DNA from: Callorhinchus milii
Taxonomy: Eukaryota
NCBI RefSeq assembly: GCF_018977255.1
Contig: NW_024704742.1
Coordinates: forward strand, 76,758,001-76,822,000
DNA length: 64,000 nt
Reading direction: 5' to 3'
The position numbers and the translations under genes are program-made. Each line of letters opens with the position of its first letter. The first letter of the stretch is position 1. Under the pieces are notes generated by a model that saw only the letters and a list, made by a program, of their open reading frames with translations, was not told the origin of the DNA and did no database searches. Below are positions 1 to 64,000 of this stretch, piece after piece.

Positions 1-127
1 AATGTAAGGATTATTATTATTATTAAGAACTATTGAAAATAATTCCAGGTGATTCTATAATGCTTTCCATTGGTTAATTACACAATTAAATGTGCTTTCA
101 TTTTCTCTATACACATGTGCTTACACC

Positions 128-842
128 TTACAAGATCACAAGATTGGTTTGGAAGAAGAAAGCCCTTTAGTCCATCTGATTTAATCACTGCAGAACATCC
201 ACCCTAATGTGCCCCCATCACTACATCAAACTGTTTTTTAAATGAATCTACCACCTTTCCTGGCAGCCTGTTCCAGTCGTTGACTATCCTCTGCATAAAA
301 AACGCTTCCTGGTATTTGTCCTGAAATTCCCCTTTAAACTCTAAACCTACACCCTCTTGTTCTACTATTATGATGCATTCTAAAGTATCGATCTGGGTTT
401 ATGTTTTTAATCTCAGTTAAAATATACACCTCTATGAGGTCTCCTCTGAGTCGTCTTTTCTCAAGGATAAAGAGCCTGAGAGAATTGTTGCTCACAGCTC
501 GTTGCTCTAACACTGGGGATCCTCCTCGTTGCTCTCCTCTGCATTGTTTCTAAGGCCTGGATAGCCCCCTTGTGTCGCAGTGACCAGAACTGTATGCAGT
601 AAAAAAGGTGCGGCCTGACCTGAGCACTCTGCAGCCTGAGAATGATGTCGGAGATCTAAAGTCAACTGATTTACCATTATAGCCCAGCGTCTTGTTTGCC
701 TTGTTTATTGCTACCTCACATTGTTTTGAGATAGTGAGCGACTAGTTAACTAACACCCCTAGATCTCTTTCAGCTTCCCCCTTGGCAAGTTCAGTCCCAT
801 TCATGGAGTACTTGTGTTTCCTATTCTTGGATTCTATTTGTA
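128..842 (-). mobile_element. CR1-type LINE 3' fragment (related copies ~4700-4970 +, 9500-9890 +, 20210-20530, 29310-29880 -)
   Basis: Recurrent acaagaggacat..tttaaa..ttcaggacaaat..aggaag motif, typical of the CR1 ORF2 C-terminus (TRGH..KL), shared among copies. Confidence 0.8.
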
Positions 843-1206
843 TGGTTGACACAAGCCACAAATTGCACCCAGTGACATCAATTTGTTCTGATGTTGTATA
901 CATTGCTGGGAAATATTGTTATGCACAAATTGGTTGCCACATTTGCTTACAAAATACAATACGCACTTTACAGTAAGAATCCAGGGAAGTTTTCTGAGAT
1001 GTCCTCCCGATGTGAAAGGTGCTTATACCAAAAGGATTATTATTATTTATTGCATGTCTCTCAGTCATAAGAATATGGTTCCACAGACCCAGGTTTCAAA
1101 TTTCCAGTGAATAATTTCACACAGTACAGGTCGCAACATAGAATGACAAAATACATGGACTGTCTTAAACTTTGAATTTTCATAGTGAATAGAGAGAAAT
1201 ACTTAC

Positions 1207-1276
1207 TGAATTGTCAAGCCAGAGGATAAACCTGTCATCGTCACTGGTCACCCTGTAGTGCTTTATGGCTGCTTTA
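1207..1276 (-). CDS. STAP1: STAP1 coding exon 7, SH2 domain (KAAIKHYRVTSDDDRFILWLDNS); gene continues beyond window start
   Basis: CAG/GTAAGT boundaries, 70 nt, phase-compatible; IKHY motif. Confidence 0.92.
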
Positions 1277-1753
1277 CTGTAATGTAAAATAATTCTCTTT
1301 AGTCCCATCTTGAGCTGGACTGTGATCACTCTTACTATGAAGAGTTAAGAGGTGCTATGTTTATTTCTGTGCAGAGATTGTCTATGTTTTTATGCTCATG
1401 TTCGAGATTTAAACCAGTGGATATATGCTGCTGAGAACAAAATATCTGAATCCACATTCTGGTACTAGAATATTAAAGTTACAGATGAGGCTTTGTTTTC
1501 AAAACTCTATCCCTGGTCTGCATTAGAGGTCTTCCTTTAAATAGCCATTCTGATTTCTGTCCGATCCAATTTAATCCTTAGAGTCTTTTCAAGCCTAGGA
1601 AACTCCTGTCTCACTGGGAAAATCAGTATACATGTTATGTGTTTCCATCTCGTGTACTATGACTCCGAATACACTTTTACAGTATTTACAGTGACTGGGG
1701 GCAGGGATTCTTGCCACTTGGGTTCTGTTAACTGGGTAAGTCATAGCCCTAAG

Positions 1754-2012
1754 ACAGGGCGAAACCTTGGGCAAGTTTCCTTACTCCACACGCCTAATAA
1801 TAATCCCTCCAAAAAAAAAAACAATAATTAAATTGGTCATTTTCAATCTACGACTGTTTGTGGGACATTGCTGTGCGCAATTGGCTGCCGCGTTCGCCCA
1901 CAAATATACAGTCAATTCACTTTACAGTGTGTTCTGTGAAGCGCTTTGGGACGTCCTCCCGACGTGAAAAGCGCTATATCAAATGCAAGGATTATTATTA
2001 TTATTATTATTA
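1754..2012 (+). mobile_element. 5'-truncated young SINE
   Basis: Lacks the tRNA head; otherwise near-identical to the 24784-25112 copy. Confidence 0.9.
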
Positions 2013-3784
2013 ATGGGGGGGTGGGGGTCGAGCTGGACAAGTAGTAGGAAGTAGACTGGTAATGGCAAGTTGCAAAGTTTTGGTTGGATAAATTCCAGCA
2101 GTGTCGCAATAAACACGCTGAGGACTCCATATCTTGTCTGTTGTGCCTAATGCTTTCCAGGATTAAGTGACCAGGGTGAGCCTATTGTGATTATGTGCTT
2201 ATCGAGAGTACATTTCTCCTTGGTGATCCCAATCAATGCTGCTTATATGTGCAGCAATTAAATGAAATAATGTTTCCGGACAACAGGAATTCCAGTGACA
2301 GTGAAGAATGGTCACATTACTCATGTTTAATGAGGAGCAGAATATTTTGATCCTTTTGTTTACTGTAATCCAGCTGCTTTGTTGATGCAGTGAAATTTCT
2401 CTCTTGGACTGTGAGAGGATTATTGAGTCAGCACACTATAGCTCAAAGAGAGTGCAAATAAGTACACATGATTTCAGGGCATTGAGATCTTACCCGGCAG
2501 TTACGTTATGAAGGGAAATGGATTTGAGACCCTCTCATTCTTTCTTTCCACTGACTTCCAAATCTCCTATATAATAAGTGGAGAGATGTCAAGCAGACAT
2601 CTAAATGTAATTTGGGATCTTGTAAGATTAGTACGTAAAATGAGATTAGGACAGTCATAAAACTGTCCTTCATTCAGCCTTAATTGATGCTAAAGTATCA
2701 GATTGCCCCAGAAAGGCCAGGGGGATAGTTGGTAAACGAGATTGAAATGTTGCACTGGTTACTCAACTAAGGTGGGGTTGGAGTACAAAGGTTGTTACTC
2801 TGCACCACACAATGCTACACCATGGTATTCCAATGCTTGGAGTATGTGGTGTGGATGCCCAAATTTTCCTAGCTTAGACTATGAGTTGAAAGTCCCGACA
2901 TGGGGTTTCTGACTTGGGGGTGAGAGTGCTCCCAGCTGAGCCTTACACCTAATCTTAGGCAGATTTGCCTGATCAGCCCACGTCCTCAGGTCTGGGCCAA
3001 CTGATCAGGAAATTCAGGTATCAGGATCACGGAGAGCTCGGATTTTGCACTTCTTCACAAGGTGATCGCTAAAAAATTATTATAAATGAACAAGAATTAA
3101 GTTAAAGATAAAACTAAGTCCGTGGCCTTGTTTAAGTCCAAGATGGCTTTAGATGGCTGAGAATAGATAAATGGGAGAAAGCATTTTCCAGAAGTCAGTG
3201 GGGTGGTCATCCCCAACCAAATGATTACCCCAAGACACAAACAGATTGCACAGTCTATCCTTGTGATAATCATCACCAGCAACAACAACAACAACTTGCA
3301 TTTGTATAGTGCCCATCACACAAGGTAGTGTCTTGGAGCTCTTTACAGTGGTGGAGCCTGACACCGAGCCCAGGAGTAGGAAGGAGAAGGTGAGCGTAAG
3401 CGAGATTGAAGAGGAAGTTAATTACCACACACTGATAATTATTATCACATTGAACAGTTACTAAATGCTGATAATTTAACCCTGCAGATTCAGTTAATAC
3501 TCACTAGATTCTATGAGTTTGTCAGTACAACAGAAATTTCCAGCTGCCAATTTTTTTTGACTAAAGTTGAACCACCTGTTTTGCAATCTAATGATGTGTC
3601 AGCAGCTTCTCTGATTTTCCCATCCAGCTGGCAGCTTCACATTAAACAATCCAGTTTGCCATTAAAATGTCACAACTATTCAGCAGTAAATTCAATCGTC
3701 CAACATCTTAGGTAAACAAAAAAGACCCTCAGCCTCAATCCCAGGGTCAGTACACCATTCCAAATCCATAGCTACTAAACTTAC

Positions 3785-3919
3785 CCGTTTGGTGGAATTA
3801 GAGTAGAGACTGAGTAGTTCATACTGTTGTTACTAGCAGGTCTTATGATCAGGCTCCCATTCTCAGGGTGCCTCTCAAGCAACGTCTCAGCCTCTATCCG
3901 AGAAACTGTGTAGTAACAC
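3785..3919 (-). CDS. STAP1: STAP1 coding exon 6, SH2 domain (CYYTVSRIEAETLLERHPENGSLIIRPASNNSMNYSVST)
   Basis: TAG/GTAAG boundaries, 135 nt, phase 2-2; resembles CFYTVSRKEATEML..GNMILRP; SH2 betaB Arg retained. Confidence 0.95.
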
Positions 3920-5015
3920 CTAACAAAAAGAGGCAAAGGTGAGTGCAGGCTCCAACTGAAACTTGCAACAAAATTATAGCCCGGGGACAGGAAGGGGTCG
4001 GAGATATGGTTCCAGGCTGACAATGAACAAATTGTCCAGAGGACTTGCTGGTTTCTGTGCCGCTGGTTTGGGAAGGAAAAAGGGAGAAAGATGGAAAATG
4101 CCTCTCTGAGGAGGATAGGAGGCAAAGGCTAAGGTTAAACAGGACATGAAGACAGACAGAGAGAGGGTGAGATGCAAGGGGTCAAAGTAAGGAGTTCCAG
4201 AGGTGAGGGGTGTAAAATTAGAAAGCTGGCCACCAATGGTGGTACAGGTAGAATGGGGGGGGGGGGGGGTACATTCTGTTAATTACCCTCTGTGTAAAGA
4301 AACATTTCCTGGTTTCTGTCCTACAGTTCTCTTTCACAACTCTGAACATATAACAACAACAAATTACATTTGTATAGCACCTTTGCACCTTTCACATCAG
4401 GAGGACGTCCCAGGGCTCTGACCACTCGTCCTGCTCTCTGTGCTGCTTGTGAGGCCTGAATGTTTATAACCTTTTTCACAGGACTCGGCACCAGGAATAA
4501 AATCAAGTTTTACCATCTTATATACCATTGGATAATATACCCAAATGATTAGGATCATTCCAGATTTAGGCTCAGTTTGTAGCACTCTCACCTCTGAGTC
4601 AGAGCTTATGGGTTCAAGTCCACATCGGGAATTGAAACCCATTGGGCCATGCTGACACTTCAATGCAGTGCTGGGGAATTGAAAACTTAAAATCAGTTCA
4701 ATATTTTAGGATGTATCAAGACAGTAGAACAAGAGGACATAAGTTTAAAGTTGTCAAAGTAATTTCACGACAGATGTCAGGAAGTTTTTCTTTACGTAGA
4801 GGATAATCAATGACTGGAACTTGTTGCCTGGAAAGATGGTAGAAGCCCAGAACATTGGACTAATTTAAAAATCAGCTTGATGCAGTGATGGAAGGATGGG
4901 AGGATAGGTGTTCTGGAGGAATGAGATCAGATGGGCTGAAGGGCTTTCTTCATCCAGACCAATCTTGTGAATTACAAATGCAAGGATTATTGATGCAAAC
5001 GTCTACTTTACATAC

Positions 5016-5191
5016 TCTGGCATGGAGTTCAATGTATTATCGTACACCCTTGCTTCAGGCTTGTCTACCAGGCTGTCCTGCGATTCTGGAGTTGCTGCTA
5101 CAAGTGCCTGTCGTTCCTTTTCATGTTCAAGAATCTCTTGGAGTTGGAGAATTTGCCCAGGGAGTAGAGACAGGCCAGTGGGAACTTCCAG
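5016..5191 (-). CDS. STAP1: STAP1 coding exon 5 (LEVPTGLSLLPGQILQLQEILEHEKER...YDNTLNSMP)
   Basis: TAG/GTATG boundaries, 176 nt ending in phase 2; SLLPGQ motif typical of the STAP family. Confidence 0.95.
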
Positions 5192-5761
5192 CTAGTAGAG
5201 TATCACATTATGCGTCAAATATTCATCCAAACAATTGATACTTACCACTTAGTATGGATATATATTAGTATTTTATGTGCAAATAAAATACATTTCATGT
5301 TGAATACATTTCAAACTTACAACATCTCGTGCTGAACCTTGTATGCTAGGTCAAAGGTAACAAAGCATGTCTCCCCTGACCACTGTTTCTGAATTGCCAC
5401 GTTCATAAAACTATTTGATTCTGTCCCAAGTTCTTAGTTAATATATTAATGGTTTTCAAAATGTTTCAGTTGTCACTTATGAAAATAAAACACATAAATT
5501 ATTAAACAAGAACACTTAATTATGTGGCTGACCCCACACGTCAAAAGTCCTTACTCATTAGTTGGGCCAATAGAAAAGTGTGGCCACCATTTTTCTGTGG
5601 AATCCACTATAAGCAGCGTCCTCCGCTATAAAGGGTAGTGAAGCGGTCCTGGGAGGAACGATCCCCAACACTATTGTGGGAGGAGCGGCTCCGGACACAC
5701 ATGCACGGTGCGAGGCAAGCGGGAAATGGACCTCGCACCACTTGGAGGCTCCGCTGTTGTG

Positions 5762-6470
5762 ATTGTCTGTGTGTCTCTCTCTCTATGTGTTTGTGAGTGT
5801 CTATGTGTGTGTGCGTGTGTCTCTCTCTGTGTTTGTGAGTGTCTATGTGAGTGTGTGTGCGTGTGTCTCTATGTGTTTGTGAGTGTGTGTGTGTCTCTCT
5901 CTCTGTGAGTGTCTATGTGTGTGTGCGTATGTCTCTCTGTGTTTGTGAGTGTCTATGTGAGTGTGTGTGCGTGTGTCTCTATGTGTTTGTGAGTGTGTGT
6001 GTCTCTCTCTCTCTGTTTGTGAGTGTCTATGTGTATGTGCGTATGTCTCTCTGTGTTTGTGAGTGTCTATGTGAGTGTGTGTGCGTGTGTCTCTATGTGT
6101 TTGTGAGTGTGTGTGTCTCTCTCTCTCTGTTTGTGAGTGTCTATGTGTATGTGCGTATGTCTCTCTGTGTTTGTGAGTGTCTATCTGAGTGTGTGTGCAT
6201 GTGTCTCTATGTGTTTGTGAGTGTGTGTGTCTCTCTCTCTATTTGTGAGTGTCTATGTGAGTGTGTGTGTGTGTCTCTATGTGTTTTGTGAGTGTGTGTT
6301 TGTCTCTCTCTCTCTGTTTGTGAGTGTCTATGTGAGTGTGTGTGTCTCTCTCTCTCTGTTTGTGAGTGTGTATGTGTGTGTGTGTGTGTGTGTCTCTCTC
6401 TGTGTTTGTGAGTGTCTCTGTGTGAGTGGGTGTGTCTCTCTCTATGTGATTTGGAGTGTTTGTGTGAGTG
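5762..6470 (+). repeat. Compound (TG)n/(TC)n minisatellite with a higher-order unit of about 115-120 bp
   Basis: Directly visible; adjacent 120-bp blocks are near-identical. Confidence 0.95.
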
Positions 6471-7329
6471 ACTCTATTCAAAAAGCCTTTTGCTTATATT
6501 CTGCAAGAAAATCCCTTAATAGGTAGGGTGGTCCTAGCTGGACAGCAGCAGGAAGCTTGCCAGACAGTACTCTGAATGGCAAGCTATGTAGTTTTAATTG
6601 GTTAGGCTCCATCAGTAACCCAGCACACACAGTTTGGCCCTCAAGCATCGGCTCTCACCAACTGTGCACAATACTAATAAGAATTAGGTAAGTCGGGTGT
6701 CTCCCTCCAGGGAGAAAGTGACATTCCATTCCAGGCAAAGGGGAATTTCCACGTGTAGGTGGTATACATAAGTAGAACACTTAATTCTGGCTTGGATACT
6801 CTTAAGCGTCATGTTGGGTTTCTGAATATGTCAGATACCCAGCTGACCAAAAAACAAAATGATTTTTTTATTGCAACCTAGTGAAGCTGTTGTGAGGAGG
6901 AACAGTGTGCATCAAGTGCATTTAGATCTTAGATGGAATGAGGTAGGAAAGTTTACAGCAACAACCGTACTATTGATAAAGTAGAGAATAATACACACAA
7001 TAATCTTTGAATTTGGAATCACCGTGTACTTGTAGGTAAACACGGCAGCACAATTGCACATATCAATGTTCCACAAACAGCCATGTTATTAGGGGGCCAG
7101 GATAACGGGAGAGAAACTCCTCTTTATGGTTGAGAAATTCAACAATTACTCATTTCCTAGAAATAACCAATGGATAGTCCTGCACATTATGGACCATGAG
7201 TTTGCTGGTTTGAAGCCCAGTCCGTGCTGAGTTTGGTGAACTCATATGGGGCTGGATGAAGAGACTCAACTAGCCCGGCCTTCCCAGTGTTAGGGAGGGG
7301 AAAACCACACAGGATTCCTACTCTATATT

Positions 7330-8487
7330 ACAACAACAACAATAACAAGATTATATTTGTATAGCGCCTTTCACGTCGGGAGGACGTCCCAAGGCACTGC
7401 ACAGAGTATAGCATTTCAGACCCGAGCTGGGATTGGGAGGGCAGGGGAAGGGGGTGGGCCGATGGGATGGTCGAAGAGGAGGGTTTTGAGGTGGGACTTG
7501 AAGGAGGCCAAGGAGGGGGCGAGGCGGAGTGATTAGGGAATGGAGTTCCAGAGGTTGGGGGCAGAGTGGCTGAAGGCTCTCCTGCCAATGGTGGGGTGGG
7601 TGGGTCGAGGGACGTGGAGCAGGCCAGAATCGGCTGAGCGGAGGGAACGGGCGGTTTGGTAGGAGGTCACAGAGGTAGGGTGGGGCGAGGCCATGGAGGG
7701 CTTTGTATGCGAGGACCAGGATCTTGAACTGGATCCTCTGAAGGATAGGGAGCCAGTGTAGTCGGGGGAGATGGGGTCATGGAGTTTGGTGCGGGAGAGG
7801 ACTCGGTCTGCAGAGTTCTGGATTATCTGCAGCCTGTGGAGGGAGGAGTTGGGAAGGCTGACAAGCAGGGCATTTGCATAGTTGAGCCTGGAGGTGATGA
7901 AGGCATGAACAAGAGGTTCAGCGGCCTGATGGGTGAGGTAGTGGTGGAGACGGGCGATGTTACGGAAGTGAGGGAAGGCAGAGCGGGTCACGGCTTGAAT
8001 GTGGGGGAGAAAAGACAGTTGAGGGTCGAACAAGACCCCTAGGTTCCTGACTGTCTTGGTGAGTTGCAGTGTGCAACCATGGAGGTTGATGTTGCCAGAG
8101 CCTGAGGTGCTGAGGCGCTGGTGTGAGCCAATCAGGAGGCCCTCAGTCCTGTTCACATTCAACTGTAGGAAATTTGCCCTCATCCAGGACTTGATGTCCG
8201 ACAGACAGTCTGTCAGGACAGCAGTGGTCCTGGAGTTGAGGGTGGAGGCAAAAAGATAGAGTTGGGTGTCATCTGCATACATGTGGAAGTTGACCCCATG
8301 TCTGCGGATGATGTTACCAAGGGGGAGCATGTAGATATTAAAGAGGAAAGGGCCAAGGACAGAGCACTGGGGGACGCCAGACATGACAGTGCGGGGGCTG
8401 GAGGAGAAACCGTTGGAGGCAACAAAGTGGAAACGATGAGAGAGATAGGAATCGAACCAGGCAAGGGCAGGTCCGTGAAGATTGACA
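7330..8487 (-). mobile_element. L2-clade LINE 3' fragment (RT C-terminal half plus tail)
   Basis: GVPQCSVLGP, YADDTQLY, RNLGVLFD; same 3' tail as the 11361-14188 copy. Confidence 0.93.
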
Positions 8488-8624
8488 CTACACTGTTTCT
8501 CTAGTAAAGTTTTGTTTCAAGCAAATATTTGATAAAAGTTCTTATCAGAGTTCAATGCACTCATGAATAATATGCTTCCAATCTTCATTACAAGAACAAT
8601 TCAAAAAAAATACAATGTTCATAC

Positions 8625-8681
8625 CTGAGAGACCACAGCAATGTAACCTTGCCATTCAATTTTGGTTTCAGTGCTTTCAGC
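8625..8681 (-). CDS. STAP1: STAP1 coding exon 4 (AESTETKIEWQGYIAVVSQ)
   Basis: CAG/GTATG boundaries, 57 nt; contains the conserved PH C-terminal helix Trp (human EEWRGFI). Confidence 0.93.
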
Positions 8682-10210
8682 CTGCCAACAAGAAAAGGGA
8701 AATTATATTTTGTGTATATAATTAACAGAATAGAAACACTTTTCACTGAAAGCACTCCTGATTAATGCCTGGTTGTATTGTAACCAGCAGTTGTAGCTTT
8801 GTTGCTGGAAAGGATATAGGCTGCTCTTGAAATCAAACACTCTTTGCTAATACATCACTCTGCTCTCCATTATCCTATCACCAACACTGCACAAGCACCA
8901 GAAAAACAAACAAATGAATGTTATCCTTCAAAAAATATACAAAGGACAGCAGGTATTCCGGGTCTGAAATTAACCTTGTGATTTTGTTGCCACTCATAAA
9001 TGGAAGCACTGCCTTATATTATTGCCTCGTTACTTACTGGAAGCCATCTATTGCATTATGTGTCACAGTTAAACTATCCGTCAATCATACCCAGTAGTAT
9101 CATTGGAAAGCCAGTAAAAATCATGCTTTCCTCTACACTGCTTTTCATTCTGAGTAAAATAAATGCACCTTATCGCTTCACAGAACATTGAATCTGAGAC
9201 ACTAAAACATTAATTCTAGGGTGAGTTCTCCTGATTCAATAACAACAAACAACAAATTACATTAATATGATGCCTTCAAATCGGAAGGATATTCCCAAGG
9301 CGTTGAATAAGGTGTTAGCCCGACTCATTTGGCAGCAGTCTAGCATTTTGAGTCAGATTGTTGTGAGTTCAAGCTTATCAGGAGCTTATAGACAAGGCTG
9401 GCATGTCTTGGAAGAGTGCTGCATTCTCATAGATGCAGTCTTTAGGCTTAAAATGTTAAACCAAAGTCCCACTTGGCTTGTTTAAGTAGATATTAAAGAC
9501 TTGGAGCAGAAGAAAACAACAAGTGTGATACCCAGTGTTGGGGGAATGAGCTATGAGCAACAATTTCATAACTGAAGGTTATTCAACCTGAAAAAGAGAT
9601 GTCTCAGAGGGGATTTTGTAGAGGTAAGTGAGATTTTAAAGGAGATTGAGAAAATAAACTCAGAACATATTCATCAAGACAGCAAAACAAGAGGACATAG
9701 GTTTAGGGTTGCAAATTCAGGACAGAAATCAGGAAGTATTTCCTTACCAAAGGGTAATTAAGGACTAGAACAGTTTACCTGGAAGGATTGTTGAGGCGGA
9801 CAACCCTAAAAACCAACTAGATGCAGTGATGGGAGTACAGTGGGTATTCTGAAAGGATGAGATCAAGGGAGCTGAAGTCCTTTTTAATATTAAGAGCTGA
9901 ATTGACTTCAGACTCCAAATCTTAAGAGATTATGAGGTATCATTGATCAGACTGGAGCATTAAGGGAACAGCTTCCGAAACCACCTACTCTAAGAATGCA
10001 GTGTCAGGAACGAGGCTCCAGCGAGACTTTCTACAGTCTCAGACACCATTTATTCTGCACATTAGTTATAAACAAATCAGGCCTCCCCCTCCGCTTCAGT
10101 CTGCTGCTGGAGACAATTTCCTTCACTTCAGGCAGCATAAACTGCGATGAGACCTGTATGTAAGAAAGATAACACTGAGATTGATGAGTCTGAAAAGCTA
10201 AAGCTGGTAC

Positions 10211-10321
10211 CTTTAACTGTATCTCCTCCTGTTCTAGTTGCAATGTGAATAAAACTGATCGGGATTCTCTACCGTTGTCATCCAGTGGCACAAGGGACTG
10301 CAGGTTCAGCTTTTCTGTATA
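10211..10321 (-). CDS. STAP1: STAP1 coding exon 3 (YTEKLNLQSLVPLDDNGRESRSVLFTLQLEQEEIQLK)
   Basis: CAG/GTAC boundaries, 111 nt; resembles YVDKLD...FTLVLPKEEVQLK. Confidence 0.93.
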
Positions 10322-10649
10322 CTGAAAAAGGATTTTACATGGTTATAGGAGGAATGATATGTAGGCCTCTGCATGCAGAAATATGTTATTGTAAGGAGTT
10401 TTCTGTTTCCAGTACAAATATCATATACTGTTTTATCCTTTCAAGGGCATTTACCTAATAATATTTGGCACACCTTTCACTGTTGGGGGAGAGAAGTGAG
10501 AGGACCCGGGTTTAATTCCTGGGCAGGGCGAAACCTTAGACATGTTTCCTTATTCCAAATGCCTCTGTTTACCTAGCAAAAAATAGGAACCTGGATGTTA
10601 ATTGATTGGCAGATCGCTTTCCGGGGAAAATTGTTTATGTGTCAGCCTG

Positions 10650-11078
10650 GTGCAGTAGTTGCACTCTTGCCTCTGAGTCAGAAGGTTGTGGGTTCAAACC
10701 CTATGTCAGGACTTGGAATTACATAGATTAAGTTGACACTCTAATGCAGTGCTGTGGGAGTGTTGCATTGTTAGAGGATGAGACGTTAACCTGAGGTCCC
10801 ATCTGTCTGTTCATGTGGATGTTAGAGATCCCATGTTACTTTTCTCCTGTGTACTGTCCAAAATAAAATTGATCACTTACTCCGTGGCTGTTTGTGGGAC
10901 ACTGCTATGCGCAACTGGCTGCCACGTTTCTCCCACAAAATACACAGTCAATCCACTTTACAGTATATGGCACTATATCAAAAGCCAGAATTATTATTAT
11001 CAAGCTATGAAGTGCTTTGAGACATCTCATCGATGTGATAAGGCGCTATATCAAATGCAAGGATGATTATTATTATTG
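10650..11078 (+). mobile_element. Older Deu-domain SINE (SacSINE1/AmnSINE1-like); other fragments at ~4568, 17158, 26500, 28070-28440 (-), 49135, 57370-57600 (-), 63430-63730
   Basis: ctctcgcctctgagtcagaaggttgtgggttcaa-type head and gatgagacgttaa..gtctg..gtgga..agatcccatgg Deu core; family name from recall. Confidence 0.75.
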
Positions 11079-11360
11079 AAACAGCCTGAATAGCTGTGGA
11101 GTGACGCAGTTCAGAAGTTACAAAGTGCAGAGTTTATAAAAGCCCTCGTAAAAAAATATTTATTATGATTGTACCTTTGGTCAACATTCTTAGAATCTTA
11201 TTCCTCTGCTCACTGCCTGGTGTTCCCACTGTGGTCTTTGTGAAGCATGAGGAGATGTTTATCCCATGTGAAAGCTGTTATGTGAGTGCAAGCTATCATT
11301 GTGCAAGTGTTGTTCAGTGAAGGAGGTCAGGAAATAATGCAATAATATAGAAAAAAATGT

Positions 11361-14188
11361 CAACAACAACAACAACAAGATTCCATTTATAGAGCGCCTT
11401 TTACGTCGGGAGGACGTTCCAAGGCACTGGACAGTAGGGTCGGGAACGGAGCAGGGGGTAAATGGTCAGGGGGAGGGAAGGGAGGGAGCGAGGAGGGGAG
11501 AAATGGTCAGGGTGAGGGGAGGGAAGGGAGGGAGCGAGGAGGGGGAAGAGAGTCGAGAGGGGAGCTGAAGGCTCGGTCAAAGAGAAACGTCTTGAGACCG
11601 GTCTTGAAGGAGGAAAGGGAGGAAGCGGCGAAGGCACTGGGGGATGGATTTCCAGAGCCTCGGGGCTGAGAGGCTGAAGGCCCGGCCACCGAAGGTAGGG
11701 CGGTTGGGGCGGGGGATGTGGAGCACACCGGAGCCAGAGGAACGGAGGGTACGGGCAGGTAGGTAGGGGGATAGTAGGTTGGAGAGGTAGGAGGGAGCAA
11801 GGCCGTGAATGGCCTTGTAGGTGAGGATGAGGATCTTGAATTCGATCCTCTGGGGGATGGGGAGCCAGTGGAGGCGAGCGAGGGTGGGAGTGATGTGGTC
11901 GCGAAGCCTGGTGCGGGACAGTACACGAGCTGCAGAGTTCTGAATGACCTGCAGCTTGTGGAGGGAGGTGTCGGGAAGGCCGACGAGGAGAGAGTTCCCG
12001 TAGTCCAGCCTTGAGTTGATAAAGGCGTGACCAGAGTTTCAGCAGCGTGAGGGGTGAGGAAGTGCCGTAGTCTGGAGATGTTCCGGAGGTGGTGGAAGTG
12101 AATGTCAGTTGTGGCGCGGATGTGGGGAAGAAAGGACAGCTCAGGGTCGAACAGAACCCCGAGGCTCCTGACTGGCTTTGAGAGGTGGAGAGTGCAGCCT
12201 TGGATGCTGATGCTGTCAGCGCCTGAGGTGCGGAGGCGCTGACGTGAGCCAATCAGGAGGGCCTCAGTTTTGCGCACGTTGAGCTGAAGAAAGTTGTCTC
12301 TCGTCCAGGACTCGATGTCGGACAGGCAGCTGTCAGGACATTGGTGGTCGTGGAGTTGAGGGTAGAGGAGGAAAGGTAGAGTTGGGTGTCATCCACATAG
12401 ATGTGGAAGTTAACCCCATGTTTGCGGATGATGTCACCAAGGGGGAGCATATAGAGGGTAAAGAGGAGGGGACCGAGGACGAACCTTGAGGGACACCGCA
12501 CGAGACAGTGCGGGGGTTGGAGGAAAAGCCGTTTGCAGAGACAAAATGAAGACGGTGGGAGAGGTAGGAACTAAACCACTCAAGGACAAGGCCTTGAAGG
12601 TTGAGGTGGGAGGACAAGCGGTGGAGGAGGATAGCGTGGTCGACCGTATCGAATGCAGCCGATAGGTCAAGGAGGACGAGGAGGCAGAGGGAGCCCTGGT
12701 CGCAGATGGTGAAGATGTCATTGGTGATCTTAACCAGGGCGGTTTCCGTGCTATGGGCAACACGGAAACCCGACTGGAGGGGTTCGAAAAGTGAGTGGGT
12801 GGAGAGGAAAGAGCGCAGCTGGGAGACAACGACTCTTTCGAGAACCTTGTACAGGAAGGGGAGGTTGGAGATGGGCCGGTAGCTTGATAGCTGCGATGCA
12901 TCAAGGGAGGGTTTTTTCAAGGGAGTGATGGTGGCAGTTTTGAGGGGAATGGGAACAGAACCAGAGGAGAGGGACAGGTTAATGGTGTCTGTGAGAAGTG
13001 GGGCAAGGAGGTGGAGCTGGGAGATAAGGAGTGGAGTGGGGATGGGGTCAAGGGAGCAGGTGGTGGGTTTCAAGGACAGGATGAGTTTGGTGACAGAGGG
13101 TGGGGAAACGGGTACGAAGGTGTGTAGGGGAGGATGGGTAGGAGTCGGAGTGTGGGAGGGAAGGGGTAGGTGGTGGGTGGAAGTTGGAGGGGAAGTGACC
13201 GCGGAACGGATTCCCTTGATTTTGGATTCAAGGAAATCCAGCATCTCCTCGCAGTGAAGGTTGGAGGAGATGACCTGCGCGGGGTGGCGGGGGGACGGAG
13301 GAGTCGGGATGTGGTAGAGAACAAAAGCCTGGGGTTGTTCTTCGCCTCCAGGATTATCCTGGAGTAGAAGGACGACTTGGCCGAGGCTAGAGTGGAGCGG
13401 TAGATTTTGAGGAGGTCCAGCCAGATTTGCCGGTGGACTGTTAGGCCAGATTTGAGGCAGGTGCATTCAGCGGCCCGCACCTGGCTCTTCAGTGAGCGGA
13501 GGTGGGTGGTGAACCAAGGGGAGGAGCAAGAGTAGGAGACAGTGCGGGAGGTGATGGGGGCAAGAGTGTCGAGTGTGGAGGGGAGCGTATTGTGGAGGAG
13601 AGTGAGAGCAGAAGAGGGGTCAGTGAGGAATGAAGGCCAGAGGGAGAGGAGTTCAGAGGACTCCAAGGCAGCAGTTAGGGATTGTGGGGGTAACTTCTTC
13701 CAGGGGCGGTAGAAGATGGTGGTGGGTCTGGTGGAGGTGCGGAGAGGGGTGGAGGTGGTGAAGGAGATGAAGTGGTGATTGAAGACGGCCTTATCGGTAA
13801 TGGTGACATCCAAGACACTGAGGCCCCGGGTGATCACCAAATGGAGTGGGTGGCCATGAATGTGAGTGATGGAGTTGATGTGCAGGGAGAGGTTGAGCGA
13901 GGAGAGAAGGGAGGAGAAGTCCGAGGAGGTGGAGCAGGAGGGGGTGAAGTGCAGGTTGAAGTCGCCCAGGATGATGGGGTGATCAGAGCAGAGGCAGAGA
14001 GATGTTAGGAGGATAGAAATGTCAGAGATGAAGGTGAGAGAGGTTTTAGGGGGCCGGTAGAGGAGGAGGATTTTGAGTGAGAGATGGGAGGGGTGGGAGA
14101 GGGTGAGATGCTCAAAAGAGGGGAAAGAACCAGAGGAGTAGGGGGATAGCGCAAGTGGTGTCCTTGAGATAAGGGCTACACCACTGCC
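11361..14188 (-). mobile_element. L2-clade LINE, 5'-truncated, with frameshifted ORF2 (APE endonuclease part, RT, 3'UTR, (TTG)n tail)
   Basis: Motifs LLYRPP, ILGDFN, YRPISNLPFL, QSGFR..HSTETAL, LLDLSAAFDT, GVPQG and YVDDTQLY spread over several frames. Confidence 0.95.
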
Positions 14189-16344
14189 ACATTCTATGTC
14201 AGACCATAAAAGAACCCAATAGGTATCCGTAATGATACTTAGCTGCAGTATCACTTTGTACCTTAAACCTTAAGCAGACTCCAGGTGCAGTAAAATTCCT
14301 GTTTCCTGAGTGACTCTCTTTGTTTATTTACCAATCACTGTCGATATCAGGAATCACCAAGTCATTTGCCAGAGACAGTTCCTCATAATTGGAAAGGCTT
14401 ATGATTCAGTGACTCACTCACTGAGTTAGTTTCCTTTCCTATAAATGGGTCCAGTATCAAAAACTGCTAATCATTAATTTCATTCAACTAATTTAACTGA
14501 ATTAATTAATGTTAATTCAATGCTTCATATGGAGAGGTTCAATAATTAGGCCCTTTATCTAAATCTGTCATGAAGACTCACATTTTTAAAATACTGGAAA
14601 AAAAGCTAAATTTCAATTAGTCCTAATTCTCAATGAAGGTCAATAACAGAAATGCTGTAAATCTACAACAAGTTAGCCAACACCAAAAACAACCTGTATA
14701 GCATACCATCTTGGAGTGCTTCACAAAGACAAGGTTGGATGGCAAGCAAGGGAGAAGGGGAAGGGGAGATATGGGAGGTGAATATTGATGTGATTGAAAG
14801 GTTAGGTATCTAGGCGGGATTTCAAGACAGATGGGTGGTGGGGGGATGTACCGGTAAAGGGAGGGAGGTTAGAGGCAAAACTACTGAAGCGTTCGGCCAT
14901 CGATTGTGGTACAGAAGGGCCAGGGACATACAGCAGGCCTGAGTCAACTGAGCAGAGTGGGTCAGCAGAAGAGTGGGAGAAGATCATAATGATCGGAAGA
15001 TGCTAGAATATGGAGGGATTTAAACATGATGGTGAGAACTTTAAATCAATCCATTGGGGGACAGGAAGCTATTGGAGCCTATTGTTGGAATGCTAAATAT
15101 GTAGTTATACATGATTGAACAAATACAAGCAAGCATATACCAGCAGGCACACACCGATTACAAAATGAGCCTACATTGATAAAAATCTAATTGAGTTAAC
15201 TGGTATTGATCTCCTTGGTTACAAAAATTGGTCAGCGTCACAGAGCCTCCCCATTCAGTGCAGCTCCTGGCCTTCCTTTGATGCTAATAGAGAACCATGG
15301 TGTAGCTGGACAGGTTGAAAGCTTTCTTTGTTGCTCTAAGGTGATCTGTTCCCAGATTTCCTTTTGCTATAGTGCAATTCATTTTACTTCAATGTAATTG
15401 GAGCCTTTCCCCATTTTAAGGCCCTGTTCTAAATAAACTTTAACAAAATGTATGATTGATGATTGCTGCTGTATTCCTGTAGACCCTTTATTGTTTTTGT
15501 ATGAGCAATGATCTTTGAATGCTTCACATGAAAATAAATTATGCTAACGAAATTGCTGAGGGAACTCAATTAACATTTATTTTATATGAATGTGAAGTAT
15601 TCTCATTTATTTCACTTCATGGCTGTTTGTGGGACACAGTTGTGTTCACATATAAATATACAGTCACTACATTACAGTAAAAGTCTGTGAAGCGCTTCAA
15701 TGACATGATAAGGCACTGTGTCAAATGCAAGATGTATTATTATTTATCAGTGTTTCTGTGTTCTCTTCCACCCCTTTTTAATGGTTAGGAAGCAAATGTA
15801 TACATTTGAATTCCTGCACCCAATTGCTAGACCCATAGTTTACAGTATTAGGTGTTGCTTTATAGCAAAGAAAAGGCAGGAAAGACAACATACATGGCCT
15901 CCACTTACCTGAAGCAGTTTCACTGCAATTTAGCAGATTCCTAACCATTGAGGAAGTTATTACTAATAATAATCCTCGCATTTGGTTTACAGGTATTCTT
16001 TCCAGTTGGTTCTTGTTAACTCTGCAAGCCAACACTCTATCGAGCAGAGTGGTATTACTGGACAAACAGCAGGAAGCTTACCAGAACAGCACTCTCATTG
16101 TTAAACTATGCATATTCTTGTGTCCCCAAGTCTTGGCTATCATCAACCTGCACCTAATACGTTCTGGAATTAGGTAAGCAGGGTGTTTCCCTCCAGAGAG
16201 AGAATGTTAATTTCATTCAGACGCAGGAAAATTAGCATGTGCAGGTGACATACATTTTTGCATGTGTCAGACATCCAGCTGGATAAAAAAAATAAGGATG
16301 CAACTTCCTCAACCCACTTATACTGTCTGCTTCACTGGTTACGT

Positions 16345-16500
16345 ATCATAGAATCATAGAATCTTACCGCACAGAAGGAAGCCATTCGACCCATGGTGTC
16401 TGTGCTGACTCTTTCAAAAGAGCTATCTAATTCAATCCCACTCCCCCGCTCTCTCCCCATAGCTATGCAAACTTGTCCTCCCAAATAATTATCTAATGTA
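16345..16500 (-). mobile_element. CR1/HER1-like 3' tail ending in (ATTCTATG)n; second copy at ~20090-20207 +
   Basis: ttctatgattctatg octamer terminal repeat typical of CR1. Confidence 0.75.
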
Positions 16501-17021
16501 TTCCATACTTCCCATATTTCTCCCTTCTCCTCATCTGAAGATACTGAGTATGTTCTACGGGCAGCAGGAACCCTTATCATCTGAGAAGATGTTCTTCATG
16601 CTTAAACCTCGGCAGGGAGATTAGCAGACTGAGATTGGGACAACACTACAAGGAAGTCAAATCCTGTCCAAATCTGACAACATACATACTTTTGCACCAG
16701 GGATCACTGGATAACAATAAAAGAGCAGGAGCGCTGCCTGATAATCCCTGTAACCAACTAAACTGCACCCCAACTAAAATCAGCTAATTCAGAACAAACT
16801 TGGGATTGAACCTGGGATGTTCCTGGTTTACTTTCAGATTGGTCAGTGACTCTACGAACATCAGAGGAGTTCTGCTCACACTTATTCTGTTCTGAATCTC
16901 TGTGGCTTCTGCAAGTTGACATTGGATAATTTTCAGAGTGTGACCTTATTCTAAAACATCTAAATCCGTGTGAAGTAGATAATATCATGTCTATTACTGT
17001 GGACCTCAAACACTTTCTTAC

Positions 17022-17093
17022 CATCCCATCTTTTTCATCGGAGTAAAAGAATATCACACAGCCTCGCAGCTCCGACCAGTATCTTTGGAAAGA
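17022..17093 (-). CDS. STAP1: STAP1 coding exon 2 (SFQRYWSELRGCVIFFYSDEKDGM)
   Basis: CAG/GTAAG boundaries, 72 nt; resembles HYWTELRGTTLFFYTDKK. Confidence 0.95.
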
Positions 17094-18127
17094 CTGTTAA
17101 AGAGAAAGAGGAAAATATATTAAAGGAAGAAAAACACCCCTTGACTTTTTGTCAGTCTGGCTCAGTTGATAACACTCTCACCTCTGAGTCAGAAAGTTGT
17201 GGGTTCAAGCCCCACATCAGGATTTGGAATCATATAGCCTAAGATACTACTCCAATGCTGTGCTAGGGGTAAACTAGCTGCATTGCTTTCCCTGAGCCTT
17301 GTGAAGTCCACAATCTCATACTGCCCCACACACTTCTCACAAGTGCTTAGAGTTCAGCAACATAGACACTACGTCACACTAATGCTCCAACATGTTATGT
17401 TTCATCTCCCCACAAAATTCCCTGAACATTTAAGGAAACTGCCTGTAGAGAGTCCAGTCAATTCCATTCAATATATCACATCCTTTGACATTGTTAATAA
17501 TCACAACCCCTTTAAGGCAGATTATCTCCAAGCAACACAACACAGTTCTGTTTATCTTAACATTTTACTTCTGACCTGATCTTAACAACTTGTGACAGTA
17601 CTTAAGGTTGACTTGCTCCAGATATAGGTTTTATTCTTTGTTTTTCATTTCAGGGTTCACCTTACAATCATAAGCAATACTGTCCTTGCATTTAAGCACT
17701 GCCTTTGGCACATCAAAATATCTCAAAATGCTTTACAATGTTTAACTTTGTGAAATCTCGTGACTTGTTCTGTGGCCAAACCTGGTAGCTGGATGCTACC
17801 AACAAGTTCTGACAAATAGCAATGAACAAACAATCAAACTGATTTGCAAATACTGGCTGTCGATACATACACCCTGTGTTTGTCTAAAATATTGCCATGG
17901 ATCTCTAACATCAACCTGAACCACCAGAGCACCAGCAGATAGGACCTCAGTTTAAAATCTCATGCCCAGGATGGCACCTCTAACAATTTGTTGCTCCCTC
18001 TGTACTATACTGTACTGCACCGTTGGTCTAGACTCTAAAGGGTGACTTCAGGAATGGCAACTTATATCTGAAAGAGAATTCACTATTCCGAGTTCCCACA
18101 TTACGTAAAAGAGCATTCTTGACCTAC

Positions 18128-18238
18128 CTTATCCAGTGCTCCTTTTTTCCATAGGAATCCTTCATAGTACAGTGGCAGGGAAGTAATCATCTCACGTTTT
18201 TTAAAAATTTGTCTGAGTTTTGTTCTGTTGGCAGTCAT
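18128..18238 (-). CDS. STAP1: STAP1 coding exon 1 (MTANRTKLRQIFKKREMITSLPLYYEGFLWKKGALDK)
   Basis: ATG at 18238, GTAGGT donor; resembles human STAP1 [20 protein letters not shown] (start of PH domain); 111 nt, phase 0. Confidence 0.93.
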
Positions 18239-18481
18239 TTCAGATATAGTAGTATTCCCAACAACAAGCAAGGTCGTTCGTACCTATTACTGCTTAACAG
18301 AAAGCAGTGGAGCCATAGAAAGTCACAAAGGCACACACTTTAGTGTATCTATGTGCTGTTATCTGTTGGATTACAGATTTAGGTGTTAAATGAACAGAGC
18401 ACCAAACAGTGCAGCAGATTTATTGGAGACTATACAAAGCACTGACTACTTCTGGTAAAATTACTGGAATGAAGCAGGAAT

Positions 18482-18505
18482 GAGGAAACTGTTAAATGAG
18501 GAAGT
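18482..18505. promoter_or_regulatory. Paired PU.1/Spi-type ETS motifs upstream of the STAP1 ATG
   Basis: TGAGGAAACT and AAATGAGGAAGT about 250 bp upstream of the start codon. Confidence 0.45.
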
Positions 18506-21500
18506 TAGATTACCTTAATTGTGTGCCAAAGAACAATCCAAGAGCAGGGAACCAATCAATGATTAACAACATCAATTAAATAACATGGAATGAATTTGCA
18601 AATAACTATGATAATCCGAAATATAGAGCCTGGATTTCTGTGATTTTCTAGATGACAATTATGCCAAAACATCATTTTGTACATTTAGTATTATTCTCGC
18701 CTGCAAGAATCCTTTGTTGACATTTATAGCAAAAAGGAGAGTAAATAAAGCTACTTACACTTGTTGAGGTCTTGTTAAAAGATGTTAAAAGAAATCTTTC
18801 CAAATACACTTTTATATATGTATTTTTCAACTGTTTATCCCATTCCCTTTAAAAAGCTATTGCAGATTCTGCTTCAACATCCATTTTTTTTTTCGAGGGG
18901 GTTTGAATGAAGTGGTGGAAGTGGGCAATGTTATGGAGGTGAGAGAAAGTTGAGTGGGTATGAGCATTGGTGTGGATTTTCAAAGAGAGTCCAGTTTGGA
19001 CTGCAAATATTTGGCAATGTGAGAATTATCACATCATGTATGCATTTTTCAGCTCTATATTTATCCCATAACCCCCCTCCCCACACACACACAGTGTTCA
19101 CTTGTCTAACTGGTTGCATCTGATGCTGGTTGGCGCTGCCATGAATGAGCCTGTGGTGCTTTTAAACCTGCTGTTTCTTGGCTTCATTTAATCTTTAAAT
19201 GTCAGGACATATCATCTTATTTAAAATAAACCTCTAATGTAGTAGGTAATCATTCCAGATGAGATTAGATCATCGGTCCATCTAGCCTACCATGCAATTT
19301 CCCGCAAGAGTCATTTAATGTATCTATCTCTAAATCTAATAACTTTGAATACTTTTAATTGACAGGAACTTGGCTGGTTCCTTTATTTGTATTATATGTT
19401 CCACCACCTGTGCCAATGCCTATCATCCTTTTACTAAAACAAATTCTCCTACATTTCCCATTTGCTTTTGTAACCCTATTTTGAAGTTACCCCCCCACCA
19501 CCTCTCATTCTTAAATTTTGATCTGCACACAAAGTTTCCAAGTCTTTCAAACTTTCATCAACTCCCTCCTCTGTCTTCTCTCTTCAAGAGAGAAACGGTT
19601 TTAAGTTGGCCAATTTTTTTTCATAGTTTTGTACATTAAGTGCTGGACTAGGGCGAAACTCTAGGCAAGTTTCCTTACTCACACATTTCTGTTTACCTGG
19701 CAATAAGTAAGAACCTGATTTTTAGACAATTGGTAGATCTCTTTCCGGCGGTAATAATCCCTTCAAAAAAAGAATTTCAATTCACGACTGTTTGTGGGAC
19801 ACCGCTGTGCACAATTTTACTCACTGTCAGATTTTGCCCACAAAATATAGTCAATTCATTTTACAGTGTATTCTGTGAAACTCTTTGAGACGCCTTGATG
19901 ACGTGATAAGGTGCTGTATCAAATGCAAGGATTATTGTAATTATTATCTAAGTAGTCCATTGTTGCATTCCCTCCAGCAACTAAAGATCCTTTTTGTAGA
20001 CCAAAACAGCATGCAGTGCTCCAAATGTGGCCTCACCAAGGTCACATACGATTTTAAATTCATCTATAATTCTATGATTCTATTTTGCAATGCTATGGGG
20101 AGAGAGCAGGGGAGTGGGATTGGTTTGGGTAGCTCTTTTCAAAGAGCCGGCACAGACACGATGGGCCAAATGGCCTCTTTCTGTGCTGCATAATTCTATG
20201 ATTCTATAGGGTTGCAAAGAACAAGTCCAGGGAAAACACCAGGATGTATTTATTTATCCAAAGAGAATTAATGACTAAAACACACTTGCAGGAAGGGTAA
20301 CTGAAGCCAGGACATGGACTCATTTAAAAAATAATGAGTAATCAGTAAGAATGTGGATGGGTATTCTGGAAGATTGTTTCAGGTGAAGAAGACCATTTCC
20401 TCTCATCCTTTCAGAATATCCACCTAGCCATCTTCCCAACACAGCTTCAATTGATTTTTAAATGAGTTTATGGTCACAACCAGATTAAATGGCCGGAGAG
20501 GCCTTCTTCATCCAAATCTCTCTTGTGATCTTGATTTATCCATTATACCCTTAGCTACTCATCACATTGTTTTGTTGTTTTCTTAACTACCTAGTGGTTT
20601 TAATCACCTGCTCTTAAAAAAATCTCCTGACATATAATGGAAGCATGCTTTTAATTATAGAGTAATTAAAACAACTTCCTTCCTTAAGGTACAGAGCTAT
20701 GAAGAAAGCTTGGTCAACTTAGACCTTTTAGTTCAGAGACCGAGGAGGGAGCTGATGGAGGTATGAGAGACTTAGAAACTTTGTGTTCAGATTATGAATT
20801 TATGGGGAATCTGAAGATTTTGTTGATGATTCCAAAACATTCAGTATTATATAAATTCTAATTTTCATTGCATTTGATATAGTTCACATCGCCAAAATGT
20901 CTCAAATCACTTCACAGCATTTACTGTTAAAGTGTAGTGACTCTCTATGACCTGTCAATTGAACTTCATTGCATTTAACAGCCTAGAGTATTATACACTA
21001 GAAAAAGGAGATAGTTATCAGAATCAATAGGCGCAAAACAAAGCTGCTGAAAAGCACACAAGACAAGCAATGTAATTGAACGTACTAGCCACTTGAGGGC
21101 ATCACATACCACCTGCACCACATTCAGACAAACACGAGAACAGGCTTTAAGGCTAAAGAAAACAATCAAGGCCTTTACTTTTTGCTGAGTCCCAGCCTTT
21201 AAGACCACCTTTTCTTCAAATTTAAATCATGCAGAATAGTGAAAAATTCTTAAATTCTATCTTAATTTAGAAGTCAGTTGTCTGCAGTTCTTACGACAAA
21301 ATTAAGACTGCAGAGTTTTTCACAATTTTGCACTGTTTTTAATTTTAAGACAAAAAGGTTCAAGGGCAGCCCCAATAATGCAGCGTAAGGATCAGGAGCT
21401 TGTTGGTTTGAGTCTGTGCTGAGATGGCTGGTCTTAGCCAGGGTCACATGGGAAAGCTAAACTGGCCCTGACCTTCTTAGGGTTTGGGAGGGGAATAATA

Positions 21501-22892
21501 GCTCTGGTTGTTGCTCCTGGTCCCTCCACAGCAGCCTCTGATTTCCGACAGCTTAGTGGGCAGAAGTCAGGCTCGGCTGCAGCCCCCTTTACAGTCGAGT
21601 GGCCTCCGATCGTCACTTGCCAAGGCTCATCATGAACAATGCCGACTTGGATGACAACCAGTATAGTGGAAATGTGGATGAGGAGGCCAGACCAGGAGCA
21701 GTGAGGCATATGTCAATAGGGAGAAATTCAGAAAAATAATTGGACACACAAAATTCATATTAAAAAAGACTAGGTGAAATTTGGGCATGAGATATATGGT
21801 TGCACTAATAAGATTAAACTTGAAAGACCCAAAATGATCTCATCCAGTGACCTAGTGGATAAAGTTAAGCACCATACGTTCGAATCCCAGCCTGCGCTAA
21901 GTTAACTGAGCGGCCTCAGAACCCCTCAATAATGCAAGAGAAAATGACTGGACACACACCAGGCAAGGTATGAGGTTGTTAAGTGCTGGAATGTAGCCCA
22001 CCACTGCACTTCATCTAACAACCGAATATCTTTTTTGATGTAAGGAAACCAGATCAACATGCAGTGCTCCAGACATATTCTCAAAAAATTTAAAACTATC
22101 TCTCGTACTGATATAAAATAAAATAAATTAATTTCATATTTCTTTCATACTTCTTTCTCAATTTATATATTACCTCCTTAACTATGTACTCAACAAAAAG
22201 TTCATCCACAAAGTAAACACAATGACCATCACATACAGAACATCATGTGAAACACTTCAAGATGTCTCATTTATGTGTGAGGTGTTATATCAAATGCAGG
22301 GATTAAGATTATTATTATTATTTTGTTCGCAAATGTTGATATAATGATAATCCTTATATTCTGTATCGGGACTTTCAAGCTGGGAGGCTGTCTCAAAGGG
22401 TTTCAAGTGATATCGAGCCACTTGAGGGTCCATGGAGTCCCGTAGTTCAGTGGTTAGAGCACTCACCTCGCTTTACAAGTGAGAGACCTGAGTTCAATTC
22501 CACTGTATATTGTGTGAAGCGCTTTGAGACGCCAAGAACATGGGAAAAGTACTAAATCAAATGCAAGAATTATTATTATTATATAGTGTAAAGTAGAGTG
22601 ACTGTGTGGAAGTCGGGCAAGGAGATGATTGGGCTCTGCTATGGAGCTTCCATGGTCAATTAGGCTTCAACATTCAACAACAACAACAACAACAAACAAC
22701 AACAAATTGCATTTATATAGTGCCTTTCATGTCGGGAGGATGTCCCAAGGCACTGGACAATGAGGGGTTTGCACCCAGAGCTGCCGTTTGGGATCAGAGG
22801 GGGGTTGAGGTCAAGGAGGGTGGAGAAGGGGAGATGACCGAAGGCACATTTGAAATAGAAGTTCTTGAGACGCCAAGATATTCTCCAAGATA

Positions 22893-23191
22893 GTGGAATC
22901 CTGTAGCTCAGTGGTTAGAGCACTCGCCTCGCAAATGAGAAACCTGGGTTCGATTCCCAGCAGGACGAAACCTTGGGCAAGTTTCCTCGCTCCACATGCC
23001 TGATAATAATCCCTAAAAAAACCCAATAATAATTTGGTCACTCAATCCACAACTGTTTGTGGGACACTGCTGTGCACAATTGGCTGCCGCATATCGCCCA
23101 CAAATACACAGTCAATTCACTTTACAATATATTCTGTGAAATGCTTTGAGACGTCTAGAAGACGTGAAATGCAAGGATTATTATTATTATT
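22893..23191 (+). mobile_element. Full-length SINE of the same family
   Basis: Same head, body and tail, slightly more diverged. Confidence 0.9.
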
Positions 23192-24783
23192 TGACTTTGC
23201 AAATAACTCTGAAGAGAGGTGAGATGATGTCTGACACCTATCTTTCAGTGATTGCCAGTTCAGGGCAGTTTGTGCTGTGGTTTCAAGCCCGCAAAGAATT
23301 CCATTGAGAATGCTTGCGTTCATTTTTGCAGACAATCCTAACAAATTTTCACTCTTTCTGTCTGAGGACACCTTCAAAGAAAATCCATTCAGTTTTAATG
23401 TTTCTTGTTGTTTTGAGACATTGTTGGCATAGATTAGCTGCTGCATGTGCCTACCTAACTACATTCTACCATATGTATAATTTTATTGTTTACTTCCAAG
23501 TCATCACCCCATTCTTTGAATATGTTATTAATTTAGCCTTGGTGATTCAAATGGACGTAAAAGAACTTCCCTTAAAACTGCATTCAAAACCCTGAACCTG
23601 AGCCATTATATTCTGGCTCCTTGTTGTGTGATTGTAAATTGCCTAATTATGCCCATAACTCAACTTCCTCCCCAGCCCTACCTTCCAGTGACTGCAATGC
23701 ATGTTGCCCGCATGACGTGTACCGCCGTTGGCAGGCAAGGTTTTAGCTATTCTGCCTAAATTTTGGGAATTTCTTCCCATAATCCCTTTGACTTGCTCAC
23801 TGCCTCCCCACATGCACAGGCCACCTCAACACTTACCGTGCTTTCAGTCATCTTTCCCCTTCCCACCCTCTCCGGCTACCACCCACCAGCTCGGATGCCC
23901 AACTAAAACATGAAGGCACTAGATAGTTGTAAATTGTATTACATTGTATGTTGTTTTAAATAGAGAGAGGAGATGGAAAAAACAATTAATGAGATGTTTG
24001 GTTATAACAGTTGGTCCTGTTGCACCTTTTATGGAGCCATCCTGGGTGATGAAAACCATCTGCAGGATGTCGGAGGTTTTCAACTGCAAACATTGTGGTT
24101 AAACTGTTTCTTATCTTCTAGCTAAACAAAACAGTTCATTCTAGATTGTTTTCTTTTAGTCAGTTTCCAGATCATCCCAGTACAGACTGAGCTCAGATTT
24201 GAGTCCAGAAAGTCCTGAATCCCAGTAGGTCAACTCAGTTCCTCACCTTTTTGAGGTTTGTATGTCCAATATAATATCTCTCTTAGAGGGAAGCAGGATC
24301 TCTTGTGTTGAACAAGTGAAATAAAGCTGGTTAGGTCCAATAATCCAATTTACTCAGCAGGCCAACAATTTGATTCAACAGTTTGATCTGGGCAATCAAT
24401 AAGGCCCGCTCAATAAATTGGTAACAAAATGACATAAAGGCTGGGTGGGTATTCTGGAGTAAGGAGATCAACTGGGCTGAAAGGCCTTCTTCATTGAAAC
24501 TTGTCTTGTGATCTTACTATCTTGACTTGAAGGATTCAGGGTTAGAAGAGACGTTTATGCAGACGGTTATTAGAAAATGGAATGCTTCGCTATAAGCAGT
24601 TCACCCACAAAATACACAGTAAATCCACTTTACAGTATATCTTATGAAGCGCTTTAAGATGTCGCAATGAGGTAATAAGATTCTATATCAAATGCAAGTT
24701 TATTATAGAAACTAAGACACTGCACAATTTAAATCGAACTGGATAAATATTTGACAAGGAAGTGTATAAAATGGTATGGGTAA

Positions 24784-25112
24784 AATAATAATAATAATAA
24801 TAATAATCCTTGCATTTGATATAGCGCTTTTCACGTCGGGAGGACGTCCCAAAGCGTTTCACAGAACACACTGTAAAGTGAATTGACTGTATATTTGTGG
24901 GCGAACGCGGCAGCCAATTGCGCACAGCAACGTCCCACAAACAGTCGTAGATTGAAAATGACCAATTTTTATTATTGTTTTTGGTTTTGGAGGGATTATT
25001 ATTAGGCGTGTGGAGTAAGGAAACTTGCCCAATGTTTCGCCCTGTCTGGAAGTGAACTCAGGTCTCTCACTTGCAAAGCGAGTGCTCTAACCACTGAGCT
25101 GCAGGACTCCAC
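24784..25112 (-). mobile_element. Young full-length tRNA-derived SINE (tRNA head, partial Deu domain, L2-type tail, (TTA)n) inserted in a CR1 3' end
   Basis: A/B boxes; near-identical to the other copies. Confidence 0.93.
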
Positions 25113-28100
25113 AAGGGCAAAGATTAGAATTAGATGAGTGCAGGAGCTGGAATATATATAGGCTCAATGTACCGAATTACCTCCTTCTGTGCTGTAATTT
25201 CTATGACATTGCCCATTTGAGAAGTTAAGGAGATGGCATGCTTCCAGGCATCTGCATGAATCACTCTATCACTGTCTATTAACAGAATCAGAGGAGTGAC
25301 CATGGATGTTTCTTCCTGCCATTATGCTTCCCTGCTGATGAGAAGATGCCTGACCGTCACTGAAAGACACGACTTACAGCAGGAATTGATTGTGTGAGGA
25401 AAACTGCGAGTCATAATATGCATCCTATTTCTCTGGATTGCCACGCCTGCTTCCCTACGTCCATTCATTATTGATTGAAAAAAATTGTACTAATGTTCAC
25501 CATTAATAGCTCACCATAAACGTTTCTTATTGTTCCCCAGGCAATATTTTTCAACAGATACGGGTACTAGCACACTAAATGTGCTGCTGTGTTTGAAATA
25601 ATGTGTATAGCACATTGCAAGAGGCACTATAATCTGGCAAACACAACTCATAGTTTTATCCTGGATCACAGTTTTACCAGATTTGCTTATTCTGCCTTTG
25701 AGAGGCTGAATTAGCTTGAATTTTATGGGCTGTAATGAAATCAAATTAAAGGTGGACATTCCTAAAAGGAAAAATAATGGGATACCTTGTTTCAGGGGAA
25801 ACACTGTCAAAGAATCAGATGCAACCAGCTTGTGTTCAAAATCTAACTCACCCACTTGGGTTGGGAATCTTCTTTATGAAAGGCTAAAATTCTCTCTCTC
25901 TGTTTGACCTGACACTCCTGGCCTGATTCAAAAGACATTTGGCAAAGTGGCAAAGTGGATTCCTATGGGAATAATTACTAGAGCAACAGCAACCAAGTTG
26001 TTAATAGCGTGCCCTTGAGTTTAGGCAAAAAGGACACTGCAGATAGAAATGTGTGGGAAAAAGTGTTACACTGGTTAAAAACAAAAGTACATCATGACTC
26101 AATATAAAACAGAAATCCAATTCTCTTTTTAAAGTTCAATAAAACTGGGGAGAATAATTTCAATCCAATGTACTTTCCTTAAAGATCTTATAAATAATTA
26201 TTAAAAATACCATCTACCTAAAAGAAATTATAAAGTAATTATAATATGCCACTGGTTTGATTTTAAGGCAGGTGCCCTGTGAACCCGCAATGGTTTGAGT
26301 GAACAGACTAGTCAGTTGTCCGGCTTCCTGTGCTCTAAAAATGATCAACTTCTGGATTATCAGGTGGCTAATTGTACAGTGCACAGAAAGTGATGTTGTA
26401 TGCAACTTGATCACAAGATTATAAGATTGGTCTGAATAAAGATGGCACTCAACTCGTCTGACCCCATCTTTCTAGAATCTAGAACATGAACATTTAATAT
26501 GAGATGTTAAACCTAAACCCCGCCTGCCTGTTTAGGTGGACATGAAAGATCACAAGGCACTATTCGAAAAGAGAAGGGAGTTTCTGTCAGTGTCCTGGCC
26601 AACAATTCCTCAAATAAAATTGGTCATGATTGTCTGTGGGACATTGCTATGTGCAACTGCCTAAAATATACAGTCACTCCACTTCACAATAAATCCCGTG
26701 AAATGCTTTGAGATGTCCTCCCAACATGAAACACGCTGTACCAAATCAAAGATTATAAACTTGCTTGTGGTTTTTCGGTACTAAGTGTTTGTGCCAGTTG
26801 CTGTTCTGGATTTGTTTGCTAAGTTGAAGTGAATTTGCTGCCTCACGCTTATAAATAACCAAATGCAATTGTATATATATAATTTAATTATACATTTGTA
26901 ATGCAGTGTTATTTATAATTTAAAATTGCATTAGTTATTTATAAGCACACAGTGCTTAGCCAATACCTTCACTTCATTGAGCGAACCAACCATAAGGATT
27001 TTTCCTCTTTTGGGTCTTCTTATAAGGTTCTTCTTGGACATATAAATGGACATTATCATGGGTGTGGCTGTATTGACTGGCAAAGTTGATAGAGATACTT
27101 CAGTTCATATTGCTGAAATTATTGCAGCTGGGTTATTTATCTTGCTTTCTTCATTCCTTGTAATGTGGGTTAATGGTATCTGTTATATGTTATACCTTCA
27201 ATTTGTTTGATTTCTTCGAATAGGCATTGATACTGTAAGTTGATTATGATCTGTTTCCAGCGTGATATCAAATGCAATATAATTTTTGTTGAGCTTCTAT
27301 ACAAAATGATTCCTGGCATGGTAACGATTCATTTTTACATTCACATTGCCATCAGTATTCTTTTTGCTTTCATATTGAAGCAGTATTGATCATGTCAATA
27401 GATTTGTTTTGATCCAACTTTACCCAGGTCTATATCTGTGTAAGTTTACTTCCAGCAGATGTGGGCCATCAGAAGGTTGAATAGTTGCAGATTTCATCCA
27501 ATATGTGCTAACTGGGTAGGAATGGCCTTCAGCAAGGTCAGTCCTAATTAAGTAAGTTTTATAGGGAAATAAAGGTGAACATGCAACGCCTATTGGCCTG
27601 AAGGAGTTTAAAGGGTGAGATTTTTAAAAAAAGTTATACACTTTACAGTAAATCCTGTGAAGTGCTTTGAAACATCCTTATGATTATAATAATTATTATT
27701 ATCCTCCTGGCATACAAGTGTTACACCAAATGTAACAAATTGGTAAAGATGCTACACTAAATGTAACAATTATTAATATTACTGTAACTTCTGGTGTATG
27801 TACTTCTTATTCCTATATTTTGCTTTGCTCATTAAATTCTGCAGAGGAACAATATTATATAGTTCAGGGAAAGAGAAAGGTATTGGGATAAGAGCAGATT
27901 GTTTCAAAAACGAATCTAGCACTAGATTAAGTTTGATAAGCCGATCAGCTTCCTACTCTGCTATAAATTTTAAAAATCTATAAATGTAGGGAATTCAGTG
28001 ATGTGCACAGGCTGTTCTCTGGTCAATAATAAATGTAGTAAATTTGTCATTGTGCACTTATAATAATACTGGCACTTTATAGCACTATCACGTCATCAAA

Positions 28101-30102
28101 ACATCAAAGTGCTTCGAAGGAGTTTACTGCGAAGTGTAGTGACTGTGTATTTGTTGACAAACTCGGGAAACAACCTGTGCTCAGCAATGTCTCAAACAGC
28201 TATGAAGTGAATGACCTATTTTTTCTGGGGGATTGGTGGCCAGGACACTGGAAAGGACTCCCTTTTCTTTTCAAATAGTACCATGGAATCTTTAACATCC
28301 ACTTGAACAGGCAGACGGGACATCAATTTAACATCTCATCCAAAGGATGGCATCTAGGCTCTAACCTCAAAAGGCCAGATATGGGGCTTGAGCCCATAAC
28401 CTTCTGACTCAGAGACAGGAATGCTATCAACTGAGCTGGGCTTTATAAATAAAATTTAGGACATTTTAAAATAGAAAGAAACTTAAATTATAAATCTATC
28501 ACTTCATTAATTATTTATAAGAAACTATGAACAAATTTGGCAAATGAAGCAGCATAGTGCACATTGACAAATACACTATATTTAGCAAATGGAACACAAT
28601 AAGTTTTTTGGGGAAAATATATATTTATTTATAAATATATTTAGTACAACAGAAATCCAAAATAAACACATCTTCTGTTACAATTGGTTTTCCAGCATAC
28701 ATTTCAGGAAGCTCTTTGGTTGCATCTCGAGTGCCCTTCTGTACCTTTACTTCAGTCAGTTTTGAGTGCGCTTATGGGCTACCCGGTGGGTGCATCCTGA
28801 GCAGGTTGTGCAGGAGCGGCTTCTGCCGGATGGAACACAATAAGCCCCCGTGCTTTTTCTACAGTTACATCTATAAGTGTAACTGCAGCCTTTTCTTCCG
28901 TGCAAAGAATTAGCTTTTTAAGTATATCTCATATTCGTCCTGAATTGCAAGAGGAAAAAGACAATCTGCTTATAGGTCGCTCCCATGTTTTCTTGGGCTA
29001 ATCATTAGAAATGCATGAGAAAATGCTGAGGTAATATATTTGGGTTTTTATTTTTAGCAGCTTTGCACACATTGAATCTGTATCTGAGGTCTAGATGACA
29101 GCAAATGTTAGCCTTTGTAGAGACTTGAGCTTAGATATTCCAGAACAATAGCTAAACATCTGAAATGGATACAATTTTTGAGAGCATTGTCAGTGTTCAT
29201 CCACAGTGCACAAATTAAATCGTGAATAGTCATCATAGGCTTAGAGGCAATAGGTCACGTATGACAAGTCTACTAACTTTCTTTGAGGAAGTAACTGAAT
29301 GAATTGACTGAAGATCACAAGATTGGGCTGATTGAAGAAGACCCTGCGGCCCATCTGATCTCATTCCCCCAGGATACCCACCTTACCATTCTCCCAACAG
29401 TGCATCGAGCTTTTTAAATGAGCCTTGTGTCCTGTCGTTGATTACCCACAAAGAAAAGAATTCCTGGTATTTGTCCTGAAATCACCCTTCTACTCCTATG
29501 TGCTCTTGTTCCATTGTCTTGATACATATTGATCTGGGATTACTTTTTCAATCCCATTTAAAATATTATACACCTCTAAGAGGTCTTCTGTGAGTCATCT
29601 TCTCTTAAGACTGAAGAGCCCTAGCTTTTACAATCATAGCTCATTCCTCTAACAATCCTCGTTGTTCTCCTCTGCTCATTGCTTTCCCAAGGCCTAGAAA
29701 GCCCCCTTATGTTGCGGTGACCAGAAAGTTATACAGTATTCAAGGTGCAGTCTGACCAGAACACCCTACAGGATAAGTATGATGTCTGGAGATCTAAATT
29801 CAATTGAATTAGCAATACAGTCCAGCATCCTGTTTGCCTTGTTTATTGCTGCTTCACAATGTTTTGACACAGTGAGTGGGAAGTCATACTAAATTAGATG
29901 ATGTTTAAGGGCTCATATATTGGCACAATTTTTTTTCACATTTTGTTGTTAGGCTGGCTCAGTTGGTTGCATTCTCACCTCTAAAACAGAATATTGTGGG
30001 TTCAAAACATCATCAGGACTTTGAGCTCAGCGTAGGTTGACACTCCACTGTTCTTAAAAGCAAATTGTCACAACATTCATAATGTGTAAATAATGCATTC
30101 AT

Positions 30103-30365
30103 CAACAACAACAAAATTGCATTTGTATAGTGCCTTTCACGTCGGGAGGACGTCCCAAGGCACTGGACAGACAGAGTTATGGACCCGAGCTGGGGTGGGA
30201 GAGGGTGGAGGGCAGGTAGGTCGAAAGCACGGTCGAAGAGGAGGGTCTTGAGGTGGGTCTTGAAGGTGGCGAGGGAGGGGGTGAGATGGAGGGACTGCAG
30301 GATGGACTTCCAGAGGGTGAGTGCAGAGTAGCAGAAGACCCGCCCGCCAATAGTGGGGCGATACC
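30103..30365 (-). mobile_element. L2 3' end inserted into an older Deu-SINE (29955-30665, +)
   Basis: FKTHLKTLLFDRAF plus tail; SINE head to the left and SINE body to the right. Confidence 0.85.
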
Positions 30366-32308
30366 TCATCGAGGTATTGCAAGCTTTTCCAGGGGAGTTC
30401 TGCACAGTTGGAGATGGTCTTTGAATGAGATGTTAGACCCTGTCCTTTTATTCAGTTGCACACTAAGATCCCACCATACGGATGAGAGTTTCTTCCAGTA
30501 CCCTGGCCAACAATCCTTTAGATAAAATCTCTTCATGACATTCTCGTCTTGGCTGTTTGTGGGATATTACTGTGCACAAATTGGCTGCCATTTACACAGT
30601 CGCAAAACCTTGTGAAGCATTTTGAGACATTCCAATGGGATAAGGAGCTGTATCAAATGCAAGGATGAGGGGATGATGGCATTTCAATATGTAACAAGCA
30701 AAATGTGTGCTTGTCTTTGTCAGAAATCTATTTCCTGATTTTTTTCATTTAGTTGGTAATGTGTTTATCTGTTTGTTTTTAGAATGCTAGTTAACCTTGT
30801 CTTTTCTTTCACAAAGAAGCAATTGCTGGCAAGGATATCATTCGTCTGATTGAAGTCTTGCAACATTCAAACTCATAAATGTTTCAATTTTTTATTATGT
30901 GATAATGTTCCGAGCTTTTTAATAAAACAATTTGTATGAAAATGGGGGGGTGGGGGGGGTGGTCAGTGAAGTGGGGGATGGGGGTGGAGATGGGGTGGGA
31001 GACTGGGAGTGGATCAATGTAATGTAATGATGTTCGGCGGCCTGAATGACATGTTGTATTGGAGGGGTTGGATGTAAGGGCACATGGAGACTCCTTGACT
31101 CCTTGACCACATGCCAATATTGTTTGTCTAAAAATACAGTCACGACAAAAAACTTAGTGAAGCTTTTTGAGATGTTTTGACATAAAACATATATAATCAA
31201 TGGATAGCTGAGTGGTTTAATGACGTGTTTAGTAGGCCCTCAGAAACTGGAACACAGCAGCCAATTTCTGCACCATAATGTCCCACCAACAGCCATGAAG
31301 GAAATGAACAATTTGTTGGTAAAAAAAATGATGACTAGTTGTCAATAGCTTTTGAGAGACATATTGTGTTAACACAATACTCTATTTGCAAAACTTAAGA
31401 CTGAAGTTACTAGTGAAATAAGTGTTATTAATGAATAATAAGGGTAGATGGGAGATGAGTTTTGCAACACCTGTTTCCATACATCACAAAGCCGGAAATC
31501 CATACGCAAATAAAGATTTGGTTTGTTCCGGTTTATTTAATGTAGTCAGTAATAATGGTGTGCTGTATTCTGGATGCATTAAAATAATGTTACCTGATTT
31601 ACTACTTAAAAATAAATATCCATTTCAGTCACATTTATAAATCACTTTTCACAAAAACATCCCAATCGCTTCCCAGGGGACCTACTCAGGTTTTCATCAT
31701 TTTGCCAAAAGGAAACAGCAATGGGCCAAATAGCTTCTTTCTATACTGTCATCTTTTCAATGTATACTTCATAATGTATAATAACTAAGGGCAAAATTCC
31801 TGACACAATTCCTGGCCCTTCAGGTCAGCAAACAGAATGATAGTGCTCCAATTGTTGTTCTGGCTAAGATCAGTTAAGTTAGTACAGTGGTACTGTTGGC
31901 TTAATATGGCCTGAGATTCAAGCAGAGGATGGGTACTTTGGTGCAAATTAAGAAAGCACTGTCCTTGGGGTGTATAAACATCGACTTCAGACACAGCCAA
32001 ACTTTGTGCTTACTATCCCATGCATACCATTGATTGAGCAGAACCTATCACCTGCAACCCAGATCCTTGTTCTCAGATTTAAGTCCTTCCACAATCTCAA
32101 CGCATCCTACCTCTGCAACCTCCTTCACCCTTACCATCCTGGCTGTTCCCTTTCCTCGGCCGACACTGGCCTACTTCACACCCTGCTCTATCTGCCCCAC
32201 CATCGACAGGTTGAATTTCAGCTACTTGGTTCCAGCTCTCTGGACCTTCATTTCCAGATCACTCCGACTTGCTCTCTCCCGCTTTGTACGTATTTACGTA
32301 CATACGTA

Positions 32309-32620
32309 GTGGAGTCCTGTAGCTCAGTGGTTAGAGCACTCACCTTGCAAGCGAGACACCTGGGTTCAATTCCAGGCAGGGAGAAACCTTGGGCAAGTTT
32401 CCTTACTCCACACGCCTAATAATAATCCCTCCAAAACAAAAACAATAATAAATTGGTCACTTTCAATCCACGACTGTTTGTGGGACGCTGCAGTGTGCAA
32501 TTGGCTGCTGCGTTTCGCCCACTAATGTAGTCCATTCACTTTACAGTCTATTCTGTGAAGCACTTTGAGACGTCGAGAAGACGTGAAAAGTGCTATATCA
32601 AATGCAAGGATTATTATTAC
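32309..32620 (+). mobile_element. Young full-length SINE inserted in an old L2 3' fragment
   Basis: GGAGTCCTGTAGCTCAGTGGTTAGAGC head through GCAAGGATTATT tail. Confidence 0.93.
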
Positions 32621-33884
32621 TACTTATTTGACCTCTCTTTCGGGCAGCTTTCCCCTGCTCACCTTGCACCCTCAGCTGCATTATCCAGCCAGAACTGTCA
32701 AGCACTTTGGGACATGCTCCCAACATGAAAAGTGCTATCTAAATGTAAATTGTTTTGTATAGCATGCAAGGATAGTATGCAGCGCCTTGGGACGTCCTCC
32801 TGACGTGAAAGACGCTATACAAATGTAATTTTGTTGTTGATAATATGATGCCCAGGTACAGTCACAAATCACAACCCCAAACCAATTGCACATAGGATTG
32901 TACATGTATAGTTGCTCCTCCACTGGACCAGCTGCTGTAAAACTACTTGATAATAAAAATGGTTTGTAGGAACTTAGGGAAAACCAGCTAGACACCTCTA
33001 TAGGACCCTGTAGAACTGTTTCAGGCCTTTTTATAAATACCATTCCTCATTTTTAGATGTGCATTTTTTTTACTGGTAACATTCAGCCTGTTCTGAAAAA
33101 AGTGGGAATGAATGGCTAGAAATAGTTACCGTTTTAGAAGACAGATTGTGTTTATGGGGAGAGGAATGGGGGGGCAGGGGGTCAGATAAGGCTCCCACAT
33201 CTGCATTCTGTGCAAAAACAAATAAATAAATAACACGTGGGTGTTTGCAAGGAAGGGGCGGGAATCTTAATATGCTGGACTTGTGCAAAAATAAAGCTTT
33301 AGGCCACATCTAACAAAATGGATCGCTTGCAATGAAGGCAGAGAAGGAGGAGGGGAAAGAAAACAGTCTCTGCTGCTGAACAGTAAAAGCACATTCTGCA
33401 GCAAACCTGTGGGGAAAAAAAGAGACACAACACAAGGCAGACAGCCTTCATGGCAATACCATGTCGACTGGGAAAGAGTGGGGGGGTGGAAGGGCAAACG
33501 AGAAATGGGGTTAGTTGTTATTGACAACAACAACAACAACAAGATTCCATTTATAGAGCGCCTTTCACGTCGGGAAGAGGTCCCAGGGCGCTGTACAGTT
33601 GGGTCAGGACACGAGCAGGGGGGAAATGGTCAGGGTGAGGGGAGGGAAGGGAAAGGTGTGTGTCAATTATTGACACACACGGAATGAATTTAACCGCATC
33701 TTCCACGAGCCTGTATACAAAAGGCCGTTTTTTAAGGAATGCAACAACGTGTTATTAAAACGAACACAGACACAGACAGCAGCACCGGTGTGAGGGGAGG
33801 GGGGTCCGTGTGCACTGCCTGCCGAGCTGTGAGTGACAGCCACGCGCTCCGGGGACAGTGAGTGAGTGACTCCGTCCCACAGAG

Positions 33885-34090
33885 CAACAGCTACAACCAC
33901 AGTAACAGCTACAGTAATAACCACCGTAACAGCTACAGCAACAACCACAGTAACAGCTACAGTAATAACCACAGTAACACAGTAACAACTACAGTAACAC
34001 AGTAACAACTACAGTAACACAGTAACAACTACAGTAACTACAGTACAGTACAGTACAGTTACTACAGTAACAGAGACAGCACAGCTACAG
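33885..34090 (+). repeat. ACAGTAAC/ACAGCT-type degenerate tandem repeat
   Basis: Directly visible. Confidence 0.9.
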
Positions 34091-34139
34091 CTCCCGGGCA
34101 AAGTGGCTACAGTGCAGATAGGGTGCACGTCAAGGATAA

Positions 34140-34362
34140 AAGCCCGAGTCCTCTCCACACCGGGCAGGGAAGGGTCGGGCAGGGTCCGGGCCGGGTAGGG
34201 CCGGGCAGGGCAGGGCAGGGCCGGGCCGGGCAGGGCCGGGTAGGGCCGGGCAGGGCAGGGCAGGGCCGGGCCGGGCAGGGCCGGGTAGGGCCGGGCAGGG
34301 CCGGGCCGGGCAGGGCCAGGCAGGGCAGGGCAGGGCAGGGCCGGGCAGGGCAGGGTCCGGGC
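34140..34362 (+). repeat. GGGCA/GGGCC/GGGTA pentamer tandem repeat
   Basis: Directly visible; consecutive G3 runs. Confidence 0.95.
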
Positions 34363-34449
34363 TAAGCGCCTGCAGAGCAGTCACCTCACCGACCCCGAGT
34401 TAATTTCATCAACAGCAGTGGAGCCCAACACCCACCCACCCCCCCCCCG

Positions 34450-36285
34450 TGTGTGTGAGGGGGCGGGGCCTGTGTAAGTGTGAGGGGGCGGGGCCTGTGT
34501 GTGTGTGTGAGGGGGCGGGGCCTGTGGGTGTGAGGGGGCGGAACCTGCGTGTGAGGGGGGCGGGACCTGTGTGTGAGGGGGGGGCCTGTGGGTGTGAGGG
34601 GGCGGGATCTGCGTGTGAGGGGGGCGGGGCCTGTGTGTGTGAGGGGGTCGGGGTCTGTGTGTGTGTGAGAGAGGGGCGGGGCCTGTGTGTGTGAGGGGGC
34701 GGGACCTGTGTGTGAGGGGGGCGGGGCCTGTGTGTGTGCGAGGGGGCGGGGCCTGTGTGTGCGTGAGGGGGCGGGGCCTGTGTGTGCGTGAGGGGGCGGG
34801 GCCTGTGTGTGTGTGCGTGAGAGGGGCGGGGCCTGTGTGTGTGGGGGGTGTGTGGGGGGCGGGGCCTGTGTGTGTGCGTGAAGGGGGCGTGTGTGTGGTG
34901 AGGGGGCCGGGCCTGTGTGTGTGTGGGGGGCGGGGCTGTGTGTGTGTGAGGGGGCGGGGCCTGTGTGTGTGTGTGAGGGGCGGGGGTGGTGTGGTGTGTG
35001 AGGGGGGCGGGGGTGTGTGGGTGTGAGGGGGCGGGGCCTGTGTGTGTGTGGTGTGTGAGGGGGCGGGGTCTGTGTGTGTGAGGGGGGGCGGGGTGTGGTG
35101 TGTGTGAGGGGGGCGGGGCCTGTGTGTGTGTGTGTGGTGTGAGGGGGCGGAGGCCTGTGTGTGTGAGGGGCGGGGCCTGTGTGTGTGGGGGGGCGGGGCC
35201 TGTGTGTGTGTGTGTGAGGGGGGCGGGGCATGTGTGTGTGAGGGGGGGCGGGGCCTGTGGGGGGGGGGGGGGGCTGGGGGGGGGGGGGGGCGGGGCCTGT
35301 GTGTGTGGGGGGGGGCGGGGCCTGTGTGTGTGTGAGGGGGCGGGGCCTGTGTGTGTGTGTGAGGGGGCGGGGCCTGTGTGTGTGTGTGTGAGGGGGCGGG
35401 GCATGTGTGTGTGTGAGGGGGGCGGGGCCTGCGTGTGTGTGAGGGGGCGGGGCCTGTGTGTGTGTGTGGGGGGGGGGGGGGGGCGGGGGTGAGGGGGCGG
35501 GGCCTGTGTGTGTGTGTGAGGTGACGGGGCTGTGTGTGTGTGTGAGGGGGCGGGCCTCTGTGTGTGTGTGTGAGGGGGCGGGGCCTGTGTGTGTGTGTGT
35601 GAGGGGGCGGGGGGGGGGGGGGGTGTGTGTGGGGGGGGGCGGGGCCTGTGTGTGTGTGTGTGAGTGTGTAACGGGGGCGGGGCCTGTGTGTGTGTGTGTG
35701 TGTGTGTAACGCGGGCGGGGCCTGTGTGTGTGTGTGTGTGTGAGGGGGCGGGGCCTGTGTGTGTGTGTGAGGGGCGGGGCCTGTGTGTGTGGTGTGAGGG
35801 GGCGGGGCCTGTGTGTGTGTGTGTGTGAGGGGGCGGGGCCTGTGTGTGTGTGTGTGTGTGTGAGGGGGCGGGGCTGTGTGTGTGTGTGTGTGTGTGAGGG
35901 GGCGGGGCCTGTGTGTGTGTGTGTGTGTGAGGGGGCGGGGCCTGTGTGTGTGTGTGTGTGGTGAGGGGGCGGGGCCTGTGTGTGTGTGTGGTGTGTGTGT
36001 GGGGGGGCGGGGCCTGTGTGTGTGTGTGTGTGTGTGAGGGGGCGGGGCCTGTGTGGTGTGTGGTGTGTGAGGGGGCGGGGCCTGTGTGTGTGTGGTGTGT
36101 GTGAGGGGGCGGGGCCTGTGTGTGTGTGTGAGGGGGGCGGGGCCTGTGTGTGTGTGTGTGTGAGTGTGTAACGGGGGCGGGGCCTGTGTGTGTGTGTGTG
36201 TGAGGGGGGCGGGGCCTGTGTGTGTGTGTGTGTGTGTGGGGGGCGGGGCTGTGTGTGTGTGTGTGTGAGGGGGCGGGGCCTGTGA
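34450..36285 (+). repeat. Minisatellite of GAGGGGGCGGGGCCT(GT)n units (GC-box array) immediately 5' of the PSIP1 ATG
   Basis: Dozens of tandem ~25-35 bp units visible directly. Confidence 0.97.
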
Positions 36286-36319
36286 CTGACTGCAGCAGAG
36301 ACACAGACACACACACGCC

Positions 36320-36391
36320 ATGGCCCGAGAGTATAAAGCCGGGGAGCTGATTTTCGCCAAGATGAAGGGTTACCCTCACTGGCCAGCCCGG
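36320..36391 (+). CDS. PSIP1: PSIP1/LEDGF coding exon 1, PWWP domain ([24 protein letters not shown])
   Basis: Kozak GCCATGG, GTGAGT donor, HDGF-family PHWP motif. Confidence 0.96.
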
Positions 36392-36394
36392 GTG

Positions 36395-36476
36395 AGTGAG
36401 AGAGAGAGAGAGAGAGAGAGGGAGGGAGGGAGGGTGAGGTGTGGGGGTGTGTGTGTGTGTGTGTGGGGTGGGGGGG
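36395..36476 (+). repeat. (GA)n, (GGGA)n and (GT)n microsatellites at the start of the PSIP1 intron
   Basis: Directly visible. Confidence 0.9.
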
Positions 36477-39400
36477 TAAGCAGAGGATGACCCCCTCTCG
36501 CTGCTGTTGGTGACAGTGGAGCAGCTCGTGTGGCACATTGTATCTCAAAGGAGTTTTGTTTTAAAGAAAAGCTTAATTGCGTTATGGAGGATCCTCCAAA
36601 ACCTCTCTCTGTGTTTACCTCCTGCTCTCTCTCCCCCCTTCTCTCCCCCCTTTTTCTCCCTCCCCTCCTCCCCTCCTCTACCCCCCCCACACCCCCACTT
36701 CTCTCTTTCGCCCCCTCCCTCCACACAACCAACCGTGCAAACTATCCCCTGGTGTCTGTGTTGAAGATGGTTGCAATGAAAGCTGTAAACAGTTGGGAGT
36801 TGGTGGATGAAGATTTCGTTCAATGCAAATCCAATTGGTGATTTTTTTGGGGGGTGTTTCTCCCGCGCTTTTGCCCTTTTCTCTTTCTTCTCGTTTTTCT
36901 CTTTTTCTCTCTCTCACCAGCTCCTCCTCTCCCTTCCCCCCCCCACCCCCCCTCGGTGAAATTTTTGGGTGCAAACACTGGTGCAAATGGTGTGTTTTTT
37001 GTTGTTCAGTGAAGAGGAGGAATGTTGGGATAACTTAAGTGTTTGGAAACCCCTGAAACACGTGGTGTGGTGTTACTCGCTGCCCTGAGGGTGTAAAGCT
37101 GGGGGTTGGTGGGGGGTGGGGGGGGAGAGGGTGCAAGATCCAGGGGCCCTGAGATAGTCAGTCCATCCATGTACATCCAGGAAAAACTAGAATCATTTGA
37201 AAACCGTGGGTCTGGTCTTTTGGGGGCAAATCCTGGTGCTATGCTGGAGGTTGTTCCAAGTTTAAAAGAGCTGGATATTGCTTTGTTTTTTTTTGTATGT
37301 TTGCAATCATATCATTCCTTTCACGTGTACAGTAGTGTTATGTGCAATATATCCATAAACTCAGCTGGTCTGGCACTGACAGTTAAACATCCCCCCCCCA
37401 TTCTTACATTATGATTATCACAATACTCTGGGGACTGGAATGCAATGTATGTTCACCTGCCAGTATGCAAAATGGTGGGTCTCTGCTCTTGTGAGTATTG
37501 TTGTTCAATACCACCATTCATAGCAGGAACTCAATAAACATGCAGCTATTATTTGCTGCAATAAATTGGGTTTCTGGTACTCACAAACATTTCTGCAACT
37601 TTCGAAACCTCACCTGCCTGTTAGGTGGTGGCTCAAATGCATTCTTTGACCTTTGCTTTTCTTCCATTATAAACAATATTGGTGCCAAAGGGAGAGATGA
37701 GCACCAGAGGGAAAAAACTGCTGCTCTGTGTACTCCCCCTCCCCCCACCTGACTGGTTTTAAAAAGTGTATGCAACAACTGTATACGCTATCTATATACA
37801 TTAAAACTCGCACAAGTCTGATCTGTATAAATTGTATAATCGTCTTAAGTCGTACATCTGCCCAAGTCCTGACAAGAGTATATATTCTATGGAAGTTCAA
37901 CTTACCTCATACTTTGTATAAATCATATTAAAGGTATTGTCCCAACTGATACGACTTGTGAAGGTCTACTGTATATCATGTGCAGTGTGGCCTGCACTTT
38001 GTAAGCCTAGCTTCCTGCCAAACGTTTTACTGGGAGAAGTGTAATAGTGATCAGTGCATACAAATCCACTGAGAGGGTGAAGGCCATTTATGTTTGTTTT
38101 GGTAAGTCGGGTGTCTGAAACATAAGGAAACTCTTCTCCATGCTTATGAGTATCCAAACTGAATTCCAGGCATCCCACCCATATGTGGAAACTCCTGTGT
38201 ATTGAAATAGAATGCACACACTGTCCCTGGAGGGATGCATCCTGGTTACCTAATTCCAGAAAGAATTAGGCACAGGTTGGCAAGAGCCAGGCTTGAGGAT
38301 GCCAGAGTATGTGTTGGAGTACTGCTCGAGTCTAACCAGCTAAAACCGAATAGCTTGCCATTCATTGAGAATGCTGCTTGGCGAGCTTTCCTGATGCTTG
38401 TCCAGCTAGGACCACTCTACGTGTTAGGACTTTGACTTGCCGAGTGGGATGACTCCCTGCCACCAGTGACTGGTCTGCCCTTCCAGCTCCTGCCGATAAG
38501 CTGTGCTGTCATCAGCAGTGCCCTGGAATACTGCAAACCCATGTGGCTCAATAACCAGATTGAGTCAACCCTCAGATTGAGTCAACCCTCAGATTGAGTT
38601 AAACCTCACAGAGGTTTAATCGATTCCAACATTCTGTTGCCTTGCATGTCACCCTAGAACCAATTCAGCTCCAAGGAGGCCCCATGTCCAATTATAGTGA
38701 ATGACTAATTTCTGAACACTGCTTTCACTCTGCTGCTGTTGCTGGTAAATTTTCCCGATCAGAACAAGATATTTACGGTACAGGTTATTTTGAAAAAAGC
38801 ACCTGTGCTGCACTGGGTGTAGGAATGTACTTCTCTAAACTTGTCAAAATGTTAATGTACTTTTTGTCAAAGTGGAACAAAATGAGTAAATTGTGATTTT
38901 TTTTGGATTGCATATATACCAGGCAATGCTGTTATAATACTATAGTGTAGCTCACTGCTGTTCTACTGATAAGTTGCACTGGAGTTGGCTTCATTCCAGC
39001 TACTTCCATGTTTGCTTGCTGTACACATGCAAGCCGGAGGGGAGGGGAGAGAGAGAAACCTTTCACCCCCTCCTCTTTCCCCCCCCAGCCAGTCTAGAAT
39101 TTTGCAGCTATTTGTCTTGGTCACAGCTCAAGTGGGTGTAGAATGAATGTTTATCATCATTATTCCTTACTGAATTCCTGGCAAAACACTCTTGTGCAGC
39201 TATGAACAATTTTATTATACTTAGCTACCTTAGCTGAAATCCTAGTGACGAACTGTATTCATTGTGATGATTTTAAACCAGCACCTCAACCGTCTGGTGA
39301 CCTTCTCTGATGGTGAGGGATTTTATACTCATTCAATGTCAGCAGCTTCCCAGGTGGGTACAGCAGATCAAAGTTGCCTCTACTTTTCCACAGTGATGTT

Positions 39401-40249
39401 CCCTATTTCCACACCCAGACCACTGATTTTATCATGAGCGTGATACCAGCTGGGCTGACACTACATTGCCATCTTGATGACCTCTGAGGACTTTACCTAA
39501 TTTGATGTAATTTTGATAAATTGCAGGATGTTGTTTGCTACAGGCCCCAAACCCTGTTAAGACTGCCCTGACTCATTTCACATAGAAACACAAGTGGCAG
39601 CATGGAAAGTTGAAACTTTCCTCTGAGCTCGATTGAGACTCTGGTCAGACAGAGGTGACTGGATTAAACCACTACCACCATGTCGTTGTATCTTTCTGTT
39701 CTAAATTGTGCAAGAGTCAGTAAATGATTGCAGTTCTTCTGTGGTGCTCTTCAAAGTATTTCTCCCCCATTTCAAACATGGCTAAGGATTTGATGGGGTG
39801 AAGCATGCTCGGAGTTTCTGAGCCTAATTGTACGAGGCAGCTGAATTCAACGCAAAGCCATAGTCATTAACCTACAGTGCAGTCAAATCATTACAGCTCC
39901 TGTTTGTTACCTTGGCTCCCTCAATGCTGGCTTCACCTTTTGCTGCTGAACAAAAAATAAGTCATCAGATTCATTCCTTTTTTTAATGAAGGGAAGTTTC
40001 ACCCCGAGTGCCTTCAAGTAGATTCTCTTGTCCTTTGGGAATGAGCTGTGAAGAGTACCTGTTGGAGAAAAATCTTGTCTCTGTAGTTGCTCCTTTTACT
40101 CTCTGTTGAGGAGTATGTAAAAAAAACAGAAGCCATCTTGTTGTCAGAGCTTTCCTGCCTCTGATTCTGCCTCTTATCAATCTCACTGGCTGCTTGCACC
40201 ATTTAACTGAGCCTGCTTGTTTCTCCCCTTCCCGCTCGGTTTCCTGTTC

Positions 40250-40720
40250 CTTGACCAAAAGGTTTTTTTTCACATCTGGAATATTGTCCACTTGTGCATC
40301 CCTGTCTCACCTCTCTGAACATGAAACCATGATCCGTGCCTTTGGTGTCTCGAGACTAGACTTCTCCAGTTCTCTCATCAGCAACCGCACTGGCTACACT
40401 TTTGAAAACTTCGGTTCATCTAAAACTTTGCAGCCCATATCTAGGCTTTGCATTCCAGGCTTCATTGCTTTCAGAATCCCAGAAGAACAATTTTAAAATG
40501 ACCTTCAAATCCCTTTAGTATGGCCCCTCCCTAATCTTCTCCAGGCCTATTCTCCTCCAGTGTCTTTTGCTCTGCTGATACCTTGTCTGCTGTTTGTTCC
40601 TCACTTGCTTGGTACTCAGCTAATATACTTTGCTCTCTGAAATGCTCTCCAAAATCCTTTCACCTTGCGTTTTTCCTTACTTTCAAACCACTTTTAAATG
40701 CCTATCTGTTTTCCATGCCT
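40250..40720 (+). mobile_element. Old L2 3' fragment
   Basis: AFGVSRLDFSSSL resembles AFITSRLNYANAL of the younger copy. Confidence 0.65.
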
Positions 40721-40940
40721 TGGTACAGCAGCCATTAATTATTATTCCTCCGTTCACTGCTCATTGCTTTCTCCTTATAGTCTCTTGTGCGATGGTCACC
40801 AGAAGTGCAAGGCATTGTTGACTCTTAATATTTATACCTGGGTCACATCAGCAAGCTTCCATTAATTTTAGCAAGGTATTGTGATCACTAATGGTTTGTA
40901 ACTCTAATGGCTTCTAACATTAACAAAATGTTTTCTTCAG

Positions 40941-41017
40941 ATTGATGACTTTGCTGATGGAGCTGTGAAATCATCCACAAATAAGTATCCCATCTTTTTC
41001 TTTGGGACTCATGAGAC
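40941..41017 (+). CDS. PSIP1: PSIP1 coding exon 2 ([26 protein letters not shown])
   Basis: TTCAG/GTGAGT boundaries, 77 nt; PWWP motif IFFFGTHET. Confidence 0.96.
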
Positions 41018-41584
41018 GTGAGTGGATCTTCCTTTGTTTTAATAACTGTTGTTCAAAACTTGTTTTTTGTTTTAAAACTGCAGTAATTTCTGGTAATGAA
41101 TAGCTGAATCTTATGAAGTTTTACCCCCCTCCTGTTACCTTTTGAGTGGCTTGATATTTTACAGACTTGTCTTATTTATGAAGGTGGTTTGCTTGATGCA
41201 GGGCATGTGGGAGAGCATTGTTGTTACAAAGTTATGTTTGCATTATTTAGAGAATGCGTCTTTAGTGCTAAATCCTAGGCGCTTGTATAGGAAAGCACTT
41301 TTCAGTGCTACCCCGCACGAAGGGTGCTGTATAGATAATAATATGATTTAAAAAATCCTTGTATTTGATGTAGCACCTTATCACATAGTTGAGACCTCTC
41401 AAAGCGCATCACAAAATGCATTGTAAAGTACATTTGGGGGCGAAATGTAGCAACCAATTGCAATTTGTTCTTGAAATGTAAAAAAGCAAGTTGTTGTTGG
41501 AAGTATGGCTCCTTGGTTCTCTGTTGTCAAGACTGGCAGATTCAGAAGTCCGTGCTTGCTTAATTTATTTATTTATTTTTTTGA

Positions 41585-41737
<153 letters not shown>

Positions 41738-43382
41738 TGAGCATTTGGAACGGGAGCAAAGCAATTGCCTACCAAAAGGCTGGCGTAAGATTTGAAATTA
41801 GCAGAGATTTTTGTCTGATGTTCAGTTTGTGTTTGAAAATGTACTAATTTGGATGAATGCCAAGCTGAGCTGGATTAATACTAGTCACTGCTGGATAAAG
41901 TAGAGCCTCAGGGAAGTCTAAATAATGATGATGGGGTGATGCTTCCTTCATCATGCCCAGCTCTGTGCAGCTCTCCATAACTCTTAGAAGAGCAACAGTA
42001 ATTTTTAGTTGTTTAAAGAATTAAAAATGTAACTACTATTTACCAGTGCAAAATAATGCAAAGTTTCATTGTATTTGTCCAATTAGGGCATTTATATCCT
42101 AACTAAGATGATGATAAAAAATTCTTCCGAGACTCAATTGAGTCAGGCAGGTTGGTCACCCATCAACGACATCTTGCAATGCTGCAGACCTGCCTGGCTT
42201 TGCCTGCAGGAGCCATGGCACTTATTTTCTTGACCTTAAAAAGGTGAAGGGCTGAGTAAACCTACTGAGATTTGAACCCAGACTACTAAGTATGGGGCAC
42301 AGCCGACTGAGCTTGTAAAGCAATTTATGAAGCTTCAAAGGATGAGAAAAACAAGTTATTGGCACACATGATAACTGAACAGTAATAATGGTTGGCTGCC
42401 CTTACTGCAGGAGATTGTCGTCAATGCCCAGCCACGTTGAACGCAGGCAAATCATTCCTGAGTAATCAGTGCAGCACAGTTTAGCTTTCTGTCATCCTAA
42501 CCAACCTCTTGCCTACATGACCACCATTGTACAAACCGAAAAACCCCAAATACAAAAGATGAACATTGAAGACATCGTGGAATTAATATCTGAAAAGAAA
42601 AGTCATGACAGACTTGAAATCCCATATGTTTTCTTGATAGAAGGAAGTGTTTAATTAGATCTCTACATTGTGAGCTTCTAACTAACTCTTGCCCAATACA
42701 TTTTATTTTAATAAACGCAGATTTAGTTTCATGCTACAGTATGACTTGATTTTATCCAGTTCATTGGGCTGAAAATGTGTACTAAATTAAGAGATTCATT
42801 ACATATTGAATGTGAATTGTCAACGTCCCCCCGTTTCCCCCCGCACAATTCTCAACGTCAGCATCCTAATGCCAGATCATGCATTATCGCTGCTTCAGCC
42901 TGCTGGGTAGCAGAGTTGCACCATCACTAACAATCAGACTAAAGCCTTAATGCCAGTAAATCGACAGCTGAGAGACAGACCCAGAAGATGTGTACGATCC
43001 GGTTCCAGGCTGTCAGTATTGAGAATAACTGCTGTATTCCAACTAATTCAAAACCCGTCTGCTGATATAATCACCCTCACTGAACTCCGTACCTCCATCA
43101 CACCAGCCCTCGCCAGACTCCAATGACTCCCTATCACAGAATGGATCGACTTCAAGATCCTCACACTCGTCTACAAATCCCATCATTGCCCAGGGTGCCT
43201 CTACTTCTCCGATCTGCTTATTCCCCACTCTGCTTCTGCTGAGCTGGCTTTGGCCTTGTTCCTCATCCACTCTGCTCCACCATTGGAGGAGAATGGTTGG
43301 CAGGGGAGAAGGGTAGAATTAAGTCAATGCTTCCTGCAGCACTGCTCAGTTTGTCACAATCTCCCACTTTGAATATTTTTAG

Positions 43383-43517
43383 GGTTTGAATAAACGTGCT
43401 CGCAAGTTGTCGACAGAAAAAGATGGTGAAGAGGTGAAGCAGGCAAGTGATTTGAACCTGGGAAAGGAGGAATTGGATGCTGGAGGTTTGCCTGAATTTG
43501 ACAAACGGAGTGATGAG
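43383..43517 (+). CDS. PSIP1: PSIP1 coding exon 4 (GLNKRARKLSTEKDGEEVKQ...DKRSDE)
   Basis: TTTTAG/GTACAG boundaries, 135 nt, open in phase 0; charged linker with low conservation. Confidence 0.8.
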
Positions 43518-46500
43518 GTACAGTTTGATACTACATGGCTATTATGGTTGCGTGTTCTTGTAACTTGATAAAGTTGCTTTCCAATCTCAGAAATCTATGG
43601 AAGTTCTGTTATAATCCCATATTGCCAAGATCTGTAGATTACGTGATGCTGAGATAATGACCAGAAAATTATCCTCCTTCCTCTCTTTCTTCCCTCCTTC
43701 CGATTATTAACTTACTTTACGTTCTACCCACACCAAATACCAACTTAGTTGAAGGGGAACAAAATACTTTTTCAAAGTTCTACTTTGGATATAGAGGGGA
43801 GAAAACCATAGTTTACTTGTAGCAAGCAATCCTTTCTGTTCTGCATTAACAATGGGATGCTTCCTCTAATCCTAGATTGCTCCATGGTATCAGAGTTGGT
43901 GGAGGAGTTGCATGGTCCCTTGAGAATCTCTACCTTGTTATAGAACAACTTTTTTGCATGAAAGAAATGCCTCAAGGCCGTATACTGAATGAGAAATTAA
44001 GTGAGTTATGGAGGCAAACACAGTGACTACTTTCACAAGCAAAGTCCTGCGAACACCAATGAGATGAATAGCCAATTAATTAGAACATTCGATGAGTGCA
44101 GAATGTAGGCTATGACACATTACATTGAGTTTTGCAGCGATAGTGAAAGGAAGTTTTAATAATTGAAGAGGGAATACAAGCCAAGATAAATGAGAGGAAA
44201 ACTCCACTTTTCTTTGAAAAATATAAAGGGGAAGGGCCCCTTTATATCCACCTGAACCACAGAACAGATGGGACTTAAATTAATGATTTGGAAATAAATA
44301 AACAATGAGCCTACATTTAATTTAGGATGTAATGTTGGCAAGTGTAGCAAGCAAATTGCTCCAGCAACATCCTGCAAATAACAATGACATGAGTAGTTAA
44401 ATTAATTGGATTTTGTTGTGTGAATTTGGAATGTTGACCGAGCAGGACACATTATATTGCCATATAAATTTACAGGAAAGTAAATGCAAATTTTAATGAT
44501 TGAAAAGGGAGGGGTGGAGGGGAGAAAGTGAGGATGCAGAAAATGACAGATTGAGAGGTGGCAGACCTCTAGTCCAGAACGGTAGCCAATATGGATTAGG
44601 TGTATTTCATGATCAGCCACAGTCTCACAGCTTCTGGTTTTCTTTTAAAGGGAAGAACACTTTAAAATTGTACTTCCTTTGCAAATGGTGAATTTTGTCT
44701 TTGACGTGGCATTAGTGCCTTTGTTTGGGTGAGATCATGGTCTCTCTTCAGCTTTCTTTGTCTCTTGGACTGGGGTGAGACCTGGAATCTTCCATGTCCA
44801 TGGGTCGGGGGAAGCCATGTTATCTCAGATGGGAGTTAATGGAATTGAGTACTTTGGATTGACCTGGGAGATGATGTGGAGTTGGCTGACTGCATAGAGG
44901 CATTGCCCCAACAAGCTATTTCCTATAACTCTAGAAGACATGAAAAGCGCTATATCAAATGCAAGGATTATTATTAACTCCTTCCAGTCAGTGATGTTGC
45001 AGGAGAAAGATCTTTTAATAATTGAAAAGGGAATGTAACATAGAAGAGTCAGGATTCATACAAGTGAAATTACGTACAAGTAAAGTACAATTTTAGAAAT
45101 GTTCTTTCCTTGTAAAAAGAATAGTATTCATCCTTGTTCCTCGAAGATGCAGACATTTCTTGAGATCAGCCAGTCTTGCTTTCCTTTAGGCCTGTCTGAA
45201 TGATTGTGATATGACTGTCATTACCCATATGCTGCTTGGAAACAGCATGTCAGGTGAAAAGTATCTGAACTCATTGCCACCTGCAAACTCAACCTTGGAG
45301 AAGCAGCTAAAGTTAACATGTTGCTCTGCTTCATTATAGGTGTCAGTATCACAAATAAATAAATCACAAAAATACAAGAAATACTCTTGGGTGGAGGAAG
45401 CAAAAGCAGAGACAAGAGGGGTATTCCCCTAACTTCTGAAACTATCTCTCTCTCTTTACCCCTCTGTCTCACCGCCTCTCTCTTTAAGTCTCTTCTTAAA
45501 ACCTACCTCTTCAAACACCCTGATATGTTTCCTACACTGTACAAATTCAAGTTGTTGCTGTGGGGAATAGTTGGAGGAGAGTGCCCATAGCAGAATGCCT
45601 ATGTGGGAAATATTGAATGCACATCAGTTGCACTTTTGATGGTCAGCTATGTGGTTTCACCTGGTTAAACTCCAGCAGTACCTGCATACTCTTGGGTTCT
45701 CCCTAAGCTACAGACACATTTCCATGTGTAGGTGGCAAACATGCAGAACTCGGGCTGATTTGGATACTGTTAAGCAGGGTTACTCTATGAGTCAAACACC
45801 CAGCTGGTTAACCAAGAAAAAAGATCTAGCGGTGTCTTGAGTGTGCAGAGTATCATTCTTCTTCATATCCACTTTGTGTACTCTGGAGTTCATGCACAAT
45901 CATTCATGTTCATTCTCTAACCCTGTAAGGGAAAAAATGTCCCTTTGCCTCCATTGCTGCTCTTTGTGGTTGAAAATTCAACCTTTGCCCCAGGTTATTC
46001 CTGCAATTCCTGTAATTGCAGGAATAACCATTTTCAGATTGTATTTTGACTGATGCATGAGGGATTTCACCCACCGGCCTAAAGCTTCGTACACAACTTC
46101 AGGGTTCATGTGAACCAAGGACCCCATTAGTTATAATATCACAGCTAACGAACAACCATTTTAGGCATTTTATTGGATACGCATAGCAGCACTGTTAATG
46201 GAAAGATTAGTATCTCATCATGTTAACCGTTTAGCTGAGGGTGAGTGTTTGTGAGCATTTTGTAACCAGATTAGTCAGACTTTATCTCATCTTGTTTTTC
46301 AGTATGAAACATAATTGCGATGCACACTGCGCCACATAAGTTTCCCCTTCCCAAATCATTCATGCACTTAAATTCTTATTGAAGCTTGTTGAATCATGCT
46401 TCCATTTATTCAGTGAGACTTGAGAGGTTGGTGTGCATTGGGTTTGCAGTAGTTTGTTAATTTTAGCATTGTGGCTCCACCAATGCACCAGTGGGTGAAA

Positions 46501-48072
46501 GCAAACGGGTACAGCATTCAGCAAAAAAGACCAGAAGGTTACGGTTATCCGATCTCAGCTAGAGGAGCAGTTGAGGTGTTACAGTTAAGATGCAGAGAAA
46601 ATTAACAAGAATTCCGACTCTTGTTATTCAAGTACCCCTTTTGGAAGACCTGCTGGTAAAAATCGGATTAGCTTAGGCTGTAATTGCACTTGGTTGAATA
46701 GCTTGCCTACACTCTCTGTTGAAGCTTATAAATTAAAACCCATTTTTGTGAGGTACTTGTGAACAACTGGGAGTTGTGGACAATATCCAAAAGAAAAAGA
46801 CAAAAGGCCTTCAGCTTTAGAGGAGAGAAATGATCATCAAAAAGGCAATGACTTGTCTCTGCACTAAATACAGGTGTAGATTATTAGCCTTGTGTGCTAA
46901 TTTCAAGACTTTAATCATTACAAATAAATTTGACATATATAAATTAATAGATAAAAAATGTTTTGCCACAGACAACTGTAGATTGCCTTGTAAAGTAGGG
47001 TATTAGGATTCTCTCTAAACCGGCTCTTATCATAGGGGGGGATTCTGATATGCTGTGGAAGGGACACACAAAAATATCATCTATACCTCTGAGGGTCTGC
47101 GAGTTCCTTGTTTTAGTTCTTGCCAGAGAAATACCCGGTGAATACCTCTCATATTTACAAAGTTATGGATGGCTGTGTCCTCTAAGGGAATTGGAGTCCG
47201 GCCACAAAATTCTGTTGTATCGGATTGTTTCTGCTCATTTGTAGCCATGTCCTTCACCAATCCTAAAGCTCCAGGTATCCATAGAAGTTTCGGATCTGGT
47301 ATCAGCTTTGAGACCATTTTCGGCAGCATAGAGCTGGCTAAAGTGACTGAAGATATTCGTGGATAAATCCAATATCAGGCAATGCTGCCATTTCAGCACA
47401 GTCACCTCTCATTTCCAGAGGAAGTGGAGTGATGCGTCTTGTGTCAGATCACACTAACCTATCACATATTTCATGTTTGAATTCACAGTGTAAATATTAA
47501 TTGTGTGATATAAAATTGTTGAATGATTCTAACTGCAGGGAAAGCTGTAATGCGAAGCAGGGTGGAATACTTAAAGCAATATTTTGCAGCCATTTTATTT
47601 TTTATTTTAGATGATATATATATTAGTTAATGTAAATTGCAGGAATAAACTTAAATTGAGTAAGAATTAAGAATGAAAGTAAAATTAAACTTAGAATGGG
47701 TCAAAATAAGAATATTGGTGTTAGTGAGCTGCTTGAGTTTTGTGATAGTATTCTGTGGAAGGGGACATATTGTGGCAGAGGCCACTTCGCAATGAGTGAC
47801 ACAAATAGTTATAATCTTCTCAAAGGCCATGCTAATCTAGTGATTACTGTATTATCTGGAGTAACTTATTCCTATCAAAATGTCAGCAGCAAAGTAGAAC
47901 TGACGTTTGCTACACCATTGTCCCTACAGGCACACTGATTTATTAGCTGATGTATGTATCTCAGTCCTTTCCTATTTATCCATATCTCTGGTGCTTTCTA
48001 TGTCGCTATGTTTTGTGTCTTCTGATATGCTTTGATTTTGTGCCGTGATGATGGTCCATTGTTGTTTAATAG

Positions 48073-48141
48073 GAGGTTGCCCCAAACAAAGTTGAGTTGG
48101 AGACCCCTAAGAAAGGTGCTAAGAGGGGACGAAAGAGAAAG
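48073..48141 (+). CDS. PSIP1: PSIP1 coding exon 5 with NLS (EVAPNKVELETPKKGAKRGRKRK)
   Basis: TAG/GTATG boundaries, 69 nt; matches LEDGF NLS region TPKAARRGRKRK. Confidence 0.92.
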
Positions 48142-49497
48142 GTATGGCATTTTTTGTTGGGCTTGCATACATACATTAAACCATGACTTACTGGACGGAC
48201 TCTGGGTACCCAGAATTTGGACCTAGCTTGAAAAAGAAAAATTCCATGGACCCGCGTGAGGCCTTCCGCTGGGCCTACTCTCCTATCATGTGCCCTGCCT
48301 CGCCGTGCTTACTGGTTTTCAGTGACCAGGGATAATCACGTTGACTCAGTTTGAATCCCACGAACAGAAGGTAGCTTATCCGCTAGCTTCTGCTTACAAT
48401 ACAATACAAAATTACATTTGTATAGCAGCTTTCACATCAAGATTATGTCACAAGGCGCTGGGACGCTTATAGGATTCAAACTATTATCATACCTTTATGG
48501 GCATTTTTCAACACTGAAAAAATCCAGTAAATGTGCATACCAGCATTGTAAGGATGCAACTACACTTAGCCCGAAATTCCAGTTCACCAGACTGGATCTT
48601 ATTAATTATTCAGGTAAGGCTAATTCTTCTGTTATTGACACGAATGGATAGCTTTGTCATGTTACTTCAATAAGGGAACAACATTTGTTTGTTTCTAGTT
48701 TGTTTTCCCCATCTGTACTTGTCCCAGTGGCCACACTCTTTCATTTCACCCTTGTAAATCTCTCCCTTAATCTCGCTATTAATCCATTTTTATTTAACTT
48801 GCTCTTGATACACTTGGGTATGAGTTGTCTTGCATATATCCATTTACACTTGTTACTGGAGTTGGCATCAATATGGTTCTGGGATGGGTTAATTTTGTTA
48901 GGAGAATTTGATGCCTCCTTCCCTTTCTTCCCGATCAGCTCACTTGATGACTTATTGAGTTAAGATGCCATCCAGTGTAGCGGTAAGCCATATAGAACAG
49001 AATATAACTGATTTAATTCCCATTTTGCACATTTCTGCTCGGAAGTAGATGCGGCATTAGAATTGGCTGCAGCATCCCTGGTTTAAGAAGAGGAAATCTC
49101 AAACCAAGTTCTTAATTCCTAGTTGCTGGTCTGGCTCAGAACCTGGGTAGCACTTTCACCTCTTCAGTTAGAAAGTTGTGAGTTCAAGCCACATGTTGGG
49201 AGCTTCAGCTCATAGTCTAGTTTGACACTGGAATGCGGTGCTGGGGATGTGCTGCTTTGTCGGAGGTGCCGTTCTGTGGATCATACATCAAAGCACAGCA
49301 CTCTTTCCCGTCCCCCGTCCCCCCCGGACTACTCAGTTATTACCACCCCAAGTAGCAGGGTAATTCAGTATTGATGCTTCATTGACAAATGATAAGGTTT
49401 CTGTAAAATCCTGCAGAGGCAGCCTAATAAAACTGAATTTGGAGTTTGTTGTCAGAAATCATATAATTTTTTTGGGTCATTTTCTCCACCCACCCAG

Positions 49498-49567
49498 GTT
49501 GACAAAATAGATGCTGCTTCAGAATCAGAAGAACCAGAGAAGCAGAGTGCCAAGCAGAAAAAGCAAG
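49498..49567 (+). CDS. PSIP1: PSIP1 coding exon 6 (VDKIDAASESEEPEKQSAKQKKQ)
   Basis: CCCAG/GTAATC boundaries, 70 nt, phase 0 to 1 as expected at this position. Confidence 0.8.
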
Positions 49568-49789
49568 GTAATCGATGTTGAGGCTGAATACATTTGTCAG
49601 CTATAGTCATAGTAGAGTTTGTTAGCACTTGAACCTGTACATAGAATTGAGGCATTCTTAGAATTCTCCACTGGTTGTGTTGGACAAGTGATGTACTCCT
49701 GTGTCATTCTCGGAGGAAGAGGAAAGGCCTTTCACATGTGCATTTTCCTCGTTTTACAAATATCTGCACACATGGCAACATTGTCCTGG

Positions 49790-50190
49790 AGTCTGTGGTT
49801 AATGCCTCCATGACAGAGCATGTAGATGAAAAGAAAGGGGCTGAGGCTAGAGCCCTGAAGTGCCCTACAGGTCACCGTGCAAGGGTGGGAATCAATAGAG
49901 GAGACAAAGTGGAGGCGGTGGGTCAGGTATGAGTGTAACCAGGAGAGCGGAGGCCCACAAAGGTGAATGAGGGAGGAGAGAGTGATCATCAATGTCAAAA
50001 GCGGCAGAGAGGTCGAGGTCTCGTCGCAGAGAATGAGGGAGTGTATTGTTGGTGACTTTGACGCGAGCTGTCTCAGTCCTGTGGGTAGGGTGGAAAGCAA
50101 ACTGAAAGGGCTCAAAGCAGGGAGTGGGAGCGAAGTTGAGTTGCAACAATACGTTCCTGACTTTGAGTAGGACGGTGGGTTGGACATGGG
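49790..50190 (-). mobile_element. Decayed L2 RT fragment
   Basis: FEPFQFAFHPTHRTETA and DLSAAFD remnants. Confidence 0.8.
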
Positions 50191-51340
50191 CGGGTCATGC
50201 CTGGTCTGATTTTAAAACTATACCCTCTAGTTCTAGACCCTGTTACCACTAGAAATAATCTTTCCCTATCCACCTTAGATAGCCTCCCTTCATCTTGTAC
50301 ACCTCTATAACATAACATGTACGAGCAGGAGTAGGCCATTCGGCTCTTCGAGCCTGCCCTGCCATTCAATCGTGGCTGATCTTCTAATCTAACTCCAGCT
50401 AACAACATAACCCTGCCTTATCCCCATATCCCTTAATCCCTTTTTTGCAATAAGAAATATATCTATCCCCTCTCAGCCTTCTGAGCTCCAAAGGAAAAAA
50501 AAAACAATTTGAGTGCTAATTTCTCCACAGTTCACATTTAGTGCTTTTAAGATAATGGTTGTAAGCGCTATACAATGAGGAATTTAGGCTTCTGATCTCT
50601 GCACAGACAATCTCTGAAGTTGGAGGTGGCGATTGTAGTGAGTTGCCCTGGGGAGAATTTTGGAGGTAGGTTTGGGACATGCTCTAGTGCTTTGGGATGT
50701 AGGTGCTAAATAAGTGTTACAGTATAAGTGTCAGAGTAGAGAACTTGGTTTGGAGGCAGAAATCTTAAGGTGATGCTCTCGGGAGAGGCCACAGGAAATA
50801 TTGGAGTGGGCTCTATTATAATGCACTTGGGTCAAGGTAGAGTACACAGCTTAGATCAAAGTAGACCATATAAATGCAGGTTTTTGTTGAGTACTGAAGC
50901 CAATGAGGCTTATAGCGAAATTTAGTTTCCTGCACTTCACTTCTGACTTTTCTTTTAAAAATTATGCCAGAAAAGAAATGTGATTGTTTTCTAGCCCATA
51001 TAAAACCTATGAACACACGCCAATGTGAGACTCTTTATTGTTCAGACTAAGCTGGAAGTTTAAAGAAGTTGTGCTTCAATGTCGAGTTAAATAAGTTCTT
51101 GGGCGTCTCTTGCTGTTTTTCTGGCTCCTCTAAAGAAGTGTTCTGTCAGATTTTATGCATCTTGGGATGGGGCTTTGTAAAATTGAAAAAGCCCACCTTG
51201 ATGTATGCATTTTTTAAAATCTTGGTAGCTCTATTAAAATAATTAATTTGTTCTTGCATTAAAATGTGTTTTTCAACCTTCAAACATGTTCTTGTTTGTA
51301 ATAACCCTGCATTGCTGGTTGCTACGTTCTTGCTGTGCAG

Positions 51341-51430
51341 TTTTACCTGTGGAAACAAAGACCCCGAAACCAAGGGAAGGAGGCCTAAAATGGTGATGGT
51401 GGTGCCCCCTGCACGCTCTGGTGATGAAAG
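51341..51430 (+). CDS. PSIP1: PSIP1 coding exon 7 (AT-hook exon); frameshifted as read, or starting at the alternative acceptor 51361
   Basis: TGCAG/GTAAGC boundaries; VETKTPKPR in one frame and RPKMV in another together match human EVKIPKPRGRPKMV. Confidence 0.8.
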
Positions 51431-51658
51431 GTAAGCAGCCATCGGTCTGAAGGCCTGCCAGGCTTATATACAAATATAGTGGCCAGTCAGTCAATCTTCC
51501 AGTGTTTGAATTTACATCTGTCCTCTTCTACTTAGTACAACTATGGCTGTCTGAAGGACAGCAGCCCAAGCAACCTGAGTGAGGGCAGTCAGATTGTTCT
51601 GAATAAAATCAGACCCTTTGTTTCCGTGGGTAACTTGTTGCTCTTAAAAGGACTCTTT

Positions 51659-51966
51659 GTGGAGTCTTGTAGCTCAGTGGTTAGAGCACTCGCTTTGCAA
51701 GCGAGACACCTGAGTTCAATTCCCGGCACAGGGCGAAACCTTGGGCAAATTTCCTTACTCCACACGCCTAATAATAATCCCTCCAAAAACCCCAAACAAT
51801 AATAAATTGGTCATTTTCAATCTATGACTGTGGGACATTGTGGGTGCAATTGGCTGCCGCGTTCGCCCACAAATATACAGTCAATTCACTTTACAGTGTT
51901 TTCTGTGAAGCGCTTTGGGACGTCCTCCCGACGTGAAAAGCGCTATATCAAATGCAAGTATTATTA
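51659..51966 (+). mobile_element. Young full-length SINE
   Basis: Same head, body and tail as the other copies. Confidence 0.93.
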
Positions 51967-52466
51967 AAATAACCTGTCGCTCTTAATGCTTTGTTAAGGT
52001 TTCCATGTAATGATGCAGTCTTTTTAATAAAAAAAAATTCCCTGCTCCAGCTGATTGCTTCCTCTCCCCCAGCTGGGTGCTGTGCTCTGCCACTGTCAAG
52101 CGTTCTGGGTGGCTTCCCTGCTGAGGGCCACTATATAAATACAAGTTGTTGCCATTGCGTCTATAGAGTGAATAAATGCTGTCTTACTGGCGGGCTGGAG
52201 AATCTGGACCAGGCTGTAGATGGGTGGAACCTCAGAATTGTGATCAGCCCGCACCATCTGTGCACAGCATCTCTCTCAGACTCTGGCCAGAGTGATGTAA
52301 TGCAATAAAAATTGCATGCAAGCTGTTTGACAAACTGATGAACAGTTCCTTTGCTGCTGATCTCAAACGAAAATGTGCAGCCGCATTTAACAGCTAGATA
52401 GTTCTAACGGTTTTGTCAAAACGGCCAGCAAACCTGACCCGATTGCTGTTTTGTGTGCACCACCAG

Positions 52467-52704
52467 TGAGAGTGGCAGGGAAGACAAAGCTGAAGAGAAG
52501 AAAGCGCCAGAGGAAAAACGGAAGAAGCAACCAGAACAGAAGAAAGTGAAGGAAGAAGAAGAAAAGAAAGAGAAGAAAGGTGAGAAACTGAAAAGAGAAC
52601 CAGCTAAAAAGGAACCGAAGAAGGACGTTGAACCCAAGCGGAGGAGGAATGCTAAAGCCAAGTCATCTTCAGAATCTGATGGGGAGGAACCTGAAGATGA
52701 TGAC
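52467..52704 (+). CDS. PSIP1: PSIP1 coding exon 8, Lys/Glu-rich (ESGREDKAEEKK...KKDVEPKRRRNAKAKSSSESDGEEPEDDD)
   Basis: CAG/GTGAGT boundaries, 238 nt, phase 2 to 0; resembles KKEVESKRKNLAK..SDSEEEGDD. Confidence 0.92.
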
Positions 52705-54009
52705 GTGAGTACAATTTAAATAAAGTGCATGAGGAAGCATTTACATGGACTGTACAGCACCGAAATAGGCCATTTGGCCCTATGTAACACTGCCAGTGTT
52801 TATACTCCGCATAAGCCTTTGCCCCTCCTATTCTTCTCACATTTAGCCCTCTATTTCCTTCTCCCTTGTGAATGCATCGACTTTCCTCTCAAATACATTG
52901 ATGTTTTCTGCTTTGGCAAATTCCACGGTTTCACTGACCTCTGTTCCATCTAAACCGCTTTTTGAATCTGCTTGTGCCTATCAAGTATTTATGCCCCATT
53001 TCTCACCAAGTGCTGCTGAGGAACTTCAGCTTCTCTTTCTTTTCCCCGTTCCCCCACAGCAGAAGGGTATTGAGCTCATCTTGCCTATGTCCCACTCACT
53101 CAACTGGAGTTTTCCACTCTAATCCCATTTCCTTGCTCTTCCCCATTAGATCTTCATTCTTTAGGTCTTTTGTAATTGCTTTTTAAATGTTTAAATAACC
53201 TGGCTGAATGGCCACCTGGTGTTCCTTCGCTTCTAAATATAGTAATCGTTGCATATGATACAGCGCCTTATATCACTGAGACATCTCAAAGCGCTTCACA
53301 GGATATACTGTAACGTGGTGTAACTGGGTATGTTGTGGGCGAACACCCCCATGCTTTCAAAGGTGTAAATAAAAAGTTAATAATCTATATCACTGTTTGA
53401 AGTTGTTGTCATGTGGGGGGTTGAAAATTGCCATGAGAGCCTGTAATTGTAGGTAAACAGAACTTTTATCATGAAGTATCTTGTTCAGCAGACTGCTCAG
53501 TATTATTTATTTTTCTATAGCTCTGCCTTCTAATTGTTTCTTTTTCTTTTTTACTTGTTTATAAAATCCTTTTTTTTACCTGCCAGTATTGCCTGATTTG
53601 GCTTTTTTCATTACCACTTTTTCTTTGTTCTATTTTCTATACTACCTTTGCATTATCTCCAAATAAAATTGGTCATGCAATTTCAAGGCTGTTTGTTGAT
53701 ATTGTTGTGTGCAAATTGGATGCTAGTTAGACTTTGAATAAGAGTTGCTAAATTTTACAAAAAAAACATGTGCAGCACTTTAAGACATGTTGGCGTAATG
53801 GATGCTGTATGAAATGCAATGATTGTATATTTGTTGCCGAACCTTTTCTACATTTTTTTTCTCAATTTCTTTATTCATCCAAGGAAGACCAGTTTTTGAT
53901 TAGCCCCTTTACGTTTTGTGGGAATATGTTTAGTTTGCACTTAACCATCCTAATTTTTTAAATTTCCCACTTCCTGACTTGCCAACTTTTCTGCCTATGG
54001 TTTATCTAA

Positions 54010-54375
54010 TTCCTAGATTGATTTCAAGATCCATACACGTGTACAAATCACTTAATACCCTGGTACCTTCCTGTCTCTCAGCTGTTTGGTCCCCACTCCA
54101 CTACCTGCCACCTTTGCTCAGCTGACTCCAGCCTCCTGCACTTTCCTCGTCTCTCTGCTCTACCATAAGCAGCTGTGCTTTCAGCCACTACGCCCGGTGC
54201 TCTGCTTCAATCCCTCTGCCTTGCCTCCTTCCCCGTCTTCAGATCACAGCTGAAGACTTTCTTCTTTGACTGTACCTAGGGTAATTTCTCCCTGGCTTAG
54301 TGTCGTGCTCCGCCACTGTTAAGCACTCCGACATTAACCTGCGTGAAGGGCGCTACATGGATATAAGTTGTTGTT
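54010..54375 (+). mobile_element. Old L2 3' fragment (related fragments at ~14690-15075 -, 32020-32760 +, 43040-43290 +, 55500-55730 +)
   Basis: ttcaagatcc...ctgactccagcctcctgcac...gtgaagggcgcta similarity to the L2 3' end. Confidence 0.7.
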
Positions 54376-54581
54376 TTTCATCTGCATGAAATGTTTTTCT
54401 CCAGTACGGTAGCTTTTATCTTTAACAGTTTGTCTCCTTCTCTTCCCTTTTAAAAGCGTATTTAGTTACGTTGTGGTTGCTGTTTGCTAAATACTCCTCT
54501 TCCCTTACATTTCTTACCATCCCTATCGTTTTTTTCCTCTTCCACCCCAAAAAAACAAATAATATTGCTTTCTATTGAAAG

Positions 54582-54703
54582 GAAGAGGAGAGGAGCAAGA
54601 AAACCAAGTGGAATGCTGCCAACAGGCGCAATCTAATGAAAAAGCAAAATGAGAAGGACCAAGACGAAAAGCTACGCAAAATGGAGGAGAACAAAGATGA
54701 ACA
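54582..54703 (+). CDS. PSIP1: PSIP1 coding exon 9 (EEERSKKTKWNAANRRNLMKKQNEK...DEQ)
   Basis: AAG/GTATGT boundaries, 122 nt; resembles TAHRRNMLKGQHEK. Confidence 0.88.
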
Positions 54704-55328
54704 GTATGTACTGTCTTCTGCTCATTAACGTTTATCTGCGTGTTAGTCAAGTTATGCCTGTGTTGGGTAATGCAGCCTCTGTTGCTGCCCTCTTGGGTCA
54801 GATGTAGCTAACTACAAAATGCAGCGTGCACTTCAGTCTTGCATTTAAGATGTCTTAACTGCCAATCAGAGAGCAGCACTCTGACTGCAAGCAGTTTATT
54901 TCCTTCCCACTCACTCCCACACTTGTTACCCTTATGGTCTCTTTCCTGAGATACACGCCAAGTCAAAATTAAGGCTTTAAGTTGTGGGCTCCTGGAAACT
55001 AGGTTTATGACTGACCAACTTAGTTCATGTGTGGTTATTGAAGCCAACAGAGATTGTCATACTGCTCGGTTAGTCGGTCTTGAAACTGTGGGACTAGTGT
55101 GTACAAATATAAATTCACACCAGAACTGTGCACTGTTGCCACTTTTTTTGCAGACTGAAATAAAAACTAATAAGTTCTAAATGAGGGAATTTGGGGCTGC
55201 GGTGATCCTGTCTTCACTACAGTACTTTGAGATTACGTGGAGATGGTGCCACTTTTGCTGCTTTTTTTTTCCTCTTGTGTCCAATTATAAGAAATTGTTA
55301 CACCACTTTGGGTCATACTTTTGTCTAG

Positions 55329-55399
55329 GCAACCCAAAGAGGATAAAGAAGGAAAGATAGATGAAAAGCTGAACTTCAAGAAAATAGAAAAGAAAAGAG
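55329..55399 (+). CDS. PSIP1: PSIP1 coding exon 10 (QPKEDKEGKIDEKLNFKKIEKKR)
   Basis: CTAG/GTTGG boundaries, 71 nt, phase 2 to 1; resembles KKVEKKR. Confidence 0.88.
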
Positions 55400-55813
55400 G
55401 TTGGACAACTTCTGTTTTTATGCCCTGGCTCCTCCCTACCTCTCTTCCTTGTTTACACCCCACTCCCCTATCCTTCCCCTTTGCTCCAGCCTCCTTCACT
55501 ACCCTTGTCCTCTCTACTTCACCATGCTTTCAGCACTGCCCTGAGACTTTGAAACACGGCCTCAATCCCTCCACCTTACTCCCCCCCCCATCCGTCTTCA
55601 GATCTAGCTGAAGATCTTCTTCTTCGACCGTGTCTATGGTCATCTCTCCCCAGCTCGGCGTCAAGCTCCGCCACCGTTAAGCGCTCCATGATGTTACCCT
55701 GTGTGAAGGGCGCGATATAAAAGCAAGTTCATGTTTTTTTTTGCAAGTTATTACCTTGCTGTAAAATGACAATGTTACAATTTATTTAACCAGTCATTGT
55801 TTTACTTTTGCAG

Positions 55814-55884
55814 AAATGTCAATGGAATCCAGGCTTCATAAGTTGCATGGGGAAATTAAACTTTCGCTAAAGATTGACAAACCT
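55814..55884 (+). CDS. PSIP1: PSIP1 coding exon 11, IBD (EMSMESRLHKLHGEIKLSLKIDKP)
   Basis: GCAG/GTGAGT boundaries, 71 nt; resembles [20 protein letters not shown]. Confidence 0.95.
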
Positions 55885-56887
55885 GTGAGTATGCTATGCA
55901 CTGATGTAGTTTGGCGCGAAGTTGATGCTTCCCATGTATTTTTAATATTGAAGAAAGATCCAAATTTCTATTAAAGTAATTGTGGAGACTTAATTCTCCA
56001 GCAAAGGAAATGGTTGATAACTTGATCTGATCGATTTGAGTTATCTTAATAGGTTTGTTTGAACCTCCTTTATTTTCAAAAATAAGCAATCTCCAGACTG
56101 TGCGTGATCAAACTGGATAGATATTAAATCAGTATATTTTCTTTATATAAAGCATTTCATAGCACAGTGTTTGATATCAGAAAGGGAATATTATTAAAAG
56201 TAGATACAAGGGTAAGCTTTCATTTTCCATAGTGTTGCATATGTTTCCAGATTTTCATTTTCTGAATAGTAAAATGTTGGCTTCTAGTTTCAGAATTCAT
56301 TTTGCTTTCACACAATGTTCAGTTGAAAAGATAGCTCTGGTCAGTTTGAACTTAGGCCTCAATCAATGCTGGTGGCCCCAATTCTAGAATTGTAAATCTT
56401 TCCACAGGTCCTTTCCAGTGATTGACCCCCCCCCCCCCCCCATGAACTGGGTTTGTGTTGTCTCCTGATCTTTCTGAGAGGTTGTCTACTTGCCAATGGA
56501 GGCTTAAATGCTCATCCTGGTTGACATCCTCACATAAGTCTCTGGATAGTTATTGGCTTGAGAAAGCTTCAAATCCAATGGCCACAATCAATGCGAACCC
56601 TCAAATCCTTTATAACCAAGATAGTAGATCCAATTCAGGCTCGGGTTGCTCCAATTGTGCGTTGTAGTTTGTACATGTGTATATTTAATGTACATACTAA
56701 GTAAATAACAGGATTCACAACCCCATTGGGCTATGAATAAACTTACGATGGAATTTATTTTATGTGTTTCTTGTGTAATAACCATGGAGAAAATGTGTGA
56801 TTTTTATTGTTCCATTCAGCAATTAAGTGCTTTTAACTCTAGATGCAAAACTGATGCAGTATCTTTCTCTTTGTGTTTATTTTGCAG

Positions 56888-56989
56888 GATGTGAAGAAGT
56901 GTATTGAAGCCTTAGATGAACTTGCATCTCTCCAAGTTACCCCACAACACCTGCAGAAACATAGTGAACTGATTGCAACGCTGAAAAAG
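56888..56989 (+). CDS. PSIP1: PSIP1 coding exon 12, IBD ([34 protein letters not shown])
   Basis: GCAG/GTTAG boundaries, 102 nt; [14 protein letters not shown] as in LEDGF. Confidence 0.96.
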
Positions 56990-57658
56990 GTTAGGTTTGA
57001 CAAGAAGTTACTTAAGTGAGATATTAAAATGTCTTGGTATTTTAGTTTCTCCTTTTCTCTCTGGTGACCAAATTAATATTGGTGTACAATTCCACAGTAT
57101 GTTTATGCAAGTGGTCATGTGTGAGGCTGAACTGTAAATAGAATATTTGACTGTAGGACAGAACCTGTACTCTGACATTCTCTGTATTTGCACCTGCAAA
57201 GAGGTTAAACCAAGCCAGGAGTTGGAATCCTGATCACTGGTTTGGGTTCCCATCCTCCAGGAGTTGCTGAGAGCAGGTATAATGTTTTCCTAGCTGGATC
57301 AGGCTAATTTACAGAGTCCAAAAATTGAGCGTGAGACTATGTGGCTCGTTTTCAAATCACACTACATTCTCTTTTCGAATGGTGCCGTGGGATCTTTGAC
57401 TTCCATCTGAACAAATAGAGAGGATTTCAATTTAACATCTCATCCATAGGACAGCACCTCCAAACATGCAGCCCCCCCCTCTGCACTGAATTTAATATCA
57501 GTTCAGACTCGGTATCAGTTCAAAGTACTAACTCAGGGCTTGAACCCACAACAATCTGACCCTAAGCAAGAGTCCTACTGACTGAGCCACTGTGACCAGG
57601 AAGTGTCGAAACTACAAAAGACAGAATGGCCATTTGGGTTTGTTTCGAAGTATGACCA

Positions 57659-57981
57659 GTAATAATAATAATCCTTGCATTTGATATAGCGCTTTTCACG
57701 TCGGGAGGACGTCCCAAAGCGCTTCACAGAACACACTGTAAAGTGAATTGACTGTATATTTGTGGGCGAAGAGGGCAGCCAATTGCGCACAGCAATGTCC
57801 CACAAACCGTCGCAGATTGAAAATGACCAATTTATTATTGTTTTGGGGTTTTTTGGAGGGATTATTATTAGGCTCTGTGTGGAGTAAGGAAACTTGCCCA
57901 AGGTTTCGCCCTGCCTGGAATTGAACTCAGGTCTCTCGCTTGCAAAGCGAGTGCTCTAACCACTGAGCTACAGGACTCCAC
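57659..57981 (-). mobile_element. Young full-length SINE
   Basis: Same head, body and tail as the other copies. Confidence 0.93.
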
Positions 57982-58652
57982 AGTAGTTCTTGTTCTATCT
58001 TCCAGTGGTGGGAGATCCTGGAGTGTTACCCTTGACTAAGTCCAAATGTGAGAATTGAACCCCTCAGACACTGAGGCGACAGTGCTACCAACTGAGCTAG
58101 GCCGATGCCTTTTATTTACTGAGCCACTTTTTGTGGGTGTTTACTGAGTAAATATGCAGAAAAGTAGGCGGGCTAAATTGAATCATACTTATTCTATTAG
58201 ATTCCACCTATTTAAAGACAACTTTTTTTTTCTGTGTTGCGCCTACATGGGATGAGATGAATTTATTCTTGTATGTTTGGCATAAACAGCTGAAAGTAGA
58301 AGTAACTAACTGTCGAAGCAGAATTGTCTGGTTCTGACCTGATTGTGTGAGGGCCTGGTTTCTATTGAAGCAATAATTAATAACAGAACGGAGAATGGAG
58401 TGCAAAATTCTTAACAGAAATCATCACGTACATTAAATCTCGACGCTGGAAGTTGCTCGTAGAATGGAAAGATTTGAGGGCAAACTTGCAAAAACAGGAT
58501 CCTCATTGCAGAATGCATATGCCATGCGTTAACTATGTTTAAACTTGTCAAGCACTGAGGACACGGGGAGGAGAAGCAGTGTGTGAAGCTTCAATAATGT
58601 TCTGCATCTGCAAAATGTTCAGTTTCAATTCACTCATCTCCTCTCACTACAG

Positions 58653-58884
58653 ATTCGACACTACAAAGCCAGTCAGGATATCATGTTCAAGGCGGATATG
58701 ATCTACAACAAATTCAAATCTATGTTCTTGGTTGGAGAAGGTGATTCAGTGATCACGCAAGTACTCAATAAATCTCTGGCGGAACAACGACAGCATGAAG
58801 AGGCGGTCCGAGCTCGAGAACAAGAAAGAAAGGCCGATTTGATGGAGACTAACAAGAAAGATAATGCGGAGGAACAAGCGTCAG
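58653..58884 (+). CDS. PSIP1: PSIP1 coding exon 13 (IRHYKASQDIMFKADMIYNKFKSMFLVGEGDSVITQVLNKSLAEQRQHEEA...)
   Basis: ACAG/GTAGG boundaries, 232 nt; MFLVGEGDSVITQVLNKSLAEQRQHEEA is diagnostic of PSIP1. Confidence 0.97.
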
Positions 58885-59469
58885 GTAGGGTTGCTCTTGT
58901 CTTTTCCCCTTACCCATCCGATTCTGAGTCAACTGCAACAACAAAATTACATTTGTATAGCGCCTTTCACGTTGGGAGGACGTCTCAAAGCGCTGGACAG
59001 ACAGTTATGGACCTGAGCTGGGGGAGCTTTTTTTTTAAAAAAATGCAGTTCTTTGAATTAAAATGCTCTTTCCCAACTTCCTCTCCCCACACAGTTCTGA
59101 TGACATTTTGTTGGGAATAACATTCATCCCTCTGCAGCAATTGGGCATATTGATTAGTACTAGAAGTTATTCATAATTGGACTGTGATCGCACACCTTCA
59201 CGTGAGGGGAGGATATTGCTGGTAGTTGTTGGCCACATCTCTGGTCTCTGGTTTTCATAATAAGGAATTGTTGCTAGCTGCTTTGGGCATTGATGTACCT
59301 AAGTTTAGCTATGGAACTGTTTTACTACATTGTGCATTGTCTTTGTAAGTTTTATTTTTAAAAAAAAAACTTTGTAATTTGTAGTTGTGTGCAAAACCAA
59401 AATGATTTAAGTTCTGGAGGAATCCCACTGATGCGACTTGTAACAATGGGCTTTGTGTTTTACTATCAG

Positions 59470-59608
59470 ACCCTCAGGCAGTGAATGGTGAAGTCGTATC
59501 CCAAGAGGCAGAGAACGGGCACTCGTTGAAAGGAGTCGAGGGTCAGCAGGTGGCTGGAGATGAGAAGAAGAAGAGGGGCCAGGACGGGCTACAGTCAGCA
59601 CAAAATAG
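59470..59608 (+). CDS. PSIP1: PSIP1 coding exon 14 (DPQAVNGEVVSQEAENGH...QSAQNR)
   Basis: TCAG/GTGAGT boundaries, 139 nt, phase 1 to 2, open frame. Confidence 0.85.
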
Positions 59609-60420
59609 GTGAGTATGCTGAGGGGAAACGACTGAGCTTCACCACAAGGAATTTGCCTACGTAGATCTTCAGTTTCTTTGCTTTCATGCCAGTTGCATGG
59701 ACCGGATGGGAACCATTCCCATCTCGTATCTTGTCCACAGCCCTTTATAAATCAGCATGTTAGCTGATGAGCCTTGTGTACAGGGATACATAGGGATGCT
59801 CACCTGTACTTTGAAGGACGTTGTCCTGGGCATTTGTAGGTTTAACCTGCACAGAAGCCTCATCAAAATCATGAGGGCAAGTTAACCGTGAGGAATATCA
59901 GGACTCGGCAAATGAATACCTTTCCACTCTTAATATAATATTGAATGTAATTCATATATATATATATATCAGTTTGGCCTAGAATGGCCAGTGGGCTCAG
60001 TGCATTGCAGTCCTGTTTGTAAAACACTGGCATAAATTGTGTTTTCTGTTCAGGTGCTATCTTGCAAACTTCTGCAATATGCCAAGTCCAGCTTCAGGTC
60101 TAACCTGTTGGACCACTTCAGTTCTCTGAATTGTCTTTAGATATTCAAATATTCCAGATGAGAAATCATCTTTACCAGAGAGTGTTTGCAGTGGCAAGAT
60201 GAGCAATTTTACCTAGTTAAGCTCCAGCGTTACCCCCATTGCACATTCTGGAGTCAGTAGTTTGATAACCTTAAATATGGTAATGGCTTTCAGCGAGCAC
60301 CGACACCCAGCTGAAATGCACACTTTTCAGTATTCCATCCGTTTATGGTAAAACATCCAATCCTTGATCTTAAAGTAGTGTCTGTGACATGACGTGATGT
60401 GGATATTTTGTTCACTTTAG

Positions 60421-60517
60421 GGAGCTGGATCTACCAGATTCCTCACAATCAGCAAAGCAGCTAGCAGCTGAAGCTGAAGTCAGTCAAACAGCGAGGGCAG
60501 CAGCCACTGAACACTGA
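60421..60517 (+). CDS. PSIP1: PSIP1 last coding exon (ELDLPDSSQSAKQLAAEAEVSQTARAAATEH*)
   Basis: TTTAG acceptor, phase-compatible, TGA at 60515-60517, followed by U-rich 3'UTR-like sequence. Confidence 0.78.
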
Positions 60518-61325
60518 GCAGCCTCGACAGGCACAGTCAGCACTAGTTTTTAGAAATGGAGAGCGTGGCATACAAGTTTGGTTTGTTTGTTCTTGTATTT
60601 TGTAACTGTTCTCAAACGGCTGATAACTCCGGTTTGATATGTAGAGAATTTGCTTTTTTTAAAAAAAATCACAACCCCTGGACATCAGTGAAACCCCTTT
60701 TTTTTAAAAAAAAGCACATGGCAGTATACAGCCACGGCATAGATGTACATTTTCTTTTTTTTTAATGTTCTATATAATGGTGATTAGTAGGTGGTGGCTT
60801 TTTTCCCCAAAATGTGTATAGCATTTCTGTGGTTTTATGTTTTTTATTTTGATAGGATGTATCTTCATTTTTTTGTCCTAATTAACCAGTTATGCCAAAT
60901 CTGCTTTAACGCCAAATATTTCAATTGATCTTAGATTCTTTTTTCCTGCATGTTGGATTTGCAGGTAGTATTGTATTGTAAACCAACATTCATGTTTGTT
61001 TTATTAAAATAAGTCCTTTTATACTTGTTTGGTTATAGTTGATATTTCCCAAATACATCCATTATATTAGTTTTTCTTTTAACGACCTGTAAAGGTCCTA
61101 TGCAGAAGATGCATTTTCAAATTGTAATCGTAAACTAACAAGAGTTCTGAATTGCTTTTTATTTTTTTATACTAGATCTGTCTTTGTACTACTAAATTCT
61201 TCCACTCCAGGTGAACTTTAGAAGTGCTTATGTGTGGCAGTTTGCTTCAGCTGTATGGGGAGGATTTAGGCCTTGAACTTTGCTGTAAACTTGCACCAAA
61301 TAAATGTTTGCTTCATTAACAGCAA
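60518..61325 (+). other. PSIP1: Probable PSIP1 3'UTR with polyA signals ATTAAA (61003) and AATAAA (61299)
   Basis: Repeat-free U-rich stretch after the stop codon with two hexamers. Confidence 0.6.
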
Positions 61326-61469
61326 TTAGTTGATCTTTCATTTTAAAAAATACTAATTGGACTTGGTTAATGGTTGTTGGTAAACTCTTGGGCTAATTAC
61401 AAATGCATAAATTAATTAGGTTAATTACAAATGCATCCATGTGATAAGGAGCTATGATTACCATGTTTC

Positions 61470-62815
61470 TTCACGCCTAAGGCGTGGACTTCAATGTCCT
61501 CCACTCCTTCCTAAACCTCACCCTCCACATCAACTTGCTGACCCACAACCGTGGCCACCTCCTCGACTTCGTCATCATACATGGCTCAGCACCTTGGGAC
61601 GTCCTCCGGAAGTGAAAGAAACTATACAAATGTAATCTTGTTGTCTATCAGGGACAAGGCCATCTTGGACCACTTCCTCATCTCCCTCTTCTCCCACACC
61701 CCCTCTCTTCCAAGCCTTCCACACCATCTCTTTCCAACCCTGGAAAAAGCTTTCCCCTGAGTCCGACACAAATGCCCTCTCTTCCTCAGACCTCCTCTCT
61801 TTCTGGCCCTCCACCTGCAGTGATCCTAATAATAATCCCTCCAAAACAAAATAATAATAAATTTATCATTTTCAATCCACGACTGTTTGTGGGACACTGC
61901 TGTGTGCAAATGGCTGCCGCTTTTCGCCCACAAATATACGGTCAATTCACTTTACAGCATATTCTGTGAAGTGCTTTGAGACGTCTAGAAGATATGAAAA
62001 GCGCTATATCAAATGCAAGGGTTATTATTATTATCCTGATGCAGCCATCAAGCTGCTGAATGACCGTCTCTCCAATTCCCTGGCTCCCCCAAAGTCCAGG
62101 GCTGTTTACAAACCCACCAACTCCCACTGGTACAACAGTCATCCCCGCTCACTCAAAATAAACACATGGCAGAAATCCAGCCTCACGATTCACCGCCATA
62201 TATATGCGGATGACACAAATCTACTTTGCTTCCTCCAGTACCAACTCCAGGTCCGCCAATGTTCTATTAACTTGTCTGGCAGACATCAGGGCCTGGATGA
62301 GTGTAAACTTCCTGCAGCTGAATATGCACAAGATGGAAGCCATACTTGGTTCCCGTCAACATCTTCACTCCTACGAATCTAAACTCCTCAACCTCTCTAG
62401 GCTCTCCCTCAGACTCACCGAACCAGTGCACAACGTAGATGTCTGGTTTGACCCCCAACTGTCCTTCCTCTCCCACATCCAGTCCCTGAATAGGACTGTT
62501 TTTTTTCACCTGTGCCACATTGCCTGCCTCCTACCTTACCTTACTCCAAATGCAGCTGAAACCCTCTTGCATGTGTTTGTCACCTCCCGTCTGGCTTACT
62601 CCCACCACCTTGCCAGTCTCCCCAGCTCCACCGTTCACAAGATCCAGCTCATTCAGAACTCCAGCCCACATACTGACCCGGACCCACATCTCATCAGTTC
62701 TGGCCAGGCTCCACTGGTTCCCCATCGCTGAATGGATTGACTTGAAGATCTTCACTCTCGTGTTCAAATCCATTCACTTCCTGGCACCTCCCTACCGTTC
62801 CTCTTCTGTGGCTTT
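61470..62815 (+). mobile_element. Decayed L2 LINE with a nested L2 tail (~61590-61645) and SINE 3' half (~61825-62035)
   Basis: Similar to the endonuclease region of the 11361-14188 copy; YADDT and NFLQLN motifs. Confidence 0.85.
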
Positions 62816-64000
62816 CATGTCAGGCTATCCCAAAGTGCTTCACTGGATCTACTGTTGTGGATTAGTCATTCACTTTATTTGTGGGCAAACACAGCAAATT
62901 TTGCGTAAGGTAAGTCCCACAAACAACCTTGAAGTGAATGACCAATTTTAATCTATGGGATTGTGCCTTTACCATCCACTTGAACAGGCTACTAAGTAGG
63001 TACTGCCTTGTTTGAATGTTTCTTTAGCAAAACGTGAAGCCTTGATAATCAATTTCTGTGACCAGCAAACAAATAATACTCAACTTCATTCACATTTGAG
63101 CTCAGTCTGACTGAATAACCTTTGAGATACTGTATTCAACTTTTATTGGCACTGTATATTGTCCAGTCTAAGGTTTAAATACTTAAATTGCTACATTATC
63201 TGAGATTTTAAAGTTAACTGTTTAATCACAAGCTTAATTTTCAATAAAAGGGTGGTTGGCATGTGGAAGAAAATGACCAGCACAGATGGTAAGAGCAAGG
63301 GTTTCAAATGGAAGCTGGACAAATTCTGAAAATTGATTCAGGGCTAGTAGAATGATATAGATACAGCCATACTTTTAGGAATATTGTTGGGACAGTTAGA
63401 TTAGTGAAGGAAAACTATTTGAGCCAGGACAGTGTTGCATTACCAGAGGTACTATCCTTTGAGACGTTAAACCAAGGTCCTGTCTGCCTGTTCAGGTGGA
63501 TGGATGTTGAAGATCCTATGGCACTATTTGAAAAGAAGGGATACCCAGTGTCCTGGCCAATAATTCCCCAAATAAAATTCGGCATTCATTTCATGGCTGT
63601 TTGTGAGATATTGCTGTCTAAAAAAAATTGGTGTCTGGTTTCACTTACAAAATAATCACTGCGCTTTACCAGTATATCTTGTAAAGCACTGAGTGTCCTG
63701 ATGATGTTTGGGATTATGCCAAATGTAAGTTATCTGAAGGATGCCTCCCATCATTACTGCACTCTCCCAGTACTGAACTGAGTATCAGCTCGGCTGGTGG
63801 CTAATCTAGCTAAATCTGTGTTGGAGCAGTGTCTTGTTTCCAGTAGCTACTGAGTAGCGATTTTATGTTGAGTGAGGCTATGATCTCATCTACTAACAGC
63901 ACTGAAACCCACCTTCTTTTGAGAAAGAGCCAAGAATGAATGCTGCCAAGTTTCCATCTTAAACTTAATGAAGAAAAGCTCTACTGCCACTCATATGACC

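Follow-up and report, generated by a model that had tools for sequence, protein, structure and literature searches.

The window analysed here, the whole stretch of 64,000 nucleotides of the Callorhinchus milii genome (assembly GCF_018977255.1, contig NW_024704742.1, positions 76,758,001 to 76,822,000), contains the PSIP1 gene (LEDGF/p75) on the plus strand (Table 1). The C. milii protein record V9KFG8 (UniRef100_V9KFG8, 574 amino acids), which we take to be derived from mRNA, maps exactly onto the 15 exons of the window with a single frame switch, at 51375 in exon 7; the remaining 14 exons were mapped without any further frame switch, in line with a sequence-only reading of this DNA, which had described all downstream exons as intact. 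The N-terminal PWWP domain (PF00855, residues 8-87 of V9KFG8) was scored at 57.8 bits against a cut-off of 25.6, and the C-terminal integrase-binding (LEDGF) domain (PF11467, residues 366-466) at 112.9 bits against 26.3. With both domains above cut-off and a basic RGRKRK stretch present, the C. milii protein resembles vertebrate PSIP1/LEDGF-p75. Its record is 71-78% identical to 12 PSIP1 orthologues from sharks and rays, and the peptide of coding exon 13 (58653-58883) matches C. milii PSIP1 at 100% and shark and ray PSIP1 at 77-85%. The gene is an ordinary PSIP1, and there is little doubt that it encodes an ordinary 574-residue protein of the LEDGF/p75 type with PWWP and integrase-binding domains. 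In passages of work on the human protein, chromatin binding of LEDGF/p75 is ascribed to the PWWP domain, the signal for nuclear localization (NLS) and a pair of AT-hook motifs, and p52 is described as a short isoform that arises by alternative splicing and lacks the integrase-binding domain (PMC2275779).

A search of the assembly returned one PSIP1 locus; for loci on C21 and C26 the match reaches no more than 59-76%, and these are taken, from this similarity, to be putative paralogues. The 171-base stretch around exon 7 has one match genome-wide. A second PSIP1 copy or a haplotig carrying an intact exon was rejected on the basis of this one match and the one locus. Since PSIP1 is present as a single locus, there is no spare copy that would relax selection on it.

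Several other features were observed in the window. A block of GC-rich simple repeats, at about 34000-36300, is closely followed by the true ATG exon of PSIP1 (36320-36391). Upstream of PSIP1, exons of a STAP-family adaptor gene lie on the minus strand at 3787-3990 and 16950-17096: an SH2 piece has its best matches in STAP1 and STAP2, at E values between about 5e-7 and 9e-7, and falls just under the Pfam SH2 cut-off, and the best match of a second piece is the STAP1 entry 1x1f (E 4e-4). Some repeats (e.g. 51660-51970) presumably resemble a tRNA-derived SINE, and others (e.g. 7536-8516, minus strand) are presumably fragments of LINE reverse transcriptase. In intron 6, a high-copy interspersed repeat occupies 50307-50467, with a summed depth above 200,000 in sequencing run X2. 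The true acceptor of exon 9 (54579-54581) is an AAG and has the lowest score among the 14 true acceptors of the gene; compared with most sharks, the exon 9 junction of C. milii carries one or two additional acidic residues.

Table 1. Features of the PSIP1 locus around coding exon 7 (window coordinates)
Feature	Position	Strand	Remarks
PSIP1 (LEDGF/p75) coding span	36320..60517	+	15 coding exons, ATG to TGA; from exon map to C. milii V9KFG8, Pfam and genome search
Coding exon 6	49498..49567	+	70 nt, phase 0 to 1; donor joined to 51341 in spliced contig
True 3' splice site of exon 7 (CAG)	51338..51340	+	Joined to 49567 in run X13 with GT..AG ends (depth 190)
Coding exon 7	51341..51430	+	90 nt as assembled, 91 nt in every covering run; phase 1 to 2; encodes the basic PRGRRP motif
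AAG proposed as cryptic acceptor	51358..51360	+	Lysine codon within the exon; use not seen
Site of the missing A (behind 51374)	51374..51375	+	Insertion in X1, X2 and X13; inside the purine-only run 51372-51383
GTGATG, cryptic donor implied by XP_042201292.1	51393..51398	+	Unused in spliced contig; 561/561 splice-model identity
Premature TGA	51394..51396	+	In frame in the uncorrected assembly only
Coding exon 8	52467..52704	+	Requires phase 2; spliced contig continues from 51430 into its first 14 letters

Exon 7 is bounded by a TGCAG acceptor, the last G of which is at 51340, and by a GTAAGC donor at 51431. It had been pointed out from the sequence that the neighbouring exons leave phase 1 and require phase 2, that the 90 nt between these splice sites run into a premature stop, and that the homology switches frame within the exon. 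All of this was confirmed in the window: read in phase 1, the uncorrected exon ends in ...PKPREGGLKW followed by TGA, giving a product of 205 amino acids, and homology to known proteins changes frame at about 51375. Other ways of accommodating the exon were tried and rejected. A crude scan of 49568-51340 for a missed phase-changing exon gave no convincing candidate, and the whole 1773-nt intron is skipped in a spliced contig described below; exon 6 runs into stops in either other phase; skipping of exon 7 leads to a truncated product of 214 amino acids.

The size of the discrepancy depends on the protein with which the exon is compared. The sequence-only reading had counted 8 nt where 6 would be expected, with the mammalian PRGRP as its yardstick, and in this form the count does not hold. 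The motif KPRGRRP was found in 25 of 26 cartilaginous-fish records (25 named ones plus the unnamed P0016, grouped by similarity), the exception being a model equal to the uncorrected window. Since cartilaginous fish carry PRGRRP, 9 nt are expected at this position, 8 are present and the window is one short. The canonical AT-hook core is given as PRGRP or GRP in passages of PMC11354804; an RGRP core occurs in none of the 26 records, and for none of them does the exon 7 motif qualify as a canonical AT-hook core. Most tetrapod PSIP1 records have two RGRP cores, whereas all cartilaginous fish examined, and not C. milii alone, lack the first and have PRGRRP in place of the second. Of a further 76 records with at least 400 amino acids, 38 are without RGRP (the named ones being ray-finned fish), 7 have one, coelacanth and lungfish included, and 31 have two, the named members of this group being tetrapods. 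This distribution hints that tandem canonical AT-hooks may have arisen stepwise in lobe-finned vertebrates. A Pfam AT-hook scan of 8 proteins gave no match, and as the mammalian control was among them the scan is uninformative. No relevant paper on AT-hook evolution in fish LEDGF was found in a literature search that was too loose to imply absence.

Independent sequence data were then compared with the assembly. Contigs from 4 of 24 listed runs were aligned to 49450-51650, and the site is covered in three of these runs, which belong to three studies, or two when X1, the possible source sample, is set aside. A word share of 0.97 was obtained for X1-X5, with X3-X5 outside the four aligned runs. 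X1 (study P1) is DNA-like and possibly the source sample, with a depth of 2.04 that lies below the warning level of 5. The contig of X2 (study P2) crosses the intron and this run is therefore genomic. X13 (study P5, RNA by guess) covers exons only and contains a GT..AG joint, and on these grounds it was judged to be spliced RNA, no run being recorded as RNA. Exon 7 is uncovered in the fourth run, X7, which has no bearing on the missing base. Each of the three covering runs has one contig at the site, and in each of them an extra A stands behind 51374 at the full depth of the contig (2.04 of 2.04 in X1, 7.56 of 7.56 in X2 and 190.1 of 190.1 in X13); the short allele of 90 nt was seen in none of the three. 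Within the same alignments, two differences from the assembly were observed in the intron, G>A at 50755 in X2 and X7 and T>G at 51092 in X7 only, which are either polymorphic sites or additional errors of the assembly.

In the sequence that carries the A, the codons over the site are AGA GGA AGG AGG CCT, which read R-G-R-R-P. When a single placeholder base was added to the window, a protein of 574 amino acids was obtained that is identical to V9KFG8 at 573 of 574 positions, the sole mismatch being the placeholder codon. Both V9KFG8 and a second C. milii record, XP_007890244.1, join the two frames at 51375 and read PRGRRPKMV. An assembly error that would give PRGRRP had been put forward in the sequence-only reading as a fourth G lost from a homopolymer. 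The error and the peptide are borne out by the extra base in the contigs; the identity of the letter is not, as an additional G in the G run was rejected because the inserted letter is an A. This A stands alone between G and GG, and its loss leaves GGG.

The splicing of exons 6 to 8 could be followed in the X13 contig, which is 699 nt long and comprises exon 5 sequence (48110-48139), exon 6, exon 7 and the beginning of exon 8. Its joint from 49567 to 51341 has GT..AG ends, and the exon is left at 51430. No joint to 51361 or from 51392 is listed, in a comparison based on one spliced contig of one RNA-like run, which rare isoforms could escape. The junction to 51361 that had been considered in the sequence-only reading was thus not found: the only entry into exon 7 in this contig is at 51341. 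The contigs show one extra base together with splicing at 51341, the combination which, according to that reading, would mark the lesion as an artefact.

The proposal that a cryptic acceptor restores the frame is arithmetically sound on the uncorrected assembly, where use of the AAG gives a 70-nt exon and a protein of 567 amino acids. On the sequence that carries the A, the same acceptor causes a frameshift and the product ends at 196 amino acids. In a crude scoring, based on an approximate weight table and usable as a rough guide only, the AAG obtained -1.6, where the 14 true acceptors lie at 2.8-11.8, and among the 1535 AGs of the gene there are 818 whose score is at least as high. After a loss of one base, a frame-restoring AG is present in the first 30 nt of 8 of the 13 internal exons (7 of 12 when exon 7 is left out). 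Chance suffices as an explanation of the cryptic acceptor.

It was concluded, with very high confidence, that the apparent frameshift is an assembly error in which one A was lost behind 51374, and that the normal exon 7 is 91 nt long. Most likely, the loss arose in the purine-only run through a slip of the consensus or of the polishing, in which a lone A between G and GG was dropped and the flanking letters were fused to GGG, an error of a kind known from long-read assemblies. A comparable case, false frameshifts caused by assembly indels, is treated in passages of PMC12007338: there, too, a one-base deletion breaks a conserved single-copy gene and misleads gene prediction, and other sequence data of the species do not show the difference. 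The cases differ in that the data described there come from small genomes and that homopolymer bases are named as the commonest class of indel error, whereas the letter lost here is a lone A in a purine-only run.

Some points count against a simple assembly error: the lost letter does not belong to a homopolymer, X1 has a depth of only 2.04, and the sequences compared are contigs. The public record XP_042201292.1 also has the out-of-frame peptide, although it is best understood as a prediction from the same faulty sequence. The first three points can equally be read in favour of a genuine 1-bp deletion for which the assembled animal was heterozygous, as a rare loss-of-function allele, with the assembly keeping the affected haplotype. 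The depth of X1 is too low for both haplotypes to be seen, and contigs, which drop rare variants, cannot show the absence of a rare or second allele. In such an animal, the mutant mRNA would have its stop at codon 206, within exon 7 of the 15 exons, which would make it a target of nonsense-mediated decay (NMD), with the normal allele of the species intact. However, the sole X1 contig over the site has the A, the short allele occurs in no aligned run, and the stretch has no further copy in the assembly. According to passages of PMC11354804, perinatal death is the fate of most mice with a Psip1 knockout, which suggests that null alleles would be rare and that a fixed null in a single-copy gene is unlikely while a rare carrier may exist. 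A heterozygous deletion was accordingly regarded as improbable. Less probable by a clear step is a private heterozygous 1-bp deletion whose transcripts partly escape NMD through the AAG at 51360 (567 amino acids) or the donor at 51393 (561 amino acids), yielding LEDGF without PRGRRP. If this were true, the deletion with its splice rescue would be a private allele and not a feature of the species.

The rescue of frameshift alleles through cryptic or alternative splice sites is a known phenomenon, as is a coupling between splice choice and NMD. The present case resembles these classes in geometry only, as the frame can be restored on paper by an AG and likewise by a GT within the exon; it differs in that the independent data contain no lesion, neither cryptic site shows a junction and both are weaker than the true sites. 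A frameshift fixed in the species and compensated by the acceptor at 51360, or coupled to NMD, had been offered by the sequence-only reading. The restored frame on the uncorrected assembly speaks for it, as does the fact that one true acceptor of PSIP1 (54581) is likewise an AAG, but the lesion is missing from all three covering runs, the spliced contig enters at 51341, the AAG scores poorly in a gene where frame-restoring AGs are common, and its use on the real sequence would itself shift the frame. Because all three runs have the A, a fixed, splice-compensated lesion is excluded as a feature of the species, and the reading was given next to no weight. The associated suggestion of acceptor choice coupled to NMD, or of a product with only PWWP and NLS, is unsupported, as no data show the 205-residue protein of that composition.

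Equally slight is the probability of a frame restoration through the cryptic donor at 51393, which would give a 52-nt exon and 561 amino acids as in the public model XP_042201292.1. The uncorrected window spliced at this GT reproduces XP_042201292.1 at 561 of 561 residues. Against its use, the X13 contig passes straight through 51393 to 51430 and into exon 8, the crude score of the site is 4.8 against 11.4 for 51431, and the motif that would be removed is kept in the 25 other cartilaginous-fish records. Its appearance in the model is best understood as the work of a gene predictor that circumvented the error.

In XP_042201292.1, PREGGLK is followed directly by exon 8, and it is this record that forms the sole exception among the 26 cartilaginous-fish records. 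Presumably, the sequence behind the model lacked the same base, and a nearby donor was picked in the prediction to keep the frame. The missing base has therefore probably reached a public annotation, whose protein falls 13 residues short and is without the conserved PRGRRP motif, apparently from the same cause. XP_007890244.1 begins with a 23-residue first exon at 21632-21700, 15 kb upstream of the true ATG exon, and lacks the start of the PWWP domain; this first exon is probably a misprediction. As its first exon differs, XP_007890244.1 may have been predicted on other sequence.

With the loss of one A taken as the explanation, the assembly needs a one-base correction at position 76809374 (G000:C1). 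Single-base frameshifts in this genome should first be checked against reads, and a frame-restoring AG within an exon is a common chance occurrence. Since the letter is present in other DNA of the species and in its spliced RNA, which encode the full-length protein, the apparent frameshift is an ordinary error and not new biology; its biological novelty is none. For comparative work on LEDGF, the 574-residue record V9KFG8 is the sequence to be used for C. milii.
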